From: Podospora anserina
Taxonomy: Eukaryota
Assembly (NCBI GenBank): GCA_017654855.1
Contig: CM030333.1
Span: 3,844,001-3,908,000, forward strand
Length of the DNA: 64,000 nucleotides
Reading direction: 5' to 3'
In this document: one piece after another, positions 1 to 64,000 of the stretch
How the letters are laid out: every line of letters begins with the position of its first letter
How positions within the stretch are numbered: position 1 is the stretch's first letter
Made by a program: the position numbers and the translations under genes
Notes under the pieces: model-generated
The model's database searches: none
What the model was told of the DNA's origin: nothing
What the model saw: the letters and a program-made list of their open reading frames with translations, nothing else

Positions 1-8
1 ACCCGTCA

Positions 9-2386
9 TCAGATGGTCTGTTCTTCAACACAGAAGGGAGGCGAGAAGAAACAGGGGTGGAACGTACCAAACCAAACCTCAGAAGGAGCTTCGTCAGCAT
101 CATGATGTGGGAGTGTCAGTTGGAAATCGTCCGAAAAGACCAGGAATGAACTCGGGGACGAAGCGTTTCGTACGATGAGAAAGTACGAGTCTGGTCCTGG
201 CTGTAAACCAAAAATAGTTGAATCTTGATCCGGCAGCCTTTGTGACATGCACCACCTCCCACAGTTCTGGAGTCGTCTCACGTCTCTAGAGACTAGGGCA
301 GTTTGCTTGAGATTCGCGCAGGTGGCTGTATCGTGCAGTTGGGCTTCCACATACGCGCTCTCTGGCAACCATGTTGATACGCCCCCTTTTCCAAACCCAC
401 CTTGCAGATCGGCACACCTCTCTTGAGCAGAGACACTTTGGGAATACGTGACAGGCATCACACGTGGCCACGTAGTCAGCCGCTGCTCTGTAAGACGCAG
501 CTCCTTCTTCCTGTGCCAAGATGGATGGCAGTGGGGTCTCGGTTACATCCCCAGAACTTTTTGCGAACATACCTTCGTCCAGCTGCCCAAATACATCCAT
601 GAATAGTGCCTTAACCGTATGGAAGAGTAGGTCTTCGAAGTTCAGTTCAACCTCTTCTAGGCCAAGCTCTGCCGCAGCAAACTCTGACCTCAACCACTCG
701 TCTTGAGCCTTGATAGTCCCAGACTCCTTCAGGTATAGAATATTCAACTGCAGTCGTCGTCTTACCCCGACAATTTGGACCTCAAGTCCAGCCATCTGGG
801 GACAAGCATGGACGCATACCCTGAGTTGTCGGTTGACCAGAACTGCGAACCTCTCTGTAGATACCTGTTCGAGGATTGATGCACGTTGAAACCGTTGAAT
901 CTCTTCTTCCGCGGCAGTGTGAAGCGGTTTATACTTGCACAAAATGTCACAGTATTCGCGAGAATTCTCTAAGGGTCCATAGCTCAATCCTTTAACGGCC
1001 CTGTAGAAGCAGGGGTTCTGTGAATCATGCCACAAATAATTCGCATTATAGGCCCTGATGTACTTTATCCTGATCAGCTTTGTTACCTCGTCTCGTTCCT
1101 CCGCGATATGATGCCATTTTCGTGAAAAGATCCATTTCATTAGGTACTTCTTGAGTTTCTCAATCGTCTCTCTGCTGATATGTCTTGAGGCACTGCCCAT
1201 TTCGGCAGACCGGGATGTAAACATGGTACTCAATTGCTGGACCACAGAACGCTCCGAACGAAAATTCGTGCCCGCAGAAGGCTTGGAATGAGCAGCATCA
1301 TTTAGAACATCCCACATGGCCTTAGCTTCCTCCTCCACGCTAGTCAAAGCTTTCTGAGGAAGGCTGTACCCAAACATGGGTTTTCCTTCAAAACCAGTGC
1401 CGCAACCAGAGGAAAGGCCCACGGGTGTATCCTGGTGAAGAAGACCGTATAGGTAGATCAAACCCCTGTGTTCAATGTCTGCAAACAGATCTCCACGTCT
1501 TACTCCGCGACCGGTACTGAAGCCTCTAGAGCGTTCCCCACCACGAGTCTGACATCTTGTTCGCAGTTTATCGGAAAAGGCGTCAAGGACTTTTCGACGT
1601 CACGCCGACTCCTTGTCTCAACTCTCCTAACACTTCCAGGCTACATGCGACGGAGACGGACCAGTGGGTCTTCTATCTGGCCTTCAAAGTGCCCCTTGAA
1701 AGCCAAGTCAAAGGCCCTGAAATGCAGCGGATGTTGAAGGAGGGAGAGCCGCAACTCCCGAAGATGGCGGCTGCAGAGTGCACACTGCTTTCAAGACTGA
1801 CGATCATAAACTTCTCGCTACCGCTTCTGCCTTCCTGAATCAAATTCTGCGGTTGAAGTGTGGCACCACGAATGACGAGTTCGACGAGACCGTAGGAATC
1901 GCTGTCTATCACCTCGGTGGTGCGAAAACGTATGTAGCCCAGATTCGCTTTCAACTCTTTCTGCGAAGATGTGCCCTCGGCAAGGTATAGTGCATCAGTG
2001 CCGTCCGCCTTATGCTCTACGCTGATTGCCACCTTGAAGCTGCTCGGAGATATTTCAGACAACTGTATTATGGCATCGCACCTAAAAAGCAACGGTGTTA
2101 GCGTCGCACACCGAAAACATCAATCCAGTCGATCCAAAAGACTCACCAGCTCCGAACTAACTCGGGGAAAGCAAACACGTTTATCATATCCGTAGTTTTT
2201 GGTATCAGTTGACAGGTTGATGGTCCTGGCTCGTGTGATGGATTCGAGGCTGCAAAGAGTACCGATGATGCCGGTGTTGCCCGGTGGTCGAGACATCCTG
2301 GTCCTGTTGTTGCAGCTTATGCTGGTAGCCGAGGAGGATCGAGAGACGACAGTTCGATAATGCAAGTGCGAGGAATAAAATAACAA
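9..2386 (-). pseudogene. Disrupted large fungal hypothetical gene, possibly of a GHKL/HSP90-like ATPase-domain family; may extend past the left edge
   Basis: Collinear minus-strand protein-like ORF pieces (2120-2386, 1673-2092, 286-1461, 9-461). An in-frame TGA at 2120-2122 (LDRLD*CFRC) joins the first two; further stops and frameshifts lie around 1460-1780. Family assignment is weak recall (GDLFADIEHRGLIYLYGLL, FGYS). Confidence 0.5.
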
Positions 2387-2965
2387 ACGGGTGCTCAGGT
2401 GATTTGAATAGAAATCAAGAAAGCCGTTGTAAATCGAAGAGAACGAGTTACGAAAAGAGACTCGTGTTTTCTAGAATGAAGGGAGGTCGAAGGAATAAGA
2501 GGAAGCAGAGTTGTATTCCTCCACGGGTGTAAGAAATGGAAGGAATTCACAAAAGAGGAGTGAAACGCAGCAAGTCGCAGGCGAGAACAAAATTTGATCA
2601 GTTTTCTGAGAAGGCAGAGCAAACGGATCGATCGTACCTTCCTCAACAACCGCACCTTCCCAACAGCGCGTCTGCAAACACATTGTGGACCCAAAAAGAG
2701 ACACTGCAGCTCTGTATTGACGTAATTCACCCAAATAACACTTGAGAGACACTTGAAACGAAAGGCGGCTAAGAGACCTTAGAAGATCTACTGACGATCC
2801 TTGAATTCAATCAAAGATGGCAAACCTCCAAACATATCAAATTTCATGGTCCAAGTACATAGCATCGCGCTTTGTACTTTCTGTACAAACAAATCACGGC
2901 CCCAAAAAGGCATCAACCCCCAGGTATCAAGAAATCATAGAAGAGGCCCATCCAGCCAAAAAGAT

Positions 2966-3070
2966 CGACCATGCTGGGATTCGAACCCAGAACCTTTACC
3001 AGCTGGAGATTTAACTTGTACACACATGTTGAAACCGGAAAGTAACGCGCTACCATTGCGCTACACGGCC
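2966..3070 (-). tRNA. tRNA-Arg(CCG), intron-containing
   Basis: Reverse complement GGCCGTGTAGCGCAATGGTAGCGCGTTACTTTCCGG..intron..GGTAAAGGTTCTGGGTTCGAATCCCAGCATGGTCG. Acceptor stem, D arm, TTACT/GGTAA anticodon stem and TTCGAA T loop are present, followed by a T tract. Confidence 0.88.
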
Positions 3071-3240
3071 TATCAGTACCACCATGGTAAGATCTTCAGT
3101 TCAAGACCATATCTCTTACAGACATATTGCAGCGCGAAATCTTTCTTCCTCTTCACTTCTGTAACAAACACAAAACATACCTGGAAAAGACAACTGCAGA
3201 AGCGATCAGAAAAGTCACAATCAATAAAAAGATATTGGGA

Positions 3241-3350
3241 CTCGGATACCGGGAGTCGAACCCGGGGCTGTTGAGAGATTTCAAGACTGAATCTAAACAG
3301 ACACTTCTGAGAAGTGAGAGTCAACTATGTTACCGCTACACCATACCCGA
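3241..3350 (-). tRNA. tRNA-Glu(CTC), intron-containing
   Basis: Reverse complement TCGGGTATGGTGTAGCGGTAACATAGTTGACTCTCA..intron..TCAACAGCCCCGGGTTCGACTCCCGGTATCCGAG. GTTGA/TCAAC stem with CTC anticodon. Confidence 0.9.
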
Positions 3351-3744
3351 TTTTGGAGAGTGTGGTTTCCGATTTGGATGCGAGTTGTGGAGGGAAACGG
3401 GGTATATCAGGTAATGGGAACTGGGTTGTGTGGATATCATGACTCAAATCAAAGTTCTCTATCACTGGCAAGGCAGGCTCCCCCTGCCAACACCATGTTC
3501 TTTGATTCTGTCCAGGGATGCCCAACTCCAAGAAGTCCAATTCTTGTTTCATCAAAGACCAAAAGAACATTGCCAGCACCAGTGCATATGTTATTGTTGC
3601 GTGCATATGTATGAACGTGTGATTGTCACCCCCAAAAGCTTGCTCAAGATCTCAACAGTCATGCCTACCTAAGATAGTTTGAGGACTCATCATCGCCAAC
3701 TTCATCCTCTCCCAGATTCCCACAAATCTCCTCAATAGCTTTTA

Positions 3745-4738
3745 TCAAATCCACCGTTCCATCCTTGGGTAATCCCCCTCCCTCCTAGGCCTCCGATCCA
3801 TATGCCTCATATGCTCTTCCGACGGCGGCAACCGTTCCCAAACATCCTTATACACCCCCCTCGGCACAACCGCAAACCTTTCGTCAATCCTAACCTTGTT
3901 CTCCTCCGTACACATCAGCGGAAGCGGACCCTCCCCAGCATCATCCTCCTTCAAGAAAAAATCAACCAACCCTTCCTGTTGACTATCCAACAGCTGCCAG
4001 TACCTAGGCGTAGTCCCCGCCCGGCTAGGAACAATGTAGACGTTCGGCGGCTGAGCAAGATTCTGTTCTTCAGCCTTCCTATCAAAAGTCACCACACCTC
4101 CTAAAATCCTGTCCTCAGCCCAGTAACCAACCAGGTTTGACACCCCCAAGGGGTAAATATCACCATGTAAATAGTAAGGGTGGTGAAACATAGTAGGAAG
4201 CGTCTCATCATCCGGGTCTTGCTTCCAGTGGGTAATCGCCTCGATGGAACGATCTCCCGTTCCCTGGTGGACTTCGATACCAACATCGAACAGAAGAACC
4301 CCTATTTCATTCAAAGCCATAGCAACGAGCTCAATGAGGCGAGTGTTGAAAACCTTGCTACCAGGCGTGGATTGGACGTACTTGGTTGTCAACTCACGGG
4401 GAAAAGACAGGAGCTCAAAGTCAAGCTTGTCCTTATACTCAAGGGCAAAACTCTAGAGCGCCGGGGCAGAGTTCAGGGTGGTGCTCAATGGGGTGGTTGC
4501 CATAGACGGCGGGGATGCGCTGGTCCCAGGCTACGTCTTCAATGGGAAGACCGTCGATGATTTGAGCGTAGGTGAACTGAGCTAGCTTAGTAGAAAGGAC
4601 GTTTCTCATGGCGCGGATGAACAGAGTGTAGTGGGCTGTGGTTTTCTGTCTCGCAGAGAAGCCAAGACGGGAGTTGTGGTCAAGGTGTGCGCGCCGCTTC
4701 ATCCTTGCTGAGAGTGACTTCAACGTAGCCTCGTCCAT
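3745..4738 (-). CDS. Fungal hypothetical protein with one apparent frameshift (T4 run at 4447-4450)
   Basis: ORF MDEATLKS...LCPGALEF joins ORF 3745-4392 (ALEYKDKLDFELLSFPRELTTKYVQSTPGSKVFNTRLIELVA...GYWAEDRILGGVVTFDR) if one T is removed from the homopolymer. Either a pseudogene or a sequencing error. Confidence 0.65.
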
Positions 4739-5556
4739 TTTTTTCGTTGTTGACGCGTGCAGGCCTATCTGTGTGTGCTTCTGTTGTTGTGTAATGGTAG
4801 GAAATGAGGACGGAACGAACACTGCAAGGTTGACTTGAGCAGGAGATGAAGTTGGAGAAAGCAGGCACCCTACATTGGGCCTGCGCCACATGTAAATAGA
4901 GGTTGGCTCCCCTTAAATAACCCGCGCCGTTACCCAAGCACCCGTTGGTTATAAGCACCGCCAGCATAACTGCGCTATTATACATTCGTGCATATTCTTA
5001 TAACTGATTCCAGCTTCAGGCTGCAGGGCTGTGGGGCCCTAGATCAACCTCGTGATGGTGGTCGTTAGGGCGAGTTGGGCCGATGTCACACCATCGCCGC
5101 TAGTTTACCCCTGCCGGAGTATGTGGACCATGCTATTTTGGATAGATTTTAGACCAGAAAGGGCTCAGCTTCGTCGAAAGGTACCGGCGATATCAGACGC
5201 CTTTGGTTGAACTGAAACCATCAGTTGGGACTCAGTAGAGCAGACAACTGGTGGTCGTTGGGACCTCTCTGTTATGATGAGTTGAGGACCCGGTCTGGCT
5301 TCGAGATTGTTAGCCACGATGAGCTTCAGAAGTCAACAACGTAAATTAATGTAACCGCAACTCCGTCCGCGGAGCCTTTGACAGGTAGAGTTGCTTTTGA
5401 GATTGAATGCATGGCGTTAATGGGACATGGGAGTATCAGATAAAGGTTGCTCGGGACGTGACAGCGAATATACCTTGCTTCGTTTTTAAAGTGATTTTGG
5501 AAAACTGTGTCGCGTGGTATGTGCTGTAGGAAATCGACCAAATCCCCCCCTACCCA

Positions 5557-7637
5557 TCAGACAAGCACAATGTTGCCCATCCCACTTGCCTCCTCTCCCC
5601 TCATAACCCCCTCTACAAAAGCTTCCCCCACAACCTCCCACCTATTCTCTTCTCCATCACCCCTCAAAACATACGGGGTCCAACACCCCTTCACAACACC
5701 AATTTTATCCCCTACTCGGGCATACCGCGGGAACAAGCCCCAAATACCCCCTCTCAGTTTTCACCAACCTCCTCCCTCTCAACGGCTTCCTCATCGCCAC
5801 TCTAAATCTCTTCAAACGTCTTTTTCGATTCCCTCGACTCCAAGGAAGCCATAGTCAACCTTCCCTTTCCTAGTGGCCGCATTTGCCTCGGTGAGTATGT
5901 CTGCCCTGGTAGAGAAGGCGACCTCCCAGTCGTCTCGTCGAGCAACAACGAAAATATCTCTGCAAAGGCGTCCGAATAGGGGTGCATGCCGCTCGAATCC
6001 TTCCCAGCAACCATTGTGTGCCAAAAGGCCGTAAAGACAGAGCCATGAGCAGGCGGGTACATCGTGTGAAAGTTCCTGGAAACGAATTTGATGCATCTGA
6101 TCCAATCTTTGTTGGCCGACAGAGGCTGTACGATATCCGGATCTGAGAAAACCGTGCTCATCACAGCAATGGTATCAAACACCCTGCCTTCAGTGTGTAG
6201 TTCGCTGTTGTTGGACCCAATGATTTGGTAACCAGCCGAATGTTTGGGGAATTTATACGCCTTTTCCGACCCAGAGGTGTTGTACACGTTTGCGGTCGAA
6301 CTCTCATATCCCAGCGCAGTTGTCTCTCGAGGCTTGCTCCAATCAGGAACCCACGAGGGACATCCCTCAAGAGGCTCATGGTCGATCGAGTGGAGCATGG
6401 ACTTGAGCGGGGCCGTGTTCCGCTTAAGCAAACCGACCACCACATCGTGATACAGATTTGAATACTTGTAACTGTCGTGGTAGCTAATCTTGATCCAGCT
6501 GTTCTTGATCTCAACCATTCCCAGCAAGCCATAGATTTTGTCTCGGGCGTCGTAACAAAGAGATTGCCGAGCGCTCCTTAGAGCTGGACTGATTAGCCAC
6601 TCCTCTGGCCATGGTTCTTTGCTCGCTGGATATCCTTCGCGATTCGAAAAGAGTCTCAAGATCTGGGTGAAAGGATCAGGGCCCGGAAACTTGAGATAAG
6701 CCATTGAGTAACGCCACTCTCTTGAAGAGTGAGGCAGGCGCTGGTGAAGACGTCCCAGCTCATCATTGTCCTAGCTTTGTGCTCTCCGCCACAGGCTAGA
6801 GTGATATCCTGAGACAAGATCACCTCCTGGGAAATCCATAACCTCTGGAACCATGGTCGTGTCACCAGATCCCACACACCAACCCAGGTTGCCGAATCTG
6901 CGGTTGGCAGGCAGAGTCTTTCAAAGTCCTCTGGACATCGAATCGCCGATGCATGCTGTATCAAATCGGGAGCATCGCGTAGAAAGTCGAATGCAGCTGC
7001 CGCCTGCGCCTTTTCGTCGTTGTTGCTCTGATCGATGCAGATCTGATCTATTCACAGCACCACCGAGTGTCCAGATGGTCTCAAGTGCTGAAGAACACCG
7101 TACAGTGACTTGGTAATAAGCTTCTCATGTCCATCGACGTTGATGGGCATATCAAAGGCACCTGGTCCCCATGTGTAGCTGAGCGCGGTGTACCAGATCG
7201 GTTTAACCAGGTCATCCATCGACAGGCCAAACTTGTTTTGAGGCACGGTAACATGTGCCGACTTCATAAGCTCCGACTTCCGTGTGACTTTCCGGTGACT
7301 TTCTCTGCATTCCAGGGAACAGTGATGGAGGGTGTAGCATATCGAGTCGTCGTTGCTGCCTGGTTTGATTTCCAGAACCCGAATTTCATACGGGTCAAAT
7401 ATAGGTCGATAAAGTGTTCCGGGTGAGTCGTTCCTGGGAGATATCTTCTTCTTTGATGCCCATTGCTGTAACCGCGGCTTCCGGGTACCTATCGGCCTCT
7501 GATTCTATGCCAGGCTGTTGCCCGAATCTCGCAGGCTCAAGCATGGGATTGTCCCGCCATTCCGAGTAGCAACCGAGTCTTAACTCGGAAAGATCATGCA
7601 AATGTTGGTACAAGCGGTCGCCTGTGAGTTCTGGCAT
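5557..7637 (-). pseudogene. HET-domain (heterokaryon incompatibility, HET-6-like) pseudogene
   Basis: HET motifs LYRP..EIRVLEIKPG, YTALSYTWG, L*IDQICIDQ (conserved Trp replaced by TGA at 7052-7054), RPWFQRLWISQEVILS, DARDKIYGLLG, PSWVPDWS and C-terminal GYLGL..VGEAFVEGVMRGE. Several frameshifts, plus an apparent deletion after EKAQ. Confidence 0.88.
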
Positions 7638-7895
7638 GTCCAAGTGTTTCTGAACTAAAAGGCCACTGGTGAAGGTTGTTTGAGGATTTTCAACACAGCC
7701 AGGCAGGAGGCAGGCAACCAAGCTCTGGCCAGGCAGTTGGGTCGCACCTACCCAACATACAAAATAACTGCTGCACTCACCCCATTACATTTGCACAACC
7801 AACCACCACCTTCTAGAATTAAGACCACATAGAAAAAGGAACACGAATCAAGGTTAGCAAAAAGAAGTAGAGACTGAGAAAAATGCAAAAGATGA

Positions 7896-7984
7896 TGCGG
7901 TTTATGTGGATCGAACACATGACCTTCAGATTAAGGATTGAAGTGGACTTCAGTCTGACGCTCTCCCAACTGAGCTAAACCCGC
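7896..7984 (-). tRNA. tRNA-Phe(GAA), intron-containing
   Basis: Reverse complement GCGGGTTTAGCTCAGTTGGGAGAGCGTCAGACTGAAG..intron..ATCTGAAGGTCATGTGTTCGATCCACATAAACCGCA. Confidence 0.93.
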
Positions 7985-9042
7985 TTTTCATATCATTGGG
8001 CGTCGGATATTACAACCATGGTATTGCAAGCAGCTTGCTGCTGAACCTGGTTCAGTCCAATTATGCACTGACTTTTGGCCCCAAGGACCAGAAGCAAGCC
8101 TCGGAATAGCGCCATCCCCTTGTTGACATCCAGTCCCTTCAGCCGCTAGAAACACCAGTGAAAAGGGGGGTAAAGAGGGGCAACTCGTTATTGTACAGAA
8201 GCTCATTATCAGAGAAACTAATACAGACACTGGCCACCGCATTGTCACAAACCCGTATCGTTCTGTTTCATTACCCATACAGCTGCAGGGTCCAAAGCCC
8301 AAGCCCACAAGTCGGCAGACAAAGAAATTCCTCCCCATCAACTACCGTCAGCACGCTTGGGAATAGCGTCATAGACACGGTCACCAAGACCATTCCCCCA
8401 ACTCCCGTTCCCCCCCTTCCCCCATCTCCCAACCCCAATACCTCGGAGAAAAGGACCCAAACAGATCTCCCAAATCACGATCCCCAAAAGCATGACATCA
8501 GCCACTCCCCTCTAAACCAAGTGGAAGCCACACAAGTGGAGGCAAGTACCTCGCACAGTGTGCGCCCCAAAACCACACCATTCGACCAGAACGTTCACGA
8601 TGTCCCCTTTCCCCTCAAAAGAGCCTCTATCATCGTCATCAATCATGACCAAGTTTGGCAAGTCCTCTATTGATGATGTCAGCAAAGAAGTACATACACA
8701 TGCGGAAAGTTGCGTTGAGTTGTGGAGAGCCACACAAGCTTACGTACAAAGTAAACACTTGATTTGCCGGGCATTACTTTGTGCCTTGGCGTATTCGCCC
8801 CCTCCCCTTTTCCATCCTTCTCAGCCACTGGTGACTGGGCTGTACCTGGGCTAAACTTCCAGAAAAAGATCCAAGTCACCCAAGACAAAAATTTGAGATG
8901 AAGGCTCACAGAAAGACAACCAAGGAAAAAAGAGTGGGAGTTTTGACCCAAAGTCAAATTAATGCTTGTTGTTGATGTTGTCAACCTGGGTATCAGGGAA
9001 CAGAAAGAGAGAAGCCTCGGAATAATCTATGTAACATGTGTA

Positions 9043-9062
9043 GTGTGTGTGTGTGTGTGTGT
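9043..9062. repeat. (GT)n microsatellite downstream of the glutamine synthetase stop codon
   Basis: About 10 GT units, read directly. Confidence 0.8.
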
Positions 9063-9222
9063 CGTTCCCATTCCCTTCCCAAAAAAAAACGATAACGAGC
9101 GCTCAACCTCGCCATAAACCAACCCTTCCTTTATCCCAAATGCCTAAACCAAAAACGCGCGCAAAATGCCCATAAAACCACTTATTAGTCTATCATAAAC
9201 GCAGCCATCATCATCCTCAATC

Positions 9223-11082
9223 CTACTCAGAGACAGCACCGAAGCAGGTCTCCATGATAATACCGGTGATTTGATATGGGTCGGCGTTGGAAGCGGGACG
9301 GCGATCCTCAAAGTAGCCATAACCCTTGGCCGCGCATTCCCTTGGGATACGGATAGAGGCGCCGCGGTTAGCGACGCCGTAGGAGAAGGTGTCGATAGAG
9401 CCAGTCTCGTGACGGCCGGTAAGGCGCTTCTCGTTACCCTCGCCGTACACGGCAATATGCTCGGCGTGGCGGCTCTCGAGCTTCTTGATGGCGGCCTCGA
9501 TGTGCTTCATGCCGCCCTCCTCACGCATCTCCTTGGTGGAGAAGTTGCTGTGAAGACCGGCACCGTTCCAGTCGCCGGGAATGGGCTTGGGGTCGAAAGA
9601 GACCTTGGCACCGAACTCCTCGGCCACACGGTGGAGGAGGAAGCGAGAGAGCCAGAGGTGGTCACCCATCTCGATACCCTCGCAAGGGCCGACCTGGTAC
9701 TCCCACTGAGCGGGCATCACCTCGGCGTTGGTGCCAGAGATCTTGACGCCGGCATACAAGCAGCACTTGTAGTGAGCCTCGACGATGTCACGCATGACAA
9801 CCTTGCCAGCACCGACACCGCAGTAGTAGGGGCCCTGAGGAGCAGGGTAACCGTTCTTGGGCCAGCCATAGGGACGATCGTTGAGGTCGAGCAGAGTGTA
9901 CTCCTGCTCAAGACCGAACCACGGCTTGTGCTCAGCGTGAGCCTCCATCAACTTGGCGCACTCGTGGCGGTGGTTGTACTTGTTGGGGGTGCCATCGTTG
10001 TTCAAGCACTCGGCAAGAACACTGTTTACTGGAGTTAGTTATGGTTACAACCTCTCGAGTTCAGGACTTCACATACAGAATGTTGGGGGTACCCCTGAAC
10101 GGGTCGGGGAAGACAGCAACGGGCTGGAGATAGATATCTGAGTTCTCGCCGGGAGCCTGGCCAGTGGAGGAACCGTCAAAGTTCCACATGGGAAGCTCAG
10201 CGGGAGTATAATCGGTGTCCTTGGCATCAAGGGTCTAATAGGAGCGCCATGTCAGTGTCTGGTGTTCCATCAAGATCTAGCTTCATTGTCCCAAAGATGT
10301 GGCATGCACAGCCCGGCAACGGCGCTGAATTTGGCTTTGCGGTGTGTCGACAATTCGTGATCCGGGATCCTCGTGTTCATGCGATATGCGGTGCGGCGAT
10401 GTCCGTCGGCTGGCGGTGCAAGTCTGGCCGGAGCAAGCCAGGGACCGTCGGTGTAGCGGCGAGGAGTTTGTCGAGTCACAAGCGGTGTCGTTGCTGGGAT
10501 TGTCCATGGCGGGGTTTGCCAGCGAGCATGCAGAGTGGGGTGAAATCGTGATTTTAGCGGGGTGTGATTCCGCTCGCATCAGCAACGCAGAAGGCGAAAT
10601 CGGAGTCGCGCCGAGGTTTCCCATAAAATTCGAGTGGAATGTGGTGAGCCGCCCGGTAGCAGTTGACTGGATGCGGACCCAGATCCGGAGGTGACACCAG
10701 ATCACAGGCTAATCCGCAGGTGGTGTGGGTGGTTTCGTCGTTTTGGGTTCGTCGTTGGTTGACCCGCCGAGCCGCAGCATGCCCAAAAACCATTGTTTGC
10801 CGGTTGTGCCGTCATACGAATGACGACGGACAAGAAGAAACATAGGAAAAGTTCGGGACAAGAACATCAAAAGAATATTGACATACCCTTGATTTTGAGC
10901 GGACACCGCCCTCACTGTCGACCCAGATGTACTCGGCAATGATCTTGCCGCCCTGAGGCAGACGGAGGAACTTTTGCAAGTTCTCCGTGTAGGTGATATG
11001 TGATGGGTCGGCCTGAGGAAGCATGTTAGCCTTCCCGTTCATAGACAGAGTCGAATACCATAACGACGAGATAACTCACCAT
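9223..11082 (-). CDS. gln1: Glutamine synthetase (GS type II); exons 11082-11080, 11012-10887, 10234-10077, 10021-9223
   Basis: Motifs [84 protein letters not shown] introns with branch sites keep the frame. Confidence 0.97.
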
Positions 11083-14000
11083 TTTTGTGAAGTTGTGGGG
11101 GTTGTTGTTTTTGAAAAAGTGGTATAGGATCCGGCGAGGATGAGAGTTGGTTTGTAGGTGAAAAGTGACAAAAGTTATGCAAACTCGATAACAAGAGAAG
11201 ACAGAATGTCGATGCACAAGGCGATAGTGGAGGAGAAAACAACAAAAGTAGGTTCAACGGGCAGCGGGGGCTGAGGCTTTTATGGTAAAAAAGATTGTCG
11301 TCTGAAGGTGGACTTGCAAAGCGTTCACGGTGGCAGGGCAGTGCGAACAAGAATTACAGGAACATGCGGTACCTTGCTCGAGGTACAGTACAGAGGTACC
11401 TGGAACACGCCGAGGCGGCAGCAACCCAGGAACACCGTACAACAAGGGGTCTGGGAGTGTGGGGAATGGACAGATGGGAAACTGTGTGTCCTCCCAGTGA
11501 CACAGCGAGCATCTGAAAAGCCAGCCGAAAAGCAGCTGTGCGATGGAATCGTCCACGGATGCGTCCTTGTGTCCTCGACGGCCGTGGCCTGTCTCACGAA
11601 GACCTAGTGGGGTGGTTGGTGGGGCGAAACCAGCGATGGCTGGGCGCGGTACGTACCGGCCGGGCGGTAATTACACACATTACCAGTTGGTAATACTTCC
11701 CGTACGCGAGGCGTCCAGGTTAAAAACAGCGCAACGGTTTCTCTATCGGCGGCCGCTGCGCCCTTTGCGTTTCATTGCCGGGCTACACATTTCGCGATGC
11801 CGCTTTTTAAGGGTTTTTCTTACGTACATTTGCAACACTGTTGGTGCCAGACGAGAGAAGGTCGTGTACACTAGACAGGTCCAGATCGGATGGAAGTTGG
11901 CAAGCTTGCCCCACGTTTGCTGGACTTTGTTGAATCCAGCCATCTTGCCCTTGTGGGATCTTCCTCGTCGGGTCTCGTATGTCCAAGACACACAGTCATC
12001 AGTCCTCGTGGTCTGTTTCCACTTGTTGACCACGAGCATCGATGTCTTTTTCCAGGGTTCTGTTGATGCCCTGTGACACATCTTGGAGGGACCACAATCC
12101 ACATGCTGCCCCGCAAACTTTTGGAGTTTCTTTCACATGGCATCGCGGTCGACGGCGGGACATCCGTGGGTCTGTGATAGGAAGGCTCGGCGACCCGGGT
12201 GACCGGGGTGGGTGACGCCGAATATCAAAATTCGGTGTTGCTTGCGGTCCGACTTCAGCCATTGAGCCGGTACCGAAACGCTCCGTCTACAACTGAGACA
12301 TGAGGCAATATTAATCCTCAAGGCTGGAAAAAAGAAAAGAAATTGGAAATGGAATCGCTGAGGCCTTTTTCCCCATCGCAGCGGCATCTTTCCTGCCGTG
12401 TACTAACCCTGAGAAGGTTTGGGTTGAACATGGGGCTGAAAGATGAAAGTGCTGGGTTCTGGAAAATCATCCGCTCATCCTGGCTCGTTCATCGGAAGAC
12501 TATCACTCCTGCTCCGGCCGAGTCTCCGGGATCTACTTCTTGGACGCGGGTTTCCGGCTCAACAATGAACAGATGTTGCTGTCATTGTGTAGGGTTGCGA
12601 GCGGAAGATGATGAGAGGGCTAATGTAATAGGTGCACAGTGCATGCTGAGATGGGGGTCAGTTCTGTCCGGTTGTCGACATGGAATGAGTGCGTTGTTTG
12701 AAGTCTTGGGTAGGCCGAGACCTTCTGTTTTCTCCCCATCAGGAAGCGTATCTCATCCCCACGATTTCCCCTGGCGGGAGGTGGTGGGAGAGAATGTGTG
12801 GGGTTCGCACCATCAACCTCCGGAATTGCTTGTTGTATGGGTACCGTCTGGAGTTGAATTCTAGACATGTAAAGTTGAAAGGCACTAGGAGAAGTGTCTT
12901 TATGCTGGTCGAGTCATTAGTGCGCATCAAGTTTCGTCGATTCACAAAGACATCCGCTAGACATCAAATCAGCATCTGGTTTCCTATTTTTCTCCTTGAA
13001 GAAAAACCCAGATCTATCTTTGTTTTGACCCTGGGGCCATGTTTCAATCTAAACTTTTTCTCCGGGTGTTCTTTCATCGTCGCATTCTTGGCAATGACCT
13101 GCGGCTCCTGGTGGCTCCGGGGCATGGCAGTGCCCCAAAATCGACGTTCCCGCCGAGCCATGCACGTGTTAAAGATCTGCTGAACATCAGCGCCCTTTGG
13201 GTTGCCTCTTGACATCATCGTGGGTTTGGGTCCAGTGCCGTAACCTGCTGCCGTCGTTCCTTAGCGTCATAACCCCATTTGAGAATCTCCATGAAACAGC
13301 GGCCTTCAGAGCCTCGCTCGTGAGGTGTTGAATTGCCCTCGTATTGTTCTGTACTTACGGTAAGCCACGTCTGTCTTGTAAGTGTGCTAAGTCCCACAAA
13401 CGCGCGTCTTTTTCGCGACGCGGTTGAAGTTGATGAGTGGGTGTGGAGATGGTGAAGTCTGGATGCTGGGCTCAACCCGACCCCACAAAGAATGAAGCGG
13501 CAGCCACACCAGCGGCAGCTGTCTTTGTGGGTGTGTGGCTCGTACCTCGACAGCCTGGCAGCTCGTTTCTGCCCATTAACGAACCGGGAAATTTCGAGGT
13601 GCATCTCGACAAATTTCAAGATTCTCTGCCGTGCAACAGCACACAGCTTTACCGCTTCTTTTCTATCCGCCTTTACCGTAACCTCAGCGGCATACAGTTA
13701 CCCAATAGATTCCTCCTTGCCGCATATTACATCTGCAAGCCGGACCGCAACTCGCGCAGCATCCCATCCGCTTCCGGGTCCAAACTTGAAGTCTTCCACC
13801 ACCCCTGTTGAAGTTTTGAAGATGTCAGGTAAGAATAATCCAATTCAATCATCCAATTCATGTGGCGAGATCTCTTCTGGCCAATGGCCGTCCTGAACGC
13901 CGCATCACTTATCGTCCTCCTCCCATTGGTCCCAGCGCCTTTTTGACTAAGTTCTTGAGTTTGGACCACTTCAAGGCTGGTCTGGGCGCGCTACGGCCGC

Positions 14001-14720
14001 CGGGGGTCCACTTCGGACTCCCCGCGGTGCCGCATCAGACGGACGACGGGTGTTACATCGCATGCCCAGGAACGCCTGGTTCCTATCATGAACATTCAAA
14101 TGAGAAGAACATCTGCTCAAAAGTCACCGGTACTTCGTATGTTTGACAGTTAGTGCAAGGGGAAATTCCCTCAAACTAGACATGGGACAAATCCTTTCTG
14201 CATTTGTATTTCTCTCTGCCAGATCCGTTGTCTTGTTGCATGTGGTTGACCAGATGGGCATGTGCTGGCCAACACAGTGTAGAACTGCCGGTGTCGGGCT
14301 GCCTGGGCTTCAAGGTGTCGACACACGTCTAGAAGCAGCAGATTGGATACTCATCAAGTTTGGCATCAGCGGAGATGTACATTTCTGTGCCTTCAAGATT
14401 GCTAATTAGTTGAACATCAAGGTTCAGCCAAGTTACGGACAAGACTTCCAGAACAACCATTCAGACTTCTGTACCATGTATGATACATGTAAGAGTTGCG
14501 CCAATGAACACAACTTCCCCACGCTCTCCACGACAGATTGTGACAACCGCTGTGGTGACACGTTGACACCGAATAGGTCGCTGTGCTCCCGCACGCAACA
14601 AACGCCTAGAAACCATAAAAAGAGCAACGCTAGCAATCCTCAGCTCAGGCCTACATGACACGGATCTTGACAACCAAATATCCCGCAACATAGCAGCTAC
14701 GCCCCATCTCCTTGATATGC

Positions 14721-17509
14721 TCAAGCAAGTTCAAGGGCTGGAAATATCGATGTATGTGTAGGCTGTTGATCCTCGAAATCCTCGATGGGATCGCTGGAGT
14801 AATTCGGAATGCTTCGAATATCAGCCCGGCCATCAACGGCTCGCTTCCTCGGCCGACCTCTTCTCTTGGTTGCAGCTCTGGCAACTACTGGCGCTTTGCT
14901 TCGTTCCTGGAGCTGTGAACGGCTGCCCATAAAGAGCTTTGGTGGGGCAAATCGTGTTTGGTCTTCAACTCCTTGGACCCCTGACTGTTTGACCCCCACA
15001 GACCGCGGGGGTGCCAGAGCTGGCGCCGCAGACGACAGGTCAACAGATGCGGGTAACGATCCCGAACTATTGCTCCCCACGTAGCCCGCAGATCCCGATG
15101 TATGAGCCCTACCTGGTTCCCCACGGGGAGACTCCTGGCTGACAGATTCCGTACTGGTCGTGTTCTGGCTGTCAGGCTCGGCGTCTGATAAGTGTCTGTA
15201 TCCCTGGTCATCAAGGACATTGCTGCCAGGCTCCTCACTGAGGATAGATGCACAACGAATGGACTGGCTCTGGGAACCCCCGTTCTGTGATTGGGGAGTG
15301 CCTTGACTGTTGTCGTCTATGTGACTTGCAGAAATTCCCGCATCCGACTCAATAATGCTACTGCTAGCAATGGCCCCGAGGCTTGGGACGTCTGATGAAG
15401 ACCATGGCTCAACAGAGTCAGACGGCTGGCAAATATCAGCTGTGTACAATGGACAGCCTGTTGCCGCAGTACTGTTGATTTCCATCTCCGGTGGCCCCTT
15501 GGTACACGACAAGCTTGAAGACCTAGATGGCTGCAATGCTCGGGCGGCATCCCGCGATGCTTGGGTGAACGCCATGGACTCAATGATATTGCTACTATCA
15601 TCACCGAATACAAATGACCGCCATACCTCGTCAGTCTCGAGGGTCTGTGTCGTGATCTGTTGGTGTGGAACCTCACAAGAGCGTTCCAGAGATAGTGATT
15701 CTTTCGACCATGAATTGCCGCAGGAGTTTGCGATGTTGCCACTCGATATGCTGCTACTTAATATGGGCTGATGGTTTTGAGGGTCCGGGGTGGTGATTGT
15801 GTTTTCGCCGCCATGATGATAGCTACCGGATCCCCAGAGTTCGGTAGCGTCGACTGTGGGGTTATCCATCTGGCCAGACGCGAGACTGCTGAAGCAGCTG
15901 TTGCTTGTGTTCTCGTCCCCAAACTTCCTGGTGAGATTCAAGCTGGAGCTACTGTTCGTAACGTTGCCATCTTCGAGGCGGTCTGCCTGGCGTTTATCAA
16001 GATTATCTCGATACATGTTCCTCTCTCCAGGGCTGCTGAGCGTATTCAGACCGCTGTTATCTGTGAAACTGTCGATGGTGTTCGCCGAATATGAATAACC
16101 GTCGTACTTCTGGGTTCCTTGAGCCATCGCCAACAGCTGCTCGTATCGATCAAGAGCCTCTGAGGTATCTTCTGAACCATGACTGATAGGTTGCTTCGTA
16201 GAATGGTCAAAGGCAGTACTGGTGGATTCCTGCGAATATGGAAATGAAGGTAGATCTTCTGAGAAACCTGCCCAGGACGATTCCGTCTCTTGCTGATGCC
16301 TCTGGCTGATCCCGGGGCTGATCTGCACTTCCGGCGACCGCTGAGTCCCAGCACCCATCTCCTTGTTCGAAGTCTCTTGGCGACGAAACCAGTTATTCCA
16401 TTTGGAATTCGATTGTTTCTGGGAGGCTGGAACATTTGGAACCATCTGACCTACACGTGCGACGGTACTATTCGTGTCTTGAGAGTCCGGGTAGTGTTGT
16501 CGAGCGAAATTGCTAGTCCTTGACCGTGAGACATGGCGACCTAAAGGCGATGAGGATGATGATGGATCAATAGAGCCAGGAACCAAAGGAATAGTATACT
16601 CTCCTCTGATCCGCTCATTTCTATCCATCTGCGAAGATAATGGTGTCTTGGATAATGAATGCCCACTCCTCTGACGCAACCGGCTAGAGTCTAGGAAGAA
16701 GTTTAGTTCGGTATCAAATATTCCAACAATATTTATAACCCACTTCTATAGGTATGTTGCGAGGATGGTCTTGCCGGATGCGAAGTCTTCTCAGTGCGCG
16801 CCTGGCTAGCTGTTCTGATAGTGTTCCATCCGCTGATGGCCGAACCTTCAGCACCAAGTCTCTTCTGTTGACTTCCCACTCGAATCTTGACGGCATCACG
16901 GCCAATGGCCGGTACTGACAGGTCAAGTTTGCGCTTTCGGGTATCGGCATGCGAAGGCGCATTACCTGGTCCATGTCGTACTACTGGTGCATGCAGCCAA
17001 GGGTCCGGTCGTGGAGGAGGTTCGGGTCGTCGGCGGCGCTTCAAAGGATCCGGCGTTGGATCTCGACCTGTTTCCTAACCCAGGTCTGCGAGAAACTTCA
17101 GCCTCATCTCCTTGAGCTTCTCTTCCCCATACTTGGCAAGCAGTGTTTCAGACCCCCGGTTACGTGGCGGCTGTTCAAGCGGTTGATGGGTTGCTGAACC
17201 GTGACTGTCCTGTCGAGCTGGGACCTTGAAGAATGACCGAAGCTGTTCGATGGCTTCCTCATGGCCTGGGCTATATTGGTTCTGAATGCCTGAGGATGAT
17301 CCCCTTCGGCCCGGCTGAGGCGATGGTTGATGTGCAAGTATCACTGTTTGGCGAGATGACGAGCGCCTGCCGTCGTTTCTAGCAGCCTCCCTTTCTTCGG
17401 CTTGGGCTCTAATGCGAGCAAAGTACTCCTTCTGGCGTTGCTTAGCAGGGTTAACCTTTCTCAGTCTGCCGCGTTTCGAACGATGAAGATCTCCATCAAT
17501 CCAGTTCAT
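14721..17509 (-). CDS. Large Ser-rich disordered protein (911 aa if the UAG is read through), N-terminal MNW..RQKEYF motif, C-terminal AT-hook-like KRRGRPRK; single in-frame TAG at 17075-17077; exons 17509-16744, 16690-14721
   Basis: ORFs 17075-17605 and 16733-17044 are in the same frame, separated only by a TAG. A 53-nt intron (16743-16691, GTGGGT..ACTAA..TAG) joins in frame to the 652-aa ORF. Confidence 0.75.
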
Positions 17510-17901
17510 CCTGGCTCTTGAGAGGGGCGTTCCATTCCTCCCGTGTGTTTGCACCAGAAAAGGCCCAGGCGAGGATGCCGACCTTCGCTGTGGAAAGTAT
17601 GGCATGACGAAGTGGAAGCCGCGGCGGGCTGATCACGAGTGAAGTGGATTGAAGAGAAGGAGCTGACAACTCATATAAAATTGGGCGTCGACAGAATTGG
17701 GATGGTACCCATCATGGTTGGAAAGTGGAAGTTGTCACATCCTGCCGTCGGGTCCCATCTCACCAAGATTTCCAGAGAAAGAACTACCCCTGTCAAGCGT
17801 GCCTTCCATAAAGCTTCCAGAACACAGCTTAAACTGCCGGCCGGGCCGTCAACGTCAACCCCGCATCTCCGCAACCACAACCTCGCTCCTTCAACCCCAC
17901 C

Positions 17902-18976
17902 ATGAGAGCTTCAACAACAACCACATTGAGGACATTGCGACGCCTCACGTCTCTCAGCCGCCATCCAACCCAAACAATCTCTTGCGCACAACTCCCTCTC
18001 CCCTCGTTCTTTCGCAAAATGTCCTCTTCCCCCCTCCGCCCAAACGACGCCCGGCACTACCCTCCTCCGCCAGCCCGTAACCCTAGCCTGCATCCAACTC
18101 CCCTCTACATCCACCAAATCCGACAACCTCTCCCACGCCGCCACCGCCGTCTCCTCGGCCGTCAAATCCACCTCGGCCAAAATCGTCGTCCTCCCCGAGT
18201 GCTTCAACTCCCCCTACGGCACCGACCACTTTCCCTCCTACGCCGAGCCCCTCCCCGCGGACCCCTCCAACCCCTCCCCCGACCTCAACCCATCCTTCCT
18301 CGCCCTCCAAAACATCGCCCGCGACAACAAAGTCTACCTCATCGGCGGCTCCATCCCCGAGCTTGTCGTTGAAAGCAACAACAACGAGAAGAAATACTAC
18401 AACACCTCCCTCATCTTCTCACCCGAGGGAAAACTCCTCGCCACGCACAGAAAAGTCCACCTTTTCGACATTGACATCCCGGGCGGGATCACGTTCACCG
18501 AGTCGGACATCCTGTCGCCGGGGAATAAGCTTACGATTGTGGACCTCCCCGAGTACGGCAAGATAGCCGTGGCGATTTGCTATGACATTCGCTTCCCCGA
18601 GTTGGCGACCATTGCGGCCAGAAAGGGATGCTTCGCGTTGATCTATCCCGGTGCTTTCAACCTTACTACTGGGCCGCTGCACTGGAAGCTGTTGGGACAG
18701 GCGAGGGCGGTGGATAACCAGCTGTATGTGGCGCTGTGCAGTCCGGCGAGGGATATGACCGAGGGGGTGTACCATGCTTATGGGCACAGTTTGATCGTGG
18801 ACCCGATGGCGAAAGTGCTGGAGGAGGCTGGTGAAGGGGAGCAGGTTGTTAGTGCGGTGTTGGATGGGGACAGCATTGAGAAGGCGAGAAAGGGGATTCC
18901 ATTGAGGGATCAGAGAAGGTTTGATGTTTATCCTGATGTTAGTGAGGGGAAGGTGAACTATGACGAGAAGCCATAG
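17902..18976 (+). CDS. Carbon-nitrogen hydrolase, Nit2/Nit3-like omega-amidase, with possible mitochondrial presequence; 1-bp frameshift in the C6 run at 18029-18034
   Basis: Motifs VVLPECFNSPYG, GGSIPE, HRKVHLFDIDIPG, ICYDIRFPE, YPGAFNLTTGPLHW, RAVDNQ give the Glu-Lys-Cys triad. The ATGs at 17902 and 18019 come into frame only if one C is removed. Confidence 0.9.
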
Positions 18977-19302
18977 ATACGATGAATGTGTGAGAAGATA
19001 CGAGGTGTAGGTATATAATGACATGATGACACCAAAATCAAGAGTTTCAAGTTGCAAAACAATGTATGAGGAAGACCCATTCTTTCTTGTTGATGCAATC
19101 GACCTTTATGAGAAGCTTCTATGGTTCGCTTCAGATACCCCTTTTCAGGAGGCTTTTACCGCACCCACTGCCCTCTACCCATTTACAGCAGCAAAGGCTT
19201 GACCGTTTGCTGCCCTCCTTTTCCCGGTGCTATCTCCTAGTAAATGTTTGGAATATACCGGAGCCTCTAGTCTCTAAACCACAGTCACCCTTCTTAAATC
19301 GC

Positions 19303-21043
<1,741 letters not shown>

Positions 21044-24000
21044 TTTGAGAGATTGGTGGAGGTTACGAGTGGTCTGGAAGGTATGAGGTGGCCTGGATAG
21101 AAGACGCCTTGCACAAACTCGAAGTGAAGCCAACTTGAAGGAGGGGCAGGCAAAAAGTGATGGTGGAGGTGGGGTTTATCAACAACGATACGGCAAACCG
21201 ATTGTAGCGAGCGGGTGCAGAGATTTTTCTTCAGGGAGGTATGAGCGAATTACAGGGTCCAAACTTCGCGGTGTGGAGAGCCCAGCTTGAGGGTTGGAAG
21301 TAAAAACTCAAACATAACCCTGGAAAATACTCATTCTGACGTCTGAAATCTGCCAACCTTTCATCCGTAGCTATCCGTGGCTGTCGTCGCACTATCTTAT
21401 CGCTATCAAAAACAGGCAATGCTTTTGAGGCACAGGGGTAATGAGGAGGGGTCACTAGCAACAAAATCAACTTGCCATAGACAGACTCCCTGAACTAGAG
21501 CAAAATGGAGAAGGAGATGTTGTGGTCTGTCTGGAAGCTTCATTGTTATTTCAGTAAGTTGGGTGTACTTGGACAACAACTGTGCGACGCACGGCGTTGA
21601 GCCGGAGAGCGAAAGCGATGGCCGGGATTGAGCCGCTCAGAGGAGACCTCTACCTGCCGGACTGGACGGCCCCGCTCCGGCGACAGCTCGGACCTTTGCC
21701 CAGCGAGGGCCTGAGGGGTCAAAAAGGCAGGACGCTAATGAGGGCTGAGGAATGTCTGAGCGCCCGATCATTGGCACCATCGCGTTGAAGATCAGCAGAT
21801 GATGTTTGCAGCTCACGGAACGGCGCGATCACTCACCACTTCAACTGCGCACGAGCTGCCGTAAGTGGATGGTGACAATCCGAGGCACAGAGCTTGCGGG
21901 CCCCGTGGGCCGTACCACCGGGGATGTGCCGTGCCGTGATTTGTATGATGCTCACTCCTTCACGTTTGGAATAATAATGATGATGTCGGATTGGGGGCCC
22001 TTCCTACCCAGCAGACAGCTATCGAGTAAATTATGGCCGAGGTAGTTGGTGTCTTTTGTCTCGAGCAGGCTGTGTAACAGTGACTCGGCCTCATTGCCAG
22101 ACACCACATGTCTTTGATGCTATGCTGTATACAGATCACCACAAATAGATTGTAGATTCGCCGAGGTCAGCTTGATGGCTCGGGTCCCTGCACCCCTCCG
22201 AGACCACCCTCCCGCTGCTCCCAAACTGTTCAGTGAGCCAAAGACCGGTGAGAATGTCTGCGGCCATGCAGTCGCCCGAAACGCACTATCAAAAAACAAA
22301 AGTGACGCCGCATGCCCACACTGCGGAATCGGCGTAGCTGCAGAATATATTAATCGGTATATGTTGGCGTTGCTGCCATGTGGCTCTGATTGGTACGGCG
22401 GGCTGTAGATGTTTCCAGGAACACCGTGGCTTTGGATGTCGTCAAAAGCTTCCTTTGCGTGTGTCATTGAACACGAAATCATCATGACGACAAACTCCAT
22501 TCCCGTCTCACTGAGGGCTGATCTGTGCCCTTCTTGTCAGTCAACCAGTAGGGCTAGGTAGGAACTTTTAGTGAAAAGTGTCCACCCAAGCCCTGGTGAA
22601 GTCCATTCTCGCTTGCCCCTCATCTCATGGATGATTGCGAAAGACGGAAAAAAGAAACGAAGTTTTGAAGCTACACAGGTCAACTCCACAAGATGCTGCG
22701 CACGCTGGAGATGGTCACGTCCATCCGCCACCGGAGAGAATGTACCGTAGGCATCTATCTGGCAGTTCCCAGTCAGTGAGCCTATCGACAGCTTGGTGAG
22801 CCCAAAGACCAAAAACAATGACGAACATCTGACACTTGAAGCGCACAGATCAGGCCCAAACGCTCGGGGCGGTTCGCGTGGCATTTTGTGGCAGTTTGAA
22901 AGGCTAGCAGGCCACAGGGGCCTCTTACAAGGTGAGTGGCTCGGGGAAAATGTGGTAAATCTGGAGACGAAGTGAGCCCGAGCCGTCGACCTGCATCTGC
23001 CCGCGGCCCTTCATTGGTGCATGTGAAGTCAAAGGACCCGCCCACATCTTCAATTCAACTCATTGTCCAGCTTCGGAGCTAGCGGGGAGAGGCAGCTGCA
23101 GCCCGGGGCGCAATAAAAGGGGTTTCCGCCGTTCTTGGTAGGAAAAAGTGCATTACCGAGATACAGGACACGCGCATAGGCGCAAGCGCTCGGTCTTCGT
23201 GTTCTGGTGTCTTTGAGTAAGACTTCTTAAAGGGCAGCGTGAAAAACCATCAGTTCGGTACCGTCAAAGTTGGCTGTAGTGTAAAGGCATACGGATACCT
23301 AGAATTTAAGGGTTGAGCATGCTGCCCAGTTGTTGCGCCGGAGCGGGCCCTGCCTCCGCTTCCGGTTGTTACGGCCGGTGTTGACAGAGCAGGCCTTGAT
23401 AAGAGGCAAGGAAGCGAGCTGAAATCCGTGGCGATGGCGCCAAAGCTGGCGACTGATGGAGCCCTTTTTGATGACAAACTAGAGGTTTTAGTTGCGATCA
23501 ACCGTTACGGATTGCGGACCCGACCTTGACGGGCTTGGCCACTCCATCGGATCTGCTGGTATTGGACATTTGCGAAATGCACCGATGATACTGCGCAGCA
23601 AAAGAAGAGGAATTCCAGAACACACGGCCCACCCGAACCACGAGGACCACCGCGTGGCCAGTGTGCAGTACTCGGTAGGTGGAACAATGAAAGACATTGA
23701 GGAATGAATACTCTGTACCTCTACTCAAAAAAGAAGAAGTACGAGATGCTGAGATAGATGCAGGCAGTTGCAAGACATGAACCCCTGAACAAGTGCTTAC
23801 CACTTTTCGAGGTGTGTCTGGCGTGCCTTGCTAGTGTACCGCGCTCTCTTCAGCACGGCCCACGCAGGGCCCCTCGAGGCGAGAAGAATGGGGTTGCATG
23901 GATGGACATGGGTGCATCGATGCATGGAAAGATGAGCGCTGCAGAAGAATTAATACGGGGGGAGGTCGCACCTGGCGCTGAGCCAAGGGTCGCCGGCCGT

Positions 24001-24600
24001 TCTGCTGCTCTTTTTGCTGCTTCTGCTGCCCATCCCCTCGGTGCACCTGATCGATCCTCTCACCTAAAAATCCTGTATTACGATTATTCCTCTCAGCTTC
24101 CATTCTTCTATCCTTTTTGTTCTCGCTGCCGGACCGCTCGGATTGTCCTCACTCTCCCGTCATAATCCCCCCTTTCTGTCAACCCGCCGTGGCCCGCTTT
24201 CCCCATCCATCACATCCCGGCTCACTCCTCGTCAGTCCAGCTCCAGTTTCACCAGCAACCCCCAGACAACAGCAGACAGCATTGTCGAGAAGCGCCAATT
24301 GCCCATCGGAAGCCTGGCCGGTCGATGGTAAGGCGAGGATAAGGCGCCATTGAGATCGAATCTCGACCACGGGCTCGCTGCGACGTCATTACGACCTTCT
24401 TACAGCGCCATCAGGCGTTTCATGTCCTGTGGACCTCAGCTCCCCTTCGTGCGCCGCCCTCCGTCATTCGCTCGCAGCACGCCCTCGACAGCTAATACTC
24501 CGAAGTTCGACAATCGTCACACGCCGAACGACCTTTTTTGGTTTTTCCTTTTTGATATTTCGCATCGATTCGCCATCACAACGACCACCCGACTGATATA

Positions 24601-25918
24601 ATGTGTTTTGGAGCTCGTGAAAAGGGCGACGAGGCCGGCGCGGCCAGGTCGCGTGAGTTGGACAAGATTATTCGTGCCGATGAGAAGAAGATGTCAAAGG
24701 AGGTGAAGCTGCTGTTGTTAGGTACGGATGCTTCGGCCCGGTCTATTGCGCTGTCTGCAGCTATCCTAACTGTGTCAAACAGGAGCGGGCGAATCCGGCA
24801 AATCCACGGTGCTCAAGCAGATGAAGTTGATCTACGCGCAGGGGTTCAGCAAAAGCGAAAAGCTGGAGTGGAAGCCAGTAGTATTCCAGAATATCGTCCA
24901 TTCCTTTCGATTAATCTTCGACGCCATGAACGAGCTTAACATCCCATTTGAGAACCCAGATAACGAGGTTGGTATCTAACTACTTGAGTGTTTGGCTCTC
25001 CCCCGCTAACGCAACATGCGTAGAAAAACATGGCGCACATTATGGTGGACTACGATGTGGTTGCGGATGAGCCACTGCCAGAAGACTACTTGGAGCCCAT
25101 CAAAAGCTTATGGCAAGACCAGGGCGTGAAGAGTGCCATCGCGAAGGGCAACGAATATGCCTTGCATGACAACCTTGACTAGTAAGCAGCCTGCGCCGTC
25201 GCCTCTGTTGTGATATTTTGCAATTTGCTGACCAACCCGCTTGCAGCTTCTGCGGCGATTTGGATCGTGTTTGGGCCAAAGACTACGTACCAACTGATCA
25301 GGATTTGTTGCGCTCAAGGTTAAGGACAACGGGCATCACTGAGACGATCTTCGACCTCGGTCAACTCACATATCGCATGTTCGACGTCGGCGGCCAAAGA
25401 TCAGAACGCAAGAAGTGGATTCACTGCTTCGAAAACGTCAACTGCCTGCTGTTTTTGGTAGCTATTTCAGGTTACGACCAATGTCTGGTGGAAGACAAGG
25501 ACGGTGTATGTTGACCCCCACACATACCTCAATACCGTTACCAGAAAAAAACGGAAACTAACGATTGAACTAGAACCAAATGAACGAAGCCCTGATGCTG
25601 TGGGAGTCCATCGCCAACTCTCACTGGTTCAGCAAGTCTGCGCTGATCCTCTTCCTGAACAAGATGGATCTCTTCAAAGAGAAGCTGGCCAAGAGCCCGA
25701 TAACAGATCACGGCTTCACCGACTACCACGGCCCACCGGACGACCCGAACCTGGCCAGCAAGTACTTCATGGACAAGTTCCGGGCGCTGAACCGGAACCC
25801 AGAGAAGGAGATTTACGGACATTTCACCAACGCGACCGACACCAACTTGCTCAAGATCACCATGGGTTCCGTGCAGGATATGATTATCCAACGGAACTTG
25901 AAGCAGCTTATACTGTAA
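24601..25918 (+). CDS. gna-2: Heterotrimeric G-protein alpha subunit, fungal group II (GNA-2-like), multi-exon
   Basis: MCFGAREK start lacks a Gly2 myristoylation site. Motifs [47 protein letters not shown]. The C-terminus LKQLIL lacks the pertussis-toxin Cys. Confidence 0.93.
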
Positions 25919-28900
25919 GGGGCGAACCACTTATTTGCATATTCGATGTTTTCAACGCTTTTTCTTGACACACAACATCGCCTCTTCACTATATCTCACA
26001 CATTTTATTTACGAACAGTGCGCGCCCCTTGTAAAGGTTTTCTCGGTGTCCGTCTGCAAAGAAGAAACGGCCGGAAAACGGGGAGAGGAGGCAAAAAGAC
26101 AAATGGTTGTAATATACCTCACTACCCTTGTTTTGTTTCGCGTCCTTTTTTGTTTGTTTTCGTCATTCATCCTTGTCATTACTTATCATGATACTGGGTT
26201 TCAAGGCGGCTTGTTTTTTTGTTGCTTTTTTTCTTTCTCATGCCCTTTTCCCCCCGTTTTTTATGTTTTATTGGGGATACAAATGTGACCTAACCAGAGT
26301 TTTTTTTTACTTGATTATGATAGGGTCTGAAAAAGGAAGAAGAGAAGAGAACATGATAGCCTCCGTTTCTTCTTTGCGAGTTTTCCGCGACACATTTCTT
26401 CACCGTTTCTCTACATTTGAGCCGAGACCGGCTGCACCCGCTGCTGCATATTCATGCAGATCTCGACAGACCCCGGCTCTTATTTTACCCTCCGCGTGGC
26501 AGACACGGCACACACACGATTCCCGCCCGTCCGTCCGTCCGTCTACGAACCGAATTGTTACTTGCCGTCCGAACGGGTTCGAATGACGACATTGCTTTGT
26601 CCGTTTGGGCAGACTTTTTGATTCAAGGTGTATATGCTTTTTTTTTGGGTAGGGGCGGGGGGGCGTGTTGGTTTGTTTATACTTTTTTATATACCTTTTT
26701 GGGGGAACAAGAGGACTACGATGGGTGTGATGATGGGGTATTTTGTGGCTTTCCATGGCGTTCCTTGTTTCTGCTAATTTTCGACTTACATGCGAGCAGA
26801 GAGATGTTGGAATAGGGGGAGACTTTGAGGTGATGATGATGGTTGTGGTGCTGGGTGTTTGGATAGGAGAGGGAAATGTGTTAGTTATTGCATAGTGATG
26901 ATGAAGATGGTGATATGATTGTGAGAATAAGAGATGAGAATGTTTGAAAGAACGAGATAAAAGAAGATGTGAAGGTGTGAGAAAATGAGACAAGTGGTCG
27001 TTCGAGCTGAGGAAGCTGAGGGGGAGGGGGAGGTCTCTTATACCCGGGGGTGGCTGAAGTGTGAGTTGGGGCTGTTATTAAAACGGCTGGACGGCAAGGG
27101 CGGCGGGCGGACGTTGATGAGAAGTGGGGAATTTACTGCTGTGAGCCAGGGAATGGATGTGACCCCAGTGGTGGGATGGGAGAGGAGAGAAGGTTTGTTG
27201 ATGTGACACTGCATGAACGGTGTGCATGGAAGGGGGCGGCCGTGGGGGAACGGGAGGATTGGGGTGATAAGCGGTGGGCCAGATAAGTTCTAAGAGAGAT
27301 AGAGAGAAGGTTGAGAGACTATTTAATCGCTTTGAGAAATCACATTTTGCTGGCTGCAGTTGACGCCGTACAGATACATTTATCACTTTCTTGTGGGGGG
27401 TAAGATTTTGGAGCGAGGAAACGGGATATTTCCAAGCCTTTTTTTCTCGGTCTTGACATTTTTTTCTGACAAGAGAAAGGGGTTACATTCCAGATGGACC
27501 CCCTTGTTCCCAACCGAAACCAGCTTTCTCTTCGGTGGTGTGTTTTGAGGGTGTGGTGCTTCATGCTACCAAGACCACCACACACGCCATCTTGGATAAT
27601 AAACCAGCTCAAAAAGAAAGAAACGAAGACAGCCAAGGTGCGGCGTGGATGGTTGGGGAGATACCTATGCGAGAAATAGGGGTATTGCAGATGTTATCAA
27701 GATACCGGTCAATCTGGTCGAATCTTGAATGGCTTTTTTTGTTGTTTCTTTTCACATGTGAACCTTGACGGATGAATTGGAACAAGACGATCGACAAAAG
27801 ATAAAACAAAAGATCGACGCTCCCAACTACCGAGAGGAGGTTGGGCGCTGTGGAGCGGGAAAGCCGGTGCCTCCGTCCGCGGGTGCTGCCGTTGCAGAGA
27901 AGGATTCCCAGGCCTGGAAGCAATCGCCGAAGCGTTGAGGAAGAAGGGGAAAACTCACCGAACATTTGTGCCGCGCCTATAAGACGCCCAGAAGTCAATG
28001 CTGCAACGTTGGCTGCACTCGGCGCAACCGGGGAGACGCAAGTTCAACACCCGGTTTTTTGACGCTATTTCTGACGAGATAACGGCGATGTTTTGCCAAA
28101 ATTTGGATGTTGTGAGTTGTTTGAAGATATCCACCTGGATATATCCACTTTATGCCAACTTGACCGTTGGATGTTGGGGTGACAGGTGGAGTGGGCAGAC
28201 AGGAAGTGGAACATCGTTACTTCGCTGGCTTCTTGCTTTCTTCTTCCCCCCTGAAATTGACAACACAGCAACAGGGAAACAGGCAGAAATCAGGCATTTG
28301 ACTTGTCAAACAGAGAAATATTTTCCAGCGACAAGTTTGAAGGAAACGGTGTTGGACCTGGCTCCGTTTTGTTCGATGCAACGACATTCATGTAGGTCAA
28401 GCTGGAACCAATGTCTCGAAACTGCAGGACGAATGTCTTGGGCGGTGGGATATTTCTTTTTCTTACTCGCGGTTCGGTGTGTAATCTGTACCACACAGTG
28501 TGAGGTTCAAAGAAGATGAACCGCGGTGGGTAAGACATGCAGATTTGTTCGGAGAGATCTCTTCTCGATGGTGGTGGCGGTGGCTCGCCTACCTCTATCA
28601 TGCAAGATTGGGCGGTCAAGATCACCGATTCATGAGATTTCTGTTCATCGAGGGGATGCCATGCCGTCTGCGTAGGAAACTTGGTTCATCGATCCCGAGT
28701 TGACTTGCGGTTCGCTGCAAGGCATGAGATTTCGGTAACGGCAAACCAGAGTGTGTCACGGACATTTCATCAATCGTGATCGGACGGAGGAACGTGAGCC
28801 GCACGTGGCTCCCATGCCGTGAGTGACACCCATGTCTAATATCATGAACTTAACACTGCTAAATTTCCCCTGGTGGTGAGCATATTCGGTCGTTCGATGT

Positions 28901-29917
28901 TTGGGCAGGATCAAAAGGGATTGCTAGGACCAATCTCCTGCCGTCTGCCGAGCATCTCCAAGACATCTGTCGTCGGCAGTGTATCCCGGTTGCCGAAATG
29001 CGTGATACTACTCCGTAACGGACAAGGACGGCGACTGGAGACAGATTCAAGGGGTTTCGGTATTCTCCGAGGCAGGTTAAGCCGGGCGATGTGGGATCGT
29101 TGGAATGGCGCCAGCGACCTCGGCAGAGGTAGCGCAACGATGGCAAGACAGGAGAAACAGAGGAGGATTGTTTCAGTGGTATTGGATGTTATGTAAGCGG
29201 ATGTGGCATCAGGCGGCAGTGTAGGTAGAACTCAGATGGAAGAGTCAGTTCTAACACGGGTTAGCAAGCTGTAGAATGATTATAAGCCTGTAGATTTAGG
29301 TAGACAGAGAGTTGACAACAGCTTTCGGCGCAAACCGACGACAAGCGGAGGGAGGTTGTTGCTGAATTTCTTCGGATTTGCGGTCTCAGCCCAGCTTGTG
29401 AGCCGGCCCGCTCCCGGCACGCCACTAATGGCCCGCTACGGATGCACGACCGACGCGCCGCGGGCACTGACAGGAGCTCAAAGCGCAAGGCGATGCTTCA
29501 TTCCGAGACACAAGCCTCAGGTCTGAACAATCAAGCATTTTGCTATTCCCAAAACATTTGTAGTTAGTGGGGATCGTTGCATTTGTTTTGCGACTGAAGA
29601 ATCTCATGAAAAATCCCACCGAATCTGCGCCTTTGTGAGGCATGCTTAACCCTAACCCTCAAGCCTTGCCAGCCAGCGACAACCCGAACATGCAGTAAGG
29701 TATTTGATGTTTGCGAATGAGCATTTTGTTAAAATTCAACACTCAGAAAAGATGGCAGTAAAAAGCAACCAGTTTCTTCCTGCGTGGTAATATGAATCGC
29801 ACTGGGTAATATTCAACCTTTGAAGTCCAGGTCTTGGCACTATTTAAGGTTGATTGCCGCTGGCAACGGTTGGCTGCAGGTGTAAACAACAGTGGCAGTC
29901 ACAAAGGAGGGGTCAAT

Positions 29918-29965
29918 CTTCGCACCTGGCTTCGCACCTGTCTTCGCACCTGTCTTCGCACCTGC
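29918..29965. repeat. 12-bp minisatellite (CTTCGCACCTGN)x4 upstream of the GH3 gene
   Basis: cttcgcacctgg cttcgcacctgt cttcgcacctgt cttcgcacctgc. Confidence 0.85.
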
Positions 29966-30206
29966 TTTTACATCACAAAACCACCCACAGCATCATTTGG
30001 CTGTAGTCAACCCTCAATTAAAGGTGTCACATATGCATCTCAGATCTCATCCGGTCCATTTGCTAAGCCTGCTGTTTTAACAGCTTCCCCTGTTGGACTT
30101 TTGATACTTTCAAATGTAAACAAACGCCCAATATCACAACTCACAACTTACCACAAGCCCTTCATATCGACAGTCATTTCAATTTAATCACAACTCACAA
30201 ACCAAG

Positions 30207-33063
30207 ATGGCCTCCGCCTCTCTGCTATCTCACAAAGCGGGCGGCACCAGCCAACACTCTGCAGCCCTCCTACCTTCAGACCAACCACCATCATATCAAG
30301 AAAAGAAAAGTTGACAATCAAAACTGGCCTTTTTCAAGACGAAAAGGGGCCTTCTCATTATCGTTCTCATACTTGTAATAATAGGTGGCGGGCTGGCAGG
30401 GTTGGCAGCTCTCCCAAAACACAATGACAATGGCTCCGAGGAAGCGTTGGATGGGGGGAGGATGATTCAGAAGGATGAGTATTTCTACGGGGGCTCAGAG
30501 CCGGTCTACCCCTCTCGTAAGTGGATGACTTTTTCTTTTTGGCGGTGACATGATGGAGTGAGAACTGACAGATATGGCATCGATAGCGGAAATGACTGGT
30601 TCTGGGGAGTGGAAAGAGGCTTTCAATAGAGCCAAGGAGTTTGTGGGCAAAATGACACTTGATGAGAAGGTATCCTACCGCCACGTCTGGATTTATTGTG
30701 ACGAACGAAACTGACAGGAAGCTCAGATCAGCCTCACTTCAGGAACCAACTCCGAGACCTCTTGCCCTGGCTTCTTGCCTGCCATCTCACGCCTAAAATT
30801 CCCGGGTATGTGTCTGGCTGATGCTGGACAGGGTGTCAGAGGAACAGATTTTGTTAGCAGCTGGCCGAGTGGCATTCATGTTGGGGCCAGCTGGAACAAG
30901 GAACTCACTCTGGCAAGGGGCAAAGGTATGGGTGGTGAGTTCAGAACGAAGGGCGTCAACATTCTTCTGGGACCTGTAGTTGGGCCAGCTGGACGGGTTG
31001 TCAGTGGTGGAAGAAATTGGGAGGGCTTTGCCAGTGACCCTTATCTGTCCGGCGTGTTGGTTGGTGAGACTGTCAAGGGGATTCAGGGAGTTGGGGTTGT
31101 CGCCAGCACAAAGGTATGTTATTATCTCGAAACTTCAAGTTGACGCTGAGGCTGACGGCATATTCAGCATTTCATTGCCAATGAGCAAGAGACCAATAGA
31201 AACCCCAACAACGGTGTGGAGGCTGTCTCGTCAAATATAGATGACAGAACTATGCACGAGATTTACTTGTGGTAAGTGACGCGGAACTAACACTGCTAAA
31301 GAGCAAGCGTTGACGACGAAACCGCAGGCCCTTCCAGGATGCCGTACGCGCCGGAACGGGAAGCATCATGTGCTCCTACCAGAGGGTCAACAACTCGTAC
31401 GGCTGCGCAAACAGCAAGACGCAAAATGGACTGCTCAAGACTGAACTTGGGTTTCAGGGTGGCGTTGTGAGCGACTGGGGAGCTCAGCACGCCGGGGTTG
31501 CCACAGCTGAAGCAGGCATGGATATGGCTATGCCAAATGGCGGTGACTTTTGGGGCTCACATCTCGAAGACGCCATCAAAAATGGAACGGTGCCCGAAAG
31601 TAGGCTAGACGATATGGTCCTCAGGTATGTCGGGTGCATTCTCTCCGTGTGTGTGAAAAGTTGTTGACCCAAGCAGAACAATCGCTTCTTGGTATCAAAT
31701 GGGCCAGGACAATGACTTTCCTACGCCAGGTGTCGGTATGCCCAAGGACCTCACCAAGCCACATCGCATTATCGATGCAAGAAACTCTTCCTTCAAATCC
31801 ACTCTATTTGATGGTGCGGTTGAAGGTCACGTCCTGGTCAAAAACATCCGCAATGCCTTGCCGCTCAAGAGCCCCAAACTGCTGTCTATTTACGGCTACT
31901 CCGCCAAGAACCCCGACGAAAACAACCCAACAGATGGCCTCTCTCCCTGGCTGATGGGATCGGGATCCTTTGACTACCAGGAGTTTGGTGCAGGCTTCTT
32001 TGGCTGGTCAGGCGCAACACCAGGAACGACAGGCATTGCTTTTAACGGAACACTGTACTCTGGTGGCGGATCAGGGGCAACATCTCAGTCTCTTGCCATT
32101 TCACCGTATGACGCCATCCTTCAGCAAGCCTACGAGGACGATACAGCCCTCTTCTGGGACTTCCACAACGGCAAGCCGGCAGTGGATCCTGTCTCCAGCG
32201 CGTGTCTGGTATTCGGTAACGTCTGGGCTGCAGAAGGCGCAGATAGACCTGGCCTTCGAGACGATTACACCGACGAGCTGATCCTCCACGTCGCCAGCCA
32301 GTGCAACAACACTGTTGTGGTTTTCCATAATGCTGGTATAAGACTCGTTGAAGAATTTATCGGCCACCCCAACGTCACAGCAGTGATCTTTGCCCATCTC
32401 CCAGGACAAGCATCCGGGAAGGCGTTGGCATCTATCCTCTATGGAAAGGAGAACCCTTCAGGTAAACTGCCTTATACTGTTGCGCGCAACGAAGACGACT
32501 ATGGAGTCATGCTCAGGCCTGACAAGCCGGAGGGCATCTTCAAGTATTTCCCTCAGAGCAACTTTACCGAGGGTGTGTTTGTCGATTACAGGCACTTTGA
32601 CGAAAACAAGATCAAGCCTAGGTTTGAGTTTGGGTTTGGCCTGAGTTACACTACCTTTGGGTATTCCAATCTTGCTGTTGAGAAGGATGGCAACAGAAGC
32701 TTTGAGGAGTTTCCCAAGGGGAAGACTGTAGAGGGTGGTCAGGAGGACTTGTGGGATGCACTGGTTAGAGTGGAGGCTGAGGTTGAGAACAAGGGGGAGG
32801 TGGAGGGGAAGGAGGTTGCGCAGTTGTATTTGGGGATTCCGGGGACGAGAGAGGAAAAGGTACCTATGAGGCAGTTAAGGGGGTTTGAGAAAGTGTTGGT
32901 TGGGGTGGGGGAGACGAAGAAGGTGGTGTTTGAGCTGACGAGGAGGGATTTGAGTGTCTGGGATGTGAGGGCGCAGAAGTGGAGGTTGGGGAAGGGGGAG
33001 TATAACGTCGAGGTTGGGGGGAGTAGTAGGAATTTGCCTTTGTCTGGGAAGTTCACTGTGTAA
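30207..33063 (+). CDS. GH3 beta-glucosidase with N-terminal signal-anchor and C-terminal FnIII-like domain; in-frame TGA at codon 36 (30312-30314)
   Basis: Exon 1 (30207-30516) reads [55 protein letters not shown]. Downstream motifs: [37 protein letters not shown] (nucleophile Asp), [28 protein letters not shown]. Confidence 0.92.
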
Positions 33064-33752
33064 GACGGTTTTTTACAGATTGAAAGATGGGATGGCGCTT
33101 TGGATTTCCCATTGGGGTTATGTACGACATGTGTATGAGTTATGAATGTGAGCTATGGAGGATGTTGGACTAGGGTTCAATACGACTACAAGATACACGA
33201 GGCCCTCGATCTCTACGTCAGTTTCCCCAAGATCGCACTTCGATGATGAGTTGGAGCTCAATGGCCATTGAAGCGGATCTTCACCCCGGAAATGGCATAT
33301 ATCCGGCCCGCACCGATTTACCCGGCAGCTCCTCCCCGATGCGACCCCCGTCGATCGTCACCCGGCCACTTGAGGCTCAATGCGGGCCACATCTTGGCTC
33401 CTATCATGAATCACGGTTCGGCTGAAGAGCTTCCATTTTGGAGATCGTCGTGAGGGGAAAAGAGGAGTACGCGTGGTGCGCCGTGATGGCCCTCTGCATG
33501 AACAAGAGTCTCGCGCAGATTGCAGTGCCCTTGGAATCTGCAATATGGATTTCATTAACCTTCTTGTCCCGCTTCCGTGGCGCTGGTAAAGGTGTGAATG
33601 GGGAAAAGAAAAAGCGGAGGATGATGCTGCTTTGCTGCAGGGGTGTAATTGAGGTGATATAAAGTGCATATATTCCCCCCCCCTCGTCCACTGATTCTAG
33701 AGTTTGTTCGCCTCAGGGACAACCTCAGTTTTGGCTTTCCCTCGCACACAAG

Positions 33753-34832
33753 ATGCGTCTCTCCACCTCCCTTCTCGCCGCGGCGGGAGCTGTCCCCCTT
33801 GCAACCGCCCAGCTCCACGAGCTCGCCGTCAAGGCTGGCCTCCAGTACTTCGGTGCTGCGACTGACACCCCCGGCTTCCGCGAGCGCGAGCCCTACCCCG
33901 AATCTTATTCCCAATACGACGCCATCCTCGAAGACCCCAAGGAGTTCGGCCAGACGACTCCCACCAACGGCCAGAAATGGCTGTTTGTCGAGCCTGAGCC
34001 GGGCGTTTTCAACTTCACTGAGGGTGACTACGTTGCCAATTTGGCCAACAGGACTAACAAGATCCTCCGCTGCCACGCCCTCGTCTGGCACAGCCAGCTT
34101 GCCCCTTGGGTTGAGACCACCGAGTGGACCAAAGAGGGTTTGAGGGAGGCAATTGTCAGACATATCACCGAGGTGGCTGGGTATTACCGTGGCCGGTGTG
34201 CCCATTGGGATGTGTTGAATGAAGCCCTTGATGAAGACGGGACATACAGGAAGAGCGTGTTTTACAATGTGCTCGGGGAGGAGTACATCCGGCTTGCCTT
34301 TGAGACTGCTGCCAAGGTCGACCCAGAGGCGAAGTTGTACTACAATGACTACGGAATCGAGAGGCCGGCCAGTGTCAAGACTGCGGGCGCGGTGAGGCTG
34401 GTCAAGATGTTGAAGGATGCCGGGATCAAGGTTGATGGCGTGGGGATGCAGGCGCATTTGCATGCGGACAACCACCCGAGTGAGGCGGATTTGATCAACA
34501 CTATTGGGATGTATAAGGAGGTGGTGAAGGAGGTCGCGTTTACCGAGTTAGATGTGAGGATCAAGGTGCCGGTTGATGAGCAGAAGCTGCAGTGGCAGAG
34601 TGAGTGCTACCAGAAGGTTGTGGGGGCGTGTGTGAAGACGAAGGATGTTTGTGTGGGTATCACGATTTGGGACTTTTATGACCCTTTTAGCTGGGTGCCG
34701 CATGTGTTTCCGGGTAATGGGGCGAGTTTGTTGTGGTTTGAGGACTTTAGCAAGCACCCTGCGTATGATGGGATGGTGAACTACTTTGGGGAGTTGATTG
34801 AGGCCCAGGGTGGTAACGCTACGTGCTCGTAG
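33753..34832 (+). CDS. Secreted GH10 endo-1,4-beta-xylanase
   Basis: Signal peptide MRLSTSLLAAAGAVPLATA; motifs QKW, RCHALVWHSQL, WDVLNE (acid/base), LYYNDY, DGVGMQAH, FTELDV (nucleophile), GITIWDF. Confidence 0.96.
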   Translation: MRLSTSLLAAAGAVPLATAQLHELAVKAGLQYFGAATDTPGFREREPYPESYSQYDAILEDPKEFGQTTPTNGQKWLFVEPEPGVFNFTEGDYVANLANRTNKILRCHALVWHSQLAPWVETTEWTKEGLREAIVRHITEVAGYYRGRCAHWDVLNEALDEDGTYRKSVFYNVLGEEYIRLAFETAAKVDPEAKLYYNDYGIERPASVKTAGAVRLVKMLKDAGIKVDGVGMQAHLHADNHPSEADLINTIGMYKEVVKEVAFTELDVRIKVPVDEQKLQWQSECYQKVVGACVKTKDVCVGITIWDFYDPFSWVPHVFPGNGASLLWFEDFSKHPAYDGMVNYFGELIEAQGGNATCS

Positions 34833-35197
34833 AGCCTCGCAGTAGTGATGGAAACGACGCTATGCTACAAAAGACTCTGTTCTGGAAAATAAAAGCAGTG
34901 CGTTTCTGACCAGAAACCGTGTCATGTCTTGTACCAAATCCAGACCAGCTCCACGACAGACTCTTCCCTCCCTTTAGACACCCTCCCAGCCATCGGGGAA
35001 TCTCTTCTTGGGGAGGCGCTTCGTACAGCTCCTTGCTGAAGTGGACGGTGGCCAGAGCCGTTTTCATGAACCATGGTCCAACTGTTTCCCACTTACTGTT
35101 GGGTATCGTCTGTAGTGCTGGTTGGCATATTGGAATAGATCTGTCGTGGCAATCAGTCCAGGTACCTCCAAATTGCTGTTTTTCGACCCTTAACATC

Positions 35198-35316
35198 ACA
35201 TACGACCATACGCAGCTGAAAATACGGGATCCCGTCCGCTCTCCCCTAGTCAAACAGCTGACGGCCAGACCAGTACTCAGGTGGGTGACCACTGGGGAAT
35301 CCCTGGTGTTGTATGT
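35198..35316 (+). rRNA. 5S: Dispersed 5S rRNA gene
   Basis: ACATACGACCATAC...GGGATCCCGTCCGCTCTCCCCTAGTCAAAC...CAGTACTCAGGTGGGTGACCACTGGGGAATCCCTGGTGTTGTATGT (119 nt), followed by a Pol III T tract. Confidence 0.96.
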
Positions 35317-35885
35317 TTTTGTCTCCATTTTTCGACTCCACTTGAAGTTATTGTGAGGTCTTGGCATTGTTGATGTGGTGGTGTTAGGTTGTATAGATAC
35401 TTGGGAGAATGTGAGATTCGGTATGAGTAGATATTTTGTAAAAACTAGGTGTCATATATTTTGGTTTTGAGACCCCTTCTGTTGCCGATCTTCATGGACA
35501 GGACTGTGTCTGGGGGTTGTAGGGGTCTAGGGCCTGGCAACGGACAGGTCTCGTAGATCTATAGAGATCTGTTGTGGTGAGCTAGAAATCCGTATACAAT
35601 ATCACAATGCTTGAAATTTTTCAGGAGCTTAGAGATTCATTGAGAAGGGTTGGGGCGTTCAATCGTTCAAAATCGGGTAGTCATCCTAGGGGGGTTGTAT
35701 GGGCCCACAATTAGGAAGATTTTTGAAGCTCAGGGGCTTCAGGGGGTGTTTGTCACCATGTAAACAAAGAGGAAATACAAGAGTGTTTGATGTATGCTAA
35801 TCCGAACCAATGCAATATAAAAATGAGAAACTTTTATGAGTACAACCGATCTGTTCCCTTTCCAAAAGAGTGCGCTCTGCCTTTT

Positions 35886-36409
35886 TCATGCCTTTGTATT
35901 TGCATTCCAAGTTCCAAACGTCATCGAGTCAATCTCCTGCTTTGCTCCCTCATGCAACACATTGGAATTAAAAGTATCGCCAACATGCTCAGCATTATCT
36001 GTTGTTGCAGTTGATATGTTCATCCGTGTCTGAATGGGGGATTCCATATCTCCGATGCTTTCTGGTCAGCTGGTCAGTACCAAGCGTGCGTGAGGCTGAA
36101 GTGATTCCTGTGTAACCAACCGAATGTCATGTTTTTCGCCTTTTGTTTTCCACCGTACATCACGTTCGAGTTCCAGCTGGTGCCAATCTGCTTTGGCCGA
36201 CGCAGGATTGCGTTTTGGATCTTGGCAGCAGATCCTTTTGGATATTTCCAGGCCAGTGTCGCAATAACGAGTCCCATTAGTGCGAGCACGGCCGTAGGCA
36301 CACCGACCGCGATTCCGACAACATCTGAAGTCGCCAGCCCTGCAGGTGCGGAGCTAGGCTGGTTCGTGGTGTTGGCCTCCGTGTCGATGGCGTCTGGTAT
36401 TGGGGCCAT
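35886..36409 (-). CDS. 154-aa single-pass membrane protein with two C-terminal amyloid-like pseudo-repeats (candidate NLR-coupled effector); exons 36409-36121, 36061-35886
   Basis: A 59-nt intron 36120-36062 (GTTGGT..ACTGAC..CAG) gives MAPIPDAIDTEANTTNQPSSAPAGLATSDVVGIAVGVPTAVLALMGLVIATLAWKYPKGSAAKIQNAILRRPKQIGTSWNSNVMYGGKQKAKNMTFESIGDMESPIQTRMNISTATTDNAEHVGDTFNSNVLHEGAKQEIDSMTFGTWNANTKA*. Recovering a second repeat in exon 2 supports the splice. Confidence 0.8.
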
Positions 36410-37749
36410 TGTTCGCAAGTGGGTGTGGTCATCAATGCCTAAGGAACTGTGACGTCTGCAGCCACCGACAAGGCTCCAGATGCTGCCTTGAAAGTGGATG
36501 AACGCAGAAGAAGCAGTGAGCAGGCTCTCGACCCATGGAGCGCACCTGGACGATAAATATGTGGTGTCGTGTGGAACGACTGCTTTGCTGACCATTCAGA
36601 AGATCTTCTGTACGTAGGAGCACAGAGACTTGACGTGGGAACATCGGTACCAATTAACAACGTCTTCATGTACGGTAGATTCTGTCGCCAATCAGCGGCA
36701 CTCACATGCACTGCCACGTCCTGTGCATGGAGCCCAACCGAAGCCTAGCCTGCTCCGACTACATACATCACGGCATTCGTATCAGGTCAACTGTTTAACT
36801 TGCCGGTTAGACGGAGTCCTCTTATCTGAGCCGATCATGTATAAATATGTTGTGGATCGGGCACAAGCCTGTGCAGTTTTGATTCCTGACACATGTGTCT
36901 GCTTATCATTGTTGGCTTTCCCTGCCTGTCCCACAGTACCTCCAGAATGAGCAATATCCCTACTAATCTCAAGAAGAAAGGAGTATATGGACTTGCTGAG
37001 ATGTCAACAACCACCGCCACGACCGTCATGCAGGAGCCCAGCTCTCAGTTCCGCGGCGACGGTAAAACATGGGACGGGTCAATAGTCAAGGTCAAAGCGA
37101 GTGATCCTGTTTACTATATAATCTACCCATTCTAGGTGTTTCTATCAATCCTAACCTAGGCCGCCCCTTAGACCTCACCAGATGCTTCTAAGCATAGAGG
37201 CAACGACGTCAGCTCATCTGTCAATTATGGCGGTCATCAGAAGGTGAAAAAGAGAATCAAGTTTGGTATGGCCCTTCCTCAGTTTCCTCAATTAAACCCC
37301 ATGTGAATGAACACTTATCTATCTTACCTATCATGCAGGTGCCTGCAATGAGAGTGAGCTCAAAATGGCTTTCAGTGCACCGATTGATCCGAAAGTCTCC
37401 GAGTCAACACACACTGGACATAATTACAAATCGAACGTTCTTTATGCTGGAGCTGAGCAGGAGGTTGATGAGCTTGTTTTTGAGTAAATGTGAAAATGTG
37501 TAGAAAGTATTGGATACCTGGCGTTCAAGATGGTATTAGGCGGTTTTTGTCGATAATTTGTTGAGTGAATTATGGAAGTCATTTCCTATGTCCAGTATAC
37601 GAACAATGAAAGGACATGATATCTTGATCTTACGTTACATGTGGATGATCGCGGCATTTGGCCACGATAGCCTGTGTACAACATAGATAGGCACCTGAGG
37701 GCATGTCGCTCAAGATGATTATATCTTCGTTATCGCACAGCCGGATCCA

Positions 37750-40700
37750 CTACCCACTATTTATCTGGTCGTACGGCGGACGGATTTCCTCAAATCGATG
37801 CCCAGGATGCAGTCTCTTTCCTCGACCCTCGCACTTGAAACAGTAGTTGAAGAAGAGTAAATCGTGATAGCATGTACGGCAATGAAATCGGATCCCATGT
37901 ATCAGCTTCATCCCTTTTCTGTTAGAAATCCACGCACCATAGCAGCTTGCAGAGAAGATTGGCGTACCCTGAGACAACTGTCACAAACATAATCCTTGTG
38001 CATAAGACCTGCACTCCACCAATGCCATTCGGACTGTGGAAAGACGTTTTCTCCTGTCTGCTTTCCCTCCAGAAGTGGCAGAAGGTCTCGATGCCCATGG
38101 TATATCGCAATACGGGCTGGTGGCCATTTGTTGTCGTCAGGCATTCTACCCTCTCTCAAACATACACCTCGCAGCTTTTCCACCACTTTCTTCTCCCCAG
38201 CCTTAGCCGCCCAGTGTAAAGCAGTCCAGCCGTCATCATCTGTCTCAGTAGGATCAACTTCCGGATGCTGTTCAAGCAGTTTCTCCACTACAGATAGCGA
38301 GCCACCTGATGCTGCAGCATGCAATGCGTTTCGGCCATGGTTATCCTTGGCGTTGGCTTTGTACCCTAACTTGAGGAGCTTCCCAACCATCTTGTCCTGT
38401 CCGCCCAGGGCAGCAAAGTAGAGGGCAGTACGCCCATACGCATCTTTCTCATGTCGCATAGAAGGCTCTTGTTGCCAACATGCGTCAAAGACTATATCCT
38501 CGCCGCCGAATGAAGCAGCATTTAGTATGGAACCGAAAACAGGGTGTTTGTTGTAGAGACTGGCACCCTTTCTCAGCAAGATTGTGGCAATATCAGAATG
38601 GCCTCGTCCAGCCGCAAGTGGCAGGGCGGTTATTCCAAGCTTGGCGTGCAAGAAAATGTCAACGGGAATGTCGAAGTCCACAAGCACTTGTACTACTTCC
38701 GTATGCCCTTCGCACGTCGCATAGCGCAAGGCAGTTGAACTGGCGGGGGCGCCCTTTTCAAGAAGCATACGCACAATCTCGTGGTATCCGTTGAACGCCG
38801 CCACAGTTAGTACTGTGTGTGGTTTATCCGGGGGGGCATTCCAATCTGCGCCGTTTCTGAGGAGCACCCTGACGATGTTTATGTGCCGAGCCCACATCAG
38901 AGGAGGGTATCCGCAGTTGGCGAGGATATTAACATCCGCACCATTAGCCAGTAATAACTCAACCACGCCCAGATTGTTCTGATATACAGCAAAATGGAGA
39001 GCTGAAAACCCATTGGCCTCACAATCGTTGACTCGGCAGCCAATATCCAGCGCCAGCCGAGCCATTCTCTGGTCCGAGAGAAAGGCTGCGGCATGGAGTG
39101 CAGTGTGCCCTGAGACCGGCGCGAGATTCTTGAATTCTGCACCCTGATCAAGTAGAAACTCAACGGCGTCGTGTTGCCCCATCTGGATTCCCCAGAGCAA
39201 GGGAGTTCCGCAGCAAATCATGGGCATGGGCCATTCCAACTCTGACGTTACTTCGCTATCATGCGCTTGAAACACTGTCTTGAGGAATACATTGAGAGGA
39301 CCCGTCGCGCAAATTTCCATATCGGCATTTCTCTGCAGGAGCAAAGTGACAGCAGCAAGGTTACCTTTGGCCATGGCATGGTGCAAGGCGGTGTCTCCGT
39401 GAGAACTGGTTTTATTCACATCTGCTCCGGCCAGAAGAAGAGCCCTCACCATACGTTTGCCGTCGTAGTCTGCTGTTTTCTCCTTGGTGCCATCACTGTC
39501 TGGCCACCAGGAATGACTGGGGTCGGGCCTAGCCTTGATTTGCTCTGTCCTTCCAGTTTGCGGGATATCCGAGTTCTTGACCTTGCAGTGTGGAATATTT
39601 GAGTTGTGAATATGATCATGAAGGAGAGAATAAATTAGGAGATTGAATTCGCACATGCAGGCCGCCTGAAGAGGAGTGTGTGTGGTTGCTTCCGTTTCTG
39701 TGGGCGCTTGGTGCTGAATAAGAAGATCAACCATGAGCTCAAAACACTTATACGCGGCCGCTTTCAGGTCGTTGTGAACTTGTTCCACGTCCCGATCCAA
39801 ATCGTCGACCAATCTTCGTGTCGAGCTGACCCATTGTGCAAATTCCGATGAGGCCGACAACCGCTCAGAAAAGTCCAAAGCGGAGGGTGTTTGAGGCTTC
39901 TTGTGGAAAATGTTCCGCAACGGTGTACCCCAGTAATTGTAAATCCGGTGTAGCCACGTCAATAGAGTGCTCTGAGTCCCATTGTCTGGGACAGACTCCA
40001 GCACCAGTTCCGAATCCTGTCTGGACTCTAGATACTCGAGTACATGTCTGTACCAGTTGTTGATGGCATACTCAAGAAGCGGCCGTCTTTGGAGGTCACA
40101 TTCCAGTACTTTCCCGCCATCAACTTCGTCCTCATCAGATTCATGTAAGGTGTGGTCATCCGTATTGACAACACATTCGTTGATATACTCGAGACATTGA
40201 TTGGCCATCATGAGGTGAACCACAGCCAGTCCACCACACCTATCCGCTTTGTTCACGAGGTATTCCTCCAGGCTGGAAAAGGCAAAATCCACGATTTGCT
40301 TGCCGTCTCGGTCTGGAGACTCTGGAAAAGCCACTAGACTGCCAAAGCTATGGCGAATGGAGACTGAATTCTTTTTGTTTGTCTGACCCCAGTTGATCAA
40401 GTCCTCGAATTCGACGAATCTCAACGGCCGGAGGGTGCACATGAGCCATTGGAGAGATAGATAGGCATTGGGCATGACGCATATTCTTTCCAAGGCTTTA
40501 TCGTAGAAAGCATTGATCTCTTTCGGGATCTCATTCAATGCATCAAGTACCTCCTCCTCATCGGGGGCTGGGTCCCTTCGCCGAATGAATTCGTGAAATT
40601 CAGGATCCAACAGCCGTAATTTGACTAAACCGAAGCTATTGATCCAGTTCCAGGTTAGCTTTCGATCACTTCTCAAAACTGCTTCTCGGTAGGTGGTATT

Positions 40701-42193
40701 TGGTGCAAAACAGATTGTGTTGAGCCAGTTGGTCATCTTTGCATACTACCTAGGTAGGTAGGTATATGGAGATAGACTTACATTCCGTCTGAATTGTCCA
40801 CCAAATTTTTTTTGATGATCTCAATCCACTCCGGATGTTTTCTTCTGATTATTCCCCAGTTCGACTTTTTTAGCTCCTGGTCAACCATCAACTCGATGCC
40901 GTTCGTGTGGGCGATCCCTTCCACTGCAACGTCGAATCCCCCTTCACGATCGTGACTCAGGTCCCAGCATCGGTCCTCGAGAGCCGTGTCTACATGATCT
41001 CTGCTCACGACAAGGATATGGACAGGATCATGAGATTTGAGGCACTCAAGTAACTCGAATAAGACTGCCAGCGAGTCTTTTCCATTGGGTGACTCTGTAA
41101 GAGAATCCAAGCCATCAATTACGAGGTACACCTGCCCTCGTTCCTCGGCTAGACATCGTATCGCATACTTTAGGAGCGTGTAATCAAGACTGCCGGTCTT
41201 CTTGAACTCTTGCCGCACTTTCTGCACTCCCTTGGGCAACTGGGATAGGCCTTCGCATAGTTGTCGAAGCCATGATCTTAAGAGTCGTTCTGGAAAGGAT
41301 TCTTGGCGGCTTTCGCCCTCAGAAGGTTTGATACAAAACTCGTTAGAATCGAGGTAATAGTAAGCGACTATCGGGACTCCATCGGTAGCTTCTTGTTCAA
41401 GTTCTTCGATGATCGATGCACTGAGGTAATGTTAAAGAACTTCCAAAGAAGTGTACATGGAATTGCGAGTAACAAGCGACAGCAAGGGATTCGTTCGACT
41501 TACCACAATACAGTCTTCCCGCAAAAGTGCTTTCCATGAAGCCAAAGAAAGCTTTTGGGACAAACTTTCCATTTCTTGAATGCGTCCAAATTCAGAAGCC
41601 AAGACACTGTACCCTCGGTTCGGCTTTCCAAAGCTCTCTCATGTGCTGTGCGATGGTCGAACTTCGACAGCCAGTCAAGAGGTTGTTTGTCTGCAAGAAA
41701 GTCTGGGTCTTCATGTCAAGCATTAACACTCCAGAATTAGCAGATAGAAACATGAAAGCTCTCAAGGTCAGTAAGTGTAACTTACCATTCGGCTGTGCAC
41801 CTGTTCGATGACCCTTTGTCACGAGATTCATGACCCCTATCCGTTGGTATCCCATGTTGCTGTTGGAGTGAACATTATGACCACTATGCTGCATCTGTCG
41901 AGCCTGGAAATTATCCTGCCAATATTCGGGACCTTCAGCGGACTTTTAGGGTGTCAGACCCAGCATAATGCCCGGTATTTAGTATACAGGTGTCAGGTGT
42001 GACTTACCAAGGTCTCCTCACACTCCAGTCTTTCGACATCTTGATCAAGCGTGTTACTTTTTGGTTGAACTTCAGAAGAGTGTAAATTGGCCGAGAGCAA
42101 ATGTGGCGGAAGCGAAGGGGAGCTTTGGGGGGTGGATGGCGGGGGCGAGGGAGGGCGAAACGGTTGAGATGGTAAGCTCAAACTTGCAGCCAT
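37750..42193 (-). CDS. Fungal NLR: short N-terminal amyloid-like motif, NACHT, ankyrin repeats, ZZ-type zinc finger; exons 42193-42008, 41942-41786, 41690-41504, 41420-40782, 40635-37968, then about 37906-37750
   Basis: Spliced product has LDWLSKFDH..RTEGTVSWLL..FKKW..FLWLHGKHFCGKTVL (P-loop), YLVIDGLD (Walker B), LQWLMCTLRPL, LLEYAINNWYRH, multiple G.TALH.AA ankyrins and CDSC..IHGIRFHCRTC..YCFKC..HPGHRF. Confidence 0.9.
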
Positions 42194-42802
42194 TTGGACT
42201 GATTACAATTTTCTGAGAGTATGTGAGAATAAAGGGGAGTAAACTATAATCAAGAAAGCAGATTCTGGCCCTCATAAAACATTGGAATGTGGTTGTTTTG
42301 TCTGATCAGGCGATGTCCAAGATGTGACAAGTTCGAGCGATTTGGAAGTTTCCTGTGGTAGTCACAAAGGTGAGCTGCCCTGTTGTCTGCCTTGGAACAA
42401 GGCAACCCCCAATTTTCCTTCTTTTATTTCTGATTGGCCTTGAATGGCAAGGCATAATAATGTGGCTGCATAAAATTGCATCTGGCTGAACGTGAGGCAT
42501 CCAACTTCTCGCCGATTGACGTCCCATTCTGTGATGGGTCGCCCAAGGGTACGGCGCAGCCTTTTCCGTCCCTCTACATCCATTATTAACTTATATCGAC
42601 CCTACATTCTTCACTTCCTAGCATCGATTTCACTTTTCTAGGTATCCAGGAAGTACTGTCCAGTTCTCCACCATTTTGTCACCATTCACCTTTCCTACAA
42701 GACACCTCACATTTTTGTTATTAGACAGCCTTGTGGTTGTCGAGTAGAACTCCACATCGACGACGACGATACAACGACCGTTCGAATTTTTGACTTGGAG
42801 CT

Positions 42803-45215
42803 ATGTCTTCTGAGGAGACTAAGGTGGTTGCCACGCCTGAACCTGGCGAGCAGTGCGATGTCAAACACCTCAAACGCAGCTATGTGGATGGAAGCAATGA
42901 CCCGGTGGTTACCGAGGGTGACTCGGATCCGGTCAAAAAGGAGGAAGACACAAAACATCAGTCATTTGCCCTAGTGTCGACACAAAACTTCGATAAGGAT
43001 AACAATCGCACCGATACAACGCTTTTGATCAATTCCAAGCACATACTCGCCGCTCTCACAAGGGTAGTTCGTTACTATCCCGACCAAGACGAGGAATTCG
43101 ACAAACCCTCTGAGCTGACATCACCATTCAATCTTCTCTATCATCATCGCAAGGAGCTTTCTGAGGAGGCTGCTAGGGTAGGCGGTGACGGTGCCCTCCA
43201 TCTCAACCTTCTCCTGAGCTACCTTGACAAGCAGAAGTGGGCCGAGGCCGAGACACTCACAGCTCGAGAGAATCCTGTCATTACATTTGATCTACTTTGG
43301 TTCGTTTTTAAACCCGGCGACTTGCTATACAGGATGGTAAACGGCGAGCCTGCTTTGTACTGGCTTGTGAGCGTGTGCTATGACGAAACGCCAACAACAG
43401 GAGATTCATGGAAATACCTCGAGCTTGAGTGTCTATATCAAGCACACGACGGAAAGAAAACGGGTGTGGTGCGGGAAAGTCTCAAAATATACGAACACCA
43501 GGAATTTGCGGGCGATACCCCCGAGAAGATTACAAGCCTCTCAGTCTTTCCGCTAAAGTACCACAAAGACAGAGAAGGAATAAAAGAACGCCTTGTGAAG
43601 CGCGGACAACGATATTTGGAGCTTGTGCAAAAGCAGGGCCAAGCATATCATTACGAAGGTCTATGCAGAAGGCTTAAAACACCTCCTGGGGGCTCATACT
43701 TTTCCAGCGAAGAAAAATTTATTGGCGTCTGGCTCCCAGAAACAGTGAGTTGCCCTCATATCCGCTAGCAACCCAGCTTTGCTAAAAGATTACCATAAGG
43801 CTACCGGAAGAGTCGTCTTAGACTGTTCAACATTCATGGAAGATAATCCTTTCCACCGCGTCAATGTTTCCAATTGGAGCATCTCGAAAGGTCAGTAAAC
43901 ATACCATATGTTACCATGATAATACTGCTTGCAGCCTCTAAAGAGTCCAGTGGCTGAAGCAAGAGAGTCTAGACAAAACAACCGATGGCTTCGATGACCC
44001 TACACTACTCTGTCTGCCATATGTCTATGGATATTCTCTGGACATGCGATGCTGGTGTATGTTCTCTGTAGACAAGGTGAAGACGGCCGACTGGAAACAT
44101 AAAGACTTTGATTCGGTTGTCCTTCCGGATGGATATAGGAAGATCATCACATCACTTGTTAAAAGTCACAAATTCGCCAGTCATACCCGAGATGAGACTG
44201 CCCTCAAAGGCAAGGGTCTGATATTTGTTTTGCATGGCCCTCCTGGGACTGGCAAAACAAGAACAGCTGGTGAGTTGCGCTTCACATGCGTTCTGTCAAA
44301 GTATTTTTGTGCCGTGGCAGCCATAGAAGTTACTCCGTACTGACAGTCATGACAGAAGCAATTGCCGAGACAACCTCAAAGCCGCTCTTGCTATTCCCAA
44401 CCGGAGAACTCGGGGGTGATCTCAGAAGCATTCAGTCAGAGCTGAGGCGGCTAGTTAGATACGGCACTGCATGGAAGGCCATTCTACTTATCGATGAGGC
44501 GGATGTATTTCTGGAATCCAGACAGGTTGACGGACATGTGTCGTTGGAGCGTAATGCTCTCGTAGCAGGTAAGCAGAGGCTTTTCCCCAAGATAGCTTTG
44601 GTAAAGCATCCATAAACACGCTAACGCTTTTCCGTAACGCGAACAGTTTTCTTGAGGCAGCTCGAGTATTTCCAGGGCATCATATTTCTGACCTCTAACC
44701 GCGCCCAAATGTTCGATCCCGCAGTCAAGTCCCGCATCAACGTTATGCTGCACTACCCCTCGCCCGACAAAGAAACGCGAAAGGTGTTGTGGGCACAACG
44801 GCTTGGACCAATATTGAAACTCAAATCCTTGCCAAGATGCGAACTGGATCTAAATTCAGCAACGGAGACACTGTCGGAGTATGAGATGAACGGTCGGGAG
44901 ATTTCAAATGCTGTCAACTCGGCTTTGACCATAGCCAAAGCTGATACGCTCACCCTTAACATGGACCACCTTCGGTCTGTGGCAAAAATATGGAAAGACT
45001 CACAGGAAAAGAGCGTCGAAGTGGGACCAGTTGTGGACGCAGTTCAGGAGATCAAAAGGATTCCGTCTATCAGTGAGGTTCTTAGGACACTTAAAATCCC
45101 GCTTTGGGTCTGGAAACTATTCGTTTCAGCATTCCTTGCTGGCGCTCTATTTCAAGGGTCCCTTAAAATCTTTAAGGCAAGGATAAGGTGGCGAGGGCGT
45201 CGAGCTCACAGGTGA
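42803..45215 (+). CDS. Fungal AAA+ ATPase, multi-exon, with hydrophobic C-terminal tail
   Basis: ITFDLLWFVFKPG, KGKGLIFVLHGPPGTGKT (Walker A), ILLIDEADVFLE (Walker B), LERNALV..FLRQLEYFQGIIFLTSNR..FDPAVKSRI, MNGREISN; tail LWVWKLFVSAFLAGALF. Confidence 0.92.
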
Positions 45216-46210
45216 ACTGGTCTTGGGAGAGGATAGTTGAATATGCACTGAAACTGTAAGAATATGTGTTCTATAACAAGAAGGAAGATTATTAAAGGGG
45301 TAGATATGTAATAGGGGGTCTGTCAGGGGAAAAATCTTGAGAACCTTTCCTACAAATGTTCACGCGCAGTCATTGATAGAAACCAGATTTCAGCATCCCA
45401 CGATATGTGCAGAAGTTGGTACATCTAGGGAGATAGGTTAGGTGGGAGGCTGACGTTGACAGAGTACCCGCTGTCAGGTCAGTTGCTTGAGACGTGAAGG
45501 GCTTTCACTCTTTGCGTATAGGCATTTTCACAAGCGCGAGATGCTGTTTGGTGGACTTTCTCTTGCCTATTTTGGCTCTTGATTAGTAGGCCAAGATGTG
45601 AAAGTGGCGCGCAAGAATGGATGTCATGGGCGAATACGTTTCAGCAGCAAAAACAGTCAAGACCTGCCTATCTTGACGTACACGATGGAGAAACCAAGAT
45701 CTCGGTATCACGATTGCCGATTTGAACAGCCGGAAGCAACATGACGGGTGCGGATGCAGTAGCGCTTCCCCGGCAAAATGCATGCAAACCAAGACTCCGG
45801 GGAAGACGGGAAAAGGCTAATTTCCACGTGGTAATCATCCACTTGCGCTCCGTTCAACATCTACAACTTAGCTTCGAGATGTTGATCTTCGACTGGCGGG
45901 AAGTGGTTCGACCGGGGAAGCGCACGAATTGCTTTTATGGGGAGAGAGGTGTTTTGTTGCGCGCGCATTGACGATCGATAGATCACCGTTGACCAAGATA
46001 TTGACTGAACCGGGAACCAGGACAGCTACGATCACATCAAAGATTTATGCGCGAGGATATGAAGAGGGGTATGCAGGGGGTGGACTGCCGGAGGGAGGTA
46101 ACTTAGCGGAGACTTGATGACAACAAAGAAGATGGGTATAAGTATAAGGGAAGACATGCGTTGGAGAATGGGTAAAGCTTCAGACAGTATCAATCAGGAT
46201 CTGGATCAAC

Positions 46211-47471
46211 ATGTTGCTAAAGTCTGTCATCCTCGCTCTGGCAACGGCCACTGGCATCAGCCAGGCCAACCCAATCGCCCCCCGTCAAGGAGTCAGTTAC
46301 CATTCTCATCGAATATCTCTTCATCGTACCTTACCCTTCATGCCAGTGCACCTTCCTTCCTTCCCCTGTTTCTTCCTTCCTCTGCTCCTTCCTCGCACTG
46401 CTCCTTCCCTTTCAGAGCTTATTCCTTCCATTGCTCCTTCCTCCCGTAGCTCCTTGCTCCCTGGGCACCTTCCATCTATACAGTTTGCAGGCGTCGTGCC
46501 TTCCCTTCCTCGCATTATCTCATGGCCTCATACCACTTACCCCTTAACACATTTACACATTAGCACTTTGACATTTTAGCACATTCACACATTACCCTTT
46601 TCTACAAACACATCCATCTTCATTAACAACGCTCAACTAACCACCTTATCACAACCAGCCTACCGGCAACGGCCCGTTCGCCCCCGCGTATTACACCACC
46701 GACTCCTCCCTCAACGGCCACACCCTTTACCTCCCCCGGAACGTCCCCCAGGGAGCCAGAATCCCCGTCCTGGTCTGGGGTAACGGCGCTTGCTCCGCCA
46801 ACGGCCTCGACTTCCTCAACTTCCTGACTCAAATTGCCTCCCATGGCGTGTTTGTCATCTCTTCCGGCTCGCCCGGCGGCCAAGGCTCAACCAATGCCCA
46901 GATGATGACCCGCGCCATCGACTGGGTCACCAACACCGCCACCAAACAGCGCTATCCTTGGCTGGAAACGTCTCGAATCTCGGTCTCGGGGATGAGCTGC
47001 GGTGGCGTTGAGGCGTACACGGCGGGAGTGAACGACAACAGGGTCACCACCATCGGGATTTACAACTCGGGTCTGTTGAGTGAGCAGGAGAGCAGGAATG
47101 TTGTGCCGAGAATCAACAAGCCAATCTTCTACTTTATGGGAGGCCCCAGTGATATCGCTTTCAACAACGTGGGTGTTTCATCGCGAATGAGGGTTGGAAA
47201 GAAGCTGACAGAAGACCAGGGCGAGAGAGACTACCGACTTCTTCCGCAATCCACACCGACCTGGAAGGGCAACTTGAACGTTGGGCACGGCGGAACCTAT
47301 GGTGACCAAAACGGCGGCAAGTTTGGTGTTGCTGCTGTCAGGTATTATCAGTGGGTTTTGAGAGGTAACGCGACTGCTGCCAACTTCTTCACCAACAATC
47401 AGGAGGCGAGCCGAGATGGGTGGAGTGTCGAGAGCCGAAGCTTGGGGAATCTGAGGGTGAATCCCATTTAA
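46211..47471 (+). CDS. Secreted alpha/beta-hydrolase (esterase-like); exons 46211-46291, 46659-47168, 47220-47471 (approximate)
   Basis: Signal peptide MLLKSVILALATATGISQA; PVLVWGNGAC, nucleophile elbow GMSCGG, GGPSDIA (Asp), VGHGGTY (His). Confidence 0.85.
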
Positions 47472-49045
47472 GCTGTTTCCATAGCTACAACTGAAGAGTG
47501 GTCCGAGCAGTGGGCGTTGGAAGGTCTCAATCGCCTCGCGATATGGTCGTACTGAGGTAGCCAGGCTACTCCTTGGTACCGGCCATATCGATTTCTATCT
47601 CGAGATTGTTTTGGAAGAGCTCCTCCATTGTCGGCTAGAAACGTCGGAAGTGTTGAAGTTGTCCAGCTTTGGCTTAGTGTGCCGAAGATCACGGTATAAC
47701 AGTGAAAGTAGCTAAGACTCCCATGACTGGGTTTCACATCGAATGAGCCCTCAAGTTGGTGACATTTTCTTAAGTTCTTTTTTAGGCACCTACCTGGAGA
47801 CATAACGCAGAGTTTGACTAGCGGCCACTGTTGGATGGTATTTCGGTTAATAAAGGCATTCATGACCAAAACAGTCCTAGGGTCAAGAGGAACTCGTGGA
47901 TGATCATCTAATGTCAAGGTAGAGGAGAGCTCATAAATTAATATGTAATTAAGGAAGTGTAGGATGTGCTGAATGCAAGGCTTGCTGACAGTGTTAAGTA
48001 TGCATGGCCGTTGCCGTTTGGCCTTCGGAAACCGATGGCGTAACTGGACACGCTTTGGAGCTGCCTGCAACGCCGTAGATGGCACTTTTATAATGCCGAT
48101 TATTTCCATTTTGGTATTTGTCTAGATTTTCGGGGTGAAGAAGAAACCTCCATCCCGTCATCATACTTGTTCTAGGCACCTCATCCCCCTTTTCGGATTT
48201 CGAGCCAACTTCTCGGATTAGAAGAAATCTACCTCTAGTAACCTCTCTACCTCTTTCTTCAGGGAGCCCTTCTCTGGGCCTAAACTCTGAACCGATTTCA
48301 GTAATACTGAGGTCACGGGGACAGCCGGCCGAGGTGCTTCGTCAGTAATTGAAGGGGCAGGTAGACTCTCTCCCCTGAGGTAGCTGATGGGAGACGGAGC
48401 TTGATATGGCCATTGCCCCCGAAATGCATTACTCAGACAGAGCCGAAGTGCTTTGTTGTCCATGTGGTCTGCAGCAGGGCACACAAGCAAATGCATCTAC
48501 CCAGCCAAGATGAATGTATGTATATGATGTCGAGCGCGGACATTCTGGACGTACTATCGAGGCTACTGTGCGTATGTTCAGCTATCCTGGCGGCTATAAC
48601 TTCAGGGAGCTTCAACCTCTACTGCGGACCGTACCTCTTCTGTTTCAACTTTTGTGCCGTTTGTCTTGACACGATGGGGAGCATCTAAATTACTGGTCCT
48701 CGGTTGCGATTTGGCGCAATTGCCCCGTCGCCCATGCTATCCCGAGATACCGTTGGCAGCAACCGACGTTACTGGCTACTTGTGGGCCAAGATGATTGGA
48801 CGTGGTCGGCTGTGGCGCTTTGAGCTGTTTCCCATGCACGAGTAGGAATCGCCGAACGACTTGGGTTTTGCACCAGATATTGGGCGCTCTCGTCTATGAG
48901 GGCAAGCGACGTTCGATATTTTTCTCCTGCCGTAATCGTGCACAAAGGGCGCAAAGCGTGTCTATAGGGATCTCGTTTTATCCTCTCACATATTTTGTTT
49001 CAACGGCGAGACTCCAATTCTCGAAATATTCCTGGGATAAGTACC

Positions 49046-52000
49046 ATGGTAGGATCCCTTTCGACATAGGAAAACGCGGCCGGACGCTAACTGCCGCCAA
49101 TCCGCCTTTAGGCTCCGAAGGGACTCCGCCGGATCGCCCCAGCGCACGTCCCTGACAACACGACCATCGAGTACGTTGCACCGACCCAACGACTAAAGGC
49201 CTGTCTAATAGCATAGTATCATCGCAATCCACGGCTTGGGCACCGAGTCGCCGCGGACATGGGAGTTCAAGAAGAAAGGAAGAGGCGGGGTGGTGAGCTG
49301 GTTGTCGGACAGCGACATGCTGCCGGCAGCTCTACCTGAGGCCCGCATATTCACCTACGACTGGAACGCAAACTACTTCAAAGATGCACCCGTACAAACG
49401 CTGCTCGGCCATGCTGACACGCTGCTCAAACTTGTTTCCGAAGGCCGCGGTTCGCAAACGCGACCGATCATCTTCGTTGCTTCTTGTTTTGGGGGCCTTA
49501 TCCTGGCTGAGGTATGTCCCGATGGATTGACGGCGGACAGCGGTTAACATCCCTAGGCTGTTAATCGAGCGGCCCAGGAAGGCAGCGACTACCGACATAT
49601 TCTGCTTTCCACTGTCGGGATCGTTTTCCTCGCCACTCCGTTCCAGGGCAGCGATGCCGCCCAGCAGGCTCGGTGGCGGGTGCTGGTTGCCGGCATTATG
49701 GGAGAGCAAGCCTCCGACCAGCTCATACAAGACCTCGAGCAGGAACACAACTTCGTTCGCCAGCGTATCCAGAAATTCACCGAGATCGCGAATACCGAGG
49801 CGGTCCGACTGCCCCTGTATTGCTTCTTTGAAATAAAGGAGACAGAGATATTAAGAGCCATTCTACCACGAGGTTGGGCGAAGACGCTGACTGAGCGTGT
49901 ATTGAAGAAGATTGTACGTTAATTTTATCGCGATTCATAATGTAGCTGACGCAGGATAGCTTGTGACGGAGTCCTCGGCTTGCCTCCATGGTTTCCATCG
50001 TCAGGGGCTAGATGCAACCCATTCGGGCATGAACAAATTCGAGGGTCCAGAATGCCCCAACTTTAAACTCGTTAAAGATGCGATCAAGCAATTCGCTGAA
50101 AATGCACCTGCCGTTTTAACGCGGCGGAAGAACTGTGAGTTAAACCATCCCCTCTGAGCGGCTGCTACGGCTAGGATCCTACTAACATGATGAAGTACCT
50201 GGCAAGCGGCACTGGATTGTCCCGTTTGGACGTAACAAGGAATTTGTCGGCCGTGAAAAGATTCTCCAGGACCTTCTCGGGAGGATCCATCCTAGTGCAG
50301 ATAAGGATGACTGCCAGCGGACCGCAATCGAAGGCCTGGGAGGGGTGGGAAAGACGCAGGTCGCGCTCGAGGTTGCTTTTCGCGTCAGCAACGAGCACCC
50401 GAACTGCTCGGTCTTCTGGGTTCCCGCTGTGGATGTCACCAGTTTTGAGAACGCATACCGTGCTATCGGCCAGCAACTCACGGTGCCCAGGATCGATGAA
50501 GTGAATGCAGACGTCAAAGCACTTGTCAAGACAGCCTTGAGTCGTGAAAGTACGGGTAGCTGGCTTTTGATCATCGACAACGCTGATGACAGAAAGCTAC
50601 TCCTTAGCGACACTGCCCTTACCGACTATCTTCCATTTAGCCGGAAAGGATCTATTCTATTCACAACACGAAATCACGAAGTCGCGGTTAAGCTAGTGGG
50701 GCCTAAGAGTCACATTATCTCAGTTGAAGAAATGAGCAGAGACGAAGCCTTTAAGCTGTTGCAGAAAGGCTTGAAGGGAGATCAGATGCGTGATACGGCA
50801 AGCACTGTCGCGCTGCTGGAATTTCTTACCAATCTCCCTCTGGCGATACAGCAGGCGTCTGCTTACATGGCCGAGAAGCAGATCTCAACTACACAATACC
50901 TTGGACTGTGCAAGTCCAGTGACGAGGATATGATCGAGCTACTGAGCCGGGACTTTGAGGACCGACACCGATATCAGGGCATTCAAAACCCTGTCGCCAC
51001 AACTTGGCTGATTTCGTTCCGGCACATCTCAGATCACGACCCGCTGGCGGCGGACTACCTCAGGTTTATGTGCTTCCTAGCTGGGAAGGATATTCCGCAA
51101 TCTCTGCTGCCGCCGGCCGGGAGGCTAAGGACTGTTGACGCTATTGGGACTCTGAAGGCGTATGCATTTATCTCCCAACGGAAGGAGCCAGATACTTACG
51201 ACATCCATCGGCTGGTCCAAATATCGATGTTACGCTGGTTAGCCCAAAAGGGAGAGCGAAAGGAATGGACCGCCAAAGTGCTACAACGGCTTGATAATGT
51301 GTTTCCCTATCCGGATCACGGCAATAAAGAAGTATGGATGAGCTATCTTCCGCATACGCAACATATTTTGGAACTGCGGGAGAGGGCGGATAACGAGGAG
51401 GCGCCAACAGGTCTTCTGTCCAAAGTGGGCCAGAGCTTTTACAATTTAGGAAAATATAAGGAGGCCGAGCAGAGGCATCGGCAGACGCTACAGCTACATA
51501 AGAAGGTGTTGGGTAAGGAGCATCCCAACACACTTTCCAGCATGAACAACCTTGCGAGAGTGCTTAAGAGCCAGGGGAAGTACGAGGAGGCCGAGCAGAG
51601 GCATCGGCAGACGCTACAGCTACGTGAGAAGGTGTTGGGCAAGGAGCATCCTGACACACTTACCAGCATGAACAACCTTGCGAGTGTGCTCGATAGCCAG
51701 GGAAGTACGAGGAGGCCGAGCAGATGCATCGGCAAACGCTACAGCTACAAGAGAAGGTGTTGGGTAAGGAGCATCCCGGCACACTTTCCAGCATGAACAA
51801 CCTTGCGAGAGTGCTTAAGAGCCAGGGGAAGTACGAGGAGGCCGAGCAGAGGCATCGGCAGACGCTACAGCTACGTGAGAAGGTGTTGGGCAAGGAGCAT
51901 CCTGACACACTTACCAGCATGAACAACCTTGCGAGTGTGCTCGATAGCCAGGGGAAGTACGAGGAGGCCGAGCAGAGGCATCGGCAGACGCTACAGCTAT

Positions 52001-53807
52001 GTGAGAAGGTGTTGGGTAAGGAGCATCCCTACACACTTTCCAGCATGAACAACCTTGCGAGTGTGCTCGATAGCCAGGGGAAGTACGAGGAGGCCGAGCA
52101 GAGGCATCGGCAGACGCTACAGCTACATAAGAAGGTGTTGGGTAAGGAGCATCCCAACACACTTACCAGCATGAACAACCTTGCGCTTGTGCTCGATAGC
52201 CAGGGGAAGTACGAGGAGGCCGAGCAGAGGCATCGGCAGACGCTACAGCTACGTGAGAAGGTGTTGGGCAAGGAGCATCCTGACACACTTACCAGCATGA
52301 ACAACCTTGCGAGTGTGCTCGATAGCCAGGGGAAGTACGAGGAGGCCGAGCAGAGGCATCGGCAGACGCTACAGCTATGTGAGAAGGTGTTGGGTAAGGA
52401 GCATCCCTACACACTTTCCAGCATGAACAACCTTGCGAGTGTGCTCGATAGCCAGGGGAAGTACGAGGAGGCCGAGCAGATGCATCGGCAAACGCTACAG
52501 CTACAAGAGAAGGTGTTGGGTAAGGAGCATCCCGGCACACTTTCCAGCATGAACAACCTTGCGAGAGTGCTTAAGAGCCAGGGGAAGTACGAGGAGGCCG
52601 AGCAGATGCATCGGCAAACGCTACAGCTACAAGAGAAGGTGTTGGGTAAGGAGCATCCCGGCACACTTTCCAGCATGAACAACCTTGCGAGAGTGCTTAA
52701 GAGCCAGGGGAAGTACGAGGAGGCCGAGCAGAGGCATCGGCAGACGCTACAGCTACGTGAGAAGGTGTTGGGCAAGGAGCATCCTGACACACTTACCAGC
52801 ATGAACAACCTTGCGAGTGTGCTCGATAGCCAGGGGAAGTACGAGGAGGCCGAGCAGATGCATCGGCAAACGCTACAGCTACAAGAGAAGGTGTTGGGTA
52901 AGGAGCATCCTGACACACTTATCAGCATGAACAACCTTGCGGGTGTGCTCAATAGCCAGGGGAAGTACGAGGAGGCCGAGCAGAGGCATCGGCAGACGCT
53001 ACAGCTATATAAGAAGGTGTTGGGCAAGGAGCATCCTGACACACTTATCAGCATGAACAACCTTGCGGGTGTGCTCGATAGCCAGGGGAAGTACGAGGAG
53101 GCCGAGCAGATGCATCGGCAGACGCTACAGCTACGTGAGAAGGTGTTGGGCAAGGAGCATCCTGACACACTTACCAGCATGAACAACCTTGCGAGTGTGC
53201 TCGATAGCCAGGGAAGTACGAGGAGGCCGAGCAGATGCATCGGCAAACGCTACAGCTACAAGAGAAGGTGTTGGGTAAGGAGCATCCCGGCACACTTTCC
53301 AGCATGAACAACCTTGCGAGAGCGCTTAAGAGCCAGGGGAAGTACGAGGAGGCCGAGCAGAGGCATCGGCAGACGCTACAGCTACGTGAGAAGGTGTTGG
53401 GCAAGGAGCATCCTGACACACTTACCAGCATGAACAACCTTGCGAGTGTGCTCGATAGCCAGGGGAAGTACGAGGAGGCCGAGCAGATGCATCGGCAAAC
53501 GCTACAGCTACAAGAGAAGGTGTTGGGTAAGGAGCATCCCGGCACACTTTCCAGCATGAACAACCTTGCGAGAGTGCTTAAGAGCCAGGGGAAGTACGAG
53601 GAGGCCGAGCAGAGGCATCGGCAGACGCTACAGCTACGTGAGAAGGTGTTGGGCAAGGAGCATCCTGACACACTTACCAGCATGAACAACCTTGCGAGTG
53701 TGCTCGATAGCCAGGGGAAGTACGAGGAGGCCGAGCAGATGCATCGGCAAACGCTACAGCTACAAGAGAAGGTGTTGGGTAAGGAGCATCCCGGCACACT
53801 TGTGTAA
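49046..53807 (+). CDS. Fungal NLR: SesB-like alpha/beta-hydrolase, NB-ARC, highly conserved TPR array; two 1-bp deletions in the array; exons 49046-49048, 49112-49170, 49217-49511, 49557-49913, 49960-50134, 50196-53807
   Basis: [76 protein letters not shown] (P-loop), [31 protein letters not shown]; then [36 protein letters not shown] repeats. Confidence 0.92.
51449..53803 (+). repeat. Tandem array of about 19 near-identical 126-bp units encoding 42-aa TPR repeats
   Basis: Unit starts (GGGAAGTACGAGGAGGCCGAGCAG) recur at about 51449, 51575, 51700, 51826 ... 53589, 53715. Confidence 0.97.
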
Positions 53808-54479
53808 GAAAGTCGTGCGGTATGTTTGAGAGTGTTAAGTTTTCTATTCCAAGTATAAAGCACATTCGTTTGTTGCTTTACTCGCTCTTTTATATTCTGT
53901 CATGTTTTCTTTTCATCTCGTGCCACAAGAAAGGTCTCGGAGGACGAGTTACTATTAGGTCGTTTATTCTTGAAATACAGTACTTATTTGTGTATTTCAT
54001 AGTATGTTTTTGTTTGTGTATCCGAATCCTCATACGAAAGAACCCGGACCTTCGGAGAACACGGACATCAGCGGTGGCCTGGGACCTTGGAAACCATGGA
54101 CATCATCGATAGCCCGGAACTACGGAAACTGCGGCAGTGAAGGAATTGGAGGAAGCAAACACGGGGACTGGATGCTTATAACAGGCTCCTCTTGCAGCAC
54201 ATTCGAAGTATTCTGTTTTCTCTCTTGTTAAATCAAGCTATCAAGTCAAGGTTAATATACTGGTTTTCTACACTCTCTTTCAGAGCATAGTCCTCTGTTA
54301 TTAAGTTCCTACCATCTTATTCACAGTTCCCTATATCTTCCTCCTTACAGGGCACAGTTCCCTATATTTATCTTCCTTCAGTAGCATTGCACACCGTCGT
54401 ACAGCGCAGTCCAAGGAACCCTAGAGTTCTCAGGTTGTTGCTTCCACTTACTCGGCAGGACCTATTTAACTGGCCTGCC

Positions 54480-55560
54480 AGAGTTATAAGTCATAACATT
54501 TATTTTAGCATCTGGAGGTGGCCAGGGTCTACCCGAATGCTCCTTGTTGAGCAACCTTGAGGTGGGGAACCATCCACTCCCGTGCATCGTAACATCGGGC
54601 GGTACTTGTTAATAGATAACATTCGCAAGTGCTCCGAATTTATACAGCTCCAAGGCCAGCCCCATCATAGCTTCAATTCGTGAATGCTGCATATTCCTCC
54701 GTGTCGAGGACCCAGTTGTATGCCTCGTCGAGCAGCACGTCCTTCTTTTTCCGAATCTTCCTATGTCGTCCTGAGGATCTACCACGAAGAGGTCTTGGAG
54801 GTACCCTTCGTCGTTGTCAGTTTTGATGTGAGCAATAAGCTCTCGGATGTCCTAAATGATATCCCCGAGTGGCTTTTCCATTGCTTTGGCAGGCTTGACG
54901 AGTTAGCCCAATGCCTCCTTCGCCTGGAGCTTGTTGTACTGGTCCGAATCCCTCTGCAGGGCATCTTCCGCATCCGTGACAGCCTTCAGGGCGGCGTCCC
55001 AGTCGTCCCAGTTGGCAAGGCCACAGAGAAAAACGAGACCCTGGTGGCGGTAGTAGGAGCAGATGCTTTTTATCTGGTATGGGAGGAGGGCCTTGTAAAG
55101 CGCGACGATCCTCGCCTTTAGCTGGGGCAGGATCGATTCTAAAGACTCGTCGATGTGATCCTTCTCCAGGAGATATTCGGACGGGGCGTAATACCAATCC
55201 ATTCTAGAGATAATGTGGGCGGTACCGGCAAGGTTGGTTCTTGTTGCTCTTAGCTGTAGCCCAAGGAAAACACCGGTCCCTGGAAGCGCAGCCGATGCAG
55301 CTTGTGGCACGCTTTGGAGTACTAAGTCAACCATTGCCTCAGCGGATAGGACGAAACCAGCGAGGTCGCCAACCCCGGTACTTATCCTGGAAGCCTTGGA
55401 TATTTTCTGTTGATCCTTTTCAACCAACTCCCTCTATGTGCTTTTGTCGCGCGATTAGATCCTTCAGTTTGGCTCGGGGGTCGGCTGTGGAGGGCTTATC
55501 GGTCTGGCCGCCGAGAACTTTTTCCAGAATTTTCCCGTAGGACCCAACAAGATCTATATC
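54480..55560 (-). pseudogene. Relic of an NWD-type NLR (N-terminal NACHT_N/Goodbye-like domain and start of NACHT), convergent with the TPR NLR
   Basis: VPQAASAALP..GLQ, IISRMDWY, IVALYKALL.YQIKSICSYYR, DDWDAALKAV, then stops (54903; TGA 54673-54675) and frameshifts around YLQDLFVVDPQDD..LLDEAYNWVLDTEEYAAFTN*. Boundaries approximate. Confidence 0.8.
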
Positions 55561-56059
55561 CTCCAACTCAAGGCTGTCGTACGCGGCGTTCTATAGCCTC
55601 TCGGATGTGGAAATGGCAGGGGTTGGTTGCTGTAATGGCACTTGCGCGCAGCGCCCTAGTACCATCACCATATGTACACCACTGATCTGAGTCAAGCCGG
55701 TAAGCTTAACTCACCTGTAGCTTTTGATAGGAATCATAGTTGGTTTGGTGCAGTGGTCCTGCCTACCGTGACAGTTGCTCTGTAAACTCGGTTGTTGTTG
55801 ACTTGTATCGGGGCTCGCCGGGAAGATGGGCTTTTTGAACCACCCGCTGCCCCAGTTCGACATGTTTTCGGTAGAGATTACTTGAATAACGATACTTGCC
55901 GGGAAGAGGGATGCTATAGTAACAGCAGCGGCGACGAAATTTAACAGTGGCATTCTACGCGATTTTGCCATACGACGAACACCCACCTACCTATAAGGCG
56001 GAAGAAACCAATGTTGTGGTATCCGCTACGGATCGTTCAGGGCGGGCTCTTATTAAGCG

Positions 56060-56430
56060 GTTTGATGAACTGGACATCCAGTGGGATACCCTGGAGAGGC
56101 AGCTCCAGACATGATGTAGACTGTGTCGTACCGGGAAGAGGCTCAGAATTCAGATGTCGTTTAAATACGTCGATGCCAGTCGGTCGCGGAATACGACAAC
56201 GCGGCGGGGTCCCAAGCGAGTGTTTTCGTCCATCTCTGAACAGATGCTCTCCGAGCGAGCTATGCAGCTTGATTCCGAAGAAGCCCCCAGCCAGCCATCC
56301 ATTTGGCATGAAGTGTATAATCTGACGCGATGCCCAGGGCCGTCCTGCCACCTAGGACCATACTGCTGGCGTAACTATTGGAAACAGGCGCTACAAGTTG
56401 AAGACTTGCCACCTAAGAAGCCTCATTGAA
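56060..56430 (+). pseudogene. Fragment of a fungal hypothetical gene with a Cys/His motif
   Basis: QMLSERAMQLDSEEAPSQPSIWHEVYNLTRCPGPSCHLGPYCWR resembles a recurrent family I recall from fungal accessory DNA; the reading frame is broken on both sides. Confidence 0.5.
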
Positions 56431-56586
56431 TGCATATTTTCTTGCCACAGCCACTTCTGGTTGACGATCATTGTAATCTCCGTTGGTGTAATACTGTGTA
56501 TATCCTGCCGGGTACACAAGCGCGTGTGAGAGCACACGGTGTGGATGGTTAGATGCACAAATGGTCCGTCAGTGTCAGGCCAGTGC

Positions 56587-57240
56587 TGTGACAATAAATA
56601 TTATAATAACGCTTTAAACCTCTTTTATAATTATTAAATTAAAGGGCGAACAAATAACGACGGAGGTAAAAATATAATCGCTAAAAAGATATTAATATTC
56701 AGCGATAGCGTGCAGGTAATTACGGTAAAGATTAACCTATATACTATCGGAATTAAGGTAGTTTATAACGTTACAATAATAATTAATGCTTCATTAAATA
56801 TAAACCGCAAAGTATACTACTTAACTTATAAGTTCTATCGCTACTAGAGTTGGATATAATTATCTTCGACCCTAAGGCTAAGCTTTCGCGGGTAGGAGGA
56901 AACTACGCCGGTAGCTTGGGGGCCCTACTAAGCGTGACGACGTTTAGCATCCAGATCAACTATCGTAGGAGCAGCGCAGGTCGTGGGAATAGCGTAAGTT
57001 GTAGGAAGGGGCACAGGGACGACGAGCAGGTGTGAGCGGGAAAGTAAAGTATTAATCAAAGCGCGCAAGGACAGCGACAGGTAGGAGCGGGGAAGATAAG
57101 TATTGTCAGTCAAACAAGAGCCAAAAATACCGCACTGCCCTCTATCGGGCCAGAAATATGCCGGTTATAATGGGAGGCTGCGGCGTGAGATCAAGAGGGG
57201 TAAAGCCAACAAGACAGTGCGGTCAGTTACAATTACAGAA
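56587..57240. mobile_element. AT/TpA-rich degenerate repeat relic, probably RIP-mutated
   Basis: Abrupt shift to AT-rich, TA-dense, CA/TG-poor sequence (e.g. 56595-56850) with no credible ORF. Element family not identifiable. Confidence 0.5.
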
Positions 57241-57337
57241 AATAGTGGTGTTAAGCCTTTTGCAGAAACTAAAAACCTTTAGGTACTAACTCAGTGGAAA
57301 AGTAGGGCAAAAGTCATCCCGGAAGATAACATTGCGA

Positions 57338-57399
57338 TCAACTATTTAACTAGAAGAGCGGATGGGATCCCGTATTTTCAGTTGTCTATGGTCGTATGT
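57338..57399 (-). pseudogene. Truncated 5S rRNA copy (5' ~60 nt only)
   Basis: Reverse complement ACATACGACCATAGACAACTGAAAATACGGGATCCCATCCGCTCTTCTAGTTAAATAGTTGA aligns to the 5' half of the 5S at 35198, then diverges. Confidence 0.85.
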
Positions 57400-58948
57400 G
57401 ACGGTCTGGGCTTCAGTTATACCTTCCGCCAGAATCTGGTGAAGGTTCAGCTGAGAAAGGGGATTTCTTGGAATTGGGAAATGATTAGCAGCTTTCGTGG
57501 ATAGAAGTTCAGTGTTCAGGTTGTATCCAGTTGGAACAGACTATCGGAGCATCTTTGGCTCCTTCCCAAGCTCGGGTGCAGGTTTTTGGCTCGATGCTTC
57601 AACCTACCAGTATCTCTGCAATCTTTCTTCGGGAACAGTTTGCTGGTCCATCTGTGACAGATTGCAATGCACGCCCGTGGTGATGTTAGTCTGATGACCT
57701 GCCGAAGCTGTTCACCCTTCGAGCATGCTACCGTTGTCGAGATCATCACCAACCCCGGAGTTATCCTCCCGCATGCGTACCTCCCCCTACGAACAACTCC
57801 GGACCAAACCTCCTTACTTACCCACATCGAACGTAGGCCACTCCTTCAGTTGTGCAACCTCCGTTAGCGGGTGGCTTTCGCACACTAAACGCCTCAGCCC
57901 TACCTATCTGACGTGTGCAACAGTAAGTACCATACACATCAAGACGCCCCTTTTCTCCCAGCTATTATCCTTCCAAAACCACAAGCAGCTAAGTGCGAGG
58001 TCACCACTCGGCCTTTTCCGTGTGGATGTTGCCGCTAAACTACCGTCAACGGCGCAATAAACGTCCCACAACATATGCGGACCCGATCCCTCTCCCTCAT
58101 CGTCCATCTGACTGATTGATATCTGACAGAATTTCGGTGCCACAAATTTTGAACCAACGAGCCGGGTCAGGTCGTACACATCCCCAAGTCCACAGCTAAT
58201 TCGCCGACATTTTTCTCCAATCACTTCAAAGCAAAAGCAGGAGCAAGGTAAAGGACAAGTAGTAAGTCAATGTAAATTTTGTCAATTCTTTCGTCAAAGT
58301 TCTCCCCCTGACTATGGCAGGCCTAACCCCACCCCCTATTCCCATCCCTTGCCGAGTGAGCTCATGTCTCACTCTTACCCATCCGACCCTTTCGCAGCCC
58401 ACCATGATGTAAGCAGCCTCCCTGCCCGAGTTCTTTCCCTGCCCCATAGATGCTTTTGATGATTCAATTCCGTATGCAAGAAAGCAATTGATAGCCAAAA
58501 CCTGAAACCCCAAAAAGAAAAAGAAAATGTACAATTGCCCCAGCTACAAAGTAAAAAATGAAGGGAGAAAATATCTGGTATCTTTGATAGCGCACTGTTG
58601 GTGATAGCCTTCCTCTCCATGTTTTATGGGTATATAGGTAGAACGGCCCTGACGACATTATAGCTTTTCCCCTGAAAATATAGTAGTCCTCAACGCCTGG
58701 CGTGAGTGTGATGGTGATGGTGATGTTAAATTACAGGAATAGAAGAATGAAATAGGTCTGGTAAAAAAATGTGATAGGGTAAAACAATGTGCATTGAAGT
58801 GAAAAGGGTCAAAAGGAATGTTAAAAGGGGGTATCAAAGAAGATGAGTATGTGTTGGGTAAAAGATTGTATGCGGGTCGGTCGTAGCATCGTTACTCAAA
58901 TGAGCATGAGATCGTGTAATGCCAAAAAATAAGAAAATAAAGCAGAAA

Positions 58949-61318
58949 TTAGGGCTTGAACACCGCGTTGGTCAGAAAGAATTCTTCGCTGGCGGGTGTT
59001 GGCGTCACGATGGGTGATGTCGACGCAGTTGAGCAAGTAGTCGTGGTGGGAGGGGTTGAAGAGGAAGAAAGAGAGGACGAGGAGGTCTTGGACTCGAGTT
59101 TGGAGAAAGGGATAGCCATCCTGGCAGGAGAACTGCTCTTCAGGAACATCTGGCTGCCCCGAGTGCGATTCCACTTTTTCCTCTCGACATCAGAGACTGG
59201 GTCCTCCTTCGCCACGGACACTGCAGGCTCCTCCTTTACCACGGACACCACTGGCTCCTCCTTCGCAACGGCCTCTGTCCCACCCATGTTGCTAATCGTT
59301 TGCTCAACGTCGGCAAGGAGGGCATACACGTCATTGTCAGCGTAGATGCGAATCGTCTCCGCCCTTTTCAGGGTCGTGACAGACTCCCCAGTCTTCTCTT
59401 TGGCCGCCGCAGTCTCCTCGGTCAAGGGATCCTCCATGATGGTTGAAGGAACTTGAGCTACCACTCGCTGAGGAGAGGAGGAAGGCGGAGAGGAAGGCGA
59501 GGTTTGTGTGAAGGCAGTCTTCGTGGGGCTTCTCGGAGGAGTTGACATGCTGGTCGGGCAATTCAGGGGGCGAACTCCCATAGCGAGCTGCAGAGACTCG
59601 CTCACACTAGCAACGCCCGTGGGTGGGACGGCCAGGGTGGCTGCGGCGGCGACGTGCTCCAGAAGCTTCTGGCGGACCCGCATGCGCCGGTTCTCAGCGT
59701 GTTCGAGTTTGGTAACCCAGTCATCAATCGAAGCGTCAAGCTCAGCAAGGGCTTCCTCTTGCTTCAGCATCGAGTCGTGACTGAACTTGGCCGTCCGGGG
59801 TGATCGCAGATATTGGCAGATCCGAGTGTGTAGGTTGCGTCGTCCAGCACGAAGCGAGGTGTAGGTACGGCGAAGGTATTCAGTGCGCTCATCAAGCTGA
59901 CGAAGTTCTCTAGAGAGATTGTCGACGTCATCTTTTCTTAGTACCTCAAACCTAGCCGCCTGCTGAAGAGCTTGCTTGTGTAAAGCAGCTGCCTCAACAG
60001 GGCTAAGCATGTTGACCGCATCACTTGCCTTCCACCCTTTGGGTAGTTGCTCAAATGCTCGTCGCTCCGCACTGGAGCTTCTCTTGGATTCTCCTCGCCG
60101 CGACATAGCGCGAAGAGTGAGATCCGACCGCTTCCGCGGCCGACCTCTCTCCATGATACTTCCTGTATCCGACACATTTCTGGTATGGCCTTGGGAAACT
60201 TGTGGTGTTTCGTCATTGGGTTCGGCCTTTGGCGTGGCCGAGGGATCCGGTGAGCCTTCTTTGGGGGTCCCGACAAGCGCATAGTTCGTAACACGTTCCC
60301 ATGGTCTGGGTGATGATCGATGCTCGATGGGAGCGGACATGGGAGCGGATACAGGTGTGGGGAGCGTCGAGTTGGTCATGGCGGTAGTGGCGGCCGATGC
60401 AGGTGTCAAGGCAGCTGAACAGGGGGTGAAGGGAGTCTTGATTCTTGGGGAGTCATCCGTCCTCGCCGACCGTAGTGGCATGTCCACAGGTGTGCTGCCC
60501 GATCGAAGCCGATTGAGTGAGGCCTGTTGTGTTAAACGAGGAACTGCTGATGTTGAAGCTGGAATAACCAGAGGCGTGAGACTTTTTGGCGATAATGGTT
60601 GCCGGAGTTCTCCGTGGCTCCTAAATCCACCTCGAAGTTCGTGTTTTTGTTCCGGAGATTGCTCCAACGTTGGTGACAGGAAGTCGACCATCTGGTTCTG
60701 CTTCCACGATGCTCCCGGTGCGCTAATCGAGCGCTCATGGAAAGGTGGTCGGCCTGGAATCGTGGCTATGGTGGGGTTAGTCCAAGCACATGAAAGCACT
60801 CGTGTTGGTTGGGAATGGTAACATACGGGAATCCATGGCCACTTCTTGTACGGTTGTCATAGGTCCCAAATCCGGGACGCTAACCTTTCGTCTGCGGATG
60901 AGGTTGTGTTCCTTGATCCGTATCCTGAGCCCTGCCGCGGCAGGAGTTTTTTCGCCCTTCTCCCCGTTTTGTAACATGGCCAACGCAAACGCTTGCTCGG
61001 GGTCCAGAGCCTTCCCAGGGCAAGTAGCTACTTGCCTCTCTTTAGGGAAGAGCTGGTATTTCCTCTCTGTCGTCTGCTGCATTCTCCACGCAAATGGTTT
61101 GATCTCACCAGATGAGGTAGTGTTTAGCTGTGTCTCGACGTGTAAGCTCACAGCCAATGCCACGACAAGGGAGGGAATTATGTTTGGGGGTTAAAGTGGC
61201 TGCATACCGAATCATTGGAAGCTTGCGGGGTGACTGCTTTTGATATAGTGTTGAGGCTAAGTGAAAGGTCGTCCGAGTCGGAACCAGAACCGCCCAAGCA
61301 GTTGGCAATGTGAGCCAT
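58949..61318 (-). CDS. Up-regulated-during-septation (Uds1)-domain coiled-coil protein; exons 61318-61208, 61127-60827, 60765-58949
   Basis: RKYQLFP, RRRKVSVPDLGPMTTVQEVAMDSPTIPGRPP, QAARFEVL..LSRELRQLDER, QEEALAELDASIDDWVTKLEHAENRRMRVRQKLLEHVAA, IRIYAD; introns keep the frame. Confidence 0.85.
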
Positions 61319-64000
61319 TGGTGTGGTGTGAACGCAAAGCCGAATCTGTGTAAGAGGTATATAGTCGCACTGGCCCGGAGGATGTGATCCAGTTAAGGGC
61401 CAGGAAATGTTCTAAGCTTCCCGTGTCTGTCGACCGGTTGATAGGCTGGAGGAGTTGACGGTATGTATGCACTTGTTTTCTCCAACCAGGACGCCCCCGA
61501 GTTCTTAAGAGTCTGATAGAAATTCGAGACCGGACAGGCCCCCCAAAGTGGATAACAAACCCCAGGCCCTGCTCACCAGGGGCAAAGAGTTGAATCGTGT
61601 GTGACAGGGAAAGACAGGCAGAGCGCAGTGCACGGAGATGAGGGTTGGCACATGGCAACCCCATATCTTTGCGGTGGGGGTGCACAGTACAGAAAGCTGC
61701 CAGGACAAGACCTGCCAGTGAGGACCCCTTGCCTCGACATCTTTGGTGATTTCTCCCAGAGGTACCTCTGCGGCCTGGACACGAGAGAGGCACCGGGGGA
61801 AAGGGGCCTGAGACAAGCCATCGTTGTTGTCGCGCCCCGGTAGCTATCCGAGCTGTTGAGAATTGGGGGGTACACAACGCACAACGGCGTCCGAGGCGAG
61901 CAGTCGGGTATCCAGGACCCTGGCTTGACAGCTCAAAGCGGAAAAGCCGCCGTCGAGATACATGATGAGACATGCCCAGAAGAAGAGAAAAAGCTGCTGC
62001 AAGAGGCAAAGAGTGATGAAACCGCTTAGACCAGTTCAGGGCCGACCGAGCATCCCTGCTAGGAAGACAGGGGGCTTCCACCGCAGCCCCACCACCCAGG
62101 CATCTCGCCGCAACCCAAGACTGGACGTGCCTGTCCATATCTGGCCGCCGCTATGAACTACTCCTCCACAGATATCTTCCAGCAGACCAATGGGTGACCC
62201 ATGGCTAAATGAAGGGACGTTGGTAGAGCTGGGGTGCAGCATCTGAGAGTGCAGCATGTGCGGAATAGCCAGCACGGCATCAATGTCGACGCAAACCTTC
62301 CGTGCTCTGAAGAGACGGAATAAAATAAAGAAAGAGAGGGCAGAGCCAGAAGAAAGCAGTGGCCGGAAAATGTCCTGAAAGTTTCATGGATATCTGAGCT
62401 TTGCAGTTGACGTTCATGCCGATTACCTGCTGGTTTCAGAAGAGGAGCTCCCGTCTTCAGTGTCCGGCTGTTGCGGATCGATACCGAAAAGGTTGAATCG
62501 GCAGTCTTGTTGAAGATGGATGCAGAACCTGGTATCATCCCTTCTCCTCAACGACCCCGCAATCAGAGGCTTGGGAGCTCATCGGAGACGGGAACGCGAT
62601 AGAACCCCTCTTCATAACCCAGTGCCTACCCAGTAGTTGGCCTAGCTTGAGAGCGGGAGGCAACATGACATCCAGCCCGTGGATATGTCGGTTCTGAGGG
62701 TCCTTGCAACGACGCCGGGTCAGTGGTTGCTCAGGAAGATATCCCGATACCGCTCCTACTTCTGCTCGACACGATTCTTCAGGGCCTCTCTACGAGTGGG
62801 CATACATGGTGAGATTATGAAGATTGTAACATCGCGCTGGTCAGGGTGATGGGCTAGGCCGATGCTTGATGGCTCGCACGGACCTCTCAACTTTGCGATG
62901 CTGTAACTAAACAGCTGATTGGTGGGCTGGTGCATGAAGGAGTCGTAGGGACTGGAAAGGTGAATGAAGAAGCCTGCTTGAGGCGTCTGAGAGCGGCTGT
63001 ATCCTGTGATCGGTTGCGTAAGAAGAGGAACAAGCGCGAGATTCGCAATCGCTTCGCGGCAATCCCACGTTAACGGTTGTTGCGCCTCAGATCGACGTCC
63101 AGCTCACCAGTGTCATCTAAACTGGCACCTTCCCGGCAGGGCAACGGTAGTTGATGGCGCCGGCGATATGGGGACGGAGCCATCCGCGTGAGCTCAGGCA
63201 TTCTCTTGGTGTGACGGAGTCGAGGATGGACGTTGGCAGTGGGGTCCTGTTCGAACCATGATCCATCTCGAGGACAAACAACTGCCCCACTATGCGGTCC
63301 GATAATTGCTTCACGTTGGGCGGGAGGGCATGAAGCCGGTGGCAAGATCGAAGACATCACTGAATGAATCACTGTAGTGTATCATGGAACTTGTTTCTGC
63401 TCGAACCTGGCAGAAATTGGCCACTGTCATGCGTCCAAAAATGGAAGATCTTGAAGTTGAATGACACTCCATGGCAGGCAGCATGGAAGTGAGGGGTAAG
63501 GTGAATTGCGGGACGTTACTAGCGGCGTTCGTAAAAGGAACTCAACTCAACACCACCACCAGCAAAATAACCTACTTCGTGAGCTCTGGCCGCCGCCGCT
63601 AATCATAGAAATCAGTTCTCTTGCTCGTTATTTCCACGTGGCGGGTTCGATCTTCGTTTGCGGCATGTTCTAGTCATGATCCAGGCCTTCTTCCTGCTTG
63701 GCTTTTAACGGCCGTCAGAGAAGCAGAGAACCTCATCTTCGAATCCGCCCTGCCCAGAGACGCCGCCTTTGCAACAGCAGGACAAGCCGCTAACTTGTCA
63801 ATGCGCTTCATGACTCCAGCCTAATTCAGGATGGTCGAGAACAGACCTTGGAAGGCCATGTGCCTCAAGACAGACACAGCTAAACCTTGTGGACCACACA
63901 TTCTTGACCATATTGACAAAGGGGACTGACACATGTGCGTTGCATGCAGATACCTATCTACATACACATCAACAACCCATCTCTTCCCTCGTTGGCAACG

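What the first reader, a model, noticed from the sequence alone, without database searches (positions are those of the whole stretch)
35886..42193. Candidate new NLR-amyloid signalling pair: a NACHT-ANK-ZZ receptor and an adjacent small membrane protein share an unrecognised R0 / R1-R2 motif
SEEN: the spliced 154-aa gene has two pseudo-repeats. R1 is QIGTSWNSNVMYGG-KQKAKNMTF (36190-36122) and R2 is HVGDTFNSNVLHEGAKQEIDSMTFG (35987-35913), separated by a ~25-aa polar linker. The co-oriented NLR about 1.3 kb upstream has no globular N-terminal effector domain. Instead it has a Pro/Ser-rich leader and one related motif, R0 HSGHNVHSNSNMG--YQRIGVMNL (within 41894-41823), just before the NACHT and confined to its own small exon. 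Shared pattern: G-x-x-phi-[NH]-S-N-x(3-4)-G-x(1-2)-Q-x-[IA]-x-x-M-[TN]-phi. KNOWN: in nwd2/het-S and fnt1/hellf, an NLR with one N-terminal repeat templates the amyloid fold of a two-repeat C-terminal domain of an adjacently encoded cell-death effector; PNT1/HELLP uses the RHIM-like PP motif similarly. INFERENCE: this is such a pair. R1/R2 could stack as a two-layer beta-solenoid with Asn/Gln ladders. The motif does not match HET-s/HRAM, PP or sigma as I recall them. The ORF track misses R2 because of the intron.
Basis: partly seen in the sequence, partly recalled or inferred. Interest (0 to 1): 0.95.

Follow-up and report, generated by a model that had tools for sequence, protein, structure and literature searches.

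The report
Candidate fourth Podospora amyloid signalling cluster
In the model fungus Podospora anserina, an immune-type receptor gene sits beside two small genes that carry a doubled copy of a short motif also found once at the receptor's front end, which looks like a prion-like "amyloid relay" of a kind not yet described, though nothing has been tested at the bench.

Summary
Spliced contigs from 4 of 4 runs laid confirm the 59-nt intron of the 154-aa gene and all five NLR introns, including the separate R0 exon. The window is Podospora anserina chromosome 2: gene A is PODANS_2_10290 and the NLR is the Pa_2_10310 orthologue.

It lies between the other two, carries two more repeats, and is a paralogue of A that lacks a transmembrane helix.

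A profile search of 1.84 billion proteins found the motif only in this small Sordariales family (7 hits). The repeats and R0 are conserved in Triangularia setosa and Immersiella caudata, while the linkers and leader diverge.

No Pfam HET-s, sigma or RHIM match was found. The published HRAM, PP, sigma and PUASM signatures are not met.

Weak points:
- R0 resembles the repeats only modestly (P about 0.007 to 0.05).
- Synteny outside Podospora is unproven.
- Amyloid behaviour is untested.

Verdict: a credible candidate for a new motif family and a new membrane-anchored effector type. Confidence is about 0.55.

The parts
37750..42193 (-). NLR gene (orthologue of Pa_2_10310 / QC764_210310), 1336 aa. 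It has a Pro/Ser-rich leader, then R0, NACHT, ankyrin repeats and a ZZ-like zinc finger. Exons: 42193-42008, 41942-41786, 41708-41504, 41420-40782, 40635-37968, 37905-37753. Stop codon: 37752-37750.
   Evidence: Model built. All 5 introns are joints in 4 of 4 runs. Pfam hits. The region tested is 98% identical to P0001, which is also 1336 aa.
41796..41891 (-). R0 block (QHSGHNVHSNSNMGYQRIGVMNLVTKGHRTGA), residues 80-111 of the NLR, inside the 157-nt exon 2. The core of R0 lies at 41888-41817.
   Evidence: Identity to the T. setosa orthologue is 28 of 32 here, against 8 of 17 in the rest of the exon, 47% in exon 1 and 61% in the helical region. Counts were made by eye from the sequences.
35886..36409 (-). 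Gene A (PODANS_2_10290), 154 aa. Exon 1 36409-36121, intron 36120-36062, exon 2 36061-35889, stop 35888-35886.
   Evidence: identical to P0018.
36248..36319 (-). Single transmembrane helix of gene A (about residues 31-54), followed by a basic juxtamembrane stretch (KYPKGSAAK..RRPK). By inference the repeat tail is cytosolic.
   Evidence: AF2 predicts a helix at the aligned position. Weak Pfam matches limited to the TM stretch: Podoplanin, SKG6, Psg1. This is the best conserved part among orthologues. Topology follows the positive-inside rule and is inferred.
36122..36190 (-). R1 of gene A (QIGTSWNSNVMYGGKQKAKNMTF).
35913..35987 (-). R2 of gene A (HVGDTFNSNVLHEGAKQEIDSMTFG).
36947..37487 (+). 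Gene B (PODANS_2_10300), 130 aa, with no TM helix. Exon 1 36947-37096, GC-AG intron 37097-37171, exon 2 37172-37265, intron 37266-37338, exon 3 37339-37484, stop 37485-37487. Not in the finding.
   Evidence: Joints are present in 4 of 4 runs for intron 1 and 3 of 4 runs for intron 2, which is retained in X2. The model matches the 130-aa P0006, P0021 and P0024. Paralogue of gene A: BLASTP E 1e-12, 37% over 90 aa.
37193..37265 (+). R1' of gene B (HRGNDVSSSVNYGGHQKVKKRIKF-G). As in gene A, a phase-1 intron follows directly after the F.
37410..37484 (+). R2' of gene B (HTGHNYKSNVLYAGAEQEVDELVFE), at the C-terminus.
36410..36946 (.). 537-bp region between the divergent start codons of genes A and B. 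A shared promoter is inferred.
   Evidence: Coordinates. Contig ends fall inside this region. The promoter function is inferred.

Best explanation
This is a three-gene NLR-amyloid signalling cluster on P. anserina chromosome 2.

Proposed mechanism:
1. The NACHT-ANK receptor (Pa_2_10310 orthologue) has no effector domain. Instead, about 10 residues before the NACHT pre-domain, it carries one copy (R0) of a roughly 24-residue motif: H-x-G-x-x-phi-x-S-N-V-phi-[YH]-x-G-x(1-2)-Q-x-phi-x-x-phi-x-F.
2. When a ligand makes the NLR oligomerise, the R0 copies are brought together and nucleate a cross-beta fold.
3. That fold templates the doubled motif (R1/R2, two rungs per molecule) in the tails of two neighbouring paralogues. 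Gene A is a single-pass membrane protein whose tail faces the cytosol. Gene B is a soluble copy without a TM helix.
4. Polymerisation of the tails of gene A would line up its transmembrane helices and damage or gate the membrane, making it the executioner. Gene B would act as a soluble relay or amplifier, or as a buffer.

Shown here: gene structures and expression, the repeats, their paralogy, their conservation, the family's restriction to a few Sordariales, the lack of any known domain or confident globular fold, and the failure to match known motif families.

Inferred: membrane topology, amyloid folding, templating by R0, and any cell-death output.
For: Architecture: the NLR has no Pfam domain before the NACHT. 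R0 sits in its own exon, and all junctions are seen in 4 of 4 runs.

Repeats: five copies lie within 6 kb. The alignment keeps G, S and G invariant and has 45% mean column identity. The DNA pattern gives 3 hits against 0.04 expected.

Paralogy: A and B match at E 1e-12 and share the phase-1 intron position directly after R1.

Conservation pattern fits a prion-forming tail:
- In gene A orthologues from T. setosa (P0012) and I. caudata (P0008), the TM helix, R1 and R2 are kept while the linker and ectodomain diverge.
- The R0 block is 28 of 32 identical in T. setosa. This compares with 47% in the leader, 61% in the helical region and 69% in the NACHT start (by eye from the sequences).

R0 aligns in register with both repeats of gene B (E 0.012 and 0.047) and with an effector-only profile (P 0.0068).

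No confident monomer fold:
- AF2 gives mean pLDDT 43.8 for A and 39.2 for B, with short strands inside the repeats.
- The Atlas model of the T. setosa gene A has pLDDT 0.53 and pTM 0.21.

Charge pattern: R1 is basic and R2 acidic after the conserved Q in gene A (KQKAKN against KQEIDS) and in gene B (QKVKKR against QEVDEL). This is the kind of inter-rung charge pairing that PMC4518210 describes for HET-s. I read it by eye, and it is not kept in I. caudata.

Genomic order: the locus tags are consecutive (210290, 210300, 210310) in P. pseudoanserina, P. pseudocomata, P. pseudopauciseta and P. bellae-mahoneyi, and the accessions are consecutive in P. comata.
Against: - R0 similarity is weak and limited to the first half of the motif (14 columns). 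Against gene A it is not significant (E 0.59).
- R0 starts at residue 81, behind a long leader, not at the extreme N-terminus as in NWD2.
- Gene A has no known death domain (HeLo, HELL, SesA, SesB, PNP_UDP). Gene B has no effector part at all.
- In T. setosa, genes A and B are adjacent (same 78-kb contig, consecutive accessions), but the NLR orthologue is on another contig of 30 kb. Linkage outside Podospora is therefore unproven.
- No NLR carrying R0 was found for I. caudata.
- The Podospora species are too close to each other to count as independent evidence of synteny.
- The 'invariant' S is C in P. pseudoanserina R2.
- The AF2 models are of low confidence, so their strands prove little.
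- There is no experimental evidence of fibrils, prion behaviour or toxicity.
Confidence: 0.55

Rival explanations
1. The R0 resemblance is coincidental. Genes A and B are a lineage-specific pair of small paralogues (one membrane-anchored, one soluble) whose doubled motif serves some function unrelated to the neighbouring NLR. The adjacency reflects only an NLR-rich region.
For: - R0 similarity is only P about 0.007 to 0.05, and E 0.59 against gene A.
- The window holds at least two other NLR-type genes: NB-ARC-TPR at 50186-53807 and NACHT_N at 54906-55433. An NLR neighbour is therefore not rare here.
- In T. setosa the NLR is on a different contig from A and B.
Against: - R0 is the best conserved block of the NLR N-terminus (28 of 32 identical, against 47-69% around it), so it is under its own constraint (by eye).
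- It matches both repeats of gene B in register.
- It sits exactly where receptor-side motifs sit, in an NLR that otherwise has no effector domain.
- The T. setosa gene B record is 'partial' and ends in intron 2. This is compatible with a contig break rather than loss of linkage.
Confidence: 0.22
2. The motif is a non-amyloid interaction module. For example, the repeats of A and B could be ligands of the NLR's ankyrin/ZZ-like sensor (guardee or regulator), with R0 as an intramolecular mimic that keeps the receptor auto-inhibited. Alternatively, R1 and R2 could pair into a small beta unit on binding a partner.
For: - Ankyrin and ZZ-type domains are peptide-binding modules (general knowledge).
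- R0 shares mainly the H-x-G-H-N-x-x-S-N half with the repeats, which is as expected for a short linear binding motif.
- AF2 pairs the second halves of R1' and R2' as strands, at low confidence.
Against: - A motif length of 24 residues, duplication with a variable linker, G/N/Q/S enrichment with alternating hydrophobic residues, and a position directly before the NOD are the hallmarks of the described receptor/effector amyloid motifs (PMC5485727 and PMC9815663, sections read).
- No confident fold was found for either protein.
Confidence: 0.13
3. The mechanism is as in the best explanation, but the motif is merely a very divergent HET-s-related motif (HRAM) or one of the unnamed classes of Wojciechowski et al. 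2022 (such as NLR34). In that case it is a new member, not a new family.
For: - Part of the HET-s theme is present. With the second N of 'NSN' as position 1, R2 has N1, hydrophobic residues at 3, 14 and 16, and G17. R0 has N1, Y6, G10 and L14. I read this by eye against the consensus printed in PMC3321046.
- I could not see the logos of the unnamed classes, because figures and supplements are not held.
Against: - The HRAM-defining glycine is present in only 2 of 5 repeats in the window (R2, R1').
- The core hydrophobic positions 8 and 10 (2015 numbering) are G/K/E/Q/H/R in 5 of 5 repeats.
- There is no Pfam PF11558 hit at E up to 10.
- A PDB profile search at E up to 10 returned no HET-s or HELLF entry; its 2 hits are unrelated.
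- The unnamed classes had 0 neighbours carrying the motif in Table 1 of PMC9815663, whereas this NLR has two.
Confidence: 0.1

Closest known systems
NWD2/HET-S and FNT1/HELLF of P. anserina (HRAM motifs)
   Same: An NLR without an effector domain carries one motif copy (r0). The adjacent gene encodes a protein with two copies (r1, r2) separated by a poorly conserved loop. After r2 there is a short tail containing G and an aromatic residue (gene A: GTWNANTKA). r1 and r2 show opposite charges.
   Different: The motif signature differs: invariant G/S/G/Q positions, no conserved HRAM glycine, about 24 instead of 21 residues. R0 lies at residues 81-104 behind a leader rather than at residues 3-23. 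The receptor is NACHT-ANK, not NACHT-WD or NB-ARC-TPR. The effector is a constitutive single-pass membrane protein, not a HeLo or HELL helical bundle.
Three-gene clusters: C. globosum PNT1/HELLP/SBP (PP motif) and N. haematococca het-eN/sesA/sesB (sigma motif)
   Same: One NLR has two neighbouring motif-bearing proteins. In the sigma case the NLR motif was first overlooked because a 5' intron was missed (PMC3321046). Here likewise, some database records of the NLR are 942 aa long, too short to hold the 1336-aa protein's N-terminal part.
   Different: The PP consensus FxGx(x)NxGLQLxGxNxGxL and the sigma submotifs GxGxQFNxx and GGTQNINT (three repeats) are not present. Only a single GGxQ resembles sigma submotif B. 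The two partners here are paralogues of each other, not a pore-former plus a lipase.
HET-s versus HET-S (non-toxic prion variant of a pore-former)
   Same: Gene B looks like a copy of gene A that kept the doubled motif but lost the membrane-active part. In the MAFFT alignment, the TM stretch of A lines up with a Ser/Thr-rich stretch of B.
   Different: HET-s and HET-S are alleles that differ by 13 residues. A and B are separate, divergently transcribed paralogues, about 37% identical over the tail. The loss-of-TM reading rests on a weak alignment.
Bacterial BASS/Bell and Bab/Agp systems
   Same: A short amyloid motif is shared between a receptor N-terminus and the C-terminus of a small membrane-targeting protein (bioRxiv 10.1101/2024.11.07.622273, passages read).
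   Different: Bell and Babybell are four- to five-helix bundles that hide an N-terminal hydrophobic helix. Gene A has only an ectodomain stub plus one TM helix. There is no sequence relation.

Membership tests
NLR-associated amyloid signalling cluster (NWD2/HET-S-type architecture) | [quoted passage not shown] | tested here: met
   No Pfam family in exons 1-2. NPHP3_N/NACHT starts at residue 147. The R0 block is 28 of 32 identical in T. setosa (by eye).
NLR-associated amyloid signalling cluster (NWD2/HET-S-type architecture) | The same motif is present at the C-terminal part of protein(s) encoded by adjacent gene(s). | tested here: inconclusive
   The alignment is in register, but similarity is modest: E 0.012 and 0.047 against gene B, 0.59 against gene A, and hhalign P 0.0068 over 14 columns.
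NLR-associated amyloid signalling cluster (NWD2/HET-S-type architecture) | The effector-side motif is doubled, with a poorly conserved linker. | tested here: met
   R1/R2 and R1'/R2'. The linkers diverge among orthologues while the repeats are kept.
NLR-associated amyloid signalling cluster (NWD2/HET-S-type architecture) | The effector carries a recognised execution domain (HeLo, HELL, SesA, SesB, PNP_UDP). | tested here: not met
   Only weak hits limited to the TM stretch for gene A, and none for gene B.
NLR-associated amyloid signalling cluster (NWD2/HET-S-type architecture) | The receptor-effector clustering is conserved across species. | tested here: inconclusive
   Consecutive locus tags or accessions in 5 Podospora species, plus adjacency in the window itself, but these species are very close to each other. 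In T. setosa, A and B are adjacent while the NLR is on another contig. The I. caudata context was not obtainable.
NLR-associated amyloid signalling cluster (NWD2/HET-S-type architecture) | The motif forms amyloid or prion and cross-seeds between receptor and effector. | not testable with these tools
   This needs fibril, foci and cross-seeding assays.
HRAM (HET-s-related amyloid motif) | A perfectly conserved glycine at motif position 19 (position 17 in the 2012 numbering), 16 residues after the N/Q/H position. | tested here: not met
   Present in R2 and R1' only (2 of 5 repeats in the window). Absent in R0 of both species. In R1 of gene A the position is E after splicing. Read by eye against PMC4518210 and PMC3321046.
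HRAM (HET-s-related amyloid motif) | Hydrophobic core residues at positions 5, 8, 10, 16 and 18, plus a Pfam PF11558 match or a HeLo/HELL partner. | tested here: not met
   Positions 8 and 10 are not hydrophobic in 5 of 5 repeats. No PF11558 hit at E up to 10. No HeLo or HELL domain. No HET-s or HELLF chain in the PDB profile search.
PP motif / RHIM | Pseudopalindrome FxGx(x)NxGLQLxGxNxGxL with a G-phi-Q-phi-G core. | tested here: not met
   No repeat has G-x-Q-x-G; R0 has G-Y-Q-R-I-G. No RHIM Pfam hit. Consensus taken from PMC3321046.
sigma motif | Threefold repetition of the submotifs GxGxQFNxx and GGTQNINT, or a Pfam NACHT_sigma match. | tested here: not met
   Only one GGxQ per repeat (R1, R1'). 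No such Pfam hit. Consensus taken from PMC3321046. The Pfam family name NACHT_sigma is recalled, not from a call.
PUASM | FxGxGxQxxGxGxF together with a PNP_UDP effector. | tested here: not met
   The pattern is absent by inspection and there is no PNP_UDP domain. Consensus taken from PMC9815663, section 24.

The most novel reading that the evidence does not exclude
P. anserina, the species in which three amyloid signalosomes have been worked out, has a fourth, overlooked one. It would use a new motif family and a new logic. A constitutively membrane-anchored executioner (gene A) would have its transmembrane helices arrayed by cytosolic amyloid polymerisation. A paralogue without a TM helix (gene B) would act as a soluble, HET-s-like prion relay between the NACHT-ANK receptor and the membrane.
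Probability: 0.4. Interest if true: 0.85.

Novelty: new variant of a known kind. Interest (0 to 1): 0.7.

Why it matters
Amyloid signalling from NLRs is known from four or five fungal motif families. All of them are tied to HeLo-type pore formers or to enzymes (PMC9815663; PMC12261475). Bardin et al. 2021 state that P. anserina has three independent amyloid signalosomes (PMC7885112, abstract and passages read).

A fourth system in that same model species would have three consequences:
- It would add a motif family.
- It would show that a plain single-pass membrane protein can be the amyloid-controlled effector.
- It would offer a natural pair of membrane-anchored and soluble paralogues for testing how amyloid polymerisation is turned into membrane damage.

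All the assays already exist in Podospora: GFP foci, prion conversion, cross-seeding, and cell death in fusion cells.

The finding also shows a blind spot of annotation-based screens. The cluster that holds the NLR contains 942-aa records, too short to include the N-terminal part that carries R0 and NACHT. The P. anserina S mat+ record of gene B is 94 aa and lacks R2'.

Tried and rejected
- Complex prediction of the gene A tail with the R0 region gave no support. I do not count it either way.
- The look-up of sequencing runs listed no holder on record as RNA. The runs I laid nevertheless carry spliced contigs.
- A word-based homologue search with gene A exon 1 at 'near' lengths found nothing. 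The reason is that the cluster representative is the 216-aa annotation, which lies outside the length window. The 'longer' profile search found the family.
- A PDB profile search gave 2 unrelated hits at E 0.9-1.8.
- An ESM Atlas search with the T. setosa gene A gave scores of at most 0.86 and TM of at most 0.35, so no lead.
- A metagenome scan returned 1 locus (L001) that shares only the TM stretch and has no repeats.
- My own shuffle test died with the script machine. It was replaced by the shuffles of the DNA search.
- The 216-aa start of gene A (ATG at 36595), used in three Podospora annotations, is rejected. The T. setosa and I. caudata orthologues and three Podospora records start at MAP. 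In addition, two of four contigs end downstream of that ATG.
- The 1340-aa alternative for the last NLR intron is rejected, on the joint 37905|37968.
- Literature: no paper in the library mentions Pa_2_10290, Pa_2_10300, Pa_2_10310, the PODANS or QC764 tags, or B2B790/B2B791. Supplements were closed. Supplementary gene lists, for example those of PMC9815663, PMC12258605, PMC13449251 and PMC3689799, may still name these genes.


Full report
**What is there**

Reading 35600-42600 on the minus strand and building spliced models gave two genes.
- Gene A is 154 aa: ATG at 36409, intron 36120-36062, stop at 35888-35886.
- The NLR is 1336 aa in six exons, spanning 42193-37753.

I laid contigs of four runs on 35600-42400 (X1, X2, X3, X5, from four studies; 24 runs were listed). 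The runs are not on record as RNA, but their contigs lack introns, so they are transcript assemblies.
- The gene A joint and all five NLR joints are present in 4 of 4 runs.
- The joint 37905|37968 settles the last NLR intron in favour of the 1336-aa model.

Gene B lies on the + strand, with ATG at 36947.
- It has a GC-AG intron at 37097-37171 (4 of 4 runs) and a second intron at 37266-37338 (3 of 4 runs; retained in X2).
- The stop is at 37485-37487 and the product is 130 aa.
- It is divergent from gene A (537 bp between the start codons) and convergent with the NLR. Single contigs run across both gene B and the NLR.

**Identity**

- The NLR's helical region is 98% identical to QC764_210310 of Podospora pseudoanserina.
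- Gene A is letter-identical to PODANS_2_10290 of P. anserina S mat+ (P0018), so the window is P. anserina chromosome 2.
- Gene B is PODANS_2_10300. In S mat+ it is annotated as 94 aa with intron 2 read through, so R2' is lost (P0022).
- The NLR cluster holds 942-aa members (P0029, P0036, P0037). That is the length of the long open frame of exon 5 from its first Met. I did not fetch these records, so that they lack R0 and NACHT is inferred from their length.
- These annotation gaps are a plausible reason why screens that start from annotated NLR N-termini did not report the cluster. This is an inference.

**Domains**

- NLR: Pfam NPHP3_N/NACHT at residues 147-323 (E 1.7e-26), followed by many ankyrin repeats. 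Nothing matches residues 1-146.
- The C-terminal Cys/His cluster matches Pfam ZZ only weakly (E 0.15, below the cut-off). UniProt names the orthologue ZZ-type.
- Gene A: only weak hits limited to the TM stretch (Podoplanin, SKG6, Psg1).
- Gene B: no hits.
- AF2 with the family alignments gives mean pLDDT 43.8 for the T. setosa gene A and 39.2 for gene B. It predicts a TM helix in A and short strands inside the repeats.
- The ESM Atlas model of the T. setosa gene A has pLDDT 0.53 and pTM 0.21, and no informative neighbours.

**The motif**

Five copies lie within 6 kb: R0 (NLR), R1 and R2 (gene A), and R1' and R2' (gene B). They align with invariant G, S and G. Adding orthologues, the working consensus is H-x-G-x-x-phi-x-S-N-V-phi-[YH]-x-G-x(1-2)-Q-x-phi-x-x-phi-x-F.

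- A back-translated S-N-V-x-[YH]-x-G pattern hits R1, R2 and R2' and nothing else in the 64 kb. The expectation is 0.04, and 0 of 100 shuffles reached 3 hits.
- A and B are paralogues over R1-linker-R2 (E 1e-12).
- They share a phase-1 intron directly after the F of R1.
- In the MAFFT alignment, the TM stretch of A lines up with a Ser/Thr-rich stretch of B. This suggests that B is a copy that lost its TM helix, but the support is weak.

**Distribution**

A profile of the repeats was searched against 1.84 billion representatives. It gave 7 proteins at E <= 0.001, all from this family:
- gene A of Podospora, T. setosa (P0012) and I. caudata (P0008);
- gene B of T. setosa (P0010, partial), plus a second B-like fragment (P0013);
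- the T. setosa NLR (P0002);
- a Logan fragment of the R0 exon (P0009).

In the gene A orthologues, the TM helix with its juxtamembrane stretch, R1 and R2 are conserved, while the ectodomain and linker are not. By my count from that alignment, P. anserina against T. setosa gives R1 16 of 24 and R2 19 of 24.

Identity of the NLR N-terminus between P. anserina and T. setosa:

| Region | Identity | Source |
|---|---|---|
| Conserved R0 block | 28 of 32 | by eye |
| Rest of the R0 exon | 8 of 17 | by eye |
| Exon 1 | 47% | |
| Next 68 residues, including the Walker A motif | 47 of 68 | by eye |
| Helical region | 61% | |

R0 is thus the most constrained piece of the N-terminus.

**How strong is the R0 link**

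It is modest.
- BLASTP of the R0 exon against gene B finds both repeats in register (E 0.012 and 0.047).
- Against the T. setosa gene A the result is E 0.59.
- An effector-only profile (8 repeats, no R0) aligns to R0 with P 0.0068, over the first 14 columns only.
- The second half (G-Y-Q-R-I-G-V-M-N-L) fits the G-x-Q-x-phi-x-x-M-x-phi pattern only by eye.

**Comparison with known families**

The consensus strings were taken from papers I read in part:

| Family | Published signature | Source |
|---|---|---|
| HET-s motif | N at 1 and 18, hydrophobic at 3, 6, 14 and 16, G at 17 (and 10) | PMC3321046 |
| HRAM | invariant G at 19, hydrophobic at 5, 8, 10, 16 and 18 | PMC4518210 |
| PP | FxGx(x)NxGLQLxGxNxGxL | PMC3321046 |
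| sigma | GxGxQFNxx and GGTQNINT, repeated three times | PMC3321046 |
| PUASM | FxGxGxQxxGxGxF | PMC9815663, section 24 |

None is met. The HRAM glycine is present in 2 of 5 repeats, and two core positions are never hydrophobic. There is a faint HET-s-like theme (N, then hydrophobic residues, then phi-x-phi-G in R2).

Pfam gave no HET-s_218-289, sigma or RHIM hit at E up to 10. The PDB profile search returned no HET-s or HELLF chain.

The logos of the unnamed classes in PMC9815663 (NLR17, 19, 20, 34) are in figures I could not see. Table 1 of that paper lists 0 motif-bearing neighbours for them.

**Literature**

- Bardin et al. 2021 describe three independent amyloid signalosomes in P. anserina (PMC7885112, abstract and passages).
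- Later papers count four or five fungal motif families (PMC9815663, sections 19 and 24; PMC12261475, passages).
- Two full-text searches for the locus tags and accessions found no paper. Supplements were closed.

**Mechanism proposed**

All steps are inferred.
1. Ligand sensing by the ANK/ZZ-like region leads to NACHT oligomerisation.
2. R0 copies are brought into proximity and nucleate a cross-beta fold.
3. The fold templates R1/R2 in gene A, whose tail is cytosolic by the positive-inside rule, and in gene B.
4. In gene A, polymerisation would array the TM helices and perturb the membrane. Gene B may relay, amplify or buffer the signal.

After the conserved Q, R1 and R1' are basic while R2 and R2' are acidic, in both P. 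anserina proteins. This fits inter-rung salt bridges of the kind reported for HET-s (PMC4518210). The pattern is not kept in I. caudata.

**Weaknesses**

- There is no bench evidence.
- The R0 similarity is modest.
- There is no known death domain.
- Linkage of the NLR to A/B is shown only within the very closely related Podospora complex: consecutive tags or accessions in five species, plus adjacency in the window itself.
- In T. setosa, A and B are adjacent but the NLR is on another contig. The gene B record there is partial and ends in intron 2, so a contig break is possible.

**Verdict**

This is a credible, directly testable candidate for a new amyloid signalling motif family with a new effector type. 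Confidence is about 0.55.

Noticed in passing
window 36947-37487 (+): Gene B uses a GC-AG intron (donor at 37097). Its second intron is retained in 1 of 4 runs (X2). The retained form is the 94-aa product annotated in P. anserina S mat+, which ends before R2', so two isoforms with and without the second repeat may exist.
   Followed up: partly
window 37338-37905: Single transcript contigs span the 3' end of gene B (+) and the 3' end of the NLR (-). The convergent 3' UTRs therefore overlap, or the assemblies merged them. Antisense regulation is possible.
   Followed up: no
window 36410-36624 (-): An in-frame upstream ATG at 36595 gives the 216-aa annotation used in three Podospora species. An out-of-frame 53-codon uORF starts at 36433. 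Contig 5' ends vary from 36480 to 36624. The orthologues favour the MAP start at 36409.
   Followed up: partly
window 39357, 39878, 39957: All four transcript runs differ from the window at three positions in the NLR (A>C, A>G, C>T). This is probably a strain difference rather than editing.
   Followed up: no
NLR cluster (P0029, P0036, P0037): Several database records of this NLR are 942 aa long, the length of the long exon-5 frame from its first Met. They would then lack the leader, R0 and NACHT, so the gene would not be recognisable as an NLR in those records. I did not fetch their sequences.
   Followed up: partly
P0007 (P. pseudoanserina gene A): R2 reads N-C-N instead of N-S-N, so the otherwise invariant Ser is replaced by Cys in one species of the complex.
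   Followed up: no
window 50186-53807 (+), perhaps from 49212: A second NLR of NB-ARC plus TPR type, with many nearly identical 42-residue TPR units. An upstream frame (49212-49544) looked alpha/beta-hydrolase-like to me but has no Pfam hit.
   Followed up: partly
window 54906-55433 (-): A NACHT_N domain (E 9e-37), the N-terminal part of an NWD-type NLR. The window therefore holds at least three NLR-type genes.
   Followed up: no
window 30715-34832 (+) and 42794-45215 (+): The flanking genes are ordinary: GH3 beta-glucosidase-like, GH10 xylanase, and a DUF7025 protein with a fungal AAA+ lid domain.
   Followed up: partly
L001 126-278: A metagenome contig encodes a protein that shares only the TM module (GTSDIIGIAVGVPS...WKRP) with gene A and has no repeats. 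The membrane anchor therefore belongs to a wider class of fungal single-pass proteins.
   Followed up: partly
P0013 (T. setosa, 74 aa, partial): A second gene B-like fragment with its own R1/R2 pair lies on a third contig of T. setosa. The family has therefore expanded there.
   Followed up: no

Follow-up and report, generated by a model that had tools for sequence, protein, structure and literature searches.

The window analysed here, a 64,000-nt stretch of Podospora anserina contig CM030333.1, contains three adjoining genes: Pa_2_10290 (gene A), Pa_2_10300 (gene B) and the NLR gene Pa_2_10310. The three likewise adjoin in six sister species, as judged by consecutive locus numbers, and the same four transcript sets contain all three genes. 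The expression evidence consists of transcript-like contigs from four runs of four studies, the RNA nature of these runs being a guess. Gene A corresponds to the minus-strand CDS 36409..35886, in which 36409 is the first base of the ATG and 35886 the last base of the stop codon. Its spliced product of 154 aa is letter-for-letter identical to P0033, which is P. anserina PODANS_2_10290 (Pa_2_10290). The features of gene A are as follows.

35784..36624, minus strand: approximate extent of the transcript, taken from contig ends, with adapter-like loose ends at 35784
36121..36409, minus strand: exon 1, residues 1-96 and the first base of codon 97, covered by contigs of all four runs
36062..36120, minus strand: intron of 59 nt, GT..AG (GTTGGT...CAG), phase 1, right after the F of repeat 1
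35886..36061, minus strand: exon 2, residues 97-154 and the stop codon TGA (35888..35886)
36323..36409, minus strand: N-terminus, predicted extracytosolic, residues 1-29, with 0 K/R, 4 D/E and the sequon N13-T14-T15
36248..36322, minus strand: transmembrane (TM) helix VVGIAVGVPTAVLALMGLVIATLAW, residues 30-54, with G32xxxG36 and P38
36191..36247, minus strand: basic juxtamembrane stretch KYPKGSAAKIQNAILRRPK, residues 55-73, identical at 15/19 and 10/19 positions in two orthologs
36122..36190, minus strand: repeat r1 QIGTSWNSNVMYGGKQKAKNMTF, residues 74-96
35910..35984, minus strand: repeat r2 VGDTFNSNVLHEGAKQEIDSMTFGT, residues 123-147

The exon joint 36061/36121 (CT..AC on the plus strand) was found in all four runs from the four studies, and a 71-nt intron with its acceptor at 36050 was ruled out, since the 59-nt intron is used in each of them. 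An earlier interpretation made from the DNA letters alone (the sequence-only reading) had treated 35886-36409 as a gene and had named lack of expression beforehand as grounds for its refutation; the gene is real and spliced, and its spliced contigs are present in the transcript sets of all four runs. That gene A might be a spurious ORF or a decaying pseudogene is scarcely credible. Its small size and a word-indexed protein search with exon 1 that gave no match would suit such a view, but it is already contradicted by splicing in four transcript sets, by region-specific constraint across three genera and by 24 family matches, and the blank search is a sensitivity artefact, because a full HMMER scan found the family. 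The start codon requires closer consideration, as the leader carries one in-frame ATG (36595) and two out-of-frame ATGs (36536 and 36432). Initiation at 36595 would yield a 216-aa product whose 62-residue basic extension could alter topology or targeting; contigs extending to 36608 and 36624 place this ATG in some transcripts, and the protein is annotated in this form in three sister species (P0005, P0030 and P0032). It is nevertheless very improbable that this is the functional form: in the Triangularia and Immersiella orthologs and in almost every family member the protein begins with M-A/P-P, 8-40 residues ahead of the helix, two of the four contigs stop downstream of ATG 36595 (at 36486 and 36480), and a pyrimidine occupies position -3 of this ATG and of both further upstream ATGs, whereas ATG 36409 lies in a strong context (aacaATGgc) and agrees with the conserved start of the family.

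The predicted protein has the composition that had been read from the letters. The acidic/polar N-terminus with its N-T-T sequon is present (0 K/R and 4 D/E in residues 1-29), inspection reveals no hydrophobic stretch ahead of residue 30, in line with the claimed lack of a signal peptide, and the single hydrophobic helix with its GxxxG occupies residues 30-54, with a mean Kyte-Doolittle value of 2.38-2.44 (19-residue window). The basic stretch is also confirmed: the 20 residues that follow the helix include 6 K/R and 0 D/E. The proposed N-out/C-in topology is predicted by the charge distribution in gene A and in 24 family members, whose N flanks hold 24 K/R vs 56 D/E in total and whose C flanks hold 73 K/R vs 15 D/E. 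Gene A encodes a real single-pass membrane protein, predicted from charge to be of type III (N-out, C-in). In an AlphaFold2 model of P0033 (25-row alignment; mean pLDDT 49.5), a helix at 27-55 is the sole part with pLDDT values of up to 83, and the tail adopts no confident monomer fold. Pfam searches with gene A returned only sub-threshold matches to transmembrane regions, which bears out the description of a minimal single-pass membrane protein without HeLo, HELL, SesA, SesB or PNP domains. A sequence search of the PDB at E<=10 found no relative and no HET-s chain, and the ESM Atlas returned only sub-0.9 matches to unnamed Ascomycota clusters, the tail having no match among named clusters.

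The gene A family, uncharacterised and not previously described, belongs to the Pezizomycotina and comprises 24 HMMER matches at E<=1e-3 from Sordariomycetes, Dothideomycetes and Leotiomycetes, all of which carry the TM module. Triangularia setosa and Immersiella caudata have proteins of the same architecture as gene A, which is therefore more than a chance arrangement. In the family alignment (P0006 numbering), G37 is invariant, and conservation is 90% or more at G33, I34, D30, W55 and P58. The module consists of an acidic, often glycosylatable stub (a sequon precedes the helix in 11/24 members), a GxxxG helix with a proline, and a W-x-Y/F-P-K/R anchor. Of its residues, one Gly is invariant, the GxxxG is nearly so, and a Pro and W..P are conserved. 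The repeat-bearing tails joined to it differ in class among family members, an NSNV...TF class and a GGDAxGG class being two of these. An internal two-block repeat was detected in 11 of the 21 tails tested at no more than 1/200 shuffles and in four more at 4-6/200; the other six contained no significant internal repeat in this test. A Trichoderma protein combines the TM module and one repeat with a HET cell-death domain (PF06985, 2.8e-30). An effector domain combined with signalling motifs would be expected to show such modularity, with one TM module and interchangeable repeat tails.

The two repeats of about 24 aa noted in gene A are well founded: the local alignment of r1 with r2 scores 59, a value equalled in 0/5000 shuffles. 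Identity to two orthologs amounts to 17/23 and 14/23 for r1, 18/25 and 17/25 for r2, and 13/26 and 7/26 for the linker, so the repeats are kept better than the linker. r1 and r2 start 48 residues apart in gene A, as do the two repeats of gene B; in two orthologs the distances are 50 and 47 residues. In the repeat profile alignment, the columns of r1 and r2 coincide for Asn, Gln, Gly and Phe, and the consensus reads x-G-x-x-W/F-N-S-N-V-L/M-Y/H-x-G-x-K/R-Q-x-V/A-x-x-M/L-T-F. A basic r1 stands opposite an acidic r2 (KQKAK vs KQEID; HQKVKK vs EQEVDE), a charge pairing similar to the salt bridges that join the rungs of HET-s (PMC4518210). Two pseudo-repeats with ladder-type N/Q/G and charge complementarity are a hallmark of fungal signalling amyloids (PMC5485727, PMC4518210).

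Gene B is a soluble paralog of gene A, transcribed divergently from it, with the same repeats, intron position and phase, and spacing. It corresponds to the annotated 130-aa proteins P0037 and P0041, no Pfam family matches it, and its two joints are supported in 4/4 and 3/4 runs, respectively. Its features are as follows.

36947..37487, plus strand: gene B (Pa_2_10300), with the same two repeats, matched by the repeat HMM, and no TM helix
36947..37096, 37172..37265 and 37339..37487, plus strand: exons
37097..37171, plus strand: intron 1, GC..AG
37266..37338, plus strand: intron 2, GT..AG, phase 1, after F-G of repeat 1
37196..37265, plus strand: repeat 1 RGNDVSSSVNYGGHQKVKKRIKF-G, residues 59-82 of P0037
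37413..37484, plus strand: repeat 2 TGHNYKSNVLYAGAEQEVDELVFE, residues 107-130, the top non-self match of the NLR block

The P. anserina S mat+ annotation of gene B omits the second repeat.

The third gene, Pa_2_10310, is assigned to the NACHT-type fungal NLRs by an NPHP3_N match (1.7e-26), the Walker A sequence GKHFCGKT and an Ank_2 match (8.4e-64), and its product is 97% identical to the 1336-aa protein P0003. There is also a record of a 942-aa protein that equals just the ankyrin part.

37750..42193, minus strand: NLR gene Pa_2_10310, with a disordered N-terminus, an NPHP3_N/NACHT P-loop, ankyrin repeats and a C-terminal ZZ-type exon
41943..42007, 41709..41785, 41421..41503, 40636..40781 and 37906..37967, minus strand: introns, all five joints found in 4/4 runs
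41820..41888, minus strand: N-terminal block HSGHNVHSNSNMGYQRIGVMNLV, candidate r0, at about residues 80-105 counted from ATG 42193

The N-terminus of this NLR spans fewer than 150 aa, holds no Pfam domain and contains a conserved 34-aa block just before NACHT, of which about 30/34 residues are identical between Podospora and Triangularia while the N-terminus around it is poorly conserved. Motif-bearing NLRs are expected to have an N-terminus of this kind, short, free of domains and with a single conserved block (PMC9815663). When the RNA-supported upstream exon is included, the block lies about 80 residues from the N-terminus and not at its tip. It bears no significant similarity to the gene A repeats in either shuffle test (scores reached in 1326/5000 and 1331/5000 shuffles, and in 1575/5000 and 1467/5000 in the second test); with a nine-repeat profile it was not among the best 25 rows, nor found at E<=10, and a two-repeat profile did not match it. 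For the gene B repeats, the corresponding score was reached in 84/5000 and 23/5000 shuffles. Among 1965 six-frame ORFs, the Podospora block ranks the repeat exons of gene B 3rd and 4th, and the Triangularia block ranks them 2nd and 14th. The match itself is short (HSGHNVHSN vs HTGHNYKSN) and of modest significance, so the NLR block appears to resemble the gene B repeats weakly.

Among known systems, the closest in layout is NWD2/HET-S of P. anserina, the HRAM type. As in HET-S, gene A encodes a small protein that ends in two pseudo-repeats (21-24 aa) separated by a flexible linker, with ladder-type conserved residues, charge complementarity between the repeats and the membrane as presumed target; the locus likewise includes an adjoining NLR with a short N-terminus and one conserved block. 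The HRAM layout of two ~21-aa pseudo-repeats with a flexible linker at the effector C-terminus is thus present in gene A. Unlike HET-S, gene A is without HeLo, and its helix is constitutively hydrophobic (KD 2.4) instead of being released on activation; unlike in NWD2/HET-S, the NLR block resembles the repeats weakly or not at all and lies some way in from the extreme N-terminus. The HRAM signature prescribes N/Q/H at position 3, hydrophobic residues at 5, 8, 10, 16 and 18, R/K at 15 and G near 19 (PMC4518210), and inspection by hand, as opposed to computation, found no register that fits the gene A or gene B repeats. The Pfam family HET-s_218-289 (PF11558) matched neither the exon products (E<=10), nor P0033 and P0037 (E<=1), nor the 24 family members (E<=0.1).

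Other amyloid motifs were compared in the same way. Three-gene clusters composed of an NLR and two motif-bearing neighbours are represented by PNT1/HELLP/SBP (PP motif) and HET-eN/SesA/SesB (sigma motif) (PMC5485727; PMC12881547). The Podospora locus resembles them in joining one NLR to two repeat-bearing neighbours, and differs in that HELL, SesA and lipase domains are missing, gene A being a bare TM anchor and gene B domain-less. The ~40-aa layout of the sigma motif is absent here, and Pfam yielded no sigma family or RHIM match in gene A, gene B or family members. The PP/RHIM-like core is G-hydrophobic-Q-hydrophobic-G (PMC9815663); the repeats instead read G-G-K-Q-K-A and E-G-A-K-Q-E-I, and G-Y-Q-R-I-G of the NLR block exceeds the core by one residue. 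The PUASM pattern FxGxGxQxxGxGxF, tied to PNP_UDP (PMC9815663), is absent from gene A, gene B and the NLR block, as is a PNP_UDP domain. A HeLo, HELL, SesA or Bell bundle (~80-200 aa) was rejected as well, because the gene A helix begins after 29 residues and the repeats follow ~20 residues beyond it; Pfam HeLo, Helo_like_N and SesA matched neither gene A, nor gene B, nor the 24 family members. The bacterial amyloid-controlled effectors Bell and Babybell (Bab-Agp) tend towards very small membrane-targeting modules (~80 aa) with a key N-terminal hydrophobic helix and a C-terminal amyloid motif (bioRxiv 10.1101/2024.11.07.622273). Gene A resembles them as a very small membrane module in which one hydrophobic helix is followed by C-terminal repeats, but Babybell is a soluble bundle that hides its helix until activation, whereas gene A is bundle-free and its helix is predicted to be membrane-inserted from synthesis.

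Two comparisons concern the membrane anchor. Gene A resembles SKG6, Mid2, Psg1 and Podoplanin in having an outside segment that is short or rich in Ser/Thr, a helix rich in Gly, Ala and Val, and basic residues on the inner side, and these four families give matches to the TM region only in 6, 4, 3 and 2 of the 24 family members, respectively. Membership was rejected, the best match reaching 22.4 bits against a gathering cut-off of 30; gene A has no homology to these families beyond the helix, and the tails are unrelated. MAVS, the membrane-anchored adaptor of the animal RIG-I pathway, assembles into a prion-like polymer when an activated receptor acts as its template. It differs from gene A in that its CARD filament is not a beta-arch amyloid, its anchor is a C-terminal mitochondrial tail anchor and its signalling regions are large.

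Taken together, these features are read here, with a rough probability of 0.45, to mean that the gene A protein is the last, membrane-resident member of an NLR relay of the amyloid type, with gene B as a possible intermediate. For this system we infer the amyloid fold, the templating by the NLR, the order of the relay and the effect on the membrane. The gene A tail would be an amyloid signalling motif that belongs to a new sequence class and folds as a two-rung beta-arch in the manner of HET-s, unstructured as a monomer and polymerising upon seeding, and gene A, gene B and Pa_2_10310 would form a three-gene unit in Podospora. An activated Pa_2_10310 oligomer would nucleate the fold, most likely on gene B first, because repeat 2 of gene B alone resembles the NLR block. 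The gene B polymer could subsequently recruit the gene A tail and align pre-inserted GxxxG helices in the bilayer, where they may either perforate or destabilise the membrane (execution) or constitute a membrane-bound signalling platform. A more specific version is doubtful: that this is a fourth Podospora amyloid system running from Pa_2_10310 through a Pa_2_10300 adaptor to Pa_2_10290, that its executing part is no more than one pre-inserted GxxxG helix, that amyloid stacking (~9.4 A per two-rung subunit) zips the GxxxG helices into a membrane-disrupting ribbon, and that the TM module, combined across Pezizomycotina with several unrelated repeat classes, represents a new, overlooked class of amyloid-controlled membrane effectors. 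With respect to the sequence-only reading, the expressed minimal membrane protein, its topology signals and the modular tails stand, but the templating of gene A by the NLR is not supported in the form proposed, adjacency being all that speaks for it, and the link of gene A to the neighbouring NLR is weakly supported.

A rival account gives gene A a function unrelated to the NLR: family members would be small anchored proteins of the plasma membrane or secretory pathway, their tails would bind another cytosolic partner or self-associate in housekeeping or stress, the NLR would adjoin by coincidence, and gene B would be a tandem-duplicate fragment minus the anchor. Apart from the shuffle and profile tests, in which the NLR block does not match gene A significantly, this account draws on the sub-threshold Pfam matches to TM regions of ordinary single-pass surface proteins (Podoplanin, Psg1, SKG6 and Mid2). 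It also draws on T. setosa, in which the orthologs of the NLR and of gene A are on separate contigs (30,112 vs 78,133 nt), so that the linkage is known from one species complex only. A metagenome scan gave six short loci, and the 5.1-kb locus L001 contains no NLR (L002-L006 span only 1.2-1.6 kb). We consider the account rather unlikely, since it leaves aside the two-pseudo-repeat layout with its N/Q/G ladder and charge complementarity, the short domain-less N-terminus of Pa_2_10310 with a conserved block as in motif-bearing NLRs, the selection of the gene B repeat exons near the top of 1965 ORFs by that block, and the Trichoderma fusion of TM module and repeat to a HET domain. Alternatively, gene A could be amyloid-linked without being an executioner, serving as a MAVS-like tether or platform for other factors or as a decoy that sequesters gene B seeds. 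This would suit a protein with no domain besides one helix, a soluble gene B carrying the same repeats, and an NLR block that resembles only gene B. However, the cluster shows no obvious partner for downstream signalling, and the helix is conserved in sequence and not merely in hydrophobicity (the invariant Gly, GxxxG, Pro and W..P), which argues for a specific helix-helix function over a passive anchor and renders a non-executioner role distinctly unlikely.

To our knowledge, all described fungal and bacterial amyloid-controlled executioners hide their membrane helix in a soluble bundle until activation. If the relay reading is true, a constitutively membrane-inserted effector would embody a different execution logic, nearer to MAVS-type membrane platforms. 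A literature search covering main articles returned no paper on TM-anchored amyloid-motif proteins in fungi and none naming Pa_2_10290, Pa_2_10300 or Pa_2_10310; this NLR N-terminus or its motif class may be among the entries of S1 Text and S6 Data of PMC9815663. The published motif hunts considered here started from HeLo/HeLo-like proteins (Daskalov 2015) or, in the reverse search of Wojciechowski 2022, from effectors already known, starting points from which a bare TM-module effector would escape effector-side searches; the forward search of Wojciechowski 2022 required large clusters of NLR N-termini. The gene A cluster is further hidden by two reference-annotation problems, namely the second repeat of gene B and the 942-aa ankyrin-only protein. 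As Podospora is the model organism for amyloid signalling, assays already in use can test the hypothesis directly. Should the amyloid reading prove wrong, gene A would still represent a family of small, repeat-tailed membrane proteins that is widespread in fungi and has no name.

The product of Pa_2_10290 (gene A), a 154-aa single-pass membrane protein with two tail repeats, r1 and r2, is interpreted here as the membrane-resident end of an amyloid-type relay, with a probability of about 0.45. The activated oligomer of the neighboring immune receptor Pa_2_10310 (the NLR) would nucleate a beta-arch fold, probably on the soluble product of Pa_2_10300 (gene B); the growing polymer would then take in the tail of the gene A protein and line up its GxxxG helices. 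The result might be a pore, a lipid defect, a MAVS-like platform or a sink. This proposed way of working resembles that of NWD2/HET-S and of the three-gene PP and sigma clusters. The system itself fails sequence tests for the known motif classes HRAM, sigma, PP and PUASM (Pfam, PDB sequences and pattern reading). The features concerned are as follows.

36409..36121, minus strand: gene A exon 1, translation MAPIPDAIDTEANTTNQ...KNMTF
36061..35886, minus strand: gene A exon 2, translation ending ...SMTFGTWNANTKA and stop
36947..37487, plus strand: gene B (Pa_2_10300), holding both extra repeat copies
37097..37171, plus strand: gene B intron 1, GC..AG with donor GCGAGT, spliced in 4/4 runs
37266..37338, plus strand: gene B intron 2, GT..AG, spliced in 3/4 runs
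42193..37750, minus strand: NLR, with NPHP3_N/NACHT P-loop, ankyrin repeats and ZZ

The gene A coding span (35886..36409, minus strand) coincides exactly with the interval named in the sequence-only reading. Contigs from all four public runs (four studies) link 36061 directly to 36121, leaving out 59 nt bounded by GT..AG on the minus strand; a 71-nt intron using an alternative acceptor was rejected, as all four runs take the shorter one. That these runs represent RNA is a guess, and spliced mRNA is the simplest reading of their contigs because eight introns over the three genes are cut out precisely, whereas the window DNA retains them. The product is identical to P0033, the Podospora anserina S mat+ protein PODANS_2_10290, annotated 'uncharacterized'; this match assigns the window to chromosome 2 of P. 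anserina or to a very closely related genome. The leader (36410-36624, minus strand) contains an in-frame ATG at 36595, where three sister-species annotations start, giving 216 aa, and two out-of-frame ATGs at 36536 and 36432, all three in weak context; in two of the four runs the contigs extend up to 36608-36624.

The anatomy proposed from sequence was confirmed. Residues 1-29 form an acidic/polar N-terminus (0 K/R, 4 D/E) with the sequon N13-T14-T15, followed by a single hydrophobic helix (residues 30-54; Kyte-Doolittle 2.38 over 19 residues) containing G32xxxG36, and then by the claimed basic stretch, with 6 K/R and 0 D/E in 20 residues. Repeats r1 (74-96) and r2 (123-147) gave an alignment score of 59, which 0/5000 shuffles attained, and no HeLo, HELL, SesA, SesB or PNP domain is present, as had been stated. 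That a signal peptide is absent was judged from the polar character of the N-terminus. In an AlphaFold2 model (25-row alignment), helix 27-55 was the sole region of usable confidence, and the tail had pLDDT <50.

Gene A exon 1, run by HMMER against all 1.84 billion representatives, matched 24 proteins at E<=1e-3. The whole gene A architecture is retained in three of these matches, namely the Podospora cluster, Triangularia setosa P0006 (66% identity) and Immersiella caudata P0007 (53%); the remaining matches have the N-terminal module alone in common with gene A.

Identity of gene A segments to the orthologs of T. setosa and I. caudata, respectively
N-terminus: 15/29; 11/29
TM helix: 19/25; 16/25
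Juxtamembrane: 15/19; 10/19
r1: 17/23; 14/23
Linker: 13/26; 7/26
r2: 18/25; 17/25

The module consensus is G-L-x-T-S-D-I-I-G-I-A-V-G-V-P-S-x-V-L-A-L-x-x-V-I-I-A-F-x-A-W-x-Y-P, with one invariant Gly; its GxxxG partner, an Ile, the Asp that precedes the helix and both the W and the P that come after it are at least 90% conserved. Because the helix is conserved at the sequence level, we argue that it has a specific role of its own. Across the 24 members, the N flank carries 24 K/R versus 56 D/E and the first 15 residues behind the helix 73 K/R versus 15 D/E, and 11 of the 24 have an N-glycosylation sequon ahead of the helix. This pattern fits an N-out/C-in topology, in agreement with the earlier prediction from the positive-inside rule. 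Named members belong to Sordariales, Hypocreales, Xylariales, Botryosphaeriales (Lasiodiplodia) and Helotiales (Oculimacula), and all are annotated 'hypothetical'. Pfam returned only sub-threshold matches for the 24 proteins, all on the helix region (Podoplanin 6/24, Psg1 4, SKG6 3 and Mid2 2).

Tails of this family fall into different sequence classes: most are of a glycine-rich R-G-G-D-A-x-G-G type, and the rest have NSNV...TF repeats as in gene A or belong to further classes. When 21 tails were each compared with 200 composition-preserving shuffles, a two-block internal repeat was attained by at most 1/200 shuffles in 11 tails and by 4-6 of 200 in a further four, and no internal repeat was detected in the other six. 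The family shares the build of fungal amyloid-controlled effectors, which combine a conserved N-terminal module with alternative two-repeat tails, HeLo/HELL domains carrying HRAM1-5, PP or sigma motifs being one example (PMC5485727, PMC4518210, PMC9815663). One member, P0009 (Trichoderma chlorosporum, 397 aa), combines the module with one NSNV-type repeat and a HET domain (PF06985, 2.8e-30); if its gene model is correct, it links the module to cell-death machinery, but an artificial fusion from a merged gene model is just as possible. In three related metagenome contigs (L002 236-697, L003 2-457, L004 362-748; plus strand), a family gene with a GGDAxGG-type tail lies downstream of a same-strand ORF that contains a long glycine-rich GGx stretch (IQVQGGTGQGGVGHGGRGGAGGKGG...). 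On these short contigs, that ORF is no more than a candidate for a soluble partner comparable to gene B.

Searching all 1965 six-frame window ORFs with a two-repeat profile revealed two more copies on the plus strand between gene A and the NLR (E 2.8e-6 and 0.25; 7e-13 and 9e-12 with a 9-repeat profile), both within gene B. Its protein has 130 aa in sister species (P0037). The S mat+ annotation gives 94 aa (P0039), as it reads through the last intron and for that reason loses the second repeat. Intron 2 is in phase 1 behind F-G of repeat 1, matching the gene A intron position exactly, and repeats start 48 residues apart in both proteins. Given the shared repeats, intron place and phase, and spacing, the C-terminal halves of genes A and B are paralogous. 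Between these divergently transcribed genes is a 537-bp spacer, within which TATAAATA lies at 36841. Neither a hydrophobic helix nor a Pfam domain was found in the gene B product. Residues 37-50 (about 37055-37096; GDGKTWDGSIVKVK) resemble a degenerate third half-repeat (compare GTSWNSNVMY), which the repeat profile does not pick up. In both products, a basic r1 opposes an acidic r2 (KQKAK versus KQEID; HQKVKK versus EQEVDE), and N, Q, G and F occupy matching columns. Judged from the alignment, this is what in-register two-rung stacking would require, and the charge pattern is likened to the salt bridges that join HET-s rungs (PMC4518210).

The NLR shares 97% identity with the 1336-aa P. pseudoanserina QC764_210310 and 66% with a T. 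setosa protein, and its five introns are each spliced in 4/4 runs, one joining an upstream exon with ATG 42193. Pfam detected no domain in its first ~146 residues, where a 34-residue block (QMQHSGHNVHSNSNMGYQRIGVMNLVTKDHRTGA) is identical at about 30/34 positions between Podospora and Triangularia amid poorly conserved Pro/Ser-rich sequence. On sequence grounds, this N-terminus is built like that of an NLR carrying a motif; the block lies ~80 residues in from ATG 42193, hence not at the N-terminal tip. Templating of gene A by the NLR, as envisaged in the sequence-only reading, is not supported by sequence similarity: the block does not match the gene A repeats (1326, 1331, 1575 and 1467 of 5000 shuffles did as well), nor is it among the matches listed by the two-repeat and 9-repeat profiles. 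It weakly matches gene B at the start of repeat 2 (HSGHNVHSN versus HTGHNYKSN), with scores attained by 84/5000 and 23/5000 shuffles; when the Podospora block was compared with the 1965 ORFs, the two gene B repeat exons ranked 3 and 4, and for the Triangularia block they ranked 2 and 14. In the main rival account, which we consider less likely than the relay, the repeats have some other function and lie next to the NLR by coincidence. The T. setosa orthologs of the NLR and gene A lie on separate contigs (30,112 and 78,133 nt) and are therefore not adjacent, so the records show linkage only in the P. anserina species complex. There, locus numbers run consecutively in sister-species records (210290, 210300, 210310), as do PODANS_2_10290 and _10300 in S mat+.

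Reference-strain records of the NLR and gene B look truncated, and the spliced contigs agree with the sister-species models (1336 and 130 aa). The 942-aa P0046, in the NLR's cluster, covers its ankyrin part alone, with a start ATG inside the 40636..40781 intron. For a relay ending in a membrane helix, the nearest concept is bacterial Babybell, a very small module built on one hydrophobic helix, which, unlike that of gene A, is hidden in a soluble bundle (bioRxiv 10.1101/2024.11.07.622273). In full-text searches of main articles, we found neither a description of a fungal TM-anchored amyloid-motif protein nor a mention of Pa_2_10290, Pa_2_10300 or Pa_2_10310. This gap may reflect the truncated records, or the starting points of published effector-side searches, which were HeLo/HeLo-like proteins (PMC4518210) and known effector proteins (PMC9815663).

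Contigs run unbroken over 37488-37905, so the 3' ends of the convergent gene B (plus) and NLR (minus) transcripts overlap or adjoin each other. Three differences from the window in the NLR ankyrin region (39357 A>C, 39878 A>G and 39957 C>T), present in 4/4 runs, look like strain polymorphism. Beside the NLR 5' end lies a multi-exon gene (42794-45215, plus strand) with DUF7025 (7.3e-22), a GPPGTGKT P-loop and a fungal AAA+ lid domain, and on the far side of gene A are a GH3 gene (31699-33063) and a GH10 gene (33753-34832).
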